Of a DNA stretch of 64,000 nt, positions 1-64,000 are shown in pieces. Position 1 is the first letter of the stretch. Every line of letters starts with the position of its first letter. The translations under genes were made by a program, and so were the position numbers. Below the pieces are notes generated by a model. The model was not told where the DNA came from and did no database searches. It worked only from the letters and a program-made list of their open reading frames with translations. This DNA comes from an uncultured Thermoleophilia bacterium. Its GTDB lineage: Bacteria > Actinomycetota > Thermoleophilia > Gaiellales > Gaiellaceae. The stretch lies in contig CAWHFK010000007.1 of the NCBI GenBank assembly GCA_963828655.1, forward strand, positions 3-64,002, given 5' to 3'.

Positions 1-746
1 ACCTGAACGACCTCGCGGCGGTCTGCGCCGGAGTCGGACTCGCCGCCGGGAACATGCGCTTCATCGCGCTCACCGAGCGCGCACGCCGATTGAACGCGCA
101 GCTGACCGGCCACCGCTTCCTCTTCGGCTCAATCGACGTCGGCGGCAACCACCTCTCCTTCGACGTCGACGGCGCACGCGACGAGCTTGCGGTGATCCGC
201 GCCGAATCAGAGAGCGCCTGGCGGGAACTGCTCTTCAACAGCTCCTTCAGCGACCGGCTCCCGGAGATCGGGATCGTCACCCGCGAGGCCGCGCTCGAAC
301 TCGGAGCGGTCGGGCCAGCCGGACGAGCCAGCGGCATCGCGGAGGACACGCGGGCAACCAGCGACCAGCTCGCTTACAACGGCTTCGCGACGATCGTGCC
401 ACATCGTGCCGCCGGAGACGTCAAGGCACGACTCGAACAACGCGCACTCGAGGTAGAACAGACCTTCGACCTACTCGCCTCGCTGCTGAATCACCCCGTC
501 GTCGCGGCCACATGCGAACCGACGCAAGACCGGCAGACGATCGGAACCGCACGCGTCGAAAGCCCACGCGGCGCCACACTCTGCATCGTCGAAGAAACAG
601 GCGGCCGCATCAGACGGCTGAGACTACGAACCGGCTCATACGCGAACTGGCCGGTCGTCGCCCACGCAGCCGCCAACAACCTCCTCCCCGACTTTCCCTT
701 GATCAACAAGAGCTTCGAGCTCTGCTACGCCTGCGCCGATCGCTAA
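1..746 (+). CDS. [NiFe]-hydrogenase large subunit, group 4 / NuoD-HycE-like, C-terminal part (5-prime end outside window)
   Basis: Frame open from base 3 with no stop. It ends ...PLINKSFELCYACADR, the C-terminal CxxC Ni-Fe ligand motif. Its stop overlaps the next start (TAATG). Confidence 0.8.
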   Translation, partial: LNDLAAVCAGVGLAAGNMRFIALTERARRLNAQLTGHRFLFGSIDVGGNHLSFDVDGARDELAVIRAESESAWRELLFNSSFSDRLPEIGIVTREAALELGAVGPAGRASGIAEDTRATSDQLAYNGFATIVPHRAAGDVKARLEQRALEVEQTFDLLASLLNHPVVAATCEPTQDRQTIGTARVESPRGATLCIVEETGGRIRRLRLRTGSYANWPVVAHAAANNLLPDFPLINKSFELCYACADR

Positions 747-1237
747 TGCTCAGACTCCTCAAAGACCTTCGCCGCCTCCGCCGCCAACTCGCTCTCCCCG
801 CGCCTGACCGCGCACAAAGCCTCACCGTCCGTCACGTCGACGCCGGATCATGCAACGGCTGCGAACACGAACTAACACTCACGGCCGGCCCCCACTACGA
901 CCTCGCCAGATTCGGATTCAGCATCGTCGCCTCCCCCCGACACGCCGACGTGCTGCTCGTCACCGGCACAGTGACGACACGCATGCACGCGCCGCTGCTC
1001 ACCGCCTACCATGCCATGCCCGAGCCCCGCCGCGTCATCGCCCTCGGCGACTGCGCGCTCGGCTGCAACATCCTCGGCCTCGCAGCCGAACTCACCGGCC
1101 CAGTCGAAGACATCCTGCCCGTCGACCTCCGCGTGCCTGGTTGCCCGCCAACACCCGACGCAATCACAGCCGCGCTGAACGAACTGACTCGGACAGACCA
1201 ACCACGTCAACAAGAATCTCTAGACGGCACTCGATGA
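746..1237 (+). CDS. [NiFe]-hydrogenase small subunit (NuoB/HycG-like)
   Basis: 163 aa with GSCNGCE...PRHADVLLVTG...GDCA...VPGCPP, the NuoB/HycG Fe-S cluster pattern. Translationally coupled to the large subunit. Confidence 0.85.
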   Translation: MLRLLKDLRRLRRQLALPAPDRAQSLTVRHVDAGSCNGCEHELTLTAGPHYDLARFGFSIVASPRHADVLLVTGTVTTRMHAPLLTAYHAMPEPRRVIALGDCALGCNILGLAAELTGPVEDILPVDLRVPGCPPTPDAITAALNELTRTDQPRQQESLDGTR

Positions 1238-1329
1238 CGAAGCAAAGCGGTTTCACATCGAGTGATGTTCTCCAGCGTGCGGAATTGCAACTTGCGCGGC
1301 GTTCGGCAACGAAGGTCGTTGGCGCGCAT

Positions 1330-1470
1330 GGCCTCCTGGCCGGGTGCCCAGGGCCTGGCGGTTTGACCGGCGCGGCCTCCTGGCGCGTTGACCGAACAGC
1401 GCTCCTTGGGACCGCCCGAGGCGTGCCGGCCTCCTGGCCCGTTGACCGAAGTCGGCCTCCTGGCTGTTCC
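1330..1470 (+). repeat. Array of about 6 units of the GGCCTCCTGGCCCGTTGACCG repeat family
   Basis: GGCC unit starts at 1330, 1352, 1374, about 1391 (degenerate), 1428 and 1454. Period is about 20-37 nt. Intergenic between the hydrogenase and the next gene. Confidence 0.85.
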
Positions 1471-1596
1471 ACCGCGCCCGAGCACGTCGAGACCATTACT
1501 GCACAGTAGAGTCCTGGTTGCGTGCTCGTGCCCGCGGATCGATGATCCGAGCGCGCGTCCCAACGGGTAGTCCCTTCAGCGAGACGAGGGAGATCC

Positions 1597-1857
1597 GTGG
1601 AATCCGTGCTTGCCGTCACTGCTGCCACCTGGGCGATCGCCATGGCGCTCGGACCGCTGCTTCAGATCAGGACGATCGTCGAACAGCGAAGCTCCAGCGG
1701 CAACTCCGTGGGCTATTTCGTCATCCTGCTCGTCGGCTTCGCGCTCTGGATGGCGTATGGCGTCGCCGCCTCAAACCTCGCGCTGATCATTCCGAATGCT
1801 GTCGCCGCGGTCGTGATTGCCGCGACGATCGCCGTTGCGTGGCGCTACCGGAAGTGA
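1597..1857 (+). CDS. Small 3-TM membrane protein, SemiSWEET/PQ-loop-like
   Basis: 86 aa, GTG start 5 nt after GAGGGAG. Three hydrophobic helices. GPLLQI and LWMAYG resemble PQ-loop half-transporters (by eye). Confidence 0.55.
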   Translation: MESVLAVTAATWAIAMALGPLLQIRTIVEQRSSSGNSVGYFVILLVGFALWMAYGVAASNLALIIPNAVAAVVIAATIAVAWRYRK

Positions 1858-1922
1858 CGGTCATCGCCGCTTGCGCCGGCGTTCAGCGATGACGGCGGAG
1901 GGTCGAGTCGCCGGTGGGCGTC

Positions 1923-2480
1923 CTAGACGCCGGAGCGGGAGCGGCGCTCAGCCTCGGTGACGATGGCGTTCATGGACGAGCGGACCGCCTTCTCCCACGA
2001 CCGCGCCACGACGTCGCCCCAGCGCGCGCCGAGTGCTCCGTAGTCCGTCCCCAATTCACCTTCCCAGGTCAGGGTCGTGCCTCCTTCAGTCGCCTCCAGG
2101 ACGAAGGACTCGCGGACGTGGGGAACCGGGCCTCGTACGAGGCGGAAGTTGATCCGCTCGGGCCGCTCGAACTGGACGGTCTCGAGCGTGCTCGTGACCC
2201 CGCACTTGACCTTCGTGTAGTGCGCCGCGAGGACCATATCCGTGCCGCGTTCCCAAACGTCGAGGTGATCTTTCATCGAACGCGGCGTCTTCCCGAGGTA
2301 CGGGCTTGCGATCACGTCGAACACGGTTTCGCGCCCGGCTGCGATCTGCCAGCTCACGGGGCCGAGTTCGCGAACACGCCTGCCGACCCCGCTGTCAATC
2401 GTGACAGCACCGCTCGCGTAGAAGCGATAAGCGCGCTTGCCAACCAGAACGAGCGCAACGCCAAAAAGCAAGCGACGCAT
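1923..2480 (-). CDS. SRPBCC (START/polyketide-cyclase-like) domain protein with N-terminal hydrophobic segment
   Basis: Start taken at internal MRRLLFGVALVLVG. The upstream part of ORF 1923-2648 is translated repeat DNA. The body resembles SRPBCC ligand-binding proteins. Confidence 0.65.
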   Translation of the reverse strand: MRRLLFGVALVLVGKRAYRFYASGAVTIDSGVGRRVRELGPVSWQIAAGRETVFDVIASPYLGKTPRSMKDHLDVWERGTDMVLAAHYTKVKCGVTSTLETVQFERPERINFRLVRGPVPHVRESFVLEATEGGTTLTWEGELGTDYGALGARWGDVVARSWEKAVRSSMNAIVTEAERRSRSGV

Positions 2481-2557
2481 GCACGGGAGGCTAACGGAGG
2501 CAACTGCGCCCGGCTGACGTCGTCTACTCAGCGTCCTCTCCTCGCCCCGGGCGCGCC

Positions 2558-2628
2558 GGCCCTTCTGGCCCGTGACCGACCGGCCTCCTGGCTGATCGAC
2601 CGGCGGGACCCTCCTGGTCGGTTCACCG
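2558..2628 (+). repeat. Three degenerate units of the GGCCTCCTGGCC...GACCG family
   Basis: Units at 2558-2578, 2582-2602 and 2606-2628, period 24 nt, same orientation as all other loci. Confidence 0.75.
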
Positions 2629-2817
2629 AAGGCCCCCTCGTGCCGCACCCGGGGCGGCGACGACGTTGGACGGATCGTTCAATTCCTCGTCGCGGTCGCG
2701 CTCGCGGCAATCGGGATCACGCTGTTTGCATCATCCGAACACGGCACAGTCACCTAGTTCGTTCAGCCGCCGACCGCCGCTGAGAAGACCTGCGGGGACA
2801 TGATCGTCAACCGAACA

Positions 2818-4890
2818 TCAACCCTCGCCTGCGCCAGTGCTGTTAGGGATCTCTCCAGCGCCTTCGCCTGCGGCCTTCGCGCGTTCAGCCGCAGCCTCCG
2901 TTATCGCCACGGCTTTCTCACGTTCTTGTAGGGCATACGCCTTCGCGAGGTCGAATTCGAGATCGACGGAGAGCTCCGCCGGCCCGGTCACGGTGAGCGC
3001 GCGCTCCAACAGATTAGTCGCGGCGCGCCAGTCCGAGCGCCCGAGGGCGCGCCTACCCGCGACCGCGAGCTGGTCGCCGGCACGTTTGACCAGCGTCGGG
3101 TCGGTGTAACCGAGCTCGGTCTGGTACCGAACGGCCTGTTCGAGGTGGTAGCTGCGAAGCTCGTCGACTTCGATCATGTGTGGACGGGATGCGTCGAGCC
3201 AGTCGGCGAAGCGCTCGTGCAGCTCGGCCCGGACGGTTTTCGGGAGTGCGTCGTAGGTGGCGTCCCGGATCAGCTGGTGGCGGAAGCGAAAGGCGTTGTC
3301 ACCGGGAATTTGCGCTTCGTGAGGCTGAATCACGTCCTTGCGCACAAGCGCATTCAGGCACAAATGGAGCTTAGACTCCTCGTCGCCGAGGTATTCGACA
3401 GCGCTTTGGTGGAACACGCGACCCGCGACCGCTCCGCGCTCGAGCACACCACGCTCGGTCGGGTCCAGCTGGTCGAGACGAGCAGCAAGGAGCGCCTGGA
3501 TTGTCGGCGGCATCGCGAGCTCGCCAACACGTGACTCCTGTACGAGCGCGTGAAGCTCGACGATGAAGAGCGGGTTGCCGTCGGCAGCGGTGCAGATCCG
3601 CTCCTGCAGCTCCCGATCTGTCGCGCCCGCCTCGACATCTGTCGCACGGGCATTGCCCCAGACGCCACCCAGCTCCTCAAGCAGACAGGCAGACTCTTCT
3701 TCGTCAAGCGGCTCGATCAACGTTGCGGTTGCGTTCGGATTGCCGTCGCCCCACGCGGACCGGTGTTCCAGCAGATCCGGCCGGGCCATGCAAAGCAGGA
3801 GAATCGGCGCGTCGCCCGCGAGCGCAGCCACCTGCTCTACAAGGTTGAGGAACGTCTCTTCTCCCCAATGCAGATCGTCGAGCACACAAACCAGCGGCGC
3901 GTCCTGCGCTTCCTGCTCGAGCAGCTCGCGGAACGCCGAGGCGATCTCCGTTGCGCTCGTCCCCGACTCGATCTTCCCGAGCAGCGAACGAATCGCGGCT
4001 GCGGCCGCCTCGTTCTTGGGCAGCGCATCGAGCTGCTTGACGACCTCCACTATCGGCCAGTAGGTGATCCCCTTGCCGTACGACAGACAACGTCCGCGCA
4101 CGACACGCGCCTCCAGCCCGGCAAGAAACTCGGAGGCGAGCCGCGACTTACCGACTCCGGCGTCCCCGAGGATCGTAAACAGCCTGCAGGAGCGCGCACG
4201 TACCGCTTGGTCGAGGACGGCCCGCAGCTGCTCCAGTTCGGCCGTGCGCCCAATCATCGGCGTCGGAGGTCGATGTTCCGCCGGCGCGCGACGCAGGGAC
4301 AGGAGTTCCCAGGCAGGCACCAGCTCCGACTTCCCTTTCAGCTCCAGCGAACCGGCCGGCGACACGTCGACCGTGCCCTGGACGAGTTGCACTGTGCCGG
4401 CGCCTAATAGCACCGTCCCCGGCGCCGCAACCTGCTCGAGGCGTGCGGCGACGTTGACCGCATCGCCGGTCACTAGGCGCTCCGCCGTCCCGGTCACCGC
4501 CTCACCCGTGTTGATACCGATCCGCGCTCGAAGTTTCAGCTCCGGCAGTGCCGCCCGCATCTCGGACGCCGCCCGAACTGCACGCAATGCATCGTCTTCG
4601 TGCGCGACCGGTACGCCGAAGACGGCCATCACCGCATCGCCGATGAACTTGTCGACAACCCCGCCGTGCGCCTCGATGATGCCCTTCATCCGCACGAAGA
4701 AGTGCGCGAGCAGCGAACGTGTTGTTTCTGCGTCGACGGACTCTCCCGACGCGGTCGAGTCGACGACGTCGCAGAAAAGCACCGTCACGATCTTGCGCTG
4801 GATCCGTTCAACGGCTAATCGGACTCCGCAGTGCGGACAGAACGCGAACCCCTCCTCGCTCTCCTTTCCGCAGCTCGCGCAGACCTGCAT
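2818..4890 (-). CDS. Zinc-ribbon + class III nucleotidyl cyclase + AAA_16-type P-loop NTPase + C-terminal helical region
   Basis: Start at MQVCASCGKESEEGFAFCPHCG. Cyclase motifs are LFCDVVDST, DKFIGDAVMAVFG and GDAVNVAARLE. Walker A is GDAGVGKS and Walker B is VCVLDDLHW. Confidence 0.85.
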   Translation of the reverse strand: MQVCASCGKESEEGFAFCPHCGVRLAVERIQRKIVTVLFCDVVDSTASGESVDAETTRSLLAHFFVRMKGIIEAHGGVVDKFIGDAVMAVFGVPVAHEDDALRAVRAASEMRAALPELKLRARIGINTGEAVTGTAERLVTGDAVNVAARLEQVAAPGTVLLGAGTVQLVQGTVDVSPAGSLELKGKSELVPAWELLSLRRAPAEHRPPTPMIGRTAELEQLRAVLDQAVRARSCRLFTILGDAGVGKSRLASEFLAGLEARVVRGRCLSYGKGITYWPIVEVVKQLDALPKNEAAAAAIRSLLGKIESGTSATEIASAFRELLEQEAQDAPLVCVLDDLHWGEETFLNLVEQVAALAGDAPILLLCMARPDLLEHRSAWGDGNPNATATLIEPLDEEESACLLEELGGVWGNARATDVEAGATDRELQERICTAADGNPLFIVELHALVQESRVGELAMPPTIQALLAARLDQLDPTERGVLERGAVAGRVFHQSAVEYLGDEESKLHLCLNALVRKDVIQPHEAQIPGDNAFRFRHQLIRDATYDALPKTVRAELHERFADWLDASRPHMIEVDELRSYHLEQAVRYQTELGYTDPTLVKRAGDQLAVAGRRALGRSDWRAATNLLERALTVTGPAELSVDLEFDLAKAYALQEREKAVAITEAAAERAKAAGEGAGEIPNSTGAGEG

Positions 4891-5121
4891 CTTGATGACG
4901 CTAGACCCCTGCTGCGGGGATAGCAATCGCCGAGTCAAACAGTTCAGCAGCCTGCGGACGTTCAACGCCGTCGTGAGCAGGGCACCTTCGCAACCCCTGC
5001 GCAGCGCGCGCGGGTGGGAGTATTGCGCGCGCCTCCCCGCGCTTGCTTCACAAGCCCGTGCTGTCCCGCCGTCGTCTGCGCCAGCGTCTCTCAGTCGAGC
5101 GGCCAGCAGATGCCAGGGAGC

Positions 5122-5210
5122 GGCATCCTGGCCCGGCGCGGCCTCATGGCCGACTGCCGAATCGTGTCGGGCCTCCTGGCCCGTTGACCGGCGCAGGCCC
5201 CTGGCTTGGG
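5122..5210 (+). repeat. Four units (one perfect) of the GGCCTCCTGGCCCGTTGACCG family
   Basis: Perfect unit at 5170-5190 with degenerate units on both sides. Lies in the divergent intergenic region. Confidence 0.8.
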
Positions 5211-5636
5211 GCTCCGAGGGTCGATGGCTCCAGACTTCGCAGTTCCTGCGTCCACCGCCACTCTCCGAACGCCATCTCGGCGCAGTGCGCTCCCTCGTGA
5301 GGTCGACGGCGTAGTCGGCGTGGATGTGCGTGTGTGTTAGTCGGCTGGGGCCAGTGGTCTCTCGCCTGGCCATCTGTTTCCCCGGCCCGGGCAGTTCACG
5401 CTTTCTTCACGTGGCACGCGCACCATCAGAAGCCGTGGCCGCACAAGCCGAACATGACTGGCCGGCGAACGGTCAGGACCCGACCAAGACGACGACAAGC
5501 TCCTATTCGCCCTGAGCATTGGAGCGTCACTCGTCGCCGCGATCGGGCTACTGATCTTCTTAGTCGTCCGATAGAGAGCGCGAAGAACCTCGAGGCCGGG
5601 TCAACGTGCCGCCGGCTCCCCCATTAACGTGTCATC

Positions 5637-6440
5637 GTGCGGGTCGCCCTTGTAGTGGTCGTTGTCCTCGCCGCGCTGATCATCGTTGCGCGTACGGGGA
5701 GCACCGCATCCGCGTCTGATGTTCCGCGGATCGCGCATGTCGTCGTGATCGTCTTTGAAAATCACGAGCGCCGCGACGTTCTCGGCTCGGGCGCCGCCCC
5801 GACCCTCGAGCATCTCGCGTCGACGTATGCGCAGGCGACCGCCTACGACGCCGTCGCCCATCCAAGCCTCCCGAACTACCTCGCCCTGGTTTCCGGGTCA
5901 ACCCACGGAGTGATCAGCGACTGCACCAACTGCGTCCAGACCGGTCCAACAATCGGCACCCAGCTATCGGCGAAGCACCTCCGCTGGGCCGCATACGCCG
6001 AGGGCTATCCAAGCTCCAGCCGATTCGCGAAGAAGCACGTCCCGTTTCTCTACTTCCCGAACGATGCATCCCACGTCTTACCCCTCGACCGCTTCGAGCC
6101 TCGAAAGCTCCCGGCCTACTCGCTGATCATCCCCGACCTCTGCCACGACATGCACGACTGCTCGGTCGCAACCGGCGACAGTTGGCTCCACAACTTCATC
6201 CCGCCGCTGCTCAACGTCAAAGACACCGCGATCTTCATCGTCTTCGACGAAGGCACGACAAACCTCGGCGGCGGCGGGAACGTCGCTTCGATCGTCGCCG
6301 GCACAGCCGTACAACGACACACGGTGTTCAGGGCCACCACCTCGCACTACGGCCTGCTACGCACAATCGAATCCGCGCTCGGGCTCCCCCACCTCGGACA
6401 AGCCCGCTCGGCAACGCCCCTCACAGGCATCTTCGAGTAA
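5637..6440 (+). CDS. Secreted phosphoesterase-family protein (phospholipase C / acid phosphatase-like)
   Basis: N-terminal signal-like helix, then HVVVIVFENH...PSLPNYLALVSG...PDLCHDMHD...IVFDEG, typical of the phosphoesterase family. Confidence 0.75.
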   Translation: MRVALVVVVVLAALIIVARTGSTASASDVPRIAHVVVIVFENHERRDVLGSGAAPTLEHLASTYAQATAYDAVAHPSLPNYLALVSGSTHGVISDCTNCVQTGPTIGTQLSAKHLRWAAYAEGYPSSSRFAKKHVPFLYFPNDASHVLPLDRFEPRKLPAYSLIIPDLCHDMHDCSVATGDSWLHNFIPPLLNVKDTAIFIVFDEGTTNLGGGGNVASIVAGTAVQRHTVFRATTSHYGLLRTIESALGLPHLGQARSATPLTGIFE

Positions 6441-6522
6441 CGAGTCGCCGCCCACCTCGTCGCCCGAAAGTCGGCATACTCGGCAGACGCAAGGGAGGCA
6501 CGGCACGGCAGCGTTCAAACCA

Positions 6523-6876
6523 GTGCTTCGCGCTCATCTCACCGACTGCCGCTGGTTCTTCGCCTGGGCACTACTCGGATCTGCGGCCGCGCTCGGCCTC
6601 GTGTCGTTCGGCGTTCTCCTGCTCCTGCCGGTTCTCGTCGTGGGCGGGCTGATGGCGTCGCGGCCGACGATTCGCCGCTCGGCGTTCGGTCTCCTCAGCG
6701 GCGCTGGCGTTCTTCTGCTCTACGTCGCTTGGCTACAACGAGCCGGGCCGGGCACGACCTGCTGGCAGCACGGAACGGCAAGCGGGTGCGACCAACACCT
6801 CAACCCGCTGCCATGGCTACTTGCCGGGATCGTCCTGTTCATCGGGGGCATCGTCGCCCATGCCCGACAGCGCTGA
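6523..6876 (+). CDS. Hypothetical membrane protein
   Basis: 117 aa with 3-4 hydrophobic helices, GTG start, no recognisable family. Confidence 0.45.
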   Translation: MLRAHLTDCRWFFAWALLGSAAALGLVSFGVLLLLPVLVVGGLMASRPTIRRSAFGLLSGAGVLLLYVAWLQRAGPGTTCWQHGTASGCDQHLNPLPWLLAGIVLFIGGIVAHARQR

Positions 6877-7021
6877 AGGACACTGCTGCGCCAGGTGCGG
6901 GAAGGCCTCGCGGTTGTGAGATCGCCGCGAGTTACGAAGGGCTTTCGAGCCGACGTCGTCGAGGCGGCCGCCCCGAACGGCTGCGCTGCAGAGTAGGCGA
7001 GGGGGGCTCGAATCGCGAGTT

Positions 7022-7924
7022 TCATTCGGACTCGTCCGGTTCGGGCCAGGCGGCTGTGAGTTCGGCGCCCAGAAGTATGGTCATCACCCCGACTTGAACG
7101 ACCAGCAGAAACCCCAGGACGGCGCCCAAAGGTCCGTACACGGCGGTGACGTTCCCGTACCTCGCGAGGTAGAGCGCGTAGACGGCAGTTGCCAGGTGGA
7201 ACCCGATCGTCGCGAGAAGCGCGGGGATCCAGATCGCCCTGAATCGCGGAGCGACCGGCGGCAAGGTGCGGTAGAGACCAACGAGGACACCAAAGGTCAG
7301 CGCCGCCGACGTGAGAACCTCGGCAGCGGCGGCGACAGCACGGCCCTCGGTTGCTGCGCCGATCTTCTGGCTCAGGTCGTGGCCGATCTCGGTGAGCACC
7401 TGTGTGAGCAGCGTGGCGCCGAACGACGCGATCGCGACGAGGCCGACACCGACCACAAGCGTGAAGTCGAGCAGCTTGCTCTGAACGTACGTTCGCCGTA
7501 GGTCGTTCTCCCAGATCACGCGGAAGGCGATCCGGATCGATCCCATCATTCCACTTGCAGCCCAGAGCAGGAACGCGAGCGAGATCAGCCCCGCGATCGT
7601 CGATGGAACGCGAGAGCTCGTCAACGCGTGCTCGACGCTCGAGTCAAGTGCCCGCCCGGGGGTTACCGAGGCGAGCCAACGTGCGACCGCATCACGGCTC
7701 TTGTCCGGTAGCAAGATGTCCGCAACCGAGACCACGAACGCCACAAGCGGCACGAGCGAGAAGAGCATTCGAAAGGAAACGGCCGCCGCGAGCTGAGAGG
7801 TTGCATGGCGGGTGTAGCCATCGGCGGCCCCGAGCATGGCGCGGCCGAAAGGGTGGTGTCCGAGCCAGCCACGGGCCCGACCTCTCACTCGCACCCCGCG
7901 CCGCAACAAGCGCCGGCGGCGCAC
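7022..7924 (-). CDS. YihY/BrkB family membrane protein
   Basis: LAAAVSFRMLFSLVPLVAFVVS... and multiple TM helices typical of YihY. The true start may be the internal Met at 7837. Confidence 0.8.
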   Translation of the reverse strand: MRRRRLLRRGVRVRGRARGWLGHHPFGRAMLGAADGYTRHATSQLAAAVSFRMLFSLVPLVAFVVSVADILLPDKSRDAVARWLASVTPGRALDSSVEHALTSSRVPSTIAGLISLAFLLWAASGMMGSIRIAFRVIWENDLRRTYVQSKLLDFTLVVGVGLVAIASFGATLLTQVLTEIGHDLSQKIGAATEGRAVAAAAEVLTSAALTFGVLVGLYRTLPPVAPRFRAIWIPALLATIGFHLATAVYALYLARYGNVTAVYGPLGAVLGFLLVVQVGVMTILLGAELTAAWPEPDESE

Positions 7925-8152
7925 GCCACCACCGGCCTAGAGCGGGAGGTCGTCAGACTCGACCTCTTGCGTCCCGTCGGCACTGCGCGGCACGGCTTCG
8001 AACGCGAGCCTGGGCGGTTCATCCTGCGGGAAATCTCCCAGCAACTCGTTCTGGTCTGCATCCCGGAATGCCCGTCGTCAATGGCCGTCGAACGTCTCGA
8101 GCCGCCGTGATGACGGACGTCTCGATCTGGAGAATTGTTACTACCTCGGGAG

Positions 8153-8704
8153 CTAGGAGGGCGGTCCGACCGCGTACGGCTGCGTCGACACCCGCCCCGC
8201 CCCGTCGACGCTGACGATCATCCGATCGCCCGCCCGCTGCAGGACGGCAGAGTCGGCGCTCTGGCTCTCGAGCGCCCAGCCCTGCGCCGTCCAGCCGGCG
8301 ACCGCGACGTCGAGCCGCCCCCGCCGTTCGGCGGCCGACACCCCACTGTCCCCCCCGCCGCGGCGGGCGAGCAGGGCGATCACGATGATGAGCCCGACCG
8401 CGAGGATCGCAAGCAGCACCCACACCCACGCAGGCGTCTCGCCGCTCGAGCTCGAGGTCGTCGTCGTCGTGGACGGCAGGATGATCTGCCGGGTCGTCGT
8501 CTGCTCAACGGTCTCGGTCGTGACGACCGTCGTCGGCTCCGACGTCGTCTCGATCGTCGAAGTACCTGCCGCCTGGACACTCCCGACAACCGCAGTCGCG
8601 AGAAGCATCCCGGCGACAAGACAGGCAGCGAGCCCTGCGACCTGCAGCGGCTTCCTCACACCGCTGAGAATACGCCTCGAGCACCACCAGAGTGCCATCG
8701 CCAA
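8153..8704 (-). CDS. Hypothetical membrane-anchored protein with Thr/Ser-rich linker
   Basis: Signal/TM helix, T/S-rich low-complexity stretch, second TM helix, then a small C-terminal domain. No family recognised. Confidence 0.45.
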   Translation of the reverse strand: MAMALWWCSRRILSGVRKPLQVAGLAACLVAGMLLATAVVGSVQAAGTSTIETTSEPTTVVTTETVEQTTTRQIILPSTTTTTSSSSGETPAWVWVLLAILAVGLIIVIALLARRGGGDSGVSAAERRGRLDVAVAGWTAQGWALESQSADSAVLQRAGDRMIVSVDGAGRVSTQPYAVGPPS

Positions 8705-8787
8705 GAGAAAGGGGCAGATATCTGCGACTCGCGACGATCCCGGGAGCCTGTCGTGCGGCCCCCAAGGTCATTCGGGATGATGCGAGC

Positions 8788-9399
8788 GTGGATGTCGCAT
8801 CGGTGCTGACCTTCGTCGAGCAGCACAGCCAGTGGGCGCTGCTTCTGCTTTTCGTCCTGCTCACGCTGGAGTCGTTCGGCCTTCCGGTGCCTGGCGAGAC
8901 GGCGCTGATCGCGTGCTCAGTGCTCGCGTCCCAAGGCTCGTTCTCGATCGTGTGGGTGATCGTGCTGGGTGTGCTGGCAGCGATCATCGGCGACAACCTC
9001 GGCTACTGGGCCGCCCGCAAAGGCGGGCGGCCGCTGCTCGAGCGACACCGGCTGACGCGTAGCTACGCAGAGACGTACCTCCCTCGAGGCGAGCGGTTCT
9101 TCGCGCGGCATGGGGGAAAGGCGGTCTTCCTCGGTCGCTTCGTCGCCGTTCTCAGGGTGACGGCGGCCTGGGTGGCGGGCATTTCGCACATGCATTGGTG
9201 GCGGTTCTTCTTCTGGAACGCGGCAGGCGGGATCGTCTGGGCGACCTCGATCTCACTGATCTCCTACTACCTCGGAGACGCGGCGGCGACCGCGTTCAAC
9301 CGTTATGGCCTCTACGCCGCGGGCGGTGCGATCGTGCTTTCGGCGATCGGGTTCCTGATCGTGAAGCGACTGGAGAAGCGGGTCGTCGACGAGGATTAG
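8788..9399 (+). CDS. DedA family membrane protein
   Basis: LESFGLPVPGETALI...IGDNLGYWAARKGGRPLLER is the DedA signature. GTG at 8788 is preferred over 8692, which would overlap the divergent gene. Confidence 0.8.
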   Translation: MDVASVLTFVEQHSQWALLLLFVLLTLESFGLPVPGETALIACSVLASQGSFSIVWVIVLGVLAAIIGDNLGYWAARKGGRPLLERHRLTRSYAETYLPRGERFFARHGGKAVFLGRFVAVLRVTAAWVAGISHMHWWRFFFWNAAGGIVWATSISLISYYLGDAAATAFNRYGLYAAGGAIVLSAIGFLIVKRLEKRVVDED

Positions 9400-9439
9400 C
9401 TCCGCCGCGAAGGACAGACGGTCATCGCCCGGCCAGCCA

Positions 9440-9823
9440 TTGTCCGCTGGTCATTGCCCCGCTAGCATCGCGGCGGTGTCGGTGACCGTTAGCGGGGAGG
9501 TTCCACGGCCACTGCTGCTGGGAGGTCGTCCAGTTGCGTGGATCTGCCGAGCCGCGATTTTGGTCGCGATCGGCGGCGTGTTCGGCACGTGGCGAAACGT
9601 CGGCGCGGTTTCGCTTGACGGGGTCCAGGGGCCGCACAACGGGTGGCTGGTGATCATTTTCGCGCTGATCGCACTCGCCGGCATCCGCCCGCTCTCCCGT
9701 GGTTCGTGGTTTGGCATCGTCACGGTGCTGGGGTCGGCAGCGGTGATGATCGTCACGGCCGTCCACGATCGAGCCGCGCGAAGCAGGCTTCGGAGTCGAT
9801 GCGGTCGTGGTGTGACCAGCTGA
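9440..9823 (+). pseudogene. Truncated small membrane-protein ORF that runs into the IS110 remnant
   Basis: Hydrophobic helices up to about 9762. After that the frame reads antisense transposase DNA. Confidence 0.3.
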
Positions 9824-10562
9824 CGATCAGTTGCGCGGCGACGATCGGGCCGACGCCAGGCTCATCGAGGAGTTGGGGTACGAGGGCGCGGATGTGCGTG
9901 AGGATTTCGCGCTCGAGCGTTTCAGCCTCCTCGGTCGCGGCCTGGATGCGGCGTGCGAGTGTGCGCAGGACGAGGATTGTGGCGAGCTCGTCGGGTGTGC
10001 GTGAGTTCGAGCGGCGGAAACTGCTGCAGCGCTTAAGCAGATCGCCGAGCGGCCGCCGCCGCAGCTGGTTGCGGAACTCGTCCGGTGCGGTGACGATGAC
10101 GCTGCGCAGCTGGACGAGAGCGACGCGTCGAGTGTCGACAGCGCTTCGTCGAGCGACCAACAGCAGCCGCAGCGCCTCTTGGTGCTGCCCGGCCCGCGGC
10201 GTTGCGCGTTGCTTGGTTGCGAGCGCGGAGCGGGCGGCGCGGACAGCGTCGAGCTGATCGTCCTTGCCGCGCAGCCGCCGTTCGGCGCGGCTGCTGCGCT
10301 CGACTTCGTGTACCTGCTCGCCGTTGCGCTGAAGCAAGCGCACGAGGCCGGCACCGTAGTGGCCGGCGCCCTCGACAGCCCCCACGCGTGCGCCTCGCGC
10401 GTGTCGATCCGCGAATCGCAGCGCCTCCGCGTAGCCACGCCCGCGGGCCGCCGTCGTCGCCTGCGCGATCAGCGCGCCAGTACGCGCGTCGACGATCGCA
10501 AGCGCGTGCTCGTCACGATGAGTATCGACCCCGACCACGTAGTCCAGTTCGTCTGCAAGCAT
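9753..10562 (-). mobile_element. IS110-family transposase remnant, 3-prime truncated
   Basis: YVVGVDTHRDEH (DEDD N-domain) and LLDEPGVGPIVAAQLIVSW (start of the C-domain). Homology stops at about 9770, before the usual AGVAPIPASSG... segment. Confidence 0.8.
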
Positions 10563-10733
10563 CCCAACCGATCCTCCGACTCGTAGGGTCCGGTACGCCG
10601 GTCTGGAGCAGGGGTGGTAGGCCATCGTTCACGTATCTCCGACGGTCGGGACGTGCAGGCGGGTGGGTCTCGCGGCCTAGACTCGCGCGCTTCACCTCGA
10701 CGACGATGGCCTCGATAGCGGAGACTTAGGCAC

Positions 10734-12065
10734 GTGGAGATGCCCGAGACGCGGTATGCCCGGAGCGGCGGGGTGAACATTGCCTACCAGGTCGCGGGCG
10801 AGGGGCGTGACCTGCTGTGGATCCCGGGATTCGCACAGCACATCGAGCTTTCGTGGGACGAGCCGTATCGCAGGCGCTGGCTCGAGGACCTGGCATCGAC
10901 GTTTCGCCTGATCGTGTTCGACAAGCGCGGGACGGGACTATCGGATCGCGTCGATGAGGCTTCGGCGCTCGACGTCCGGATGGACGATGTCCGCGCCGTC
11001 CTCGATGCGGCCGGCTCCCGCCGCGCGGCCATCCTCACCGCCGGCGACGGTTCCGACCTCGCCCTCGTCTTCGCTGCAACGTACCCCGAACGCGTTCTCG
11101 CGCTCGTGCTGTGGGACGGCAACTACCGCGGCTCGTGGGCGCCTGACTGGCCCTGGGCGCCTCCGCGCGAGGAGACGCTGAGGATGATCGAGGAGATGGA
11201 GCGAAACTGGCCGAACTCAGCAGCACAGGCCGTGCGGCGCGGCGCGCCGAGCCTGAGCGACGACGAGCTCGCTGCGTTCACGCGACCGATCCGGCTCAGC
11301 GTCAGCCCCGGCGCCGCCGCTTCCTTCGCGCGGATGACCCTCGAATCTGATGTGCGCGCGATCCTCCCGACAGTCCGCGCCCCTACGCTCATCCTCCACA
11401 GCGCCGGGCAGCCCGACACCGAAGCGGCGCGGCACGTCGCGTCGAAGCTCCCCAACGCCGAATTCGTCACGCTCGACCGCGCCGATCGGATCCCGGTCGT
11501 CGGTGACACAGCGTCCCTCCTCAAACATGTTCGCCGGTTCGTACGTGAGGCCGAGACACGGCCGGCGGCCGACCGCGACCGCGTCCTCGCGACAGTTCTT
11601 TTCACGGATCTAGTAGGGTCGACGGCGCGTGCAGCCGAGCTCGGCGACCGCGCCTGGCGCGACCTGCTCGAGCGCCACCATGCGGCGATCCGGGCAGAGC
11701 TCGCGCGTTTCAGCGGCGTCGAACACGATACCGCTGGCGACGGATTCTTCGCCTCGTTCGATGGACCGGCGCGCGCGATCCGCTGCGCGCAGGCGATTCA
11801 CCGCGCCGTCGAGCCCCTCGACCTCGAGCTGCGCGCCGGCCTTCACACGGGCGAGTGCGAGCTGCTCGACGACAAGGTCTCCGGCATCGCCGTCGCGATC
11901 GGCGCCCGCGTCGCCTCTCGCGCGGCACCGGGAGAGGTGCTCGTCTCGCAGACGGTCAAGGACCTCGTCGCCGGATCCGGAATCGCATTCGACGACCGCG
12001 GCGTGGCCGAGCTGAAGGGCGTGCCAGGCGACTGGCGTCTCTACGCCGTCTCTCCACCCACCTAG
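10734..12065 (+). CDS. Alpha/beta hydrolase - class III cyclase-homology fusion protein
   Basis: N-terminal half has LIVFDKRGTGLSD (hydrolase fold). C-terminal half has LFTDLVGST, DTAGDGFFASF, LHTGECE and GIAVAIGARV. Confidence 0.85.
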   Translation: MEMPETRYARSGGVNIAYQVAGEGRDLLWIPGFAQHIELSWDEPYRRRWLEDLASTFRLIVFDKRGTGLSDRVDEASALDVRMDDVRAVLDAAGSRRAAILTAGDGSDLALVFAATYPERVLALVLWDGNYRGSWAPDWPWAPPREETLRMIEEMERNWPNSAAQAVRRGAPSLSDDELAAFTRPIRLSVSPGAAASFARMTLESDVRAILPTVRAPTLILHSAGQPDTEAARHVASKLPNAEFVTLDRADRIPVVGDTASLLKHVRRFVREAETRPAADRDRVLATVLFTDLVGSTARAAELGDRAWRDLLERHHAAIRAELARFSGVEHDTAGDGFFASFDGPARAIRCAQAIHRAVEPLDLELRAGLHTGECELLDDKVSGIAVAIGARVASRAAPGEVLVSQTVKDLVAGSGIAFDDRGVAELKGVPGDWRLYAVSPPT

Positions 12066-12150
12066 GCCGTACTCTCGGCGCCGATGCAACGCGCGGCAAC
12101 CACGGCCTCGGACAGCGCGCAAGCGGCCCGTTCATCAAGACGCCGGCCGG

Positions 12151-12172
12151 CCTCCTTGGGGATTGACAGAAA
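12151..12172 (+). repeat. Single degenerate unit of the GGCCTCC...TTGAC family
   Basis: GGCCTCCTTGGGGATTGACAGA, same orientation, 50 nt upstream of the antitoxin start. Confidence 0.6.
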
Positions 12173-12222
12173 CCGCGGGCCGGGCCGATCTCACGAAGGC
12201 ACGACTGTGCTACCGTGCACCT

Positions 12223-12456
12223 GTGCAGAGGACGCGCGCGACCTACAGCCTCGACAACTCAGTCCTCCGGGCGACCCGGATCGCCGCCGCCCGCCAGGGC
12301 AAGCGCGAGTCCGAGATCGTCGAAGACGCGCTGCGTCGCTACCTGGGCCTCGGCGTGCTCGAGGAGATCTGGGCGCAAGGCCCCGACGACCTCGACGCCG
12401 ACGAAGCACTCGCGCTGGCAGTGAACGAGCAACACGCCGCGCGCGCCGGCGAGTGA
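12223..12456 (+). CDS. Ribbon-helix-helix (CopG-like) antitoxin
   Basis: 77 aa from GTG: RTRATYSLDNSVLRATRIAAARQGKRESEIVEDALRRYL. Its stop overlaps the PIN start (GTGA). Confidence 0.65.
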   Translation: MQRTRATYSLDNSVLRATRIAAARQGKRESEIVEDALRRYLGLGVLEEIWAQGPDDLDADEALALAVNEQHAARAGE

Positions 12457-12869
12457 CCCGTGCGGTCCTCGACCCGAATGTCCTGATCGCCGCCGCACTC
12501 GCACCGAACGGCCCACCCGCCGACTGCCTGCGCGCCCACGCCGACGGTCGCTTCGAACTGATCGTCAGCGAAACACTGCTCGCCGAGCTCACAGCTGCCC
12601 TCGCGCGGGAAAAGTTCCGCCGCTACCTCTCCCCCGCGCAGGCCGAAAGGTTAGTAGCGGCACTTCGTCGTGACGCGATCCTCTGCGCCGAGCCGAGTGA
12701 GGAACCCCCGATCCGGTCGCCGGACCCCAAGGACGACTACCTGCTCTCACTCGCGCACACCGAACACGCGCAGGTGCTCGTGACGGGGGATGCCCATCTC
12801 CTCGGCCTGCGATCGCCGCCGCTTCGCATCGTCACGCCGCGCGACTTCCTGGCACTACTTCCCACCTGA
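12453..12869 (+). CDS. PIN-domain toxin
   Basis: AVLDPNVLIAA...DPKDDYLLSLA...VLVTGDAHLL carries the acidic PIN residues. Coupled to the upstream RHH gene. Confidence 0.8.
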   Translation: MTRAVLDPNVLIAAALAPNGPPADCLRAHADGRFELIVSETLLAELTAALAREKFRRYLSPAQAERLVAALRRDAILCAEPSEEPPIRSPDPKDDYLLSLAHTEHAQVLVTGDAHLLGLRSPPLRIVTPRDFLALLPT

Positions 12870-12904
12870 CGCGTCGAAGAAGCGACCTCCCGGTCGATGA
12901 ACCC

Positions 12905-13205
12905 GTGCCCCGCATCAGCGCCTTCTACGGGATCGTGATCACGATGTATTACCGCGACCACGAGCCACCGCACTTCCACGCCGTACGGCGAGCATCAGGC
13001 GCAGATCGTGATCGCAACGCTCGAAACCTCCGAGATCTCGAGCGACATCTTCGACAGCACGGTGCGCGCAAGGTTGCCGAGGGCGCCAAACACACGAAGT
13101 CGATCCGCCGACGGGTCGCGAGCGACCACGGTTCCACGGCACAACGAGATCGGGCCGGCACTCGTGCGCGCGATCTGCGGTCAGCTGGACATCACGGCGC
13201 CTTGA
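12905..13205 (+). pseudogene. DUF4160-like gene with frameshift near 12983; 3-prime part is HicA-like
   Basis: MPRISAFYGIVITMYYRDHEPPHFHA continues as YGEHQAQIVIATLE only in the +1 frame. That frame ends TTVPRHNEIGPALVRAICGQLDI, which resembles a HicA C-terminus. Confidence 0.5.
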
Positions 13206-13256
13206 AACTGCGTGGACGCCCCTGGCAAGTGTTCAAGTGTCGTTAGGTTAGGCCAT

Positions 13257-13363
13257 GGTCGTAGGCGTAGCGGACGGCGTGTGCGCGGGCGCCAGTCTTT
13301 GCGTGACGGGCTTCATGGGCGCGGCGCCGCTATAGCCTCCCTACGGTCCGCCGCCTCAGTCGC
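13257..13363 (+). repeat. Copy A of a ~110-nt direct repeat (partner at 16435-16545)
   Basis: Shares the identical 36-nt core TGACGGGCTTCATGGGCGCGGCGCCGCTATAGCCTC. About 85-90% identity overall by eye. Confidence 0.85.
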
Positions 13364-13611
13364 ACACCCGACCAGTACGACCAGATGCGCGAGACTCTCG
13401 GTATCGGCGACACCCCACCGGCGGGGCGTGTTTCACGCGGCCGCGGTCGGCGAAGACGGAAAGAATCGAGTCTTTGAGGTCGCTCGCGCCGAGCCTTCGC
13501 CTGGAGCAGCGTCCCGTTTCTGAACGACCGTCGTCGAGAGGAGCAACGCGCCGACGGAGGCCGGTCGCCACCTCCTTGCTGGCTGTTCGCGGCCCCGTCG
13601 GTGCGCGGCCG

Positions 13612-16074
13612 TCAACTCGCGGGAAGCGAGCCGTCAATCGCCTCGGCGAGCGAGAGGCGACGACCCGCCGACATCAACGCGTCGAGCTGCCCCGGCTCGA
13701 GGGCGCTCCTCAGGCGATGGAGCACATCGTCGTCCAGAACCTGTTCGGAAGGCTCCAGGCTCAGATCGATCTCCTCGCGCAGGCACGCGACGGCGCCAAG
13801 GAGCCGTGCGCCCCGTTCCGCATCGCCGCGGCGCACGGCGATCGCCGCAAAGACACGGAGGAGGCACGAGAGCTCGACGAGCTCGTTCCCGGCGCGCGCC
13901 GGTGCGACCCCTGCCAGGGCGGCTTCCTCCGCGTCGTCCAGACGGCCGAGTTGGACGTAGGCCGTCGCGAGATTCACGGTTGCGGTCAGCAACGTCCCCT
14001 CGTCGAATCGTCGTCCCAGGTCGACGGCCTCGAGCAGCAGCGTGACCGCACGGTCGTAGTTGCCGGCCGAGAGTGCCAGGTCACCGAGATTGACGAGGCT
14101 GATCGCGATCCCACGGTCGTTCTCCGTTACGCGGTGGGCCCTCGCGACCTCCTCGAAGAGGCGCTGAGCCTCGTCGAGGTCACCCTCCGCCTGGGCTACG
14201 TTCGCGAGGTAGCCGAGCGCCGCTGTGATCGTTCGCGGGTCAGCAGCCTCGTTCGCGAGGGCGAGGGCGTGCTCCGCAGCCGCACGAGACGCCGGGAGAT
14301 CTCCCTGGCGATAGCAGGCGAATGAGCGAAGCGCCTCTGCCCGAGCATGCAGCGCAGCGTCGTCGACGCCGCCTGCCAGCGCCCCCTCGAGCTGCTCGCG
14401 AAACTCCCGCTGCGAGCCGCGGAGGAAGACCTCGCTTGCGCCGGTCATGATCCTGAGTTGCAGCGCAGCGTTCCCCGTCTCCCGGGCCGAGGCTACGGCG
14501 GACTGCAGGTTCGCCTGGTCGCGATCCACTGCCGCCATGGCGCCGCGCAGGCTGCTCGGCTTGAGTTCCGCCAGGTAGATCGCGTCGGCCAACGCTGCGT
14601 ACCAATCCGCGTGTCGTTCCGCAATCAGGTCGCGTTCGGACGACTGACCGAGACACTCGCTCGCGTACTCCCTGACCGTCTCGAGCATCCAGAAGCGGTT
14701 GTCGTCGCGAACACGCACCAGGCTCTTGTCGACGAGCAATTGAAGCGTGTCGACGTCGGCGTCGCAGATCTCCTCCGCCGCCTCCAGCGTGCAGCCGCCG
14801 GCGAACACCGCCAGCCTTGCGAAGAGTCGTTGCTCGTCGGCGCTCAAGAGGTCGTAGGACCACTCGATCGTCGCCCGCAGCGTCTGCTGCCGCGGGTCGA
14901 CCCCTCGCCCTGCCTTGAGCACGTCGAGGCGCTTGGAAAGACGCTCGAGGAGCCGCTCGGGTGAGAGGACGTTGACGCGCGCCGCCGCGAGCTCGAGTGC
15001 AAGCGGCAGCTGCTCGAGTCGCGTGCACAACTCTCCCACCTTCTCGTCGGCGACGAAGCTCGGCAGGATCGCCCTCGCCCGAGCGAGGAAGAGCGCGGCT
15101 CCGTCGTCTGGCTCGAGCGGAGGCACCGGATACGCCTGTTCGCCGGGGGCCCGGAGCACCTCGCGGCTAGTCACGAGGAGTTGGAGGTTCGGGCACGCCG
15201 CGAGCAATTCGGAGAGCTCGCCTGCAGCGTCGACGACCTGCTCGAAGTTGTCGAAGAGCACGAGCACCGATCTGTCCCCGACGTGCTCGGCGAGATCGTT
15301 CTTCGCGCCGAGCGCTCGCGCTGCCGTCTCCAGGACGAGCCGTGGCTCCCGCAACGACGCGAGGGGAACCCAGAACACCCCGCCCGGGTGCCGCTCGGCA
15401 GCCTCAGCCGCTGCTTGCAGACCGAGCCGAGTCTTGCCCGTTCCACCCGGCCCCGTGAGCGTGAGCAACCGCACGTCAGCGCGGGCGAGCAGCCCGAGCA
15501 CGTCCGCCAGCTCCTGTGTGCGGCCGAGGAACGGGGTCGCCGGAACGGGCAGGTTTGTGCGGTAGAGGCTCCTGAGCGGCGGGAACTCCTCCGGCCCCAG
15601 CTGAAAGATCCGCTCGGGCGCCGAGAGGTCCTTCAGCCGGTGCTCGCCGAGGTCGCGGAGCGCGGCAGCGTCCACGAGCGCAGCGGTCGGCGCCGAGATC
15701 AGCACCTGTCCGCCGTGGCCACAGGCCGCGATGCGGGCCGCTCGGTGCACGTCGATCCCCACGTATCCCTCTTCGCCGAGATGCGGGGTGCCGGTGTGGA
15801 TGCCCATGCGCACCCGAACCGGTCCCGCGGCCAATGCCGCGACGGCCTCGGCGGCTGCGCGCAACGCACCCGGGGCCGTGGGGAACGCAACGAAAAGGGC
15901 GTCGCCCTGCGTATCGACCTCGACACCGCCCTCGGCACCGAATGCGCTGCGCAGGACGCGGCGGTGCGCTGCGAGCGCTTCTGCGTATCGAGCCTCACCC
16001 AGCTCGTGCAAGAGCCTGGTTGACCCCTCGATGTCCGTGAACAGGAAGGTGACGGTGCCGGCCGGGAGAGCCAC
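13612..16074 (-). CDS. Cyclase-homology domain + NB-ARC (STAND) NTPase + TPR protein
   Basis: FLFTDIEGST, VDTQGDALFVAF, GIDVHRAARI. Walker A is GPGGTGKT and Walker B is LVLFDNFE. Also LLVTSRE, a QLPLALELAA (GxPLA-like) motif, and a long TPR-like tail. Confidence 0.9.
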   Translation of the reverse strand: MALPAGTVTFLFTDIEGSTRLLHELGEARYAEALAAHRRVLRSAFGAEGGVEVDTQGDALFVAFPTAPGALRAAAEAVAALAAGPVRVRMGIHTGTPHLGEEGYVGIDVHRAARIAACGHGGQVLISAPTAALVDAAALRDLGEHRLKDLSAPERIFQLGPEEFPPLRSLYRTNLPVPATPFLGRTQELADVLGLLARADVRLLTLTGPGGTGKTRLGLQAAAEAAERHPGGVFWVPLASLREPRLVLETAARALGAKNDLAEHVGDRSVLVLFDNFEQVVDAAGELSELLAACPNLQLLVTSREVLRAPGEQAYPVPPLEPDDGAALFLARARAILPSFVADEKVGELCTRLEQLPLALELAAARVNVLSPERLLERLSKRLDVLKAGRGVDPRQQTLRATIEWSYDLLSADEQRLFARLAVFAGGCTLEAAEEICDADVDTLQLLVDKSLVRVRDDNRFWMLETVREYASECLGQSSERDLIAERHADWYAALADAIYLAELKPSSLRGAMAAVDRDQANLQSAVASARETGNAALQLRIMTGASEVFLRGSQREFREQLEGALAGGVDDAALHARAEALRSFACYRQGDLPASRAAAEHALALANEAADPRTITAALGYLANVAQAEGDLDEAQRLFEEVARAHRVTENDRGIAISLVNLGDLALSAGNYDRAVTLLLEAVDLGRRFDEGTLLTATVNLATAYVQLGRLDDAEEAALAGVAPARAGNELVELSCLLRVFAAIAVRRGDAERGARLLGAVACLREEIDLSLEPSEQVLDDDVLHRLRSALEPGQLDALMSAGRRLSLAEAIDGSLPAS

Positions 16075-16192
16075 CGGCAGATGCTCTCACGGTTCCGCGC
16101 CGGCTTGGCGACATCGGCGACTGCCGCAGGTTTGCGGAAGTGGGCGTGTGCTCCGACGCTCGGTTGATGACTGACGTTTCATTTTTCGGCCG

Positions 16193-16262
16193 GGCCTCCT
16201 GGCCGGTTTGACAGAAAAGGGCCTCCAGGCCCGTTGACGGATGCGGCCTCCTGGTCGGAGGC
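16193..16262 (+). repeat. Three units of the GGCCTCCTGGCC...TTGAC family
   Basis: Unit starts at 16193, 16220 and 16245, period 25-27 nt, in the divergent intergenic region. Confidence 0.8.
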
Positions 16263-16434
16263 CAGATTCGCCGTGACCACGAATCGGGCGGTGTCGGATC
16301 CCCGTCTGGAGGGCTTACTCACTCGAGGAGGCGATCGTGGGGAGATCGTTCGTTTGCCTGGGCGAAGCACCGCCGGATGGGCCAACGTTCCGGTAAACCC
16401 CGCCTGAAGATTCTGTGTCGTGAGGTTGAGCAAC

Positions 16435-16545
16435 GGTCGTATGCGTAGGGACGGCTTGTGCGCGGCCGGGGGCGCCGGCCTTGCATGACGGGCTTCATGG
16501 GCGCGGCGCCGCTATAGCCTCTCTACGGCCCGCCGCCTCAGTCGC
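16435..16545 (+). repeat. Copy B of the ~110-nt direct repeat
   Basis: Aligns with 13257-13363 in the same orientation. Ends 15 nt before the TTG start at 16560. Confidence 0.85.
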
Positions 16546-16559
16546 CCAGGGGGCAACCG

Positions 16560-17084
16560 TTGTCGCTTTTTCACACCGTGCCCAACAGAATGGTCGGCAC
16601 CGTTCTCTATCCGCTGCATGAGCTCGAGGACATCGATCCGGAGACGTGGCGGCAAGAACGCGAGAAGTACGCGGGTCGCGAGCAGGTGCTCGAGAAGCGC
16701 GTCCCTCCTCTGAACTGCCTCTGGAACGACGTACTCCACCTCAGCGCTGTCCACCCAGCGGACATCATCGCCGCTCTAGCCGACGTTGGCCTTGAGCCAC
16801 TACGACGGCGATTCTTCGAGATCGATCCGTTCGATCTCGACTCAACCCGCACCGTCGTCTTCATCAACCATCGCGCAAGCGCCGCGAACGCCCCGGACGA
16901 GTCGCAGTGGGTGCCGTTCCAGCCCGACGCGCTAACCGAGCTCTCCACCCTCAACGAGGCGAGCCGGCGCTACTACCGTGAATGCGCTCAGGCAGGTAGG
17001 AGGCCCTTACTGTGGGGGTACCTTCCGCACGTGCTCTATCGCGGCCCGCTCGACACTCGGGCGTTGCGGATCATCGAAGTCTGA
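16560..17084 (+). CDS. Conserved hypothetical protein
   Basis: 174 aa, TTG start preceded by AGGGGG, coding-like composition, no family name recognised. Confidence 0.6.
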   Translation: MSLFHTVPNRMVGTVLYPLHELEDIDPETWRQEREKYAGREQVLEKRVPPLNCLWNDVLHLSAVHPADIIAALADVGLEPLRRRFFEIDPFDLDSTRTVVFINHRASAANAPDESQWVPFQPDALTELSTLNEASRRYYRECAQAGRRPLLWGYLPHVLYRGPLDTRALRIIEV

Positions 17085-17116
17085 AGAATCTCCAGCTCCA
17101 CTCAGGCGGCGGCGAT

Positions 17117-17270
17117 CTCGCCTGCCCGAGTGATCCGGAGTGACCGTCGAACAGCGACCGATCAGATTCGCTCTCTGAATCTGATTCGCAAGTTTCTCGG
17201 AAGGCAGCCGGCAACTCGAAACTCGTGAATCTGGTTCGGCTGCGCCGAATCAGATTCGGTGGCCTGGGCC
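17117..17270 (+). repeat. Copy 1 of a ~155-nt three-hairpin element (MITE-like or structured RNA)
   Basis: Near-identical to 35706-35861 (a few substitutions and a 2-nt indel). Contains the GAATCTGATTCG motif four times as two inverted pairs. Confidence 0.85.
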
Positions 17271-17571
17271 CCAAGCGACGACTGCCTCACATGGGCCGGT
17301 GTTGCTCCTATGTCAATAGCGGCTCGTTTTTGAGGGTGGTGAAGACGGTTCGTGCGAGTTGTCGTTTCACGTCGATCAGATCGTCCCGCGATTGAAGACG
17401 TTGCGCGTGAACCAATCTGGCTTCCGGTAGTGCGGCCGGGTGCCCATCCAGCGCACCGTACCGCCCGTGATGCGGGCGCCGACTGATGCATAACCCGGCT
17501 CCGAGCCAGCGCGGCACGCCCTGGCCGGAGGTGCGCCGCCGCACGCGGGAGGCGCGGGCCAAGACGCGCGC

Positions 17572-17967
17572 TTGAGCGCCTTCCTCGACGCCAATGTCCT
17601 GATCCGGCACCTGACCGGCGATCCGCCCGCTCAGGCGCGTCGCGCTTCCGCCTTCCTCGAACGAGCGGAAGAGTTGCTCGTGCCCGACCTGATCGTCGCG
17701 GAGGTTGTCTACGTCCTCGAGTCGTTCTACGAGGTCGAGCATCAACGCGTCGCGGAGCTCGTTCGCGCGATCATCGGGTTCCCGGTGATCGTCGTCGTCG
17801 ACGAACCGCTGCTCCTCCGAGCACTCGAGGTCTACGAAGTTGACCGACTCGATTTCGCCGAGGCCTACCTCGTCGCAAGCGCAGAAGCGACCGGCGTCGA
17901 GACCATCGCATCATTCGACCGCGAGATAGACCGAGTCGCCACGGTGCAGCGCATCGAGCCGGCCTGA
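17572..17967 (+). CDS. PIN-domain (VapC-like) toxin
   Basis: SAFLDANVLIRHL...DLIVAEVVYVL...DFAEAYLVASA...SFDRE shows the PIN acidic quartet pattern. TTG start. Confidence 0.8.
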   Translation: MSAFLDANVLIRHLTGDPPAQARRASAFLERAEELLVPDLIVAEVVYVLESFYEVEHQRVAELVRAIIGFPVIVVVDEPLLLRALEVYEVDRLDFAEAYLVASAEATGVETIASFDREIDRVATVQRIEPA

Positions 17968-18049
17968 CCACCCGCGCGCCCCGAACCGTCGGAGCCGAGT
18001 TGGTAGACGACCGACCAGGACATCAAGGGCAACTGCACGAAGTATGTCT

Positions 18050-18070
18050 GGCCTCCTGGCCCGTCGACCG
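18050..18070 (+). repeat. Single unit of the GGCCTCCTGGCCCGTCGACCG family
   Basis: One mismatch to the consensus. Lies between convergent genes. Confidence 0.75.
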
Positions 18071-18112
18071 GCGGGCTCTGAAGCACCGCCTCGCCTGGCC
18101 AGCCTCTCGTGC

Positions 18113-19147
18113 TCACGAGATTGGCGCGGCGGTTCCCCAGTCCGGCTCGCTCTCCCAGAGGTTCGTCCGGATGAGCGCCTTCTTGTTTTTGCCGGTCGAG
18201 TCCATCACCCAGAGATCCGGGAGTTGGTCGGAAGCAATTCCCGGCTGGTGTGCGTAGATGATCTTCTTGCCGTCGGGCGACCAGTTCGGCTCGATGTTCC
18301 TGCCGGCGCTGGTGAGCCGCGTCAGGCGGGAGCCGTCCGCCGCGACCGTATAGGCCTGAGAGGTTTCACTGCAGGAGCAGTCCCGGTACGACTGGAACAG
18401 GATCCTCGATCCGTCCGGTGACCAGTTCGCACCGCCGGCGTTGAGGCTCCAGGGCGTGATCCGACGCGGCTTCCCGCCGGTGCTGGCGATGATGAACAAC
18501 GCCTGCTTGTTCGTCGGAACCGCCGAGTCGTTGAGCCGGGTAAAGACAATGTGCATCCCGTCAGGCGACCAGGCCGGTTCGTGATCCTCCGACTTGGCAG
18601 CAGCCGCACGGCTGATCTGATGGGGGTGGCCTCCGTTCGAGTCCATCAGCCAGACGTCGGCGGCCAGCGACTCAGTGCTCTTCACATGCACCGCCCGCAC
18701 GAAGACGATCCGATGTCCGTCGGGAGAGTACTGCGGGTCGTCGTTCGCGATGCAATCGCCCGTGCAGGTGCCGATCTGGCGCAAGCCACTACCGTCAGCG
18801 TTGACGCGCATCACCTCGTCGGCGACCTTCGGCTGGTTCGAGGTCGGCTCGAAGATCCGCTCGAACACGATGTACGAGCCGTCAGGCGACCAATCAGGAA
18901 GATCGTCGGTGACGCCGGCAGCCGGATGCGTGAGCTGCCGACGGTGCGACCCGTCGGGGTTGGCGGCATAGATGGCCGACGTGCTTTGGTCTCCGGCACG
19001 GAGGAATCCCTTCCAGGCGATCTGACCACTCCGGGCGGCAGACGAAGATGATTGCGCCGCAACGCCAGACGTTGTGGCCGCACCGAAAGGAGTGGCGAGC
19101 GCGGCAACAGCGGCGATCACTACGGCGCTCCGACCGGGGACGTTCAT
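18113..19147 (-). CDS. Secreted PD40/TolB-like beta-propeller repeat protein
   Basis: Start at MNVPGRS after an AGGAGG RBS, followed by a signal peptide. Repeated (W/Y)SPDG motifs (DWSPDGS, YSPDGH, AWSPDGM, NWSPDGS, NWSPDGK). Confidence 0.8.
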   Translation of the reverse strand: MNVPGRSAVVIAAVAALATPFGAATTSGVAAQSSSSAARSGQIAWKGFLRAGDQSTSAIYAANPDGSHRRQLTHPAAGVTDDLPDWSPDGSYIVFERIFEPTSNQPKVADEVMRVNADGSGLRQIGTCTGDCIANDDPQYSPDGHRIVFVRAVHVKSTESLAADVWLMDSNGGHPHQISRAAAAKSEDHEPAWSPDGMHIVFTRLNDSAVPTNKQALFIIASTGGKPRRITPWSLNAGGANWSPDGSRILFQSYRDCSCSETSQAYTVAADGSRLTRLTSAGRNIEPNWSPDGKKIIYAHQPGIASDQLPDLWVMDSTGKNKKALIRTNLWESEPDWGTAAPIS

Positions 19148-19272
19148 CGGGAACCTCCTGAGAGAGGGCGGGAAAGGTGGCGTCGCGTGCGGATCTTCTT
19201 CGGCGAGGCTCTCGAGTCGGTGCATCGCACCGCGCCAGCCGGTGGCTGTTTGCGTAGCGGCTGGTTCGCCAT

Positions 19273-20547
19273 CTACAAGGCCGTCTGGGGCTGCCGTTGG
19301 AGGAGGCGGTCGATTGCGGCGCCAGGCGCCCAGGCGGGTCGTCCGACTGAGAGCGGCCCTGTGCCACTGGCCGGGGTCGCCCGGTGCAGGGCGGTTCCGT
19401 CGGGCTGCATGAGCCAGGTGCCGTTGCTGGTGCCGATTGCGAGCTGCGTGCCGTCGGGCGACCAGAGCGGCTCGCCGACGATGCCGATGTGCGGACACGA
19501 GCCGGCAGGGCCGGGTGTTTCGTCGATCCCGTTTGGCGTGACGAGCCGGATGCCGCAGGTCGCCTCGTAGGCGATCAGCTTGCCGTCAGGCGACCAGGAC
19601 GGCGCCGAGCCGGCGCGGGCGAGGAGTGTCCGATCGGTGCCGTCGGTGCGTGTCGTGTACACGTCTGAGCGCATCCGCTTCGGCGCGAACTTGGTGTCGC
19701 GCTGAACCGTGAGGTGCGGGAATGGCGCGGTTGCGAAGGCGATTCGGGTCCCATCCGGTGACCAGCTCGGCCAATACGCGCTCGTCGTGTGAGTTGGCAG
19801 GCGACGCCTTCCGGTTCCGTTCGCGTTGATCAGGTAGATCGCCGTCCGCTCGCCACCGTGCAGGAGGTCGTCACCGCAGACGTAGGCGAGCCGCTTGCTG
19901 TCGGGTGCCCATGCGACCTGGTGTGGCAGCGGACATCCGAGCTTCTTCACCGATTCGTCGACGAGGCGCTGAAGGACCTGAGTCGGCTGCTCCCGTTCGA
20001 TGTTCGGGATGGGGAGCGAGCCGAGATGCGTGTCGGTCCCGCTCGTTACGTTGATGACGTGCAGTCCGACGTACCCGCTGCGGCCGCCGACCTCGCCGAG
20101 AGTGATCGCAAGACGGCGCCCGTTCGGCGACCAGGCGATGCTGGTGAGATCGCCGCACCAGGTGTGCTTCGGGCACGTCCAGACGGTATGGAGTCCGCCG
20201 CGCGTGTCGAGGACGGCGATCGCAGCCAGGCTTTCGCGAACCCCCCGGATCCGCTCGTCATGCGCTTGGATCACGGTGAGCTGCGCCGCGCGAGGAACGA
20301 CAGGAGACGCGGTCTTCCGGGCGGCGAGGTAGGTCGCCGTCGCCGCAGCCGCGAGCACGAGCGCCGCCCCGACGGCTACAAGCAGACGCAGAGCGCGGCT
20401 TCGTGGCAACCGAACACGCAGCGTTGGCCGCGACGGCGCCTGCAGCTCCTCGAGACACTCTGCGAGCAGCGACTCGGCGAACGAGCGTCGAGGTTGCGCG
20501 GCACGTCCAACCTGCGCGAGCAGTTCCAACGGATCGCGTTCGCTCAC
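19273..20547 (-). CDS. Putative anti-sigma factor: N-terminal cytoplasmic segment, one TM helix, PD40 beta-propeller
   Basis: GTGA overlap with the ECF sigma gene. TM helix is LLVAVGAALVLAAAATATYL. WSPNG/WSPDG repeats follow it. Confidence 0.7.
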   Translation of the reverse strand: MSERDPLELLAQVGRAAQPRRSFAESLLAECLEELQAPSRPTLRVRLPRSRALRLLVAVGAALVLAAAATATYLAARKTASPVVPRAAQLTVIQAHDERIRGVRESLAAIAVLDTRGGLHTVWTCPKHTWCGDLTSIAWSPNGRRLAITLGEVGGRSGYVGLHVINVTSGTDTHLGSLPIPNIEREQPTQVLQRLVDESVKKLGCPLPHQVAWAPDSKRLAYVCGDDLLHGGERTAIYLINANGTGRRRLPTHTTSAYWPSWSPDGTRIAFATAPFPHLTVQRDTKFAPKRMRSDVYTTRTDGTDRTLLARAGSAPSWSPDGKLIAYEATCGIRLVTPNGIDETPGPAGSCPHIGIVGEPLWSPDGTQLAIGTSNGTWLMQPDGTALHRATPASGTGPLSVGRPAWAPGAAIDRLLQRQPQTAL

Positions 20548-21077
20548 GCTGACACCTCCATGTATGCCTGCCGGAATCTCACGCGCCCCCGCGCGAGCAG
20601 CGACTCGACCGCCTCGACGCTGCGCCCGAGAGCGGCGGCGACCTCGGGAACCGACAACCCGTCGACATGACGCAGAACCAGAGCGATCCGCTGGTCGCCA
20701 GGGACGGACGCGAGCGCCGTAATCGCACGGCCATCGCCGTCGTCCGTCCGCTCGGCAGGTGTCTCGGCGATCTCGGAGGCGACTCGCGACCGCGCCCGAT
20801 CCTGGCGCCGGTAGTGGTCCAGGAGCTTGTGCCGCGCAATCCCCATGATCCAGGCGAACGGCTCATCGACCTGCCGCTCCTTCCGCACCTCCACGACCGC
20901 AGCGAGGAACGTTTCCTGAGTCAGGTCTTCGGCAGTCGCCGATGACCCGGAGCGGTGCAACAGGTAGCCATACACCCGGGGAAGCGCAGCGCTGTAGAAC
21001 GCGCGGAACTCCTCCGCGTCGCGAGTCAGGCGCCGTTCGCCACCCGCGCCGAGATCCTGATCGACGATCGCAACCAT
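20544..21077 (-). CDS. ECF-type RNA polymerase sigma factor
   Basis: Region 2 is AEDLTQETFLAA...IARHKLLDHYRR. Region 4 is LVLRHVDGLSVPEVAAALGRSVEAVESLLARGR. Confidence 0.9.
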   Translation of the reverse strand: MVAIVDQDLGAGGERRLTRDAEEFRAFYSAALPRVYGYLLHRSGSSATAEDLTQETFLAAVVEVRKERQVDEPFAWIMGIARHKLLDHYRRQDRARSRVASEIAETPAERTDDGDGRAITALASVPGDQRIALVLRHVDGLSVPEVAAALGRSVEAVESLLARGRVRFRQAYMEVSA

Positions 21078-21104
21078 CCGATCCTATGTCGTCGACGCAG
21101 AACG

Positions 21105-21131
21105 GATTCCGTCGGTGCCCGCGACGGAATC
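21105..21131. promoter_or_regulatory. Perfect 10-bp inverted repeat upstream of the ECF sigma gene
   Basis: GATTCCGTCG-N7-CGACGGAATC, 28 nt upstream of the start. Contains a GGAAT, an ECF -35-like pentamer, on the gene strand. Confidence 0.4.
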
Positions 21132-21186
21132 ACCCTGCTCCGCATCCTTGCGCCGGCTACGCGCTCGCGCGGAGCGCGGGTGGCCG

Positions 21187-21522
21187 CTACGGCGAAATCC
21201 TCGGTGGCGAGCCGGAATCGACCGCCAGCCAGTCTAGGCGCAGTGGCGGCTCGCCGATGTCCTCGATCCGATGTGACAACTCCGGTGGCACGCGCACCAC
21301 CTCACCGGCGCGGACGATCCGCATCTGAAGGTCGCCGAGGAATGCCGTGCTCACGTAGACCGGCGAGAGGATCGCCCGGTCGTCATCGCCGTTGCCGCTG
21401 ACGAGCTCAAGCACGTCCTCAGGGTAGACCCGCAGGCGCGCTAAGCAGCTGTGGTCGAGCGGGCAGCCGAACGGCGGCGCATCGGTGTCGCCGCTCAGCC
21501 GCGCCCGCGCCTTGTCGAACAT
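21187..21522 (-). CDS. Hypothetical protein, degenerate cupin-like
   Basis: 111 aa. VRAGEVVRVPPELSHRIEDIGEPPLRLDWLAV resembles cupin motif 2, but the His-rich motif 1 is not seen. Confidence 0.45.
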   Translation of the reverse strand: MFDKARARLSGDTDAPPFGCPLDHSCLARLRVYPEDVLELVSGNGDDDRAILSPVYVSTAFLGDLQMRIVRAGEVVRVPPELSHRIEDIGEPPLRLDWLAVDSGSPPRISP

Positions 21523-21681
21523 GCGCAGGAGGCTGGGGCCTTCTGGTGGGAGATCAGAAGGCCGATGGCCGGTCGTGTCGGCCGCTCGAACCGACCCCGT
21601 GGAAAGGTGGTGTGGCCCACATCCCGCGATCTAGACTCGCAACCAGGCGATGGCGAAGATCGACCACCCGGATGGAGGACG

Positions 21682-22527
21682 ATGATCTTGCGCAGCTCGT
21701 TCCAGGAGTTGGATGGCTGCCGCGTTCACTGCGTGTCGGGCGGCCAGGGGCCGTCCGTGCTCCTGGTGCACGGATATGGAGTCTCGGGCGCGTACATGCT
21801 CCCACTTGCCGAGGCCTTGTCCCGATCGTTCAGTGTGCTCATCCCTGATCTACCCGGAAGCGGCAAGAGCGACCGCCCGGCGGACACGCTCGGCATCGGT
21901 GAGCTGGCTGCGCTGCTTGGGCAGCTCGTCGACGTGCTGAACATTGCAACGCCGATTACCGTCGCGAATTCGTTCGGATGCCAGATCGTCACGGCTTTGG
22001 CGGTTGACCGACCAGATAGTCTCGGGCCGCTCGTGCTGGTCGGCCCCACCGTCGATCCGACGCGCCGATCAGGGAGGCGTCAACTCTTCAGTGCCCTTCG
22101 TGCTCTGACACGCGAGCCTGAATCGGTCGTCCTCGAGAGTGTTCGAAGAACGACGGCTCACGATGCTTTCAGGTTGGCCGCGACCGCGCGAGTGATCCTC
22201 ACAGACCGCATCGAGGAACGCTTGCCCTCGATTCGTCAACCCGCTGTTGTCGTCGTCGGAGAGCGGGATGCATTCGTCGACGGTGCTTGGGGTCGGCGCG
22301 TCACCGATCTCCTCCCGTACGGAAGACTTGTGGTCGTCCCAGGCGAGCCGCATGCAGTGCACTTCACGCGGCCGAAGCTCATCGCCGACCTCGTCGCCGC
22401 GTTACACATCGAAGAACGGAAGGATCGCCGCCACGAACTCGGCGGGAGCCTCGAGCATCGGCACATGACCGCAGCTGAGGAGCGCGAGCCGGGCCTGTGG
22501 AATGAGCCGTTGCCACTCTTGAGCTAA
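21682..22527 (+). CDS. Alpha/beta hydrolase
   Basis: ATG after a GGAGGA RBS. VLLVHGYGVSG...ANSFGCQIV (nucleophile elbow)...VVPGEPHAVH. The last 126 nt overlap the convergent hydrolase gene. Confidence 0.8.
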   Translation: MILRSSFQELDGCRVHCVSGGQGPSVLLVHGYGVSGAYMLPLAEALSRSFSVLIPDLPGSGKSDRPADTLGIGELAALLGQLVDVLNIATPITVANSFGCQIVTALAVDRPDSLGPLVLVGPTVDPTRRSGRRQLFSALRALTREPESVVLESVRRTTAHDAFRLAATARVILTDRIEERLPSIRQPAVVVVGERDAFVDGAWGRRVTDLLPYGRLVVVPGEPHAVHFTRPKLIADLVAALHIEERKDRRHELGGSLEHRHMTAAEEREPGLWNEPLPLLS

Positions 22528-23118
22528 GCGCGGCGGCACGAGCCTGTCACGCTCCCCCCAAACGAGGAGCGTCGGCGCGCCGATCAACGGAAGCTCGGAT
22601 GCAAGATCACGACGGTCAAGGAGCGCAATCTCTCGCGCGACTGCGATCGGCCCGGTCCGGACAGCATCGCCCAGAACCATGGGCAACCGCAGTCGAATGT
22701 CGAACAACGAGCGAGCAAGCGGCAGCAGTCGACCTGTCACACCGCGACCGCACGGGATGCCGGCCGGCGCGACGAGCACCAGCTTTCCGACCCTCTGGGG
22801 CGCGACCGCCGCCAACTCGGCCGCGAACAACCCTCCCAACGAGTGCGCCGCAACATCGACCTGATCGAGGCCGGCGGCGTCAAGCCACCGCAAGACCCAC
22901 GATCCCATCGCGTCGTCGCCCAGGTTGCGCGGCGGACGGGGCAGCTCGGGAACATAGAGCCGCCGGCTCGCAATGAGCGCGGGAAAGAGCGGCGACCACC
23001 AACGCCACGAGCCGGCCAGCCCGTGCAGGAGCACGAGCGGTCTGCCAGAGCCGAGCTCGCGCTGGCGCACGAACCGGCCGCCAACGCTCACCTGACGAAC
23101 CTCAGGCTGGCCGTTCAC
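22402..23118 (-). CDS. Alpha/beta hydrolase
   Basis: LVLLHGLAGSW...AHSLGGLFA...SCGHVPMLEAP shows the canonical fold motifs. Confidence 0.8.
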   Translation of the reverse strand: MNGQPEVRQVSVGGRFVRQRELGSGRPLVLLHGLAGSWRWWSPLFPALIASRRLYVPELPRPPRNLGDDAMGSWVLRWLDAAGLDQVDVAAHSLGGLFAAELAAVAPQRVGKLVLVAPAGIPCGRGVTGRLLPLARSLFDIRLRLPMVLGDAVRTGPIAVAREIALLDRRDLASELPLIGAPTLLVWGERDRLVPPRLAQEWQRLIPQARLALLSCGHVPMLEAPAEFVAAILPFFDV

Positions 23119-23171
23119 AACCCGAGCGTAAGCGAGCCGCGCCCGGAACCGAGTGCACTCATCATTTCGTG

Positions 23172-23220
23172 CACCTCCTGGCGCGGTTGACCGACGCGAC
23201 CTCCTGCCCCCGATTGCTGG
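23172..23220 (+). repeat. Two degenerate units of the CCTCCTGGC...TTGACCG family
   Basis: CACCTCCTGGCGCGGTTGACCG followed by CGACCTCCTGCCCCCGATTGCTGG. Confidence 0.65.
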
Positions 23221-23627
23221 CCGGCAGGTGACGCTAGCGAGCGGATTCAGACCGGGCTAGCGTCCGGGTTCGGCTCATAGCGACCGCGTCGCCGTACGTG
23301 CGTGGACGGACGTTCCCGCAGCACCTGCGTGGCGTGGCGGGGGTGGGCGTGGCGACGCGCTCGGGTGCGCCTGCCCTGACGAGTGGACACGACATCTCCT
23401 TTCGTCCCCGCAAACGTCCGCCTCCACGGCCAACTTGTCATCGGGGAAACCTCGCAACCGATCGTCGAGCACATTGCTCGGCAGAGCGGACTGGCCGAAG
23501 CAGAGCAGCAGGGAGTTCTCACCCTCTACGCCGGCTAGGCCAGGGCCATGACCTGGGCGAAGCGGCGCGCCGCATCTGGCGCTGGTCCCGTAACGTTCCT
23601 GGGACGCGTTGCGGTCTAGATTAAGGG

Positions 23628-24836
23628 ATGGCTGCGGAGGCGAGCCTAGGAGCGCATCCCGAGATCACTGCCGGGCGGCTGGCGTCTCCGCGGACGGCCT
23701 TGGTGCTCGGTGTCGCGGCGGTGCTGTTGGTTGCGGCCGCTATCCCGTTGGCCATTGTGAGACACGGCCTGTCGCAGGGGATCATTGTCATTCCCTTCGG
23801 GGTCGTCGGTTTCGTCGTGGCGCGGCGTCAGCCCCACAATCCAATCGGCTGGATCCTGCTTGGTATGACGCTCGCGTTCCTGCTCTCGGACGACGGCGGG
23901 AGCTATGCGGTCCTCTACTACCGGCGGGGCTACGGTGCCCTGCCGCTCGCCCGGGTCGGAGCCTTTCTCGCTGCGTGGTGGATCTGGCTGCTCCTCCTGT
24001 TGCCGCTGCCGATCGGGCTTTTCCCCGACGGGCGCCTGTCAGGACGCTGGCGTGCGGTGGTCTGGGTGTATCTCGGGGTCTGCGCGCTGTTCGTGGTGGG
24101 TTATACGTGGCAGGACGCGACCGGGATCGCTGCCCGGCACATCCGGGTCGACTCCAACGGTGAGCTGGTGTCCGCCGACGGCGGCTTTGGCGGCTCGGCG
24201 GTCAAGGGTGTGATGGCCGTCTCCTTTTTCGCCTTCTGCGTGGCCTGTGTCGGCCGCCAGATTCTCAGCTACCGGCGCTCGGCGGGAGAGCATCGCCAGC
24301 AGCTGAAGTGGCTGCTGAGCGGCGGTGCGATCTCGATCGGCGGTCTCCTGCTCGCGATGGCCATCAACAACAGCAACAACGCGGTCTTGAGTGCCCTGGG
24401 CTTCATCGGCTTTGTCAGCGTCGCCGCCCTCCCGTTCGGGATCGGGGTCGGCATCCTCCGCTACCGGCTCTACGAGATCGACCGGCTGATCAGCCGCACG
24501 CTCTCCTATCTGATCGTTACCGGCCTTCTGGCCGGCGTGTTCGTCGGCACCGTCGTGCTCGCAACCGACGTGCTGCCGTTCTCCTCTCCGGTCGCGATCG
24601 CCGCCTCGACGCTGGCCGCCGCCGCACTGTTCAACCCCTTGCGAAGACGCGTGCAGCATCTGGTCGACCGGCGCTTCAACCGCACCCATTACGACGCCGA
24701 AGCGATCGTCGCGGGGTTCAATGCCCACCTCCGCGAAGCAGTCGACCTCGACACCGTGCGAAGCGAACTACTCCAGGCCGTCGGCGCCGCCGTCCAGCCC
24801 ACCCACGTGTCGCTCTGGATCAGACCATCTGCCTAA
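23628..24836 (+). CDS. Polytopic membrane protein resembling the sensor half of actinobacterial histidine kinases, without a kinase domain
   Basis: 402 aa with about 8-10 TM helices. Ends RYRLYEIDRLISRTLSYL...LFNPLRRRVQHLVDRRFNR.HYDAE...SLWIRP. Paralog at 34073-35281. Confidence 0.8.
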   Translation: MAAEASLGAHPEITAGRLASPRTALVLGVAAVLLVAAAIPLAIVRHGLSQGIIVIPFGVVGFVVARRQPHNPIGWILLGMTLAFLLSDDGGSYAVLYYRRGYGALPLARVGAFLAAWWIWLLLLLPLPIGLFPDGRLSGRWRAVVWVYLGVCALFVVGYTWQDATGIAARHIRVDSNGELVSADGGFGGSAVKGVMAVSFFAFCVACVGRQILSYRRSAGEHRQQLKWLLSGGAISIGGLLLAMAINNSNNAVLSALGFIGFVSVAALPFGIGVGILRYRLYEIDRLISRTLSYLIVTGLLAGVFVGTVVLATDVLPFSSPVAIAASTLAAAALFNPLRRRVQHLVDRRFNRTHYDAEAIVAGFNAHLREAVDLDTVRSELLQAVGAAVQPTHVSLWIRPSA

Positions 24837-24971
24837 CGCTCGACCAAGAATGTCGCCCACCCCGGCACGCAAACACTGACGAGGACGAATCGGCCACGGC
24901 GCGCGTGCGTGTAGCGGGCGAGCTGCAACTTCCCGGCAAGATGGCCTCCACGAACATCTCCGCCCTATTCC

Positions 24972-25361
24972 CTAGGCTCCCCGCGGACTCTCGTCGGCGA
25001 TGACGACGCGCACGAGATCCCGGATCGAAATGATCCCGACCGGGTCGCCGCCGTCAAGCACGGGCAGGTGGCGAAAGCCACCATGGATCATGATCGCCGC
25101 CGCTTGCCCCGCGCGCTCGGACGGTTCGACCGTCTCCGGGTCGCGCGTCATCCAGTCGCCGACGGTCGCGCTCTCAATGTTCCCGGCCGCGACGGCCCGC
25201 AAGACGTCGCGTTCGGTCAGGATGCCCGCAAGGCGCCCGCCAGAGAAGACCAGCACCGCACCCACTTTGCGCTCGTCCATCTGCCGTGCGGCCTCGGTCA
25301 GCCCCAGCGAAGGCTCCGCCGTCAACAGGCTGCCCGACATGATCTCGCCGACGGTCGTCAT
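24972..25361 (-). CDS. CBS domain pair protein
   Basis: 129 aa with two CBS repeats (VGAVLV...GILTERDVLRAV and HLPVLD...GIISIRDLVR). GAGGAGG RBS upstream. Confidence 0.85.
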   Translation of the reverse strand: MTTVGEIMSGSLLTAEPSLGLTEAARQMDERKVGAVLVFSGGRLAGILTERDVLRAVAAGNIESATVGDWMTRDPETVEPSERAGQAAAIMIHGGFRHLPVLDGGDPVGIISIRDLVRVVIADESPRGA

Positions 25362-25769
25362 TCCCGCCTCCTCTCAGTCCCATCCCAAACGAAACCGACT
25401 GCAAACGAGTTGCTCCTCCTAGCCTACGCTCGTAAGGGACGGTCGGACCACAGGGGCGACGCACGAGCGCGTTGTTTCAGTCGCGACGTCCTCGGCGGCC
25501 ACCTGTAACACCGCAGCCACGGCTACGCACGCCCCCACAGCGTTGCGTAGCCGCTGCTGCCCCCGAGCCGGCGGTCTCCGAGGAAGGGTCAATGAAGAGA
25601 ACCGTCGGTCGGACGAAACTAGTACGACGGAGCGAGCGCGGCTAGAGCGTAGTGTCCCACATGTCGTCTTTTACGGTCTTGCAGCACGTGATCGCGGGGC
25701 GTAGCTTCGGCGTTCGTGCTCTGTGCGGAATGCAACCTCCCAACCGAGCTCCGAAGAGGGAACAGCGCC

Positions 25770-25979
25770 ATGGCCTTTCGATACCGGCTCTACCTCGAAA
25801 ACGGCGAAGACATCGGGCGGTTCGAGACGATGGCCCCGACGTGGCGGATCGGCGACGAACTCTACGACGACGACCACAACCGCTTCCGGGTCACTGCCTC
25901 GATCCCAGCCGACGATTTCGGCAGCGACGACTACAACGGCCTGCTCGTCGTGACACCGCTCGAACTCGCAGAGCCGTAG
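25770..25979 (+). CDS. Small hypothetical protein
   Basis: 69 aa from the internal ATG (MAFRYRLYLENGEDIGRF...). Coding-like composition, no family recognised. Confidence 0.4.
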   Translation: MAFRYRLYLENGEDIGRFETMAPTWRIGDELYDDDHNRFRVTASIPADDFGSDDYNGLLVVTPLELAEP

Positions 25980-26109
25980 CGGCGAGAGGATTCAGCGCCG
26001 TCGCCTTCGACGCCGGCATCGTCCAGGCGCAGCGATGCGCGTTGGACTCTCAGTAAGCGCGGTCGGCGTGCTTGTAGCGTGCCGGCCGGCCTCACTGAGC
26101 GTGGTTACC

Positions 26110-26385
26110 TCAGTAGGTCGTTGCGTCGTCCACCTCGGCTACCGTCGGCCCTGACTTCAGCCTCATCCCGCCGCGCTCTATGGCGCCGGAGGCGATGAGA
26201 CGCTCGCGGAACGCCGCGGCTTCCTCGACTGATGGAAACTCGACGCGGACAAAAGCCTCGTTCGCGTTGTCGACGGCACGCGAAACGACGTGACCCGTCG
26301 CGCCGTTGTCCCTCCGGCCCACCGGATCCTCATCGAACATCGCCTTCCACGTGTCGTAGTCGTCGACCTCAAAATTCATCACCAT
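26110..26385 (-). CDS. Small hypothetical protein
   Basis: About 91 aa from MVMNFEVDDYDTWKAMFDEDP. Looks like a small alpha+beta protein, no family recognised. Confidence 0.5.
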   Translation of the reverse strand: MVMNFEVDDYDTWKAMFDEDPVGRRDNGATGHVVSRAVDNANEAFVRVEFPSVEEAAAFRERLIASGAIERGGMRLKSGPTVAEVDDATTY

Positions 26386-26496
26386 GATCGCCACGGCCGC
26401 TCCTTTCGTCGGGAACCGGACGGCGCCAATCAGACCGCACCAGTGACGAACCACCGTCTCATGTCCGAGGTCAGACCGTCAACGCGGCGATCACCC

Positions 26497-28941
26497 CTAA
26501 TCTGCGCGGAGGGCGAGCGTGAGTGTCTCCTCGAGCGTAAGTGCGCGTCCCTCCGCGTGGAGGGCTGCAAAGGCATCCTCGCCGAGGCTTGCGCGTAGAG
26601 CTGCCTTCGCCTCGTCGCGGACACGGGCCTCGAGCGGCTCGAGGTCTGAGGCTGTCTCCTCACACAGCGCGTCCGCGCGGCCGAGCAGGCGCGCGGCCCG
26701 AGCCGGGTCATCGCGTGCGTACGCCGTCCCGAGACTGGCGAATCCGTACATGAACCCCTCCACCTGCCCCAGTTCGCGTGCCGCACTGAGACCATCGCGC
26801 AGAAGCGGACGTGCGTCCCGGGCATCGTCGAGCAAGAGCATCGTGAAGCCGAGATTCAACGATGCGCGGGCGATGAGGTCTTGGTTGCCCAGCTCCCGGC
26901 CGGCAGCCAGGCTCTCTTGGAAGAGCTCGAGCGCCCGTTCGTACTCGCCGCGACTCAGCTCGACGTTGCCGATGTTGTTCACGCAGTGAGCTACCAGCGC
27001 CGAGTCGCCCAGCTCGCGCGCGAGTCCCGCCGCCTCTGCGTGCAGGCGCACGTCCTCATCCGGGTCGTCGGTGACGATCCCTGCGATCAGCAGGCCGTCG
27101 AACCGCGTCCGCGGGGAGCCAATCTCCGCGGCGAGGGCGAGAAGCTCCTCCGAAACGGCGCGCCCCCGCTCGACGTCCCCCTGCCAGACGGCGAGCAGGC
27201 CGGCGCCCGGGAGCGCGTCGGCGCGTAGGCGCGGATCGTCGCAGCCGGCGAGAGCCGGCTCGAGCCAGCGGCGGCCCTCGCTCCAGTAGCCCCGCGCGAA
27301 CCAAAACTCGAAGGCCGCGGCGCCGAGCCGCAATGCGACGTCGGCGCGACCGTGCTCGAGCGCGTCGCCGAGCACGGCGCGGAGGTTGTCGTGCTCCGCT
27401 TCGAACCGGTCGAACCAGACCGACGAGCTCCAGTCCCGCAGCTCCGGCTTCGCGAGCTCGCCGAGCTCGAGAAAGTACGCGGCGTACCGTCGCCGGAGAT
27501 CCTCGGCGCCACTGGAGTCTCCGAGCCGCTCGAGCGCGAGCTCGCGGATCGTCTCCAGCATCCAGAAGCGCTCGTCCGTATGCCGCAGCAGGCTCTTGTC
27601 GACGAGCGACTGCAGCGCGTCCAGGTCGGCGTCGCAGACGCTCTCAGCCGCTTCCAGCGTGCAGCCGCCGGCGAACACGCCGAGCGCGGCGAAGAGCCAC
27701 TTCTCCTCTTCGGTGAGGAGTTCGTAGCTCCACTCAATGGTGGCCCGCAGCGTCTGTTGGCGCGCGTCGGCGTCGCGGCCACCCCTGAGCAGATCGAGCC
27801 GCTGGGAGAGACGTTCGAGGATCTGGCGCGGGCTGAGCACGCTCGTTCGCGCCGCGGCCAGCTCGACGGCCAGGGGCAGATCGTCCAGGCGGGCGCAGAG
27901 CTCTGCGATCTCCTCGCTCGGCTCCAGACGGGAGCGGGTACAGAAGAGTTCGACCGCCTCGGGGCCGGCCAACGGCGGCACCGGGTATTCGGTCTCGCCG
28001 CGGATGCGCAACAGCTCCCTGCTCGTCACCAAGAGGCGGAGGTTTGGGCAGGACTCGAGCAGCGAGCCGAGCCCCGGCGCGGCTTCCACCACCTGCTCGA
28101 AGTTGTCCAACAGCAGGAGCAGCTCGCGTTCGCCGATGTGCTCGGCCAGGCCGTCCTTGGCGCCCAGCGTCTGGGCGACGGTCTCGGCGACGAGAGCCGG
28201 GTCGCGCAGGGCGGCCAGACCGACCCAGAAGACGCCGTTCCGGAACTCCGGCACCAGCTCGGCCGCCGATTCGACTGCGAGTCGTGTCTTCCCCGAGCCG
28301 CCCGGGCCGGACAGCGTGACGAGTCGCGCACCGTCCTGCAGCAACTCGACCACGTCTGCCACCTCCCGCTCGCGGCCCACGAACGACGACACCGGCCGCG
28401 GCAAGTTCGTGTTCGAAATCGTCTTCAGCGGTGGAAACCGCTCCTCGCCAAGTTGGAAGATCCACACCGGCTCCGCGAAGTCCTTCAGCCGGTGCTCGCC
28501 GAGGTCGGTCAGCTCACCGTGAACGAGCGCCCGCGTCGCTGCGGACAGCACTACCTGGCCGCCGTGGCCCGAGGCAGCGATGCGAGCGGCCCGGTGCAGC
28601 TCGCGGCCGGCATAGCCTTCGCTTGTCAGCCGCAGCTCGCCGGTGTGCAGCCCCATCCGCACCTTTACCTCGCCCGACGTGAGCGCCTCCTGACCCTGAT
28701 CCGCGGCGGCCAGCGCCTTCCCCGGATCGGTAAAGACATAGAGAAACGCGTCTCCCTGCGTGTCGACCTCCAATCCGCCATGCGCGGAGAACGCGACGCG
28801 CAGAACACGACGGTGCTCCGCGAGCGCGCGCACGTAGGCTTCCTCGCCGAGCTCGTCGATGAGCCGCGTCGAGCCCTCGATGTCAGTGAAGAGCAATGTG
28901 ACGGTGCCGGCCGGAAGATCCGCACGCACGGTCGAGATCAT
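26497..28941 (-). CDS. Cyclase-homology domain + NB-ARC (STAND) NTPase + TPR protein (paralog of 13612-16074)
   Basis: LLFTDIEGST, VDTQGDAFLYVF, GRELHRAARI. Walker A is GPGGSGKT and Walker B is LLLLLDNFE. Also LLVTSRE, DLPLAVELAA and TPR-like repeats. Confidence 0.9.
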   Translation of the reverse strand: MISTVRADLPAGTVTLLFTDIEGSTRLIDELGEEAYVRALAEHRRVLRVAFSAHGGLEVDTQGDAFLYVFTDPGKALAAADQGQEALTSGEVKVRMGLHTGELRLTSEGYAGRELHRAARIAASGHGGQVVLSAATRALVHGELTDLGEHRLKDFAEPVWIFQLGEERFPPLKTISNTNLPRPVSSFVGREREVADVVELLQDGARLVTLSGPGGSGKTRLAVESAAELVPEFRNGVFWVGLAALRDPALVAETVAQTLGAKDGLAEHIGERELLLLLDNFEQVVEAAPGLGSLLESCPNLRLLVTSRELLRIRGETEYPVPPLAGPEAVELFCTRSRLEPSEEIAELCARLDDLPLAVELAAARTSVLSPRQILERLSQRLDLLRGGRDADARQQTLRATIEWSYELLTEEEKWLFAALGVFAGGCTLEAAESVCDADLDALQSLVDKSLLRHTDERFWMLETIRELALERLGDSSGAEDLRRRYAAYFLELGELAKPELRDWSSSVWFDRFEAEHDNLRAVLGDALEHGRADVALRLGAAAFEFWFARGYWSEGRRWLEPALAGCDDPRLRADALPGAGLLAVWQGDVERGRAVSEELLALAAEIGSPRTRFDGLLIAGIVTDDPDEDVRLHAEAAGLARELGDSALVAHCVNNIGNVELSRGEYERALELFQESLAAGRELGNQDLIARASLNLGFTMLLLDDARDARPLLRDGLSAARELGQVEGFMYGFASLGTAYARDDPARAARLLGRADALCEETASDLEPLEARVRDEAKAALRASLGEDAFAALHAEGRALTLEETLTLALRAD

Positions 28942-29040
28942 CCGCCGCCAAGAATCCTCCGTCCAGCCTCCGGCCCACTCCTGCGCTGGATCACCCGGCT
29001 TTGGACAATCCGGGAACCGTGACAATCCGCTCTATCGATC

Positions 29041-29080
29041 TAGCGTGTACTACGCTATAGTACTCCGTACTACGCGTTAG
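29041..29080. promoter_or_regulatory. AT-richer operator-like repeats upstream of the RHH/DUF433 gene
   Basis: TAGCGT-N5-ACGCTA inverted repeat, plus the direct repeat GTACTACGC twice, 21 nt apart. RBS GAAGGAGG at 29096-29103. Confidence 0.5.
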
Positions 29081-29109
29081 CAACCACTCCACCGAGAAGG
29101 AGGCCCCCC

Positions 29110-29526
29110 ATGTCCAAGCGGGTGACCTCGATCCGGATTTCTCCGGACATCAAGGAAGAACTTGAACGACGCGCACGAGAGGCAGGCGTGCCATCAGCAG
29201 CTCTCTATGAGAGATTCATCGATGAGGGTTTGCGACACGACGCCCACCCCCTCATCGTGTTCCGAGGCGGCGCGGCCGGACGTCGTGCCGTAATCGCCGG
29301 GACGAGGATCTCCGTCGCGCAGGTCATCGACACAGTCTTGGCTAGCGACGATCATTCAATCAAACAGGCAGCCGAATATCTGGGTCTTCCTGAGAGCCAT
29401 GTCAGCGAATGCGTGAGGTATTACGCGTCCTATCGAGACGAGATCGACGAATGGCGCAACCGCTTGTCAGAAATCGCGGAGCGCGAGCGGGATGCTTGGC
29501 AGCGTGAGCAGGCTGTCTTTGCGTGA
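29110..29526 (+). CDS. RHH + DUF433 domain protein (antitoxin-like)
   Basis: N-terminal VTSIRISPDIKEELERRAREAGV (RHH-like). Then PLIVFRGGAAGRRAVIAGTRISVAQVID, which is DUF433-like. Confidence 0.75.
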   Translation: MSKRVTSIRISPDIKEELERRAREAGVPSAALYERFIDEGLRHDAHPLIVFRGGAAGRRAVIAGTRISVAQVIDTVLASDDHSIKQAAEYLGLPESHVSECVRYYASYRDEIDEWRNRLSEIAERERDAWQREQAVFA

Positions 29527-29882
29527 AGCTGTGCCTCGACGAGCACTACGCCGTACAGATCGCAACTGAGCTCCGCGGCATCGGCCACGACGTCGATTGC
29601 GTCAAAGAGCGCCCTGAGCTCATAAGCCTGTCGGACAGTGAGCTTCTCTCGCTGCTGACGGCGGAACGCAGGGCGCTGCTCACCGAGAACGTTTCGGACT
29701 TCGCGCCTCTTGTCCGACAAATCCTCGCGGCCGGCGAGTCCCACTCCGGGATCATCTTCTCGTCGCCACGCAGCATGCCTCGGTCACGAAACACCATCGG
29801 AGCTTTCGTAGCGGCGCTCGATGCTGTCATGCGCCGCTTCCCGCATGAAGACGATTTCGCCAACAGGATTGAGTGGCTCTGA
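29523..29882 (+). CDS. DUF5615-type PIN-like protein (toxin-like partner of DUF433)
   Basis: GTGA overlap with the upstream gene. MKLCLDEHY...LLTENVSDF...GIIF is the pattern of the DUF5615 family (by eye). Confidence 0.7.
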   Translation: MKLCLDEHYAVQIATELRGIGHDVDCVKERPELISLSDSELLSLLTAERRALLTENVSDFAPLVRQILAAGESHSGIIFSSPRSMPRSRNTIGAFVAALDAVMRRFPHEDDFANRIEWL

Positions 29883-29964
29883 TCCTCCCACCGATGCGGC
29901 CTTGTGGCGCGCGTTCCGTATTCGCATTGGTCTTGCCGACGCCTCGGCCCTGACGCCAATGATC

Positions 29965-30102
29965 GTCGCCGGTGATCACATCCACGCCGGTCGAGCGAGA
30001 GATCGGGACGACATCGTGGCCCCTGCCCTCGAGTACGTCGACGGTATGACGTCCGACCTTCCCGGTCGCCCCCGCCACTGCAAATCTTCTGGGTGTTTCC
30101 AT
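29965..30102 (-). pseudogene. N-terminal fragment of an NAD(P)-binding (NmrA/SDR-like) protein
   Basis: FAVAGATGKVGRHTVDVLEGRGHDVVPISRSTGVDVITGD is a Rossmann GxxGxxG start. Similarity is lost after about 46 aa. Confidence 0.55.
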
Positions 30103-30270
30103 GGTTGTCGTCCTTTCTCGAGTCGTACTGGTTCGTGGGCAGTCACAGGTAGCTGCGCGTTCGCGCCGAGCAACGACATGCCGCGGTCAGACGGTCCGCT
30201 TTGTGGGTTGGCCGGCATCGGCGAACTGGCTCCAGCGTGGGACGACGGCTTGGATGTGCGGCCGCTGCCA

Positions 30271-31779
30271 TTACGCTGCCTCCTCGAGCGCGAACTCGGT
30301 CTCGACCGGCATCGCCTCAGGAGCTGCCTTCGGCTTGGACTCGAGGAAGGCCGCGGCGAGCGCAGCTCCCGCGAGCGTCACGCCGGCGAGCGTGTAAAAG
30401 GCGACCTGGAACCCGTGCGTAAGCGCCGGGCCGCTCGATGCGAGCACCGCGTGGCTGTGCGCGTAATGGGTCGATGCGGTGGCGGCGATCGTGGTCACCG
30501 TGGCCAGCCCGATCGAGCCGCCGATCTGTCGGCTGGTATTGATCAGCCCGGACGCGACGCCGGCATCGGCCGGCTCTACGCCGGTCAGGCCGGCGATCGT
30601 CACGGGCGTGAACGACAGCGCGAGCCCGATCCCGCTGAGGATCAGACCAGGGAACACGTCCCAGAAGTAGTGCCCGCCCGCCGGCATCTGGGCGTACAGC
30701 ACTCCGCCCGCCGCCGAGAGCAGCAGACCGGCGCTCAGCACCGCTCGTGGGCCGCGCCGGGTGGTCAGCGCCTGGCCGACGTTCGCGAAGGCGACGATCG
30801 TGACGGTGATCGCGATGAAGGCGACGCCGGTGTTGATCGCCGAGTACCGCAGCACCTGCTGCAGGTACAGCGTCAACAGGAAGAGCTGCGCGAACGCGGT
30901 TGCTCCGATCGTCAGCATCGCCGCATTGGCTGCGGAGAGTGTGCGGAGTCGGAAGATCCGCAGCGGTAGCAGCGGTGCCGGGGAGCGTGCCTCGATCCCG
31001 ACGAACGTCGCGATCAACGCGACGGCGGCCGCAAGCAGCCCGAGCGTCACGCCGTTGCTCCAACCGTGCTGGCTTGCCCGGGTGATCGCATAGACGAGGA
31101 CCATCAGGCCGGCCGTGATCGAGGCGCCGCCGAACACGTCGAAGTGGCGGTGCCCGAGCGCTGCCCGACTCTCACGTACCAGCCACGGGGTGACGGCGAG
31201 CACAGCTGCGCCGACCGGCAGGTTGACGAAGAAGATCCACGACCAACTCAGGTACGAGGTGAGCACACCGCCGAGCAGCACGCCGACGGCGCCGCCGAGG
31301 CCGGATGCAGCGCCCCACACGCCGAGAGCGATGTTCCGCTCACGCCCCTCACGAAAGGTGGTGACGACGATCGAGAGCGCGGCCGGGGCGAGCAATGCAC
31401 CGCCAAGCCCCTGCAGCCCCCGCGTGAAGATCAGCGCGCCTTCCGACCAAGCGAGCCCCGAAAGCAACGACCCCAGCGTGAACACGGCGACACCTGTCAT
31501 GAACAGCCGCTTGCGCCCGAGCAGGTCGGCAAGTCGCCCGGCCAGGAGCAGCGTCCCGCCGAACAGGATCGAGTAGGCCGTGATCACCCACTGCAGGCTC
31601 TCCTGCGAGAAATGGAGGTCGTGCTTGATCGCCGGCAATGCGACGTTCACGACCGCGACGTCAACGATGACCATGAACTGTGCGGCCACCATCACCGCCA
31701 GAACAAGCCAGCGCTTCCGCTCCGAACCGGTAGCCAATTTCGCTTGAGGGCGCTCGCGCATGCGGACGTGAGTGCTCAT
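30271..31779 (-). CDS. MFS transporter, 14-TM DHA2 (EmrB/QacA-like)
   Basis: VDVAVVNVALPAI...LAGRLADLLGRKRLF... and about 14 helices. The ATG at 31779 has AGGAGG 5 nt upstream; that RBS lies inside the longer ORF. Confidence 0.9.
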   Translation of the reverse strand: MSTHVRMRERPQAKLATGSERKRWLVLAVMVAAQFMVIVDVAVVNVALPAIKHDLHFSQESLQWVITAYSILFGGTLLLAGRLADLLGRKRLFMTGVAVFTLGSLLSGLAWSEGALIFTRGLQGLGGALLAPAALSIVVTTFREGRERNIALGVWGAASGLGGAVGVLLGGVLTSYLSWSWIFFVNLPVGAAVLAVTPWLVRESRAALGHRHFDVFGGASITAGLMVLVYAITRASQHGWSNGVTLGLLAAAVALIATFVGIEARSPAPLLPLRIFRLRTLSAANAAMLTIGATAFAQLFLLTLYLQQVLRYSAINTGVAFIAITVTIVAFANVGQALTTRRGPRAVLSAGLLLSAAGGVLYAQMPAGGHYFWDVFPGLILSGIGLALSFTPVTIAGLTGVEPADAGVASGLINTSRQIGGSIGLATVTTIAATASTHYAHSHAVLASSGPALTHGFQVAFYTLAGVTLAGAALAAAFLESKPKAAPEAMPVETEFALEEAA

Positions 31780-31841
31780 TTGTTCCTCCTTGGACATCGT
31801 GTTTCGTCTAGGCGACGAACCAGCCGCGTCCGAGGGGACAG

Positions 31842-32245
31842 TCAGCTCAGAGCTCTTCGATCCGCGGTGAGCTGCTCGAGCGACGCATGCCCGGCCCGCG
31901 AACGGCGTCCGGAAAAGGTGACGCGGGATTGCAGTACCGGGACGAGGCTGGAGATGAACGGCGGTACCGTGCTTAATCGCTGACGCTGTGTCTCAAGCGC
32001 GGACGATGTGTTGCCTCGTATACCAACGTTGCCGGTGCGCCAGCCCCTCCCGCTACTGGGTCGCGTAGCGACCAATCCCGTGAGTTCAGGGTCCGGGTCT
32101 TCGTCACGGCTGCGCACCCAGCGTCTCCCGCAGCTCTGCGCTCCGGCGAGCTATGGATGCCGACCGCATCGTGGCCGGCATCAAGCAACTGCAGGATGAG
32201 ACGACGCCCGATTGCACCGCTCGCCCCCACGACGAAGACACGCAT
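31842..32245 (-). pseudogene. Decayed NAD-dependent epimerase/dehydratase-like gene (multiple frameshifts)
   Basis: MRVFVVGASGAIGRRLILQLLDAGHDAVG matches the N-terminus of the intact paralog at 32879-33817. Continuation is only recoverable by switching frames. Confidence 0.6.
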
Positions 32246-32446
32246 GATCCTTCCCTTCTTTGAGTGGTCTCGTCATCTACGAGACGAGTGAGCGACGCGC
32301 GAGGGGACAGCTCTCGGCCGATGGCACTCGGTGTCCCGTCGAGCGCCTCCGGCTCGTGGATGCGATCGTGTCCGCCGCATAGACGACTCGAGCCGAAACC
32401 GTGCCGGCTCCGGGACATGTAACGGCAAGCCAACGAGGGAGGACAG

Positions 32447-32761
32447 ATGATTGCGCGGATCTGGAGAGGCGCAGTCCGTAAGCAGGACGGCAATGCCTAC
32501 GCCGGGTACATGCAGGCCACAGGTGTCGCGGGATACACAAACACGCCCGGCAATTGCGGGGTCTGGATGCTCCGCCGCGACATCGGTGAGAAGACTGAGT
32601 TCTTGATGTTCACACTCTGGGACTCGCTGGACGCAATCAAGGCGTTCGCAGGCCAGGATTACGAAACGGCGGTTTTCTATCCTGAAGACGATCGGTTTCT
32701 CATCGAACGCGATCTGACTTCAAGCCACTACGTCGTCGACACGCACGCCTCGCCAAGCTAG
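32447..32761 (+). CDS. ABM (antibiotic biosynthesis monooxygenase-like) domain protein
   Basis: 104 aa, MIARIWRG...FLMFTLWDSLDAIKAFAG, typical of small ABM-fold proteins. GGGAGGA RBS. Confidence 0.7.
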   Translation: MIARIWRGAVRKQDGNAYAGYMQATGVAGYTNTPGNCGVWMLRRDIGEKTEFLMFTLWDSLDAIKAFAGQDYETAVFYPEDDRFLIERDLTSSHYVVDTHASPS

Positions 32762-32823
32762 CGTCGCGGCGCTGCGACTCGGAAGGCTCGCGGCGTCAGG
32801 CGCGCCTCGACAGACGACCCGTC

Positions 32824-32850
32824 CTTGACCCTCCCGGGGGGAGGGTCAAG
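32824..32850. terminator. GC-rich hairpin between convergent genes
   Basis: CTTGACCCTCC-CGGGG-GGAGGGTCAAG, an 11-bp perfect stem with no U-tract. Confidence 0.5.
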
Positions 32851-32878
32851 AGCAGGCCCGTGGGAGCGCAGCGGTCGG

Positions 32879-33817
32879 TCAGGCTGCAGCGAACCCCCCA
32901 CGCCAGCTCGGGTGCGCTGGGCGCCAATCGAGCTCGCGCTTTGCCTTGGCGTTCGACGCTCCGCGAGTGTCGGTCATCATCACCACGCCCACCTCTCCAG
33001 CGAACAGCCGCCCGACGAGCTGCGGCACGCGCCTCGGCCTCTTGGCGCCGATCTCCTGTGCCAGCGCCGGCAGCCATTCGGCGACGGGGGCAGGGTCGTC
33101 GTCGACGACGTTGTAGGCGCCGCGCCCGCCGTGCTCAACGGCCGCCACCGTCGCCTCGGCAGCGTCGGCGACGTGGATGAACGACCACACGCCGCCGGCG
33201 TCACCGACCAGCGGGAACTTGCCTTTGCGGACGAGCTCGACCTGCTCCGCGTCAGGCGCCAGCGATGTTCCCGGCCCGTAGAACGCGCCGTAGCGCAGCA
33301 CCACCCCCTCCGTCCACCGCGCACCCAGAACCGCCTGCTCGACGTGACGGATCGCGTCCAGAGTCTTGCGCATCTCGCGCGCGGGCGTGGGATCGAACGG
33401 GTCATCCTCGCTCTTGATCGGCCCGCCGGTGCGCGCGTATGCCCACGCGCCGATGCTCTGTGCGACGAACCGCCGTACCCCAACCGCGTTGCCGGCCGAC
33501 AGCAGGTGGTCCGTCCCCTCGGTCCGCAGGCGATTGGTCAGAGCGAAATCGCGATCGAAGTGCCGTAGGTCCAACGTCGCCGGGATCGCGGTCAGCTGAT
33601 GGACGATCACATCCGGGCGGGCCCGGCCCACGGCCTCTGCGACCTCGTCGGGATCGAGCGCGTCGGCGACCACCGGCACGGCCCCCAACTCTGAGAGCAG
33701 CTCCTGCTTGGACCCGCTCCGGGTCATGCCGTAGACCTCGTGACCCGCGGCAACCAGACGCGGCACCAGCTGCTTGCCGATCGCGCCCGTCGCTCCAGCC
33801 ACAAACACTCTCATCAT
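32879..33817 (-). CDS. NAD-dependent epimerase/dehydratase family protein
   Basis: MRVFVAGATGAIGKQLVPRLV (Rossmann fold) and full-length SDR-extended-like body. Start at one of two adjacent ATGs (33817 or 33814). Confidence 0.85.
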   Translation of the reverse strand: MMRVFVAGATGAIGKQLVPRLVAAGHEVYGMTRSGSKQELLSELGAVPVVADALDPDEVAEAVGRARPDVIVHQLTAIPATLDLRHFDRDFALTNRLRTEGTDHLLSAGNAVGVRRFVAQSIGAWAYARTGGPIKSEDDPFDPTPAREMRKTLDAIRHVEQAVLGARWTEGVVLRYGAFYGPGTSLAPDAEQVELVRKGKFPLVGDAGGVWSFIHVADAAEATVAAVEHGGRGAYNVVDDDPAPVAEWLPALAQEIGAKRPRRVPQLVGRLFAGEVGVVMMTDTRGASNAKAKRELDWRPAHPSWRGGFAAA

Positions 33818-34072
33818 CAACCTCCCTGCTCGTGGTTTCATCAGGGCCACGAACAAGAAGCGCTGAAGGGGACAGACCTCCACCAGCGGCCGCACTTCAA
33901 CCGCGCCGCCCATCCGCGCTGCCGGGACCGGAACGAGCCGAACTGGCCGCCGTGCTGACCGAATTGCGCGGAGACCGGCCCGGCATCGAGCCGTAACGGT
34001 TTCGGGACGGGACGTGGTTAGGTTTCAGGGGATCGCTGTGGACGCGAACCCGAGTAGAGCGCGGAGCGGAAA

Positions 34073-35281
34073 GTGATGGCCGGTCGGTCCCGGTTGGTGT
34101 GGCCGCTCTGCGCCGTGGCGGTTGTGGGCGCGGCCGCGGTGATCGTCTTGGATGTTCTTGACCGCTCGCGGATTCATTCGTTGCACGATGCGCAGCCGGC
34201 CGGGATCGTCTTGCCGCTGTCGTTCGCATTGCTGGGTGCGGTCATCGTGTCGCGGCAGCCGGGGAATCGGATTGGCTGGATCTACCTGCTGATCGGCGTG
34301 TTGATGCCGTGGCAGCCGTTGGGGGCTCTGTACTACGAGCGGAGCGTCATCTCGGGTGGGTTGCCGGGGGCGCGCTGGGCGGCCTGGCTGAACAGCTGGG
34401 CTGTGCCCCTGGTCTTCCCAGCCGGGTTGTCGCTGTTTGCGTTTCTGCTGTTCCCGAGCGGCCGTCTGCCCTCCGAGCGTTGGCGGCCGGTTGCGTGGTT
34501 GGCGGTTGCAATGACGTTGTTCGGGGTCGCGTTCTGCTGGGTCAGCCCCACGCCGATCACGGTCTCGTCTGATCTACCGGACGTGGCGAACCCGACCGGC
34601 ATCTCTGCGCTCGGGCCAGTCGCGAGCAGCGCGGTCGGCAACGTCTGGTGGCTGATCGCAATTGTGCTGCTCGCGGTCACGATCGGCAGTCTGGTTCATC
34701 GCGGCCGGTCTGCGGCCTCCCAGGAACGACAACAGCTGAAGCTGCTCGCCTATGCGGCGGCGCTAACGATCGGCGTCCTGTTGGTGGTGATGATTGTCGG
34801 CATGGCGGGTGTCTCGGTGAGCCCTGGGTGGAGCGACGCAGCAGTCGTGCTCGGGTTCGGTGTCGCCGTGCCGGTCGCTTGCGGCATCGCGATTCTCAAG
34901 CACGGCCTGTACGAGATCGACCGGTTGATCAGCCGCACCCTCTCCTACCTGATCATCACCTGGCTGCTGGCCGGGGTGTTCATCGGGATCGTCGTGCTCG
35001 CAACGGATGTGCTGCCGTTCTCCTCACCAGTTGCCGTGGCCGCATCGACATTGGCCGCTGCGGGCCTGTTCAATCCGCTACGGAGGCGGGTGCAGCATCT
35101 CGTCGACCGGCGCTTCAACCGCGGCCACTACGACGCCGAAGCGATCGTTGCGGCCTTCAGCCAGCGGCTCCGGGAAGCGGTCGAGATCGAGACCGTCCAC
35201 CGAGAGCTGGTTGCCGCAGTCAGCGGAGCAGTGCATCCCGGCCACGCGTCCCTCTGGATCAAACCACCACCCCCCGCGTAG
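34073..35281 (+). CDS. Kinase-less sensor-like polytopic membrane protein (paralog of 23628-24836)
   Basis: Also 402 aa. The C-terminal third is highly similar (LYEIDRLISRTLSYL...LFNPLRRRVQHLVDRRFNR.HYDAEAIV...SLWIKP). Confidence 0.8.
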   Translation: MMAGRSRLVWPLCAVAVVGAAAVIVLDVLDRSRIHSLHDAQPAGIVLPLSFALLGAVIVSRQPGNRIGWIYLLIGVLMPWQPLGALYYERSVISGGLPGARWAAWLNSWAVPLVFPAGLSLFAFLLFPSGRLPSERWRPVAWLAVAMTLFGVAFCWVSPTPITVSSDLPDVANPTGISALGPVASSAVGNVWWLIAIVLLAVTIGSLVHRGRSAASQERQQLKLLAYAAALTIGVLLVVMIVGMAGVSVSPGWSDAAVVLGFGVAVPVACGIAILKHGLYEIDRLISRTLSYLIITWLLAGVFIGIVVLATDVLPFSSPVAVAASTLAAAGLFNPLRRRVQHLVDRRFNRGHYDAEAIVAAFSQRLREAVEIETVHRELVAAVSGAVHPGHASLWIKPPPPA

Positions 35282-35378
35282 GTGCCGAGCGCCCCCACGT
35301 GCGCCGCTGACGCCGGAGTGGGTTCCGCTGCGATGACCTGATGAGTACTGAGCCTGCTCGGCGAGTCAACCTCAGCGT

Positions 35379-35702
35379 GACGAGGAGTGGCTGCTGGTCG
35401 TCTCAGGCACGCCAACCGTGCGGCATCCAGGCGGCGAGGAGCAGCTCGAACCATGGGACGTCGTCTTTTTTCCCTCCGGCCCCGCCGGAGCGCACCTCGT
35501 GCGGAACAACAGCGAGTCACCCGCCCGCGTCGCAATGTTCTCCTCGAGCGCCGCGGCGGTCGGTGCCGTCGTCTACCCGGACAGCGACATGGTCTGGGTC
35601 TGGACGGACGACGACGCAGTCGACATCATCGTCAAACGGAGCAGCGCCGTGGACGACATTGCACCGTGGACTGGAGAAGGAACAGCAGGCGCCGAGACGT
35701 GA
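35379..35702 (+). pseudogene. 5-prime-truncated cupin gene
   Basis: DEEWLLVVSGTPTVRHPGGEEQLEPWDVVFFPSGPAGAH aligns with residues about 65-105 of the intact cupin at 35977-36441. There is a stop at 35349-35351 and no N-terminal half. Confidence 0.7.
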
Positions 35703-35705
35703 GCG

Positions 35706-35861
35706 CTCGCCTGCCCGAGTGATCCGGAGTGACCGTCGAACAGCGATCCGAATCAGATTCGCTCTCTGAATCTGATTCGCGAGTTTCTCGGAAGGCAGCC
35801 GGCAACTCGAAACTCGTGAATCTGGTTCGGCTGCGCCGAATCAGATTCGGTGGCCTGGGCC
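35706..35861 (+). repeat. Copy 2 of the ~155-nt three-hairpin element
   Basis: Stems at 35749-35760/35768-35779 (12 bp), 35780-35787/35809-35816 (8 bp) and 35818-35830/35836-35848 (13 bp including one G-U). Confidence 0.85.
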
Positions 35862-35976
35862 AGTGTTGACCCCTGATAGGCGATGCTGTTCGGGATGGAG
35901 GCGAACGAATCGGTCGTAGTCGTGAACAAACAGGCGTGGTCAGACGATCAACGCTTTGCGAAAGGGGGTCGTCCGG

Positions 35977-36441
35977 ATGAAGGTCTTCAACCTCTACAAC
36001 GGCGACTTGGACAACTCGACGGAACGCGAGGGCTGGAACGTCAGGGCAGCGAAGGTCGGTGAGTACCTCGGCGGCGAATTGATCGGCGCAGGACTGTACG
36101 AGGCACAACCTGGCAACAAGGTCTGGCCGTATCACACGCATCACGCCAACGAGGAGTGGCTCCTCGTTGTCCGCGGTCGGCCCACCCTCCGCACGCCCGA
36201 GGGCGAGCGCCAGCTTGACGAAGGTGACGTCGTCTGCTTCCCGCGAGGCAAGGCGGGGGCGCATCAGGTCTGGAACGGAAGCGACTCCCCGATTCGTGTG
36301 CTCATGCTCTCGACACTCGTCGCTCCGGACATCGTCGAGTACCTCGATACGGGGAAGGTGGGCGCACGCAGCGTGGCGGGTGAACCAATCATGTTCGGCC
36401 GCCCGGGGCCCGAGCTCGATTACTGGGAAGGGGAGGAGTAA
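35977..36441 (+). CDS. Cupin domain protein
   Basis: WPYHTHHANEEWLLVVRG...GDVVCFPRGKAGAHQVWN covers cupin motifs 1 and 2. The ATG at 35977 has AAGGGGG upstream. Confidence 0.8.
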   Translation: MKVFNLYNGDLDNSTEREGWNVRAAKVGEYLGGELIGAGLYEAQPGNKVWPYHTHHANEEWLLVVRGRPTLRTPEGERQLDEGDVVCFPRGKAGAHQVWNGSDSPIRVLMLSTLVAPDIVEYLDTGKVGARSVAGEPIMFGRPGPELDYWEGEE

Positions 36442-36459
36442 TCACGTTCGGTCATCCTC

Positions 36460-36740
36460 GTGCCGGCACAGAAGTACCTCGCGTACCGGCTCGGTGCGAG
36501 CGACCTGTACCTGGTCGGCTACTCGAGCGTCTTCCTCATCGTGATCCTGCTGCTCCCACGGGGCATCCTGCCGTCGCTCACCGACCGGGGCCGACGGTTG
36601 CGTACCCGGAGGACGCCGCGCGAGACCCAGACCAAAGAGGTTGCCGCGTCGTGAGCGCACTCCTCGAGGTCGACGGAGCACACAAGCACTTCGGCGGCGT
36701 CGTTGCAGTCGGCGACTGCACGTTCAGCGTCGAGGAGGCG
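36460..36740 (+). pseudogene. Fragments of a branched-chain amino-acid ABC transporter (LivM C-terminus and LivG N-terminus)
   Basis: LYLVGYSSVFLIVILLLPRGILP (permease tail), a GTGA junction, then SALLEVDGAHKHFGGVVAVGDCTFSVEE (ATPase N-terminus). There is no Walker A after that. Confidence 0.5.
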
Positions 36741-37223
36741 ACCCGGCCGTGCCGAGCGCCTCCTGCTCGACGACGTAGGTGATGTCGACGCCGAGCTGCG
36801 TCTTGTTCCCATATGCGAGCTGCGAAAGCCCAGTGATACCCGGCCTCACCTTGAGGATCTCCGCATAGTCGCCGAGACAAAGCTCGACGAACCTCGGGTC
36901 CTCGGGACGAGGTCCGATCAGGCTCATCGCTCCGGTGAGGACATGCCAGAGCTGCGGCAGCTCATCGATTCGGAGCCCGACGAGCAGACGACCGACCCGC
37001 GTCAGGCGGTGAGCATCGCGAACTCGCGGCCCCCGTAGCCGACGCGAATGGTGCGGAAGAACAGCGGCCCTGGGCTGTCGAGCTTGATCGCGAGCGAGAC
37101 CAGTGCGAGCAGCGGGGAGAGAAGTACGAGGAGGGTCGATGCCGGCAAGAGGTCGAACGCACGCTTCAGAAGCGCATCGAAGCCAATGCGTGCCGTGCGT
37201 GCGCCGCTTGCCGGATCGATCAA
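36724..37223 (-). pseudogene. Bacterial sugar transferase (polyprenyl-phosphate glycosyl-1-phosphate transferase type), frameshifted and truncated
   Basis: LLKRAFDLL...LAIKLDSPGPLFFRTIRVG is in one frame and TRVGRLLVGLRIDELPQLWHVLTGAMSLIGPRPE...VRPGITGLSQ in another. The KFRTM segment is missing. Confidence 0.65.
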
Positions 37224-37551
37224 AACCTTTGGACTGTTCGTCGAACCACATCGCGGGAGAACGAAGAGTCGGCGGGTTGCTCGGTGTTGCGGCAGCCCCT
37301 CCTTCTTGCGTGGCGGCGATCAGCGCACCCGCGCGGGACGACCGAACAGTGGCGTCCAGAAGCCCACATGGCGATCGCACCAAGGCCGGACCTCGACCGT
37401 CTTCAGAAAGCCAAGTGCGCTATGGGTTCGAGGAACTCCGCCTCAACGAGATTGTCTCAATGAGGTCGTCGCTCAGCGAGATCGCCTGGGTAGGGTCCCG
37501 CGTAGTGCCGCCCGGTTATCGAGCGGCCCGCTTTGCGCTTTGCGGGAATCG

Positions 37552-37604
37552 GCCTCCTGGCGGCCACCACCCCGAAGCCTGTCGCTTCCTGGCCCGTTGA
37601 CCGA
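37552..37604 (+). repeat. Two units of the GGCCTCCTGGC...CCCGTTGACCG family
   Basis: Units at 37552-37572 and 37583-37604. Confidence 0.7.
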
Positions 37605-37671
37605 ACCCGAACCATCGAGCGGCGGCACGATCGGTGATCGTCACGCGTGAACTTGGTCCACTACGCTCTGA

Positions 37672-38109
37672 TTGATGATCGTTCGCTGGGCTGCGACCGG
37701 GCTGATGGTCCTCGTGCTGGGTTGCGGATGTGGGTCCTCGCGGTCTGGGGTGAGTACCGCGGATGTCTCCGTCAAGCAAGACCTGCTCCGTGGCGTCGAG
37801 GAGATTCAGACGACCCACGATCGGCAAAGGCTCGACGCCCAACTGGGCCGCATCATCGCGAGTCTTCGTGGTGAGCGCGGGTCTACGGCGGTAGTGGAGC
37901 GGGCGAGACAGATGGCCCTCCTCGGGTTCGGGCTGACCCAGAAGGGAGTCAGGAGTCAGATCGATTTCAGCGAGAACGACAGCGGGGAGGTTGCGGCGGC
38001 GGCGCGGGATGCAAGACGGGCCGACCGCTTCCTGGGGCGAGGTGCAAATCGGATTCGAATGGCCGGGCTGGCGTTCGGGATTCGGATCCGCACGCTCGAC
38101 GGGTATTGA
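37672..38109 (+). CDS. Putative lipoprotein
   Basis: Signal sequence with the lipobox-like LVLGCGC, followed by a helical soluble domain. No family recognised. Confidence 0.5.
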   Translation: MMIVRWAATGLMVLVLGCGCGSSRSGVSTADVSVKQDLLRGVEEIQTTHDRQRLDAQLGRIIASLRGERGSTAVVERARQMALLGFGLTQKGVRSQIDFSENDSGEVAAAARDARRADRFLGRGANRIRMAGLAFGIRIRTLDGY

Positions 38110-38293
38110 GCCGACCGCGAAGCGAGGCACGGCGGGCTCATGGCGACCTCGGCGGCGGCTCCACGTTCCGCGGGGCCGTCGCCTTGGTCGCTTCGCCTCC
38201 AGTCCCCCCGGAAGACGGCCGCAAGGTTGAGTCCACGCTACTCCATCCCCCAGCTGAGTCAATAGACCGCGCGAACCGCCGCATAGTGTTCGA

Positions 38294-40363
38294 TCAGGCG
38301 GCCGCGACGCTTACGCGGCTGCCCTGGATTTGCGCGTCCCATGACCGCCCGAAGGCGCGGACGCCCTCCAAGGCAATCGCGCCGATCCATGTGGGCAGGT
38401 CGGGCGGCGCAACGGTCTCCAGCGTGCGCCTGGCACGGTTCGGCTGCAGCCCGAGCAGCACTTGCAGGAGCAGAACGGCTGTTCCCGCGCCCCAGGCCTG
38501 CGGATGCGCCGCTGCCGGGTACGCGATCGGGAAGGGCGCCTCCGCCCGCGGCGTCCCGGCGAAGACCTCGGGAAGCTCGAAGTCGAAGTGTGCGGCTGCC
38601 TCGAGCAGGCCATGTGCGATCCGGTGCGCCTCCGGCCATCGCCCGTACCGCGCGAGACCAAGCGCGATCAGCGAACCATCGTGCGGCCAGACCGAACCGT
38701 TGTGATAGCCGATCGGGTTGTAGGCGGCGTCGCCGGTGGCCATGGTTCGGATCCCCCACCCCGACCAGAGCTCGTCCCCCATCAGGGCTTCGACGATCGC
38801 TCCCACCCGTCGCTCCGAGACGATGCCGCTCCAGAGCAGATGCCCGATGTTCGAGCAGAGCGAATCGACCTGCCGCTTCTCGCCGTCGAGTGCGAGAGCG
38901 AAGTAACCGCCCCTCCGGTCGACCCAGTACGCCTCGTCGAAGCGGTCGCGGAGCTCGGTGGCCTCGCGGTCGAGCCGATCGGCAAGCGTCGGCTCATCCC
39001 AGGCGTCCCGCGCGATCTCGGCGAGTCGCCGCTTCGCATCGAACACGTAGCCCTGTACCTCGCACGGCGCAATCGGCGTCTGGGCGAGACGTCCGTCCGA
39101 GAAACGCTGCGAGTCACCCGAGTCCTTCCACGACTGGTTCGGCAGACCTCGGCTCGTCCGCCGCTCGTATTCGACGAATCCGTCGCCGTCGCGGTCGCCG
39201 AACCGGTCGATCCAGTCGAGGGCGGCGAGCGCCGGCCCTTTGAATCGCGCGACAAGCGTCAGGTCGCCGGTCCACCGCCAGAGCTCGGACAGAAGGACGA
39301 GGTAGAGCGGTGTCGCGTCAACCGACCCGTAGTACCGCGGGAACCAGGTGTGCGCGGCCTTCCCTCGACGCAGCTCGTGAATGATCTTCCCCGGCTCGGC
39401 GTCGATCGAGGGGTCATCCTCGGTTGCCTGGAACTCAGCCAGGGCCTCGAGAGCAGCGCGCGCGCGCTCCGGGCCGATCATCAGCGTCTGCAGCGAAGAG
39501 ATGATCGTGTCGCGGCCGAAGATCGTCATGAACCACGGCATGCCGGCGGCCGGCAGGCTGCCCGGCGTGCCCGCGTCTCGCAGCCGGAGCGCGGCGAGGT
39601 CCGCCCCTGACCGTTCGTAGGCGCGCTGGAGCGTGTCCCAGGAGGCGCGAAGCTGCGGCAGCTCGCCCTCCCATGCTGCGAGCGATTCGCGGAGGCGCCG
39701 CCGCTCGTCGTCGAAGTGGCGCTCGAGTTGCGGGCGCGGCCGGCGTCGGACGTCGGCTGAGAGCGGGGCAACGTCAAGACGGAGCTCCCAGCTCTCGCGA
39801 GGCGCAAGCGCGACGCGCCAGCAGAGGCGATTGCCGTCGACCTCCGCGGCGCGCGAAAGCACAACCTGCGTCTCCGCCGTTGCTCCGCGCTCGGTCTCCG
39901 AGAGGAGCAGCTCTCTGCCGTCGTCGTCAACTCGACAGTCTCCCGGCGCCGGCAAGGGTCGCACGCCAGCCGCCGTCCCGCCCGCGAGCTCATGCTCCTT
40001 CACGGTGATGATGTCCGCGAAGTCGGCTTCCAGTTCCAGGGCGAGTTCGAAGGTGACCGGCTCGACGGTCTGACTCCGAACGGCGAGGTGATCCTGCATT
40101 CCCCCACCGACGAATCGCCTCCGGCTGATCAGGAGCGCGTTCTGCGGCAGGGTGCCTGTAGGGGAGTTCCGCAGGTAGAAGGCCGCCCAGAAGTACTCGA
40201 TGTTCCGGGAGGTCAGGAGTAGCGGGCGGAGACCGTCGAGGGTGAGCAGAAGCCGGGAAAGGTGGCGCGTGTCGTCGGCGAAGAGCCCCGCGGCTCCGTT
40301 TACGAAGTCGCCCAACTGGTCGCAGATGCAGAAGGTCGAGCCGTCCAGGACTGTCAGTTGCAC
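38294..40363 (-). CDS. Amylo-alpha-1,6-glucosidase / glycogen-debranching-enzyme family protein
   Basis: GTG start at VQLTVLDGSTF. LFADDTRHLS (N-domain). FGRDT, YYGSVDATPLY, GYHNGSVWPHD (GDE_C-type catalytic domain). Confidence 0.85.
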   Translation of the reverse strand: MQLTVLDGSTFCICDQLGDFVNGAAGLFADDTRHLSRLLLTLDGLRPLLLTSRNIEYFWAAFYLRNSPTGTLPQNALLISRRRFVGGGMQDHLAVRSQTVEPVTFELALELEADFADIITVKEHELAGGTAAGVRPLPAPGDCRVDDDGRELLLSETERGATAETQVVLSRAAEVDGNRLCWRVALAPRESWELRLDVAPLSADVRRRPRPQLERHFDDERRRLRESLAAWEGELPQLRASWDTLQRAYERSGADLAALRLRDAGTPGSLPAAGMPWFMTIFGRDTIISSLQTLMIGPERARAALEALAEFQATEDDPSIDAEPGKIIHELRRGKAAHTWFPRYYGSVDATPLYLVLLSELWRWTGDLTLVARFKGPALAALDWIDRFGDRDGDGFVEYERRTSRGLPNQSWKDSGDSQRFSDGRLAQTPIAPCEVQGYVFDAKRRLAEIARDAWDEPTLADRLDREATELRDRFDEAYWVDRRGGYFALALDGEKRQVDSLCSNIGHLLWSGIVSERRVGAIVEALMGDELWSGWGIRTMATGDAAYNPIGYHNGSVWPHDGSLIALGLARYGRWPEAHRIAHGLLEAAAHFDFELPEVFAGTPRAEAPFPIAYPAAAHPQAWGAGTAVLLLQVLLGLQPNRARRTLETVAPPDLPTWIGAIALEGVRAFGRSWDAQIQGSRVSVAAA

Positions 40364-40394
40364 CGATGCATCATGACCAGAAGGGACGTCCCGT

Positions 40395-41648
40395 ATGGCG
40401 GACCCAGCCTCGAACCAAGTAAGCTCGTTTGGACACCAGGGGGCTCCAGGCTTGGCGACGATCGAATTCGACAAGGTCTCGAAAGTCTTCGACGACGGTA
40501 CCCAGGCTGTCTTCGACCTCGATCTGGCGATCGCGGACGGGGAGTTGATGGTGATGGTCGGCCCGTCGGGCTGCGGCAAGACAACTGCGCTGCGGATGGT
40601 CGCGGGCCTCGAGGAGATCACGGACGGAGAGCTCCGCATCGACGACCAGGTCGTGAACGACCTCACACCGAAAGAGCGAGACATCGCGATGGTGTTTCAG
40701 AACTACGCGCTGTATCCGCACATGACCGTCGAGGAGAATCTCGCCTTCGGGCTGAAGCTCCGCAAACTGCCGAAAGAGGAGGTCACGAAGCGGGTCAAGG
40801 ACGCTGCCACGGCCCTCGAGATCGAGGAGTTCCTCAAGCGGAAGCCGCGGGCGCTTTCCGGCGGCCAGCGCCAGCGCGTGGCGATGGGGCGTGCAATCGT
40901 CCGCGAGCCGCACGCGTTCCTGATGGACGAACCTCTGTCGAATCTCGACGCCAAGCTGCGGGTGCAGATGCGCGCGGAGATCCATCAGCTGCAGCGCCGG
41001 CTCGGCGTGACGACGATCTACGTCACTCACGACCAGGTCGAGGCAATGACGATGGGCGATCGGGTTTCAGTCATGCGCGGCGGACGCCTGCAGCAGGTCG
41101 ACACGCCGCAGGTGCTCTACGACCAACCGGTCAACGAGTTCGTCGCCGGATTCATCGGCTCGCCCTCGATCAACCTGGTCGAGGCCGGACTGGAGCGACA
41201 GAACGGCGGTTTCGCCGTGACCTTCGGCAACCACCGACTATCCGTCGACGAACGGTCGGCGAGGAACCGCTCCGGACTCACGAACTACGTCGGACGCACT
41301 CTGATCCTGGGGATCAGGCCCGAAGACTTGGAGGACGCAAGCCTCCAGCCGGATGCACCTGCGGACCGTCGAATCAAGACCGTTGCCGTCCTGACGGAGC
41401 CGCTCGGCGCAGAGGTGCTCGTCCACTTCGCGACCTCGGCGGTCGGAGTCGTCTCGAGTGCGATCGAAGAGCAGGCGGCCGACGCCGAAGTCCATTTCGG
41501 CGGCGGCGATGAAGCAGATGAGGGGAAGACCCGTCTGGTCGCCCGAGTCAGCCCGAGGACGCGTATCGCCGAGCAGCAGCCGATCGAACTCGCGGTCGAC
41601 ACGAGTCGCCTGTACTTCTTCGACCCCGAGACCCGCGACCGCATCTAG
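40395..41648 (+). CDS. Sugar ABC transporter ATP-binding protein (MalK/UgpC/MsiK-like)
   Basis: [30 protein letters not shown] and a C-terminal regulatory/TOBE-like domain. An alternative TTG start at 40452 gives MalK-like [12 protein letters not shown]. Confidence 0.9.
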
Positions 41649-41683
41649 CCGAGACTCGGAGCGGCCACTGCCCGACGGACTCG

Positions 41684-42586
41684 TCAGCCCTTGACAGCTC
41701 CGGCCGTCAAGCCGGCGAGGATGCGGCGCTGCAGCGCGAGCGTGATCAAGATCAGCGGCAAGGTGACGACAACGGTCGCCGCCATGATCTCGCCCCACGG
41801 AATCTGAAACGCGCTCCCCGTCTTGCCGGTGAACGTCGTGATCGCGACGGTCACCGTGTGCTTGTCGGGGGTCTCCGTGAAGGAGAGCGCAAAGAGGAAC
41901 TCCTGCCAGGCCGCGATGAAGGCCAGCAGCCCTGCAGTAACGAGGCCCGGAGCGACCAGCGGCAGCATCACCTTGTAGAAGACCTGGAACGGCGTCGCGC
42001 CGTCGATGTAGGCGGCTTCCTCGAGGTCTTTTGGCAGCGCCCGCATGAACGTCGTCAGGATCCACACCGTCAGCGGAAGCACGATGACCATGTCGCTGAA
42101 GATCAGCGCGTACAGCGTGTTGTAGAGATGGAAGCGATTGATCAATGTGTAGAGGGCGCCGAGGATCGCGATCTGCGGAAAGATCGTCATCGACAGCATC
42201 AGGTAGAGCGCCGTCGAGCGGCCCCGGAAGCGAAAGCGCCCGAGGGCGTATCCGGCCAGCGATCCGAGGGCGAGCGCGATGATCGTGATCGAGCCGGCGA
42301 CGATCGTCGAGTTGATCATCGCACGCTGAAAGTCGCTGCTCGAGAGTACAGCGCTGAAGTTGGACCAGGTCGGATTCCTCGGCCAGTACTGCACGGGCGT
42401 CCTGAACAGCTCGGAGTCCGGGGTAAACGCGGACCGAACGGCCCAGTAGAACGGGAACCCGATGTACACGATGATGATCACGACCAGCATGAGGAATGGG
42501 ACGCGCTTCACGAAACGCCTGCCACGACGACGCCGCACCCGTGTCCGCGCCTCCGTTCTCGACGCGGCTTCAGCGACCGTGCTCAT
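41684..42586 (-). CDS. Carbohydrate ABC transporter permease (MalG-like)
   Basis: 6-TM permease with the EAA loop LEEAAYIDGATPFQVFYKVMLP. Confidence 0.9.
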   Translation of the reverse strand: MSTVAEAASRTEARTRVRRRRGRRFVKRVPFLMLVVIIIVYIGFPFYWAVRSAFTPDSELFRTPVQYWPRNPTWSNFSAVLSSSDFQRAMINSTIVAGSITIIALALGSLAGYALGRFRFRGRSTALYLMLSMTIFPQIAILGALYTLINRFHLYNTLYALIFSDMVIVLPLTVWILTTFMRALPKDLEEAAYIDGATPFQVFYKVMLPLVAPGLVTAGLLAFIAAWQEFLFALSFTETPDKHTVTVAITTFTGKTGSAFQIPWGEIMAATVVVTLPLILITLALQRRILAGLTAGAVKG

Positions 42587-43530
42587 TGCTCTTCGACCCT
42601 GATGAACGTGACGTAGATGACGACGAAGATGGCGATGATGAAGAAGATTGCAACGCTGATCGCGGCGCCGTAACCGACGTTTCCGACCGAGACGATGGTG
42701 TTCTGGTCGTAGATCGCCATGGTCTGCGTGTCGACGCGATTCCCGAAGAAGACGTAGAAGACGTCGAAGACCCGGAGCGCGTCGAGCGTCCGGAAGATGA
42801 GGGCGACAAGGATCGCCGGACGCAGAAGGGGCAGCGTGATCCGCCAGAACTGCCGGAGCTTGCTCGCACCGTCGACGTCTGCAGCCTCGTAGAGGTCACT
42901 CGGGATGACCTGGAGGCCTGCGAGGAGCAGGAGCGCGACGAACGGTGTCGTCTTCCAGATGTCCACCGCGCACACGCTGGCGAGGGCCGTGCTCGGTTGC
43001 GAGATCCACGCAACCGAGTGATGGAGAATGTGCAGACGAACTCCAAGGTCGTTGATGACGCCGAAGATGTCGTCGTACATCCACTTCCACATCTGGGCGG
43101 CGACCACTGTCGGAATCGCCCACGGAATGAGCATGACGGCGCGCATCACGCCGCGGCCCTTGAAGTTGGAGTTCACGACCAGCGCGATGATGAGGCCGAG
43201 CACGAACTCGAAGCTGACGGTGATGACGGTGAACTTCACGGTCGTCACGATCGAGTCGCGGAAGATCGTGTCGTGGATCAGTGTCCTGTAATTGGCCAGG
43301 CCGATCCACTTCGTCGGTTCGAGCGCGAGGAACTGCTTGTCCGTGAAGCTCTGGAAGATCGTCACCCCGAGCGGATACAGCGCCACCAGCGCGACCACGA
43401 TGAGCGCGGGGCCGAGCATGATCCACGCGAGGCGTGTCTGCTTCCGCTGGAGCCGCCCCGCCCGCCGACGATGGCGGCGCGGCCGGCGGCCGGCGGTGGC
43501 AATGTCGTCGTAGATCTCCGGAGCGTCCAT
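42583..43530 (-). CDS. Carbohydrate ABC transporter permease (MalF-like)
   Basis: EAA loop LYEAADVDGASKLRQFWRITLP. 4-nt overlap with the next permease gene. Confidence 0.9.
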   Translation of the reverse strand: MDAPEIYDDIATAGRRPRRHRRRAGRLQRKQTRLAWIMLGPALIVVALVALYPLGVTIFQSFTDKQFLALEPTKWIGLANYRTLIHDTIFRDSIVTTVKFTVITVSFEFVLGLIIALVVNSNFKGRGVMRAVMLIPWAIPTVVAAQMWKWMYDDIFGVINDLGVRLHILHHSVAWISQPSTALASVCAVDIWKTTPFVALLLLAGLQVIPSDLYEAADVDGASKLRQFWRITLPLLRPAILVALIFRTLDALRVFDVFYVFFGNRVDTQTMAIYDQNTIVSVGNVGYGAAISVAIFFIIAIFVVIYVTFIRVEEQ

Positions 43531-43548
43531 CAGCGGTCAGGTGGGACG

Positions 43549-43578
43549 GCGGGAGGACGGGCATGCCCGTCCTCCCGC
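43549..43578. promoter_or_regulatory. Perfect 30-nt palindrome between the binding-protein and permease genes
   Basis: GCGGGAGGACGGGCATGCCCGTCCTCCCGC is its own reverse complement. Intercistronic within a minus-strand operon. Confidence 0.6.
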
Positions 43579-43597
43579 GACTTCTCTACAGGTCGAG

Positions 43598-44944
43598 CTA
43601 CTTGATGAGCGGTTTCAACTGGGCCGCTATTCCGGGCAGCACCGACGACGCCGGCGCCCCGTTCTCGATCCGGTTGATGCCCTGGTAGATGATCTGCGAG
43701 CCCTGCGCATAGTGCGTCTTCAGGAAGCTCGCAGGCCGTGTCGCCCGTGCCACCGTCGCGATCGCAGGCAGTAGGTACGGGTTGGCCTTGACGACCGCAG
43801 GATCCTTCGCGACCGACGGGATCGTCGGCACGTTGGTGTTGAAGATCGCGTCGTACCGCTCGACGATCGGGCTCGTCAGATACCGAACCCACTCGATCGC
43901 GGCCTGTTGGTGCTTCGAGTACTTCGAGACAGCAACCTGCCAGCCGCCGACCGTCCCGACCGAGACGGCGCCGTTCTCGTGCGGGAGCACCGTGACGGCG
44001 AACTTCCCGTCGACCGCCGTGCCCTTGCTCGCGCTGTAGGCATACGGCCAGTTGCGCATGAACGCCGCGTTGCCGTTGTCGAAGGCGTTCCTCGCGTCCT
44101 CCTCCTGGTAGGAGGTGACGCCGCGGGGAGCAATCGTGCCGACCCAGCCGCGGACCATATCGAGGATCCCGGCAGCCTTCTTGTTGTTGATCGTCACGAC
44201 GCCGTTGCGGATGATGTTGCCGCCGCCCGACGAGGCGATCCATTCGAGCGCGTCACAGGTGAGGCCCTCGTAAGCGTTCCCCTGCCAGACGAACCCATAG
44301 AAGTTCGGGTTGGTCGCCTGCTCGCCGTCCTGGATCTTCTTCGCCATCTGCCCGAGCTCGGTCCACGTCTTCGGCGGCGCCGAGTACCCGTACTTCTTGA
44401 GCAGGTCGGTGCGGTAGTAGAGGATCCCGAAGTCGCCGAACCACGGCATCGCGACGAGCTTCCCGTCGACGGTGTCGTTCTGGATGATGCCCTGGGCGTG
44501 CAGCTTCGCCTGCGAGCCGAGAGCCGGTTTCAGATTGACCAGGAACGGTGCGAAGGCGCCCGGCCAGACGACATCGAGCATCGCCACGTCGATCGACGAC
44601 GAGTGGGACGAGAAGGCCCGGGCGAGCTGCGCGTAGGCTGCGTCCGACGCCGTCGGATGTGGGACAACCTTGACCTTGATGCCAGTGGCCGCCGAGAACC
44701 TCTTGGCGAGCGCGATGTCGCGCGTGTGGCTCGACCCCACAGCGTTGTCGCCAATGAAGGTGATCGACTGCCCGCCGTACTTCTTCCTGATCGCGGGCGC
44801 GTTCGGGACCGCGGGCGGAACGATCGCGGCGACGGAAGCTATCTTCGCCGGCTTCGTCGTTCCCGCCGTCGCGATGCTCAGCGAGACGAGCAGGGCCAAC
44901 AGGGCGACAGCCCCTGCCACTGGAACCAGTACACGGGGTTTCAC
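43598..44944 (-). CDS. Sugar ABC transporter substrate-binding protein (family 1)
   Basis: GTG start at VKPRVLVPVAG with a signal peptide. Size and motifs fit extracellular solute-binding family 1. First gene of the operon. Confidence 0.85.
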   Translation of the reverse strand: MKPRVLVPVAGAVALLALLVSLSIATAGTTKPAKIASVAAIVPPAVPNAPAIRKKYGGQSITFIGDNAVGSSHTRDIALAKRFSAATGIKVKVVPHPTASDAAYAQLARAFSSHSSSIDVAMLDVVWPGAFAPFLVNLKPALGSQAKLHAQGIIQNDTVDGKLVAMPWFGDFGILYYRTDLLKKYGYSAPPKTWTELGQMAKKIQDGEQATNPNFYGFVWQGNAYEGLTCDALEWIASSGGGNIIRNGVVTINNKKAAGILDMVRGWVGTIAPRGVTSYQEEDARNAFDNGNAAFMRNWPYAYSASKGTAVDGKFAVTVLPHENGAVSVGTVGGWQVAVSKYSKHQQAAIEWVRYLTSPIVERYDAIFNTNVPTIPSVAKDPAVVKANPYLLPAIATVARATRPASFLKTHYAQGSQIIYQGINRIENGAPASSVLPGIAAQLKPLIK

Positions 44945-45168
44945 GTGTCTCACGTTCCTTTCTCTCGGACTCGGCCTGAAGGCCGCGGGCACAAGAGGGG
45001 GGTTAAGACGAGACTAACACCCATCTCGCCATGGTCAAACAGACAGTCCGTCCGCCGCGGCGAGACGCAGCTGCACCACCAGAACTGCCAAATCCAGCGA
45101 CTGGTAGCTCCCGCGGGCTGCACGGAACCGCGCTTACGCGGGTCAGGCTCTCGTGCCGCTCCGAATGC

Positions 45169-45220
45169 GGCCTCCCGGCGGAATGCCCGAAGCGTGCCTG
45201 GCCTCCTGACCCGTTGACCG
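45169..45220 (+). repeat. Two units of the GGCCTCC...CCCGTTGACCG family
   Basis: Units at 45169-45190 (degenerate) and 45200-45220 (GGCCTCCTGACCCGTTGACCG). Confidence 0.7.
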
Positions 45221-45314
45221 GCGCACTGGCCGAGGCTCGCCTGGGCGCGCGATCCGGAATCACCGGGCTGGCCGAGGGTTCGGGATTGGCGCCTGGCGGC
45301 TACCGCGAACGGCT

Positions 45315-45644
45315 CTAGCCCCAGGGCAGTCGTGACCAGTACGACGGGCGCTCTCGCCGGAAACGCTCGGCCGTCGCGTATACCTGCTCCGGATCGGATG
45401 TCTCTTCCTCCACACTCGCGCCGTAGCGCGCTGCGAGGTCCGACACGGGATAGCGCACTTCCGGGCTTACGTGCGCGCCAACCATCAAGACCACACACGG
45501 TGCGTCGCCAGCGCCCACGAAGGCATGCTCCGTCCAGGGAGGCGAATGGAAGAAGTCCCAGGCTCGGAGAAGTCGCTCCTCGCCCTCGCTTCGTTCACCT
45601 AACAGATTCTCGCAGTCCGAGCGACGGCTGTCTCGCCTGGGCGG
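45315..45644 (-). pseudogene. 5-prime-truncated cupin gene
   Basis: The open frame reads CENLLGERSEGEERLLRAWDFFHSPPWTEHAFVGAGDAPCVVLMVG (cupin motif 2 region). There is no start codon before the GTG at 45518 and no motif 1. Confidence 0.6.
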
Positions 45645-47213
45645 CTAGGAGCGTACGCCCGCCATCATCAGCCCGAGGGCCTCGCGCGTGCTCGCGCGGG
45701 GATCCGCCTCGGCGATGATCGCTCCCTCGTACATGACGAGCACCCGATCCGAGATCGAGAGCACCTCGTCGAGATCCTCGGAGATGACGAGAATTGCCGT
45801 GCCAGTGTCGCGCTGTGCGACGAGGCGTTCGTGGATGTAGCGCGCGGCGCCAACGTCTACGCCCCGAATCGGCTGCGCCACCAGCAGCACCTGCGGCGCG
45901 GCTGAAAGCTCGCGCGCCAGAATCAGCTTCTGGATGTTCCCACCCGAGAGGTTGCTGACGGGCACCTCGAGACTTGGCGTCTTGACGTCGAACTCCGCGA
46001 TGAGCTCGTCGCAATGCTTGCGGATGACGCGGCCCTGAAGGAAGCCGTAGCGGGAGTAAGGACGGTGCGCGTTGTCGATCAAGAGGAGATTCTCGGCGAC
46101 GCTGAACCCCGCAACGACCCCATCGCGCATCCGCTCTTCAGGCACGAATCCGAGGCCCGCCGCTCGCACCTCGGCCGGCCGGCGGCCCACCACTTCGACA
46201 CCGTTCAGCCGAACCGAGCCGCTCGTCGTCGACCGCAGGCCCGCAACCGCCTCAGCGAGCTCGCGCTGCCCGTTCCCCGAGACACCCGCGATGGCGACGA
46301 TCTCGCCCGAACAGACCTCCAGGCTCAATCCGCGGACCGCCTCGGTGCCACGGTCTCCGATCACGCGGAGGTTGGTCACCGCAAGCCTGACCTCGCCGGG
46401 CCGCTTCGCCGCCTGTGATTCCTCCGAGGAGAGCGTGTGGCCGACCATCATCTCGGCCAGCTGGTGCGGGCTCACGCTCGCCGGGAGCACCGTGCCGACA
46501 TTGCGGCCGCTGCGGAGGACCGTGATGCGGTCGGACAGCTCGAGGACCTCGCGGATCTTGTGGGAGATGAAGACCAGGCCTCGCCCGTCGGCGACCATCT
46601 GGCGGAGGACGGCGAAGAGATCGTCGACCTCCTGCGGGGTGAGCACCGCAGTGGGCTCGTCGAGAATCAGCAGCGATGCGTTGCGGTACAGCGCCTTGAT
46701 GATCTCCACACGCTGGCGCTCTCCGACCGACAGCTGCCAGATCACCGCGTCGGGGTCGACCTCGAGCCCGTATCGCTCGGACAGCTGGCGAACGCGGGCG
46801 GCCACGACTTTCAGGTCGGTCAAGGGCCCGCGCGACGAGTGCAGTCCGAGGGCCACGTTCTCGGTCACCGTGAGCGTGTTCACGAGCATGAAGTGCTGGT
46901 GGATCATCCCGATCCCGTGCCTGATCGCATCCGCCGGTGAGGTGATCGCAACCGGCGAGCCGTTCAGCCGAATCTCGCCCTCGTCCGGCTTGTAGAGGCC
47001 GTAGAGGACACGCATGAGGGTGCTCTTGCCCGCGCCGTTCTCACCGAACAGCGCATGCACCTCGCCTGCCCGCACGTCGAAATCGATCCGCTCGCCGGCG
47101 ACGACGCCGGGAAACCGTTTGGTGATGCCGCGCATCTCCAGCAATGGAGCGACGGCAATCTCCGGCGCGCTTCCCGGCGTTGTCACCTCGAGCGTTCGTC
47201 CGTGCTCAGACAC
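45645..47213 (-). CDS. ABC transporter ATP-binding protein with duplicated ATPase domains (sugar/nucleoside type)
   Basis: GENGAGKST, LSVGERQRVEI, LILDEP in the first domain. A second domain carries LSGGNIQK. Confidence 0.9.
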   Translation of the reverse strand: MSEHGRTLEVTTPGSAPEIAVAPLLEMRGITKRFPGVVAGERIDFDVRAGEVHALFGENGAGKSTLMRVLYGLYKPDEGEIRLNGSPVAITSPADAIRHGIGMIHQHFMLVNTLTVTENVALGLHSSRGPLTDLKVVAARVRQLSERYGLEVDPDAVIWQLSVGERQRVEIIKALYRNASLLILDEPTAVLTPQEVDDLFAVLRQMVADGRGLVFISHKIREVLELSDRITVLRSGRNVGTVLPASVSPHQLAEMMVGHTLSSEESQAAKRPGEVRLAVTNLRVIGDRGTEAVRGLSLEVCSGEIVAIAGVSGNGQRELAEAVAGLRSTTSGSVRLNGVEVVGRRPAEVRAAGLGFVPEERMRDGVVAGFSVAENLLLIDNAHRPYSRYGFLQGRVIRKHCDELIAEFDVKTPSLEVPVSNLSGGNIQKLILARELSAAPQVLLVAQPIRGVDVGAARYIHERLVAQRDTGTAILVISEDLDEVLSISDRVLVMYEGAIIAEADPRASTREALGLMMAGVRS

Positions 47214-47222
47214 GGCGATGAA

Positions 47223-48224
47223 TCACTTCGGTGCCTTGATCGAGCCCTTCTCGATCGCCTTGATCACCTTCTGGACCTTTGCCTTGACCGCGGCCGAGAG
47301 GTTGTAGCCGGCGTTGTACTGGATCTTCTCGCCACCATTGATCAGGTTGATGGTGTAGCTGGATCCGCCGAGCTTGCCGGCCGTGATTCTGGTGAAGACC
47401 TTCGTGAGCATGCCCTTCCAGTCGTAGACCTGGGAGGACACGACCTGCTTGGGTGCGAGCGAGGCCTGCGTCCACTGCGTCCCAAACCACGCGACGTTGT
47501 TCTGTTTTGCGACCGTGATCGCGCCGACGACGGATTGCGAACTGCCGGTGAGGACATCCGCCTTCTCGGCGAGGTACTCGGTCGCCTGCTTCGACATCAA
47601 GCTCGGGTCGCTGAACGACCCGGTGTAGCTGACGCGCACGGTGGTCTCAGGATTCGCAGCCAGTGCTCCGGCCTTGAAACCATCGACGTACAGCTTGGCG
47701 TCACCGACAGCGACGGGCCCGATCACGCCGATCACCTTCGACTTGCTGATCAGCTCACCCAGGTACCCCTGGACGTAGCCGCCTTCGTTCGAGGCGGCCT
47801 GGTAGGCGTAGACGTTCGGGAGGCCGAACGTCGAGGACGCCGTGCCCCACGCGAACGAGACTTTCGGGTACTTGGGTGCGAGCGCCTCGACCGTGCCCCC
47901 GTATTGCGAGCCGTGGGCAATGATCAGGTTGTAGCCCGCGGCGGCGTATTGCCGCATGATGTTGGCCGCGTCGGCGACGACGAACTGGTTCTCCGAGACG
48001 GAGAGCTTGAAGTTGTACTTCGCCTGCAGCTGCTTGAGTGCGCTGTACATCGACTGGGTGAACGCCAGATCGTTGTGTGCGCTCGGTGCGATCAGTGCGA
48101 CCTTCAGCTGGGGGGTGGCCGACTTCGTGCTCGTCGTGGCACCGGCGATTGCGACGGAGGCGACGAGGAGAGCGACGGCGACAGCGGGAATGAACACCAA
48201 CCGCCGGAGCGAGGAGATAGGCAT
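47223..48224 (-). CDS. BMP-family (Med/PnrA-like) ABC transporter substrate-binding protein
   Basis: Start at MPISSLRRLVF with a signal peptide. LKVALIAPSAHNDLAFTQS...GVIGPVAVGD pattern of BMP lipoprotein-family binders. Confidence 0.8.
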   Translation of the reverse strand: MPISSLRRLVFIPAVAVALLVASVAIAGATTSTKSATPQLKVALIAPSAHNDLAFTQSMYSALKQLQAKYNFKLSVSENQFVVADAANIMRQYAAAGYNLIIAHGSQYGGTVEALAPKYPKVSFAWGTASSTFGLPNVYAYQAASNEGGYVQGYLGELISKSKVIGVIGPVAVGDAKLYVDGFKAGALAANPETTVRVSYTGSFSDPSLMSKQATEYLAEKADVLTGSSQSVVGAITVAKQNNVAWFGTQWTQASLAPKQVVSSQVYDWKGMLTKVFTRITAGKLGGSSYTINLINGGEKIQYNAGYNLSAAVKAKVQKVIKAIEKGSIKAPK

Positions 48225-48359
48225 GTTGCGTTCCTCTCTTCTGAACTGCATCACCACCGATATCTGCCGGCGGCGCTTCAATCGTGGCGGAACGGGTTTT
48301 GACGGCAATCGGTGTGTCCGCTGATCGTCGCAGGGTATTTCCGCACGTCTCCCGGGAGC

Positions 48360-49292
48360 TCAGCCGCCCCGCTCGTACGGCTTCCCGAGAGCCGCCGGCT
48401 GCCGGAAGCGCTGTGCGATCGTCAGCAGAGCGAAGACGGTGATCACCGCAGGAGCCGTCGACGCGAGGTCGGAGACGCTGAGCGGGATGATCCCGAGTCC
48501 CTTCCACGAGAGGGTCACCGCTTCGGTCAGCCCGTAGAGCAGGGCCCCGGCCATCACGCCGACCGGGCGCCAGGCGCCGAAGTAGACGAGCGCGACGGCG
48601 ATGAAGCCGGCGGCCTGGGTCAGGTTCTGCTGGAAGATGCCGACCTCGATCAGGAGCGTCGCACCCGCGAGGCCCGCAAGGGTGCTGCCGATCACGACTG
48701 TCGCGTAACGGACGAGCGGCACACTCACCCCGAGGCTGTCCGCTGCCGCGGGATTCTCGCCCACCGCCTTGATGTTCAGCCCGAACGTCGTGCGGTTCAG
48801 GACGAACGTCACGACCGGCACCAGGATGAACGCGAGATAGACGAGAGCGGTCTGCTCGAACAGCATTCCGCCGATCGTCGGAATGCGGTCGAGCAGCGGG
48901 ATGTTGATCGGCGAGAGCTGTTTGATCGGGATGGGCGTGCCGACGAGTTTCAGGAAGAGCAGGCTGCTGAACCCGAGCGCGAAGAGGTAGACACCGATGC
49001 CGCTGATCCCCTGCTCTGCCTTGAGCGTGACGCTCATCAGTGCCGTCACCAGACCGAGGATCGCGCCGACGCCCATCCCCGCCAGCACGGCGAACCAGAG
49101 GTTGTCCGTCTTGAGTGCGGTGTAGTACGCGGCGAAGGCTCCGAGCAGCATGATCCCGTCCACGCCAAGGTTGATCACTCCGCTGCGCTGGCCCAACGTC
49201 TCGCCGAGCGCCGCGAGCAGGAACGGCGCGGCGAGCTGGATCCCGGAAGCCACCGTCGCGGTCAGGATCGCCGAGGTGAAGAACTGGTTCAT
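48360..49292 (-). CDS. ABC transporter permease (BMP/ribose-type)
   Basis: Start at MNQFFTSAIL, ATGA overlap with the upstream permease. LGETLGQRSGVINLGVDGIM motif. Confidence 0.85.
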   Translation of the reverse strand: MNQFFTSAILTATVASGIQLAAPFLLAALGETLGQRSGVINLGVDGIMLLGAFAAYYTALKTDNLWFAVLAGMGVGAILGLVTALMSVTLKAEQGISGIGVYLFALGFSSLLFLKLVGTPIPIKQLSPINIPLLDRIPTIGGMLFEQTALVYLAFILVPVVTFVLNRTTFGLNIKAVGENPAAADSLGVSVPLVRYATVVIGSTLAGLAGATLLIEVGIFQQNLTQAAGFIAVALVYFGAWRPVGVMAGALLYGLTEAVTLSWKGLGIIPLSVSDLASTAPAVITVFALLTIAQRFRQPAALGKPYERGG

Positions 49293-50482
49293 CCGCTCGC
49301 CTCGACGCGAACGGGGCGGTCGATCGAGTCGCTCGGCGAGACTCGCCGGCTCCGGTCTGCCGCCTCGAGCAGGCGGGTCCGCCGGCGAACGTATTCCAGG
49401 GAGACGACAAACACGACCACGAGGCCGTTCAACGCGACGATCAGGTCCGAGGGGACGTTCGTCACGACCTGCATCGCCGATCCCCCGACGAGAAGCCCGG
49501 CGAAGATGAAAGCCGACAGGATCGTCCACAGCGGATTCAGAGCGCCGAAGAGCGCGACGACGATGCCGTTGTATCCGGCCGAGCCGGTGAAGCCGTTGAG
49601 GCTGCCGTCGGTGACCATTCGGTGCGAGTCGCTCCCGAATACGAGCATCGATCCGGCGATGCCGCACAATGCCCCGCTCAGCGTCATCGCGAGGGTGATC
49701 GTGCGTTTCACCGGCATGCCGGCGTACGTCGAAGCTTCGCGAGACAGCCCGACGGCGCGGATGCGGAAGCCGAAGCTGGTGCGCCAGAGCAGGACGTACA
49801 CGGCGATCGCGAGCAGAACCGAAATGAGGACGCCGAGATGCAGTTGGGTGTCCGGGATCATGATGGGCAGCCAGGAGTGCTTGGGCAGCAGCCTCGTCTG
49901 AGGGATGAGCCCGCCGACGGACCCGGACGACTTGTCGACGAGCGGCCCGGCCAGCAGATAGTTCATGAGCTGCACCGCGACGAGATTGAGCATGATCGTG
50001 CTCAGAATCTCGTTGACGTTGAAGTACGCCTTGAAAAACCCGGGGATCGCGCCCCAGAACCCACCCCCGACCGCTCCGGCCAGCAGCACGAGCGGGATCA
50101 GGGCCACCGCGGGCAGATCGGGGAAGATGAGCACGGCCGTCGTTGCCGCGAGGCCCCCCATCGCGATCTGGCCCTCCCCGCCGATGTTGAAGACGTTCGC
50201 GCGGAAAGCGATGCAGATGCCGACACCGACGAGCAGGAGCGGAATCGCCTTGACTGCGGTGCTGCTCAGCGCGTAGCCGCTACCGAAGGCCCCGGAAGCG
50301 AGCGCGTGGTATCCGCTGACCGGATCCGCGCCGAGCGCCGCGATCATGATCGCTCCGACGAGCAAGGCTGCGATCGCCGACGCGGGCAGGGCGAACCAGC
50401 TCAGGAGGAAACGGCGCCAGTTGAGTCCCGTCGAATGGGTCACGGCCGAACCGAGCGTCACGGACACACTCCGCCCGCGCAT
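49289..50482 (-). CDS. ABC transporter permease (BMP/ribose-type)
   Basis: AFRANVFNIGGEGQ motif and about 10 TM helices. Start at 50482 chosen among several in-frame Met codons (alternative 50572). Confidence 0.8.
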   Translation of the reverse strand: MRGRSVSVTLGSAVTHSTGLNWRRFLLSWFALPASAIAALLVGAIMIAALGADPVSGYHALASGAFGSGYALSSTAVKAIPLLLVGVGICIAFRANVFNIGGEGQIAMGGLAATTAVLIFPDLPAVALIPLVLLAGAVGGGFWGAIPGFFKAYFNVNEILSTIMLNLVAVQLMNYLLAGPLVDKSSGSVGGLIPQTRLLPKHSWLPIMIPDTQLHLGVLISVLLAIAVYVLLWRTSFGFRIRAVGLSREASTYAGMPVKRTITLAMTLSGALCGIAGSMLVFGSDSHRMVTDGSLNGFTGSAGYNGIVVALFGALNPLWTILSAFIFAGLLVGGSAMQVVTNVPSDLIVALNGLVVVFVVSLEYVRRRTRLLEAADRSRRVSPSDSIDRPVRVEASG

Positions 50483-50615
50483 CGGTTCGTCGCCCGTCGG
50501 GACTGCGGGTTTCCACTGGTTTGCGCTCAGAGCGGGCAGACCGTCCTCTACCGTCGGACTCTGTGTTCGCATTCGCCGGCGGCCCCTTCGTCGGGTGCGC
50601 TGGTGGGCCATTGCC

Positions 50616-51587
50616 ATGACCGGAATCGACGCTTCGACCTCTCCCCCTCCCTTGCCGCGCTGGTTCGGACCTAGAGCCAGCCCAGATGACCCGGCCGTCT
50701 CGGCCCTGATCGACCGGGTCGCGCGCGGGGCCGGATGGGCAGACATCGGCGGTGCGTTCAACCTCAACCTGCGGATAGACGCAGAGCCGCCGGTTGTCCT
50801 CCGGGTTCACAGGCCCTGGGTCCGTCGCGGGCGGGTAGCGGGACTGCGGCGCCTGCGGGAACGGCTCCAGCGGACGCAAGTCCGCGTCGCTCGGCCGATC
50901 CTGTTTTCCGGCTGCGACCTCCTGAGGGTCGCTGATCGTTGGGCTGAGCTCGAGGAGTTCATCGATCACGTCCAGCCGCGGGCGGACGAGGACGCGTACG
51001 TCCGCCTATTCGAGGAACTCGGACGCCTGCACACTGTGCTCAAAGCAGTCTGGGAGCCCCGCCCGCCCGAACCCCTCGACGACCACAGAACCTTCGGCCA
51101 ATTGCGTTACTCGGTCGGCTTCACACGCCGCAGGCTCGGACCCCGCAGCGAGCCGGTCGTGCATCGGATGCGCCAACTGACCGGCGAGCTCTCCAGTCTC
51201 TGGAAGGAGGTCGAACTGCCACGCACCCCGATTCATGGGGACTACAGACTGGGCAACGCGGGAGAACTGTCAGACGGCTCATGGGCCACCTTCGACCTGG
51301 ATTTCGCGAGGGTCAGGGAACGGCTGTACGACATCGCCGCCAGCCTGCACCACGTCGCACCGAGCGGCGAATTGCTCGAGCCGCGACGACTGCTCGACGC
51401 CTACGAACGCACGGCTCCGGAACCACTGACTCGCGACGAGCACCGATGGCTCCCCGGGGCTCTAGCCCTTGTACCCCTGCACTGGGCTGCCACCGCAGGG
51501 CTCGTGGGCGACGGAATCCACGAGGCCGAGAGCGCAATGACCGCCGCCGAGGCCTGGTGGTCGCGCCGGGCTGAACTCTCGTCGTAG
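50616..51587 (+). CDS. Phosphotransferase (aminoglycoside/choline kinase-like, APH fold)
   Basis: Catalytic-loop HGDYRLGN and FDLDFA (DFD-like) motifs. Start at MTGIDAS. The upstream ORF extension is antisense to the permease gene. Confidence 0.7.
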   Translation: MTGIDASTSPPPLPRWFGPRASPDDPAVSALIDRVARGAGWADIGGAFNLNLRIDAEPPVVLRVHRPWVRRGRVAGLRRLRERLQRTQVRVARPILFSGCDLLRVADRWAELEEFIDHVQPRADEDAYVRLFEELGRLHTVLKAVWEPRPPEPLDDHRTFGQLRYSVGFTRRRLGPRSEPVVHRMRQLTGELSSLWKEVELPRTPIHGDYRLGNAGELSDGSWATFDLDFARVRERLYDIAASLHHVAPSGELLEPRRLLDAYERTAPEPLTRDEHRWLPGALALVPLHWAATAGLVGDGIHEAESAMTAAEAWWSRRAELSS

Positions 51588-51871
51588 TCCGCCTCCCCAC
51601 CGACGCTGGCCTCGCGATGTCTGGAGCACTGGGGGGCAGCTTGCCGTCCGCGTTTCGGGGCGCGACCAGCCCGAGAAGATCGCCTTGGGGGACGACGACT
51701 CCGTCCGCGACGAGCTGGCCCGGTTCCTGAATCGGCAGGGCCTGTACGCACAGATGTGGATCCGTCTCGCGTCCGGTGAGTACGCCCGGTACGACGCGAT
51801 CGCCTCCGTCGCGCCTCCGCCCGGCTGGCCCGGCCGGGACGACCGGGCCAGCCGAGGAGAGAACAGGTAGG

Positions 51872-52651
51872 TCAGGCAGGCCGCGTCGTGCCCGTGCGGC
51901 GGCTGCCGGCGAACGTCGCTCCTGCGATCGCGAGCAGCACAGCGCCGGCGATCACGCCGTCGGTCACGTCGCGACTCGTGATCCCCAGGAACTCGCCGCT
52001 GGACGAGCCGGTAGCGACGGTGACCGGCGAGGTGCCGGCCGTCGCTGCCGTGTCGCCGATCTGCAGCCCCGGGGTGTGCACGTTCGACGGGGTTCCGGCT
52101 TCGGCGTCCGTCGCGTGAGCCGTGGCCATGTTGGCGGACGGCGTCGCGATCGTCGCCGGTTCGTCGCCGATCTGCAGCCCCGGCGTCCTCACGTTCGAGG
52201 ATGCCCCGGCGTCGGCGGCGAGCGACTCGGCCGCCAACGTCTGCACGGTTGCAACAGAAGCCCCGGAAGACGCATGATCGAGGGCAGGTGCCGCGTTCGC
52301 GATCGTCGCCCCGGAGCCGAGAGCTCCCGCCGCGGCGACGGCGAAGACGAGCCCCTTCTCGCGAAGACCGTGCGCCTCGACGTCGTCGAAGATCGTCTGC
52401 AGCTCGTCGCGGTCGAACGTGAGAACGACACCGTCGTCCGTGGCGTCTGCGAGCAGTTGCTCGAGTTCGTCGTACGACCAGCTGATGCCGATCGTGTCCT
52501 CCTCCTCACCGCGGGTCACGTTCAGGTAGAGCTCCGGCGCGTGCGCCGGATCTGCCACAGCTCCCGCGATCTCGTCGCGCGGGACGAGCGTCGTGACCGC
52601 GCGCTCCGCCGGAATCTGCTCGGCGAGACGTGCCGTACCGTGCATCTCCAT
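51872..52651 (-). CDS. Hypothetical protein with internal 37-aa repeat and C-terminal TM anchor
   Basis: GGAGGAGG RBS. SNV(R/H)TPGLQIGD repeated. On DNA the units start at 52053 and 52164 (111 nt apart). Tail is GAVLLAIAGATFAGSRR. Confidence 0.6.
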   Translation of the reverse strand: MEMHGTARLAEQIPAERAVTTLVPRDEIAGAVADPAHAPELYLNVTRGEEEDTIGISWSYDELEQLLADATDDGVVLTFDRDELQTIFDDVEAHGLREKGLVFAVAAAGALGSGATIANAAPALDHASSGASVATVQTLAAESLAADAGASSNVRTPGLQIGDEPATIATPSANMATAHATDAEAGTPSNVHTPGLQIGDTAATAGTSPVTVATGSSSGEFLGITSRDVTDGVIAGAVLLAIAGATFAGSRRTGTTRPA

Positions 52652-52906
52652 GTTTCGGCCTCCTCCGCGTGCTGTCTTGTGACGCTACCCACAAGACGCG
52701 GTACCGCCTCGCTTTCTTCCGCGCCAGGTCAGCGACGGCACCACGAACGAAGGCGTCGTGGGACGAGATCCGCGACGACCTCCCCCGCTACGACGGACAC
52801 GTCGAGTAGCCCTGCAGCTTCCTCGAATTCCAGGTTGCCGCTGCACCTGACGCTGTGCCACCGACCCGCCTTGACCGTCTTCGATCGTTGCGTGAGTCTG
52901 CGCGAG

Positions 52907-55375
52907 ATGGCACGAAACCTTCCGCACGGGACCGTGACGTTCATGTTCACGGACATCGAAGGGTCGACCCGGCTCCTGCATGAGCTCGGCGATGGGTACG
53001 CCGGCGTGCTCGCCGAGCACCGGCTACTCGTGCGAGAGGTCATAGCGACCCATTGCGGCGCAGAGGTCGACACCCAGGGCGACGCGTTCTTCGTCGCCTT
53101 TGCTCGAGCTTCGGATGCCGCATCGGCGGCGGCGGACATCCAAGAGGCGCTCCGGCACGGGCCGGTGTCGATCCGGATCGGCCTGCACACCGGCGAGCCG
53201 ACCGTCACCGACGAAGGGTACGTGGGCATCGACGTCCACCGCGGCGCGCGCATCATGAGCGCCGGTCACGGCGGCCAGGTCGTGCTCTCGACGCGAACAC
53301 GGTCGTTGCTGGACGACGGCGCGCCCGTCCGCGACCTGGGCGAGCATCGTCTGAAGGACATGGGTGCGCCCGAGCGGCTGTTCCAGCTCGGCGCGGGATC
53401 CTTTCCACCCTTGCGAACGCTCGATGCCACGAACCTTCCGACGCGGGTGACCCCACTGCTCGGACGAGAGCGGGAGCTGGGCGAGCTCATCGAGCTGGTT
53501 GGAGACGCACGGCTCGTCACCGTCACCGGCCCCGGCGGCATCGGGAAGACGCGTCTCGCGCTGCAGGCTGCCGCCGAGCTCGTCGAGCGCTTCCACGACG
53601 GTGTGTTCTGGGTGGCGCTCGCCGGGCTCGCCGATCCGGGTCTCGTCGTTCCGGAGATCGCGCAGGCCGTCGGCGCCCAGGGGGACCTCGAAGGATTTCT
53701 GCGCGGTCGCGAGCTCCTGCTCCTCATCGACAACTTCGAGCACGTGCAGGCTGCGGCGCCGGCGCTGCACGAGCTGCTCTCACTCTCGGATCGTCTGCGC
53801 CTCTTGATCACGAGCCGTGCGCCGTTGCGGGTTTCCGGAGAGCACCAGTACCGGCTGGAGCCGCTCGAGGCGGCCGACGCCGCTGCGCTCTTCGGCGCCC
53901 GGACCGCGGCGGCAGGCGGAGCTGACGCCGAGCCCGAGACCGTCGACGCCATCTGCGCCCGGCTCGACCGCCTGCCGCTCGCCATCGAACTGGCAGCTGC
54001 CCGCACAAGTCTGCTGAGCGGTGAGAGCTTGCTCCAGCGGCTCGATCGCACCCTCCCGCTCCTGACGACCGGCGCACGAGACGCGCCGGAGAGACAGCGC
54101 ACTCTCCGGGCGACGATCGAATGGAGCCACGACCTCCTCGATCCGCGCACGCGGGAGGTATTCGCCCGCTGCGGCGCGTTTGCGGGATCCTTCTCGCTCG
54201 CTGCGGGCGAGCACGTCTGCGACACGTCGCTCGACGAGCTCGAGCTGCTCGTCGACGCGAGTCTCGTCAAGGCGGTCGGCGACGAGCGGCTGCTGCTGTT
54301 GGACACGATTCGCGAGTTCGCCCGCGAGCGCCTGCTCGTGCAGGAAGACGGTGAGGCTGTCGCCCGACGGCACGCGGACTACTTCGCAGCCGTCGCCGAA
54401 GAGGCATACCGGCACCGCTTCGAGGCCGAGACCGAGTGGGTGACGGCGCTCGAGAACGATCACGACAACCATCGGGCCGCGCTCGACTGGCGCGTAGAGC
54501 ACGATCCTGTCGGCGCGCTCGAGCTCGCGGGGGCGCTCGGCTGGTTTTGGATCTCACACTCGCATCTCGAGGAGGGCCGCCGCCGGCTTGCAGCGGCGCT
54601 CACCGCAGCACCTGCGGAGAGTCGCGCCGTTGCACGCGCCCTCGTCGCCGCGGGCGGCCTGGCTGTCAGGCAAGCCGACGGCGACGAGGCGCGCAGGCAG
54701 CTGCAGGCCGGCATCGCGATGTGGCGCAAGCTCGGCGACGAGGCGGAACTGACGACCGCGCTGGACGAGCTCGGCTGGATGCTCTTCTTCACCGACCGCA
54801 ACCCAGAGGCGCTGCGTGCGTTCGAGGAGAGCCTCGAGCGCCGCCGGGCGTCAGGCGATCGCGGCGGTCAGACGCGCGCCCTGACCGGTGTGTGCCAGGT
54901 GCTCGTCGCCCAGGGCGAAGTCGAACGCACCGAGCAGCTTTCGAGCGAGCTCCTGGAACTCGCGCGGGGCGATGCCGACCCACGCTCCGAGCACTTCGCC
55001 CTTCACTACCTGGCGGACTGCTCGCTCATCCGAGGGGACTACGACCACGCGCAGAATCGGTATCGCGAGAGCCTCGTATCCGTCCTGCGTCTCGGCGACG
55101 TGCTGGAGACAAGCTTCGAGATTCAAGGTTTGGCGATGTCGGCGGCGGGCCGTGGCGATGCGGTACGCGCGCTGCGGCTCGCGGCGGCTGTCGAGGCGCT
55201 CTGGGAGGAGCGCGGCATCACGATCTCGGTTCCGTTCTGGGACGATCTGCTGAGAACGCATCTCGGAGAGGCCCGCGAGGCGCTCGGCGTCGAGGCCGAC
55301 TCGTACTGGGCCGAGGGCAGGCGGATCGGCTTCGATGCCGCGGTTGCGCTCGCCCTCGGTGAGTCGGACGAGTGA
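52907..55375 (+). CDS. Cyclase-homology domain + NB-ARC (STAND) NTPase + TPR protein (third paralog)
   Basis: FMFTDIEGST, VDTQGDAFFVAF, GIDVHRGARI. Walker A is GPGGIGKT and Walker B is LLLLIDNFE. Also LLITSRA, RLPLAIELAA and TPR-like repeats. Confidence 0.9.
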   Translation: MARNLPHGTVTFMFTDIEGSTRLLHELGDGYAGVLAEHRLLVREVIATHCGAEVDTQGDAFFVAFARASDAASAAADIQEALRHGPVSIRIGLHTGEPTVTDEGYVGIDVHRGARIMSAGHGGQVVLSTRTRSLLDDGAPVRDLGEHRLKDMGAPERLFQLGAGSFPPLRTLDATNLPTRVTPLLGRERELGELIELVGDARLVTVTGPGGIGKTRLALQAAAELVERFHDGVFWVALAGLADPGLVVPEIAQAVGAQGDLEGFLRGRELLLLIDNFEHVQAAAPALHELLSLSDRLRLLITSRAPLRVSGEHQYRLEPLEAADAAALFGARTAAAGGADAEPETVDAICARLDRLPLAIELAAARTSLLSGESLLQRLDRTLPLLTTGARDAPERQRTLRATIEWSHDLLDPRTREVFARCGAFAGSFSLAAGEHVCDTSLDELELLVDASLVKAVGDERLLLLDTIREFARERLLVQEDGEAVARRHADYFAAVAEEAYRHRFEAETEWVTALENDHDNHRAALDWRVEHDPVGALELAGALGWFWISHSHLEEGRRRLAAALTAAPAESRAVARALVAAGGLAVRQADGDEARRQLQAGIAMWRKLGDEAELTTALDELGWMLFFTDRNPEALRAFEESLERRRASGDRGGQTRALTGVCQVLVAQGEVERTEQLSSELLELARGDADPRSEHFALHYLADCSLIRGDYDHAQNRYRESLVSVLRLGDVLETSFEIQGLAMSAAGRGDAVRALRLAAAVEALWEERGITISVPFWDDLLRTHLGEAREALGVEADSYWAEGRRIGFDAAVALALGESDE

Positions 55376-55392
55376 AGTCCATCCGGCCGGGG

Positions 55393-56208
55393 TTAGGAGA
55401 AACGATCGGAGAGAACGTCTCCCTGGCCGACGGTTGCAAAGCCGAGCCGGTCGAGGACCGGTCCGGACATCGCCCCTGCCGACACGGTCAGCGCCGGCGT
55501 GCCGCGCTCGACCGCAGCGTCCCAGCGGGCGCGGACGAGCGCCCGGTACGCACCTCGCCCGCGCCGATCGGCGCGCACCGACCCGCCGACCATGTACGCC
55601 GCATTGGCTCCGAAGATGGCGCCGGCGTTGCCGACGATCTCACCATCGACGTAGGCAGCAAACGTCTTGAAATCCTCATAGCGCTGTTGCCAGTGCCAGT
55701 AGTCGGCCTGACGCTCCTGGAACACCTGCCGGTCCTGCTCCGACATGTGGAACGCGTCATGCGCCACCTCGGCCGCGGCCACGAACTCCTCGAACCTCTC
55801 AACCTGCCGGGCGACCACCCCCTGCTCCGGAGGAGGCGCCGGCTCGGCCGTCAGCGCCATGCTCCGGAACCGCGGTTCAAACCCCTCTCCCTCCCGCTCC
55901 CAGGGCACGAGCCCGAGCCCCTCGAGGAGAGCGGCGAGGCCCGCCGGCTCGGCCGCCTCGCTGACAACCCATGCCGCCCGCTCGAAGCCCTCGGAGCCAA
56001 GGAGCGCCCGTACCTCCGCAACGCGCGAGGCGAGCGTCTCCTCTGCCAGCCGGCGGACGAAGACCATGGCGTACGAGGTGCCTGAGGTGAAGCCGACCTG
56101 GTAGCCGTCGCCCTTCCGAACCTGGAAGGGGTGCCCCGGCGGCGGGTCCGGCAGGTCGAGCTCGGGGAACAGGGCCGCCTCGATCACCGCGGTAGACATC
56201 TCCGTCAT
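55393..56208 (-). CDS. GNAT family N-acetyltransferase
   Basis: C-terminal VRADRRGRGAYRALVRARWDAAVERG...LDRLGF is an acetyl-CoA binding (Q/R-x-x-G-x-G/A) motif. Confidence 0.8.
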   Translation of the reverse strand: MTEMSTAVIEAALFPELDLPDPPPGHPFQVRKGDGYQVGFTSGTSYAMVFVRRLAEETLASRVAEVRALLGSEGFERAAWVVSEAAEPAGLAALLEGLGLVPWEREGEGFEPRFRSMALTAEPAPPPEQGVVARQVERFEEFVAAAEVAHDAFHMSEQDRQVFQERQADYWHWQQRYEDFKTFAAYVDGEIVGNAGAIFGANAAYMVGGSVRADRRGRGAYRALVRARWDAAVERGTPALTVSAGAMSGPVLDRLGFATVGQGDVLSDRFS

Positions 56209-56217
56209 CGGCCGACG

Positions 56218-56754
56218 TTAGCGCGGTGGTCGCGCGCCGGTCAATCCCGTGACAGCGCGGCGGAGCTCGTACACGGTCATCGGCTCCCCGAAGCGACCGC
56301 GGCCCTCGCCGCGCACGACGAATCCGAGCTTCTCGGCAACGCGGCGCGACGGTTCGTTCTCTCCGGCGATGTACGCGGCAATACTGTCGACACCGGGACG
56401 CCGCCAGAGATCACCGATCGCCGCCTCCATCGCCGCCGTGGCGATTCCCTGGTTGCGCCGAGATTCCGTCACCCACCATCCGGCCTCGACCTCGGACGGC
56501 GCGATTCCTTCGATGCCTTCGCCGGCAAAGTGCAGCTCGGCGACGCCGACGAAACGATCGTTCGCATCGCGGATCGCCCACGGACCGAAGCCGTGCGCCT
56601 GCCAGTGGCTCTCTGCCGCCCGGGTGTCCCGCGAGGCATCCGCGGCGGAGCCCGATGCGAGCGCGTGCTCGGCCTCGTGGCGCGGCATCAGCCGGACGAG
56701 GGTCAACGTCCCCCTCGAGAGCACGATCGGCTCAGGCAGCTTCGAACCGTCCAC
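56218..56754 (-). CDS. GNAT family N-acetyltransferase (RimJ/RimL-like)
   Basis: GTG start at VDGSKLPEP. WWVTESRRNQGIATAAMEAAI...NEPSRRVAEKLGFVVRGE. Confidence 0.75.
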   Translation of the reverse strand: MDGSKLPEPIVLSRGTLTLVRLMPRHEAEHALASGSAADASRDTRAAESHWQAHGFGPWAIRDANDRFVGVAELHFAGEGIEGIAPSEVEAGWWVTESRRNQGIATAAMEAAIGDLWRRPGVDSIAAYIAGENEPSRRVAEKLGFVVRGEGRGRFGEPMTVYELRRAVTGLTGARPPR

Positions 56755-56935
56755 GCGGCGGATGGTAGGCCGCTGGAGACCCCTCTCCGGTAGGGGGTTA
56801 GGCCCGCGACTCCCGGCGGGGTAGCCTCCCCGATCTTTTGCCTGGTAGCACCGTAGGAGCCTGGGCGCGTGCCTTCTAGCGTCGGCGTCAGCGGGATCGC
56901 GCGGGTCGATCCCTCGACGGAGATCGGAGGCAATC

Positions 56936-57553
56936 GTGAAACGACTTCTCATTCTCGTTCCTCTGGCCGGTGCGGTCATCTGCGCGTCTGTCGCGCTCGC
57001 AACGCCGGCGACCGGGACGAAGTCGACCATCATGTCGATCGGCACGTTGAACGGCGACGTCGCCTTCAACACCGGTCTACCGGTGACGGCAAAGGGCCTG
57101 ACCTGGGGCACGAAGCACTACGACGCCGACCAACTGCCGGAGTTCCTGCTGGCGCGCCGCGCGGCAGGTGTGACGAGCCTCGGCGATTGGCTCAACCTGC
57201 ATCCGCTGGTGTCGGCGGCGTTCGGCCTCGTGCCGATCGGGGTGCTCCACTCGCCCGAGATCGTGACCCAGACGGTGAACTTCCCGCCGGGCGCGGCGTC
57301 GGGCTGGCACACGCATCCCGGCTTCCTCGTCTCGACGCAGCTGACGGGCACGCTCACCAAGTACGCCACCGACTGCTCATCGCAGACCTATAGCCCAGGG
57401 CAGTCCTGGACGGAGACGGGCGCGAACACGTTCATCGTCAAGAACGAGACGAGTGCGGCTGCGACCGACATCGTCACGTTCATCGTCCCGGGCGGGACGC
57501 CGACGACCGGCCTGCGGATCGACAAGCCACAACCGTCGAGCTGCAGCAAGTGA
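56936..57553 (+). CDS. Secreted cupin domain protein
   Basis: GTG 6 nt after GGAGG, then a signal peptide. Cupin motif PGAASGWHTHPG. Confidence 0.7.
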   Translation: MKRLLILVPLAGAVICASVALATPATGTKSTIMSIGTLNGDVAFNTGLPVTAKGLTWGTKHYDADQLPEFLLARRAAGVTSLGDWLNLHPLVSAAFGLVPIGVLHSPEIVTQTVNFPPGAASGWHTHPGFLVSTQLTGTLTKYATDCSSQTYSPGQSWTETGANTFIVKNETSAAATDIVTFIVPGGTPTTGLRIDKPQPSSCSK

Positions 57554-58371
57554 CAGGGCGCGGTCGCGGCGGCGTTCGGCGGGGCCTTGTGCTCGCCGGC
57601 GTCGCCGCGATCGTCGCGCTGCAGGTTCCTGTCTCGCTCGCCGACGGCGACCCCGCGAGCGACATGCTGCTCGAGCAGAGCGTCTTCTTCCCGTACAACG
57701 CGCCGTCGCAATCTGCGCGGCTCGCGTTGCAACAAGCGGTCGGCCGCGTGTATGCGCACGGGAACCGCATCAAGGTCGCGGTGGTCTACGACCAGACGGA
57801 TCTCGGCTCGATCCCGTCTCTGTTCGGTCATCCCGCCGACTACGCGCACTTCCTGGGAATCGAGCTCGGACACTGGTATGTCGGCCCGCTGCTGGTCGTG
57901 ATGCCCGCCGGATTCGGCATCTACGACGGTGACCGCCCGACCGCGGCCGAAGAAGCGGTCCTGCGCCCGCTACGTGTCGATGCGACGAGCCCCGACGGCC
58001 TCACGCAAAGCGCGGCGACGGCAGTTCACGACCTCGCCGCCGCATCAGCACTCGATTCGACGGACATCAGAGCACCGCTCGTCACGGCGTATCCTGCTTC
58101 GGCGCGTCAGGGCAGACCCGCACGCCTGCGCTTCGACCTCTTCGACGACAGCGGCCGAAGCAGCGCCCGCGTCCGCGTCTACGAAAGCGGCGCACTCGTC
58201 GCAACCCTCGCCACCCAGATGCGGTTTCAGATCGGGACACGCCACGCCGACGTGAGCTGGCACGTGCCCAAGCGGCTACGCAGCCGCCAACTGCGCTTCT
58301 GCGTCGTCGCCTCCGACCCGTCCGGCAATCGAAGTGCCCCCACCTGCGCGCCGTTTCTCCGCGTGACCTAG
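57550..58371 (+). CDS. Secreted hypothetical protein
   Basis: GTGA overlap with the upstream cupin gene and a signal-like N-terminus. No family recognised. Confidence 0.55.
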   Translation: MTGRGRGGVRRGLVLAGVAAIVALQVPVSLADGDPASDMLLEQSVFFPYNAPSQSARLALQQAVGRVYAHGNRIKVAVVYDQTDLGSIPSLFGHPADYAHFLGIELGHWYVGPLLVVMPAGFGIYDGDRPTAAEEAVLRPLRVDATSPDGLTQSAATAVHDLAAASALDSTDIRAPLVTAYPASARQGRPARLRFDLFDDSGRSSARVRVYESGALVATLATQMRFQIGTRHADVSWHVPKRLRSRQLRFCVVASDPSGNRSAPTCAPFLRVT

Positions 58372-58456
58372 CGCAAACGCAGCCGGAGAACATCGCGGCC
58401 CGGGAGGCTGGCTGTACCGTCTGGGCTCCATCCCATCGTGCCCGAGGAGGGAGATC

Positions 58457-58921
58457 GTGAGCGAGCTTCTTGAAGGCGGTTGCTCATGCGGTTCGGTGCG
58501 TTACCGGCTCGGGTCCGATCCGCTCTTCGTTCATTGCTGTCATTGTCTGAACTGCCAACGGCAGACCGGAAGTGCCTTCGTGATCAACATGCTGATCGAG
58601 GCAGACCGGGTGGAGACGCTCGCTGGTGTTCCCCGGCCGGTCGACGTGCCGCGTGACAACGGCAGCGCGCAGCGGATCTTCCGCTGTCCGGATTGCCAGG
58701 TCGCTGTCTTCAGCGAGTACGGACGACCCGAGCTGCGGTACGTGCGCGCGGGAACGCTCGATCGACCGTCAGCGGTCGCGCCTGACGTCCATATCTTCGC
58801 GAAGTCGAAGCTGAGCTGGATCGCAATCCCGGAGTCGGTGCCGGCGTTCGACGTGTACTACGACCTGCAAGCGCTGTGGCCGGCGGCGAGCCTCGCGCGG
58901 CTCGCCGCGATCAGCGCTTGA
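58457..58921 (+). CDS. GFA (glutathione-dependent formaldehyde-activating / CENP-V) family protein
   Basis: GGCSCGSVRY...CHCLNCQRQTGSAF...FRCPDCQ zinc-cysteine pattern. GAGGAGGGAG RBS. Confidence 0.85.
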   Translation: MSELLEGGCSCGSVRYRLGSDPLFVHCCHCLNCQRQTGSAFVINMLIEADRVETLAGVPRPVDVPRDNGSAQRIFRCPDCQVAVFSEYGRPELRYVRAGTLDRPSAVAPDVHIFAKSKLSWIAIPESVPAFDVYYDLQALWPAASLARLAAISA

Positions 58922-58985
58922 GGTTCGCGGGGGTCACGTACCCGGGCGTCGGGGCCCCGACCTGCACCAGCGTTCGCTCGGACTC

Positions 58986-59747
58986 CTAGTTCGGCGCTGG
59001 TCGAGTGAGGAGTGTGTACTCCTCGACGTCGCGGAAGCCGAGGCGGTGGTAGACGCCGTGTCCGATTGCGCTCGATTGAAGGTAACCGAACCTGGCGCCC
59101 TGATCGAAGCCTTCGCGCAGAGCGTATGAGGTGACTGCGGCACCGTAGCCGCGGCCGCGGTGCTGACTGGGAGTCGCAACGTTGAAGATCCCGACGGCTT
59201 CGTCGCCTCCGAGCCCGACGGCGGTCGAGACGATCCGTCCTTCGGCCCGTGCCACATACCAGCGGGCTTCCGCGACGCGCCGCACCGCTTCGGAGAACCT
59301 GGTGAACAGCTCGATCGGCGCCTCGAACGAGGCCGCCAGGACACTGTTGGTCTCGTCGACCTCACCCTGGGCGATCGGTCCGATCTCGATCTCCGCTCGC
59401 GCCTCGACCAATGAGCCGGGTCGCACCACCATCCCTGGTATCCGCTCGGTATGAGTCAGGCCGAGCGCGAGCGCTGCTTGCCGTGTCCGTTCGTGCCCGT
59501 GCCGCGTCTGCAGCCACGGCCACTCGCCGGCGGCCTCAACCTCCGCGAGTGTCTCGGGCAGCGCAGCGGCCGCCGCCTCCGAGTCCTCGCAAACCCAGGC
59601 ACCGTTGACCTGCGGAATCGGGATTCCCGGCAGGAGCGCCACGACCAGGTCCGAGCGCCGCTCGAATCGGGCGCCTTCGAAGGCCGAGAACAGGCGCTCG
59701 AAGGCGTCCTCGAGAGCCCGGTGCATCTCGGCCTGCTCAGTCGCCAC
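58986..59747 (-). CDS. GNAT family N-acetyltransferase
   Basis: IFNVATPSQHRGRGYGAAVTSYAL...YHRLGF. Confidence 0.8.
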   Translation of the reverse strand: MATEQAEMHRALEDAFERLFSAFEGARFERRSDLVVALLPGIPIPQVNGAWVCEDSEAAAAALPETLAEVEAAGEWPWLQTRHGHERTRQAALALGLTHTERIPGMVVRPGSLVEARAEIEIGPIAQGEVDETNSVLAASFEAPIELFTRFSEAVRRVAEARWYVARAEGRIVSTAVGLGGDEAVGIFNVATPSQHRGRGYGAAVTSYALREGFDQGARFGYLQSSAIGHGVYHRLGFRDVEEYTLLTRPAPN

Positions 59748-59871
59748 GCCGCAACCCTACGCCCCAGACTTCGAGCATCAGCGATCGAATGCGGCCGGAC
59801 CGTGCGCGATGATCACCCGCGCGCCCGAACCGTCTGAGCCAAATTGGTGGATGACCGACCGGTGCGCTTCG

Positions 59872-60639
59872 CTAGGTGTAGGGCACGAACTGCACGGACG
59901 AAGCAAGCACGCCGTCCGAGAGCACGTGCACTGCGAACGCCGACACAGCGTCACTGAAGACGATCTTTCCCGCCCCGTGGCCGACCCGTGCCTGCCCGTA
60001 CGTGCTCGGGATCGCCATGACCGCTCGCGATCCGAGGTCGGAGACGATCATCTGGTGGTGATGCCCCGCGACGATTCCGAGGACTTGCGGGTGTCGCGCC
60101 ACGACCTCGGCGAGGGCCGAACGCCCCGGGCCGGGCAGCCCGATCGCGTCCCAGGCCGGGCTCCCCGTCACGATCGGCGGATGGTGCATGGCCAGCAAGG
60201 TGGGCCGCTCCGGCGCCGCCGCCAGCTCTCGGTCGAGCCACTCGATCCGCGGGGAGTCCAGCTCGCCACGATCCTCGCCCGGCCGAGTGCTGTCCACCAG
60301 CACAAGGCGTAGCGCGCCGACGTCCGCGGTTTGCTGGATCGGCGCCTCCGCCGCCCCGGGCAAACCGAAGCACCTGCGCAATGCCGCTCTGTCGTCGTGG
60401 TTTCCGGGCAGGACATGGATCGGCACACCGAGGCCCTGCAGCAACTCCCGCACGAGTTCGTATTCGGCCTGAGCGCCGTTCTCGGCGAGGTCGCCGGAGA
60501 CCAAGATCGCGTCGGGAGCGACGTCGAGACGCCCAACCGCGGCGATCGCGGCCTGGAGGCCGACGATCGGATCGCCCTCAGACCAGGTCGCGCCGATGTG
60601 CGAGTCGGTGAGTTGAACGAGAACGGCCCGTTTGCTCAT
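59872..60639 (-). CDS. Metallophosphoesterase, class III cyclic-nucleotide phosphodiesterase-like (CpdA/Rv0805 type)
   Basis: LTDSHIG, VSGDLAENG, LPGNHDD, MHHPP and AGHHH are the calcineurin-like motifs, in the order seen in CpdA-type PDEs. Confidence 0.8.
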   Translation of the reverse strand: MSKRAVLVQLTDSHIGATWSEGDPIVGLQAAIAAVGRLDVAPDAILVSGDLAENGAQAEYELVRELLQGLGVPIHVLPGNHDDRAALRRCFGLPGAAEAPIQQTADVGALRLVLVDSTRPGEDRGELDSPRIEWLDRELAAAPERPTLLAMHHPPIVTGSPAWDAIGLPGPGRSALAEVVARHPQVLGIVAGHHHQMIVSDLGSRAVMAIPSTYGQARVGHGAGKIVFSDAVSAFAVHVLSDGVLASSVQFVPYT

Positions 60640-60729
60640 CGCGCGAGAGCGTACTCGGCGTGCGATCGACCGAAGATGCCGGGTGACGGTGCGGCGGTAC
60701 CAGGCGCGAGCGCGGCAGGTCGGTTCGCA

Positions 60730-61491
60730 CTAGGAAATCCTGCGGCGGAAGGTGACCATGGCGGAGCTGTACGCGACGATGAGAATGCCGACACACCAGG
60801 CGAGAGCGACCCAGATGTCGGCGCCGACCGGCTGCTGTGCGAACAGGTCGCGGATGGCGTTGACGATCGACGTCACCGGCTGGTGCTCTGCGAAGGCGCG
60901 AACCGGGCCGGGCATCGTGTCGGTGGGCACGAATGCCGAGCTGATGAACGGCAGGAAGATGAGCGGGTAGGAGAACGCGCTCACGCCGTCTGTCGACTTC
61001 GCCGAGAGACCGGGGATGACGGCGATCCACGTCAACATCAGAGTGAACAGGATCAGGATGCCGGCGACCTCGAGCCACGCCAGCAGTCCTGCCCCCGAGC
61101 GGAAGCCCATGAGGAGGGCGACGAGCACGACGGCCGCGAGCGAGATCAGATTGGCGACCACCGAGGTCAGCACGTGCGCCCAGAGGACGGACGAGCGTGC
61201 AATCGGCATCGACTGGAATCTCTCGAAGATGCCGCTCTGCATGTCCGTGAAGAGCCGGAAGGCGGTGTAGGAGATGCCCGAGGCAATCGTGATCAGCAGG
61301 ATGCCGGGAAGCAGGTAGTTCACATACGAGCCCGACCCTGCGTTGATCGCGCCGCCGAACACGTAGACGAACAGCAGCAGGAAGGCGATCGGCATCACGG
61401 TGGTCGTGATGATCGTGTCCATGCTTCGCGTGATGTGGCGCAGCGAACGTCCCAGCAGGACGGCGGTGTCGCCGAAGAAATGGTTGGTCAT
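60730..61491 (-). CDS. ABC-2 type transporter permease
   Basis: 253 aa, 6 TM helices, 4-nt overlap with the upstream ATPase gene. Confidence 0.85.
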   Translation of the reverse strand: MTNHFFGDTAVLLGRSLRHITRSMDTIITTTVMPIAFLLLFVYVFGGAINAGSGSYVNYLLPGILLITIASGISYTAFRLFTDMQSGIFERFQSMPIARSSVLWAHVLTSVVANLISLAAVVLVALLMGFRSGAGLLAWLEVAGILILFTLMLTWIAVIPGLSAKSTDGVSAFSYPLIFLPFISSAFVPTDTMPGPVRAFAEHQPVTSIVNAIRDLFAQQPVGADIWVALAWCVGILIVAYSSAMVTFRRRIS

Positions 61492-62312
61492 CGTTGTTCC
61501 TCACTCGTCCGTGCCGACCCCGCGGCCGTTGCCAGGCCGCCGTCCTTACCGCCGTCACCGACGACGGCAAGGAAGACATCCTCGAGGGTCGGCTGCTTTT
61601 CGATGTATTCGACCTTGGCGGGCGGAAGCAGCTGCTTGAGCTCGCCGAGGTTGCCGTCGACGATGATCCGACCCTCGTGGAGGATCGCGATCTCGTCGGC
61701 GAGGTGCTCGGCCTCGTCCAGATACTGCGTCGTGAGCAGGACCGTCGTGCCGTGCCCGGCGAGCTCCTTGACAGCCTGCCACACCTCGATGCGCCCTTCG
61801 GGGTCGAGCCCGGTCGTCGGCTCGTCGAGGAAGATGACCGGCGGATCCCCGATCAGGCTCATCGCGATGTCGAGGCGGCGGCGCATGCCGCCCGAGTAGG
61901 TCGACACCTTCCGCGCAGCCGCATCCTCCAGCGAGAACCGCTCGAGCAGGTCATCTGCGATCGCGCCCGGATCCTCGAGGTGCCGTAGCCGGGCGACCAG
62001 CACCAGGTTCTCACGCCCGCTGAGGATCTCGTCGACGGCCGCGAACTGCCCCGTGAGGCTGATGGCTTCCCGCACGTTCGCCGGTTGCGTGGCGACGTCG
62101 AAGCCGTTCACGCTTGCAGTCCCCGCGTCGGCGTTGAGCAACGTGGACAGGATTCTCACGACCGTCGTCTTGCCGGCCCCGTTCGAGCCGAGCAAGGCGA
62201 AGATGCTGCCCGGCGCCACGTCGAAGTCCACGCCGCGCAGCACCTCCAGATCCTTGTACGACTTCTCCAGGCCCTGCACGCGGATCGCAGCCGCCGGGGT
62301 CGCCCGGGTCAT
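61488..62312 (-). CDS. ABC transporter ATP-binding protein (DrrA-like)
   Basis: Start at MTRATPAA. GSNGAGKTT, YSGGMRRRLDIA and IFLDEPTTGLD. Confidence 0.9.
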   Translation of the reverse strand: MTRATPAAAIRVQGLEKSYKDLEVLRGVDFDVAPGSIFALLGSNGAGKTTVVRILSTLLNADAGTASVNGFDVATQPANVREAISLTGQFAAVDEILSGRENLVLVARLRHLEDPGAIADDLLERFSLEDAAARKVSTYSGGMRRRLDIAMSLIGDPPVIFLDEPTTGLDPEGRIEVWQAVKELAGHGTTVLLTTQYLDEAEHLADEIAILHEGRIIVDGNLGELKQLLPPAKVEYIEKQPTLEDVFLAVVGDGGKDGGLATAAGSARTSEEQR

Positions 62313-62695
62313 GACCGGGCCTCCCCGGCGTCGTCCTCGGCGCGCTCGATCGCGGTGATCAGCCGTTCCCGCGCCCGGTCGGGGGCATACCCGCCCTTCG
62401 TGTAGTTCTGGGCGAACGTCTCGGCGAACTCCACCGGGTCGTCGCCGACGATCTCGCGAATCGGCGCTCGATCCGCGGCGGCCTGTTCGAACAGATCGAC
62501 AAGATCCTCGAACTCGGACGCCACGCTGTCGCCGTCGGTCGGCACGAAGTGCATCAGGTAGTGCTCGATCGCCTCGACCGCCGTGCGGTAGTTCTCGGGA
62601 AGCTCCTTGACGCGCGCCTTGTACGCGCGCCATCGCCGCTTCGGGCCGATCACCTTCGAGATGAAGCCGCCCTTCTCCGTGTCGGACACGGTCAT
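62309..62695 (-). CDS. DUF1048 domain protein
   Basis: KRRWRAYKARVKELPENYRTAVEAIEHYLM is typical of the DUF1048 proteins that follow PadR regulators. ATGA overlaps on both sides. Confidence 0.75.
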   Translation of the reverse strand: MTVSDTEKGGFISKVIGPKRRWRAYKARVKELPENYRTAVEAIEHYLMHFVPTDGDSVASEFEDLVDLFEQAAADRAPIREIVGDDPVEFAETFAQNYTKGGYAPDRARERLITAIERAEDDAGEARS

Positions 62696-63021
62696 CTACC
62701 TCCTTCATGGAGCTGTTCGAGCCGTTCCGTGAGGAAGCTCCAGGTCCTCCAGAACTCTTCGAGATACCCCCGCCCCTGAGCGTTCAGGGAATACACCTTG
62801 CGGGGCGGCCCCTTCTCCGACGGGACTTTCTCCACGTCCACGAAGCCGCGCTGCTCGATCCTGACGAGCAGCGCGTAGACGGTTCCCTCGGCAATGTCGG
62901 AGAAGCCCTGATCCCGCAGCCATGCCGTGATCTCGTACCCATATGCCGGCCGGCCAGACAGGATCGCGAGGACGATCCCCTCCAGCGTTCCCTTCAGCAT
63001 CTCCGTCACCTGTTTGCCCAC
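62692..63021 (-). CDS. PadR family transcriptional regulator
   Basis: LKGTLEGIVLAILSGRPAYGYEI...GTVYALLVRIEQRGFV...RKVYSLNAQG is the winged-helix PadR signature. Confidence 0.9.
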   Translation of the reverse strand: MGKQVTEMLKGTLEGIVLAILSGRPAYGYEITAWLRDQGFSDIAEGTVYALLVRIEQRGFVDVEKVPSEKGPPRKVYSLNAQGRGYLEEFWRTWSFLTERLEQLHEGGR

Positions 63022-63038
63022 GGCCGACCTCTTTCCAG

Positions 63039-63085
63039 CTACTGAGTGTTACTGACTACTGGTACATAGTAGCACTGAATAGTGG
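63039..63085. promoter_or_regulatory. AT-richer repeat patch between the divergent PadR and GNAT genes (candidate operator/promoters)
   Basis: TACTGA at 63040 and 63050, TACTGG at 63057, plus CACTGAATAGTG. Visibly lower G+C than the flanks. Confidence 0.4.
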
Positions 63086-63124
63086 TCTCGCAAGCTCCAG
63101 AGAGGGATCCCTTATCGTGCCCCG

Positions 63125-63907
63125 GTGCAGACGGATGCCATCGACACGTATGTCGCTGCGTTCCGTGCGCGGTGCGACTTCCGGCGGCGGCCGGGCCGGC
63201 CCGAGCTCGAAGCGCCGGGCGTGCTCGGGCTCCTCGCCGGACGGGATGATCCACTCGCGCGGCTGCTCGTGACGGACGACGGAGCCTACGAGCTGCTCGC
63301 GGCGCTGCTGCCCGAGGTGCGCGCGGGGATGATCGGGGTCGTGCACACGGCGACGCGATGTCTCCGACTCCTTACGAGCGCCTCGGCGTGGACGGCCAAT
63401 ACGGTCACGGCGATGGTCTCACGAGACCTCGGGGACATCCCGGTCGCTCCGCTGCCGAAGGAGCTCACATTGCGGCCCGTGAGACGCCTCGCCGGTGACG
63501 AGGCCGACGGCGTCCCACTCGAGGACGCAGTGGCGGCAGCCATCTCGGCCGATCCTCACATCGAAGACGAGCCGGGCGCGTTCGCCGACTACCTGCGCTC
63601 GCTTCCGCCGACGTTCCGGCTGTTCGCCGCAGTCGAACGCAGCAACGCGGTGCGCGCGACGTCAGGATCGGGCGTCTTCGGCAGCTACGCGAACGTGATC
63701 TTCGTGAACACAGACCACGAGTGGCGGCGCCGCGGCATTGGACGAGCGATGACCGGTGCGGCGCTTCGTGCTGCTCGCGAATCGGGTGCGACTCGAGCGT
63801 GCCTCGACGCAACGGCGGAAGGGAGAGCGATCTACGCGCGGCTCGGCTTCGAGGCCGCCGCCGAGCTCACACGCTTCTTTCGACCCTCCGCCGCCGATCT
63901 CACCTAG
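63125..63907 (+). CDS. GNAT family N-acetyltransferase
   Basis: VNTDHEWRRRGIGRAMTGAALRAARESG...YARLGF. GTG start. Confidence 0.75.
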   Translation: MQTDAIDTYVAAFRARCDFRRRPGRPELEAPGVLGLLAGRDDPLARLLVTDDGAYELLAALLPEVRAGMIGVVHTATRCLRLLTSASAWTANTVTAMVSRDLGDIPVAPLPKELTLRPVRRLAGDEADGVPLEDAVAAAISADPHIEDEPGAFADYLRSLPPTFRLFAAVERSNAVRATSGSGVFGSYANVIFVNTDHEWRRRGIGRAMTGAALRAARESGATRACLDATAEGRAIYARLGFEAAAELTRFFRPSAADLT

Positions 63908-63946
63908 GCCGCAGCGAGCCTCGCCCCGCTCGGTTCATTGGCTCTT

Positions 63947-63974
63947 GGCGAGCGGCGCGCGCCGGCGCCGCTCG
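63947..63974. terminator. GC hairpin downstream of the GNAT gene
   Basis: GGCGAGCGGCGC-GCCG-GCGCCGCTCGCC, a 12-bp perfect stem with a 4-nt loop and no U-tract. Confidence 0.45.
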
Positions 63975-64000
63975 CCGATCTCTGAGCCTCGGAGCCGCCG

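What the first reader, a model, noticed from the sequence alone, without database searches (positions are those of the whole stretch)
17117..17270. ~155-nt three-hairpin element present twice (MITE-like or structured RNA), copy 1
17117-17270 and 35706-35861 are near-identical and in the same orientation, differing by a 2-nt indel and a few substitutions. The 12-mer CGAATCAGATTC occurs four times as two inverted pairs. In copy 2 these give a 12-bp stem with a 7-nt loop and a 13-bp stem with a 5-nt loop. An 8-bp stem (CGAGTTTC/GAAACTCG) lies between them. The 13-bp stem contains a G-U wobble position, which works in RNA but not as a DNA palindrome and so hints at function at the RNA level. Both copies begin within 35 nt after the stop of a plus-strand ORF, and both end in GGCCTGGGCC. 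No transposase is associated with either copy. I do not recognise it as any known RNA family.
Basis: seen in the sequence. Interest (0 to 1): 0.65.

Follow-up and report, generated by a model that had tools for sequence, protein, structure and literature searches.

The report
REP hairpin doublet with distant transposase
The twice-occurring 155-nt element is a pair of inverted REP-type hairpin repeats, belonging to a repeat family common in soil Thermoleophilia whose matching helper transposase (RAYT) sits elsewhere in related genomes, so it is a new example of a well-known kind of bacterial repeat.

Summary
17117-17270 and 35706-35861 are the same element with unrelated flanks. No Rfam family matches.

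The real repeat unit is a ~40-nt hairpin. It has a loosely conserved 5' tail (GA)AACTCG and two 11-nt arms, GAATCTGGTTC and GAATCAGATTC. The stem top and the closing pair covary.

The window element is two such units in inverted orientation, tails facing inward, plus short extensions.

I found 305 units in 189 loci from Thermoleophilia/Gaiellales MAGs and soil metagenomes. About 94% are intergenic. They are enriched between convergent genes and almost absent between divergent genes.

In four related loci the same hairpins flank a ~150-aa gene with HUH and Tyr motifs. It hits Pfam Y1_Tnp. Its best fold match is the E. coli REP-associated tyrosine transposase (4ER8). Orthologues in other lineages are flanked by different hairpins.

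The element is therefore a REPIN/BIME-like REP doublet of a REP-RAYT system. It is a new member of a known kind.

The G-U argument for an RNA-level function is not supported. Unit orientation shows no bias toward the sense strand, and both DNA strands fold equally well. RAYT-driven mobilisation and any role at mRNA 3' ends are inferred, not shown.

The parts
17117..17158 (+). Copy 1, left extension (CTCGCCTGCCCGAGTGATCCGGAGTGACCGTCGAACAGCGAC). Shared with copy 2 and only loosely with copies in other genomes.
17159..17196 (-). Copy 1, REP unit A in minus orientation. Hairpin 17159-17188 (the + strand 5' arm has lost one base) and tail 17189-17196 (CAAGTTTC, one substitution). Slightly decayed.
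17197..17217 (.). Copy 1, 21-nt spacer TCGGAAGGCAGCCGGCAACTC between the two inward-facing tails. Conserved among doublet copies elsewhere.
17218..17258 (+). Copy 1, REP unit B. Tail GAAACTCG (17218-17225), closing T (17226), arm GAATCTGGTTC (17227-17237), stem top and loop GGCTGCGCC, arm GAATCAGATTC (17247-17257), closing G (17258).
   Evidence: Soil-metagenome contig depth spikes over 17214-17264, and many contigs match only 17217-17257/9.
17259..17270 (+). Copy 1, right extension GTGGCCTGGGCC.
35706..35748 (+). Copy 2, left extension.
35749..35787 (-). Copy 2, REP unit A in minus orientation. Perfect 12-bp hairpin 35749-35779 with loop GCTCTCT, and tail CGAGTTTC 35780-35787.
35788..35808 (.). 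Copy 2, 21-nt spacer.
35809..35849 (+). Copy 2, REP unit B. Tail GAAACTCG 35809-35816 and hairpin 35817-35849, with the conserved G.T wobble (G35825 with T35841).
35850..35861 (+). Copy 2, right extension GTGGCCTGGGCC. In copy 2 and some foreign copies the similarity continues as AGYGTT.
16560..17084 (+). Flanking gene upstream of copy 1. Hypothetical protein of 174 aa with no Pfam hit. Its stop lies 32 nt before the element.
17572..17967 (+). Flanking gene downstream of copy 1. PIN-domain (VapC-like) protein.
35418..35702 (+). Flanking ORF upstream of copy 2. Truncated cupin paralogue. Its stop lies 3 nt before the element.
35956..36441 (+). Flanking gene downstream of copy 2. Cupin_2 protein. 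Homologues appear in soil metatranscriptome contigs.

Best explanation
Each copy is a REPIN/BIME-like doublet made of two REP (repetitive extragenic palindrome) units in inverted orientation, with their conserved 5' tails facing inward. The units belong to a REP family that is abundant in soil Thermoleophilia (Gaiellales-type Actinomycetota), the group this window comes from.

One unit is a ~40-nt imperfect hairpin: tail (GA)AACTCG, a closing pair, arm GAATCTGGTTC, a 3-4 bp variable stem top, a 3-5 nt loop, and arm GAATCAGATTC.

The elements are non-autonomous. The likely mobilising enzyme is a single-copy HUH/Y1 transposase of the RAYT type. In related genomes it is flanked by these same hairpins. 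It would recognise the hairpin plus tail on single-stranded DNA and cut and rejoin without terminal inverted repeats or target duplications.

Once inserted, the hairpins persist mainly just downstream of stop codons. There they probably act as 3'-end structures of transcripts (exonuclease barriers or weak, U-tract-less terminators, also between convergent genes).

Shown here: the family, the hairpin selection, the extragenic 3'-end location, and the RAYT-REP association and co-divergence.
Inferred: catalysis by the RAYT, the transposition pathway, and any RNA-level effect.
For: (1) Family. About 70-75 of them carry the family, nearly all from Thermoleophilia/Gaiellales MAGs. A metagenome scan returned 120 more loci, 117 with family units. 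Together that is 305 units in 208 clusters over 1.05 Mb: 124 singletons, 42 '-+' doublets (the window architecture) and 27 '+-' doublets.

(2) Hairpin under selection. In 118 distinct units, 98% of cells pair. The closing pair is UA 37 / CG 35 / GC 28. The stem-top pairs are GC 72 / CG 37 and GC 101 / CG 12 / AU 2. These positions lie outside the search pattern. 0 of 500 shuffles reach the observed values, and slid controls collapse.

(3) Location. 116 of 121 units are intergenic. Of 206 clusters, 13 lie in genes, 71 between convergent genes, 67 between tandem genes and 6 between divergent genes. Background spacers in the same loci number 133, 343 and 121. Stop codons lie 5-13 nt before the stem, or overlap its TGA-containing end.

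(4) Cognate transposase. L237, L197, L126 and L240 carry a ~150-aa ORF with a '+-' REP doublet just upstream and a REP unit over its 3' end. It hits Pfam Y1_Tnp at 26.0 and 23.7 bits (cut-off 23). Its best NCBIfam match is REP_Tyr_transpos (E 5e-10). There are 166 homologues, many named RayT by JGI. HUH and Tyr are invariant. The AF2 model (pLDDT 82.9) best matches 4ER8, the E. coli RAYT bound to a REP hairpin (E 2.8e-6, TM 0.63).

(5) Genome link. L240 lies on the same 930-kb contig as L017, which carries an 88%-identical copy of the window composite.

(6) Co-divergence. Syntenic orthologues in L241 and L242 are flanked by different hairpins.

(7) Dispersal. The doublet core (35748-35853) has at least 14 copies at 80-92% identity with unrelated flanks. 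Soil contig depth over unit B is about 80 times that of its flanks in run X4.

(8) Ends. There are no terminal inverted repeats or target duplications at the ends, as expected for Y1-type mobilisation.
Against: - No RAYT gene lies in the 64-kb window, and the rest of this genome is not available.
- The 5' tail is only moderately conserved (AACTCG in about a quarter of regex-defined units; the best position is 78%). It is neither GTAG nor CGTC, the tags of the described REP super-families (PMC3733652).
- The RAYT scores below NCBIfam's equivalog cut-off (39.5 vs 80) and only just passes Pfam's.
- The two window copies share about 43 nt on the left and 12 nt on the right beyond the two units. 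A simple 'two REPs' model does not explain this.
- No clean filled-versus-empty site was found.
- No transposition or cleavage has been observed.
Confidence: 0.87

Rival explanations
1. The element is primarily a structured cis-acting RNA: a three-hairpin 3'-UTR module that terminates transcription, or protects or processes mRNA 3' ends. Its repetition would reflect selection for that function rather than mobility.
For: Strong bias to gene 3' ends and convergent spacers. Compensatory changes keep the hairpin. A G.U wobble is conserved in 110 of 118 units. The RNA fold is well below shuffles (z -4.3). One soil metatranscriptome contig covers 35749-35797. REPs in E. coli have reported effects on mRNA 3' ends (bioRxiv 10.64898/2026.03.23.713779, abstract).
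Against: Unit orientation shows no bias to the sense strand of the upstream gene (52 same, 64 opposite for singletons; 32 and 45 for multi-unit clusters). Units occur singly and in both doublet arrangements, so the 'three-hairpin' form is not the conserved entity. There is no U-tract and no Rfam family. Both DNA strands fold alike. The hairpins flank a RAYT and co-diverge with it, which an RNA-only model does not predict. As a secondary consequence of insertion this role is still plausible.
Confidence: 0.08
2. The four 13-bp palindromes CGAATCNGATTCG are double-stranded DNA binding sites for a dimeric protein (regulator, nucleoid or partition-type protein). The element would then be a site array rather than a hairpin element.
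For: Each arm is itself a dyad (GAATC-N-GATTC), with 19 nt start-to-start spacing within a pair. Arm-level dyad symmetry is also seen in the different hairpins flanking orthologous RAYTs (GAACT-T-AGTTC, AAAC-T-GTTT).
Against: Covariation is between arms (closing pair and stem top). That maintains an intrastrand hairpin, not separate palindromes. Clusters are nearly absent from divergent, promoter-containing spacers (6 of 121). The conserved G.T position breaks the dyad of the 5' arm in most units. No candidate binding protein is linked to the sites.
Confidence: 0.03
3. A classical MITE left by a DDE-transposase insertion sequence, or merely a local segmental duplication.
For: Small size, two near-identical copies, and no adjacent transposase.
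Against: No terminal inverted repeats and no target-site duplication at either copy. The flanks are unrelated, so it is not a segmental duplication. Hundreds of related units sit in other genomes with different flanks. The associated enzyme found is an HUH/Y1 transposase, not a DDE one.
Confidence: 0.02

Closest known systems
REPIN-RAYT systems of Pseudomonas fluorescens and relatives (Bertels and Rainey 2011, PMC3116915; Bertels et al. 2017, PMC5581495)
   Same: Two inverted REP hairpins form the dispersed unit. The units are extragenic. A single-copy Y1 transposase is flanked by the same repeats. The transposase keeps a conserved neighbourhood (L240/L241 synteny). Each RAYT lineage has its own hairpin sequence.
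   Different: The host is Thermoleophilia (Actinomycetota), not Proteobacteria. The sequences are unrelated. Both tail-inside and tail-outside doublets occur, and singletons dominate in my sample. The stems are themselves dyad-symmetric. The RAYT ORF reads through its downstream REP unit.
E. coli REP/BIME elements and RayT (YafM; structure 4ER8, Messing et al. 2012, PMC3479197)
   Same: Imperfect palindromes of about 35-40 nt with a conserved 5' flank, arranged in alternating orientation with conserved linkers (BIME-like). They lie between genes of operons, including ABC-transporter operons (L064, L026), and after stop codons. The associated protein's best fold match is 4ER8.
   Different: The 5' flank is AACTCG-like and only moderately conserved, not GTAG. 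Protein identity to 4ER8 is 13%, and sequence searches against the PDB find nothing. No IHF, gyrase or Pol I binding data exist here.
GTAG- and CGTC-tagged REP super-families (Di Nocera et al. 2013, PMC3733652)
   Same: Short stem-loop repeats. Head-to-head and tail-to-tail dimers. Close contact with coding regions, including supplying stop codons (here the TGA of T-GAATC and stop triplets in the tail).
   Different: Neither tag is present. Actinobacteria are not mentioned in that paper's text.
IS200/IS605-derived miniature elements (PATEs) and IS608/ISDra2 ends
   Same: Subterminal imperfect hairpins read by an HUH/Y1 transposase on single-stranded DNA. No inverted terminal repeats and no target duplication. 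ISDra2 and IS608 TnpA are the next-best fold matches.
   Different: In IS608-type elements both end hairpins lie on the same strand and flank a transposase or TnpB cargo. Here the units are inverted, the transposase is a fixed single-copy gene, and no TnpB was seen.

Membership tests
REP / REPIN (repetitive extragenic palindromes) | Short (about 20-40 nt) imperfect palindrome able to form a stem-loop | tested here: met
   Unit of about 33 nt of stem-loop plus an 8-nt tail. Folds. 98% of cells paired, with compensatory changes at 8 of 15 pairs.
REP / REPIN (repetitive extragenic palindromes) | Dispersed in many copies with unrelated flanks | tested here: met
   305 units in 189 loci. Contig depth over unit B is about 80 times that of its flanks in run X4, with many different continuations.
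REP / REPIN (repetitive extragenic palindromes) | More than about 100 copies per genome | tested here: inconclusive
Indirect estimates: 2 clusters in the 64-kb window, and 3 RAYT loci among 117 REP-seeded metagenome loci. These suggest tens to a few hundred units per genome.
REP / REPIN (repetitive extragenic palindromes) | Extragenic location | tested here: met
   116 of 121 units and 193 of 206 clusters lie outside GC3-called genes. The gene calls are my own heuristic.
REP / REPIN (repetitive extragenic palindromes) | Inverted doublets (REPIN) or alternating clusters (BIME) | tested here: met
   42 '-+' and 27 '+-' doublets plus larger arrays (for example L048 and L096), out of 208 clusters. 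Both window copies are '-+' doublets.
REP / REPIN (repetitive extragenic palindromes) | The same repeats flank a RAYT gene | tested here: met
   L237, L197, L126 and L240. The unit at the 3' end of the L126 RAYT differs from window unit B by 1 of 31 nt. Not testable for the window's own genome, since no RAYT lies in the window.
REP / REPIN (repetitive extragenic palindromes) | Conserved GTAG (or CGTC) tetranucleotide at one end | tested here: not met
   The 5' flank consensus is CG-AAACTCG-N. The best position is 78% conserved. There is no GTAG or CGTC.
RAYT (REP-associated tyrosine transposase), for the associated protein | HUH motif and catalytic Tyr of the Y1 fold | tested here: met
   Invariant H55-Y-H57 (CLMPTHYHL) and Y114 (YIAENPP) in 16 homologues. 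Pfam PF01797 at 26.0 and 23.7 bits against a cut-off of 23 (third sequence 19.0). Foldseek top hit 4er8_A, E 2.8e-6, TM 0.63.
RAYT (REP-associated tyrosine transposase), for the associated protein | Passes NCBIfam's REP_Tyr_transpos equivalog cut-off | tested here: not met
   NF047646 is the best hit, but at 39.5 and 36.0 bits against a cut-off of 80. This is a distant relative, not an equivalog by that model.
RAYT (REP-associated tyrosine transposase), for the associated protein | Single copy, vertically inherited, fixed neighbourhood | tested here: inconclusive
   L240 and L241 share glyoxalase, hydrolase, RAYT, acetyltransferase and 2-oxoacid dehydrogenase synteny. L237, L197 and L126 share flanks. 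Copy number per genome was not counted. L240 also has a second, more distant Y1_Tnp gene.
MITE | Terminal inverted repeats and target-site duplication | tested here: not met
   The ends CTCGCCTGCC... and ...GGCCTGGGCC are not inverted copies. No direct repeat flanks either copy.
Intrinsic (Rho-independent) terminator | GC-rich hairpin followed by a T/U tract | tested here: not met
   No terminator-like site at either copy. The 3' flank of the units carries no T run.
Any Rfam RNA family | Covariance-model match at the gathering score | tested here: not met
   0 matches in the window. The only sub-threshold hit is MIR820 at E 3.2.

The most novel reading that the evidence does not exclude
The stems of these REP hairpins are themselves two-fold symmetric. 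Each arm is a GAAnC-N-GnTTC palindrome, and the wobble pairs sit symmetrically. The different hairpins that flank orthologous RAYTs in two other lineages look similar, judged by eye from single loci (one clearly, one only in part).

This could mean a recognition mode unlike the E. coli RAYT-REP complex, for example a dimer reading a symmetric stem. It could also mean a dual life as hairpin and duplex binding site. A further possibility is domestication as bidirectional, U-tract-less terminators between convergent genes in this clade, since clusters occupy about half of the convergent spacers in the sampled loci.
Probability: 0.15. Interest if true: 0.55.

Novelty: new member of a known kind. 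Interest (0 to 1): 0.3.

Why it matters
REP/REPIN-RAYT systems have been studied almost entirely in Proteobacteria. In the full-text library I found no paper that links REPs, REPINs or RAYTs to Thermoleophilia or Actinobacteria. I also found no paper that holds these arm sequences in that sense. Annotation pipelines already label the protein 'RayT'.

A documented REP-RAYT pair in an uncultured, abundant soil actinobacterial class has several uses:
- It extends the known host range of the system.
- It gives a repeat model for masking and annotating intergenic regions and for MAG assembly and binning. Contigs break at these repeats.
- It offers a natural series of co-diverged RAYT-hairpin pairs for studying recognition specificity.

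For this window it means the finding is explained and ordinary. It does not mark a new RNA gene.

Tried and rejected
- **Rfam.** Gathering scan of the whole window and a permissive scan of copy 2 found nothing.
- **Exact-protein look-up** of a window gene to find the source contig: not on record.
- **Remembered probes.** E. coli RayT, IS608 TnpA and IS200 TnpA sequences, written from memory, were used only as probes with phmmer. They missed the Thermoleophilia RAYT. The best hit, the L062 ORF, had no Pfam domain. The RAYT was found instead by looking for ORFs lying between two REP clusters.
- **Recurrent flanking protein families.** These turned out to be housekeeping genes: ABC transporters, coaX/dus and others.
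- **PDB sequence and profile searches** with the RAYT gave no meaningful hit. Only the fold search worked.
- **Filled-versus-empty site comparison.** Similarity of L032 and L017 to the window ends at the neighbouring gene, so these are synteny breaks, not clean insertions. Soil contigs gave no empty-site joint.
- **Metatranscriptomes.** Only one short contig touches unit A, without strand information.
- **Long-range stem between the left extension and the spacer,** predicted by RNAfold. Rejected because the left extension is not conserved in other copies.
- **Middle 8-bp stem as independent evidence of structure.** Rejected, because it follows automatically from two inverted tails.
- **Hairpins flanking the second Y1_Tnp of L240.** None of this family.

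Full report
**1. Observation**

The two stretches are real and are one element. In the alignment, 17117-17270 and 35706-35861 differ by two gap columns and three substitutions. The sequence outside them is unrelated on both sides, so this is not part of a larger duplication.

The arm motif GAAYCNGRTTC occurs seven times in 64 kb, all inside the two copies, against 0.28 expected. The 12-mer with one mismatch allowed gives 10 strand-matches against 0.34 expected.

Copy 1 has lost one base of the first arm and carries a substitution in the adjacent tail, so it is slightly decayed.

One point was missed. GAATC-N-GATTC is itself a palindrome, so 'two inverted pairs' is also 'four copies of one dyad'. 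That opens a hairpin-versus-binding-site ambiguity, which I tested (section 4). Rfam has nothing.

**2. The true unit**

About 70-75 of them carry the family. Nearly all of these are from MAGs labelled Thermoleophilia, Gaiellales or Gaiellaceae, and the rest of the 119 are chance matches in other phyla.

BLAST of the 156-nt element against these loci showed near-full-length copies only in L032 (90%) and L017 (88%). A ~41-nt piece, query positions 103-143, recurs everywhere.

So the family unit is one hairpin. It consists of a 5' tail (GA)AACTCG, one closing pair, arm GAATCTGGTTC, a 3-4 bp variable stem top with a 3-5 nt loop, and arm GAATCAGATTC.

The window element is unit A in minus orientation, then its tail, a 21-nt spacer, the tail of unit B, and unit B in plus orientation.

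**3. Distribution and host**

117 of them carry units.

With a profile built from the units, I count 305 units in 208 clusters across 189 loci (1.05 Mb). There are 124 singletons, 42 '-+' doublets (tails inside, as in the window), 27 '+-' doublets (tails outside) and some longer arrays.

The window itself comes from this group. L032 (MAG MFD02199.bin.2.162, Thermoleophilia) is 96.5% identical to window 49894-50526, and other loci match window genes at 67-83%. The window's words occur in soil metagenomes.

In those soil assemblies, contig depth over unit B rises to 239 against about 3 on the flanks in run X4. Many contigs match only 17217-17257/9 and then run into different sequence. This independently confirms the unit boundaries and its high copy number.

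**4. Hairpin or duplex sites?**

On 118 distinct units, 98% of cells form standard pairs. Several pairs lie outside the positions fixed by my search pattern, and these covary:
- Closing pair: UA 37, CG 35, GC 28.
- Stem-top pairs: GC 72 / CG 37, and GC 101 / CG 12 / AU 2.
- A further arm pair: UA 89, UG 19, CG 9.

None of 500 shuffles reaches the observed scores, and sliding the partners by one to three columns destroys the signal. This shows selection for an intrastrand hairpin, not only for separate duplex palindromes.

Orthologous units between dus and coaX in three genomes differ at the stem top by compensatory changes.

The G.U (G.T) position is conserved in 110 of 118 units. As single-stranded DNA, however, both strands of the doublet fold into the same three hairpins (-32.7 kcal/mol, z -7.9; and -30.1, z -5.7). 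The wobble strand of unit B is only 1.6 kcal/mol better.

**5. Genomic context**

I called genes with a GC3 heuristic of my own. On that basis 116 of 121 units are intergenic.

Of 206 clusters, 13 fall in genes, 71 between convergent genes, 67 between tandem genes and 6 between divergent genes. The same loci contain 133 convergent, 343 tandem and 121 divergent spacers. The elements therefore sit at gene 3' ends and avoid promoter-only regions.

Stop codons typically lie 5-13 nt before the stem. Often they are inside the tail, or they overlap the TGA formed by a T:A closing pair plus GA. Di Nocera et al. note the same for GTAG REPs (PMC3733652).

Doublets sit inside ABC-transporter operons in L064 and L026. 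No T tract follows the hairpins.

The orientation of the wobble strand relative to the upstream gene is unbiased: 52 same and 64 opposite for singletons. This speaks against the sense transcript being the level at which the wobble is selected.

**6. The transposase**

Probes written from memory failed to find a transposase. I then listed ORFs lying between two REP clusters.

L237, L197 and L126 each carry a ~157-aa ORF with MPTHYHL and YIAENP motifs. It hits Pfam Y1_Tnp over the full profile (26.0 and 23.7 bits, cut-off 23; the third sequence scores 19.0). Its best NCBIfam match is 'REP-associated tyrosine transposase' (E 5e-10), though below the equivalog cut-off.

All three have a '+-' REP doublet just upstream and a REP unit overlapping the ORF's 3' end. 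The protein tails read ...LESGSA.PNQ(V/I)R, which is the translated hairpin.

A database search found 166 homologues. JGI names many of them RayT, and NCBI records label some 'transposase [Gaiellaceae bacterium]'.

One homologue, P0019, lies on the 929,937-bp contig that also holds L017, L058 and L071. It shows the same REP-RAYT-REP layout. L241 keeps the same gene neighbourhood, whereas L242 lies in a different one. Their RAYTs are flanked by different hairpins (GAACTTAGTTC..., GAAACTGTTTGGTG...). This is the co-divergence expected of RAYT-REP pairs.

HUH and the Tyr are invariant in 16 homologues. An AlphaFold2 model (pLDDT 82.9) best matches 4ER8, the E. coli RAYT bound to a REP hairpin (E 2.8e-6, TM 0.63). 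ISDra2 and IS608 TnpA come next.

With the family profile, no RAYT is found in the window. Three of the 117 REP-seeded metagenome loci carry one.

**7. The window composite**

The doublet core, 35748-35853, has at least 14 further copies at 80-92% identity in other genomes and metagenomes. The spacer is conserved and the flanks are unrelated.

The two window copies share an extra ~43 nt on the left and 12 nt on the right. L159 shares the left part at lower identity. Several copies share a right-hand GGCCTGGGCCAGYGTT.

I cannot say whether these extensions are part of the mobilised unit in this lineage or remnants of a target. There are no terminal inverted repeats or target duplications.

**8. 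Mechanism**

Shown:
- A REP-type hairpin family under selection for pairing.
- Extragenic, at gene 3' ends.
- Arranged in inverted doublets.
- Flanks a RAYT-like gene and co-diverges with it.

Inferred from established knowledge of RAYTs and IS200/IS605 TnpA (PMC3479197, PMC3116915, PMC5581495):
- The RAYT binds the hairpin and its 5' flank on single-stranded DNA.
- It cleaves with its Tyr and disperses doublets in trans.
- The conserved wobble marks the strand that is read.

Inferred from location only: once inserted, the hairpins serve or are tolerated as 3'-end structures of mRNAs, including between convergent genes.

**9. Rivals**

The RNA-module reading is not excluded as a secondary role. 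It fails as the primary identity because of orientation, architecture variability and the RAYT link.

The duplex binding-site reading is contradicted by inter-arm covariation and by depletion from promoter regions. The arm-level dyad symmetry remains unexplained.

The MITE and segmental-duplication readings fail on ends, flanks and copy distribution.

**10. Novelty**

This is a new member of a known kind. I found no paper in the library that connects REP, REPIN or RAYT with Thermoleophilia or Actinobacteria, or that contains these arms in that sense. Pipelines already call the protein RayT. Interest is modest.

**11. Limits**

- Gene calls are heuristic.
- RNA evidence is one unstranded metatranscriptome contig.
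- No biochemical or transposition evidence exists.

Noticed in passing
window 1330, 1374, 1428, 2582, 5170, 16220, 18050, 37583, 45200 (each about 24 nt): A second repeated motif, GGCCTCCTGGCCCGTTGACCG(GCG), occurs about 9 times with up to 5 mismatches. All copies are on the + strand. Some are in tandem (1330-1450, 16190-16270). One forms a GGCCTCC/GGAGGCC hairpin near 16246. It may be another small repeat family.
   Followed up: partly
window 13299-13366 and 16481-16548: A 68-nt direct repeat at 94% identity (TTGC[G/A]TGACGGGCTTCATGGGCGCGGCGCCGCTATAGCC...). The second copy lies just upstream of ORF 16560-17084. Function unknown.
   Followed up: no
window 35418-35702 and 36724-37383: Gene remnants around copy 2. 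The first is a 94-aa cupin fragment, 57% identical over 46 aa to the C-terminal half of the intact cupin 35956-36441. The second is a Bac_transf fragment with low GC3 (0.65). This suggests a decaying or rearranged region.
   Followed up: partly
window 13612-16074, 26497-29025 (also 2818-5373, 10734-12065 and 51776-55375): Several paralogous large regulators. Two were scanned and show adenylate/guanylate cyclase, STAND NTPase and TPR domains. Repeats D2-D4 at about 72-75% nucleotide identity reflect them. 23628-24836 and 34073-35281 are another paralogue pair (402 aa each, no Pfam hit).
   Followed up: partly
window 17572-17967: A PIN-domain (VapC-like) gene with no obvious antitoxin ORF of normal size upstream. 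Only short ORFs lie in 17300-17575.
   Followed up: no
L237 1420-1470, L197 1050-1100, L126 about 270-330, and many homologues in A6: RAYT ORFs read through the downstream REP unit. Their disordered C-terminal tails (...ESGSA.PNQVR) are translated hairpin, and pLDDT is below 50 there.
   Followed up: partly
L240 18314-18925: A second, more distant Y1_Tnp gene (203 aa; E 4e-21 to the RAYT profile) lies 8 kb from the RAYT on the same contig. It is not flanked by this REP family.
   Followed up: partly
L032 634 onward versus window 50527 onward; L017 7004 onward versus window below 45320: Similarity between the window and two related MAGs ends at a gene end, about 20 nt (L017) and about 110 nt (L032) from their REP composites. 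This suggests synteny breakpoints near REP doublets.
   Followed up: partly
L013 (CAVPZI010000005.1) and L085 (CAWFCM010000024.1): Contigs of MAGs labelled 'uncultured Alphaproteobacteria' carry units of this family. L013 has a clear doublet. This could be mislabelling or mis-binning, or transfer.
   Followed up: no
L086 about 2196-2220: A run of more than 20 A follows a REP unit inside a local duplication of the same region. It is probably an assembly artefact at the repeat.
   Followed up: no
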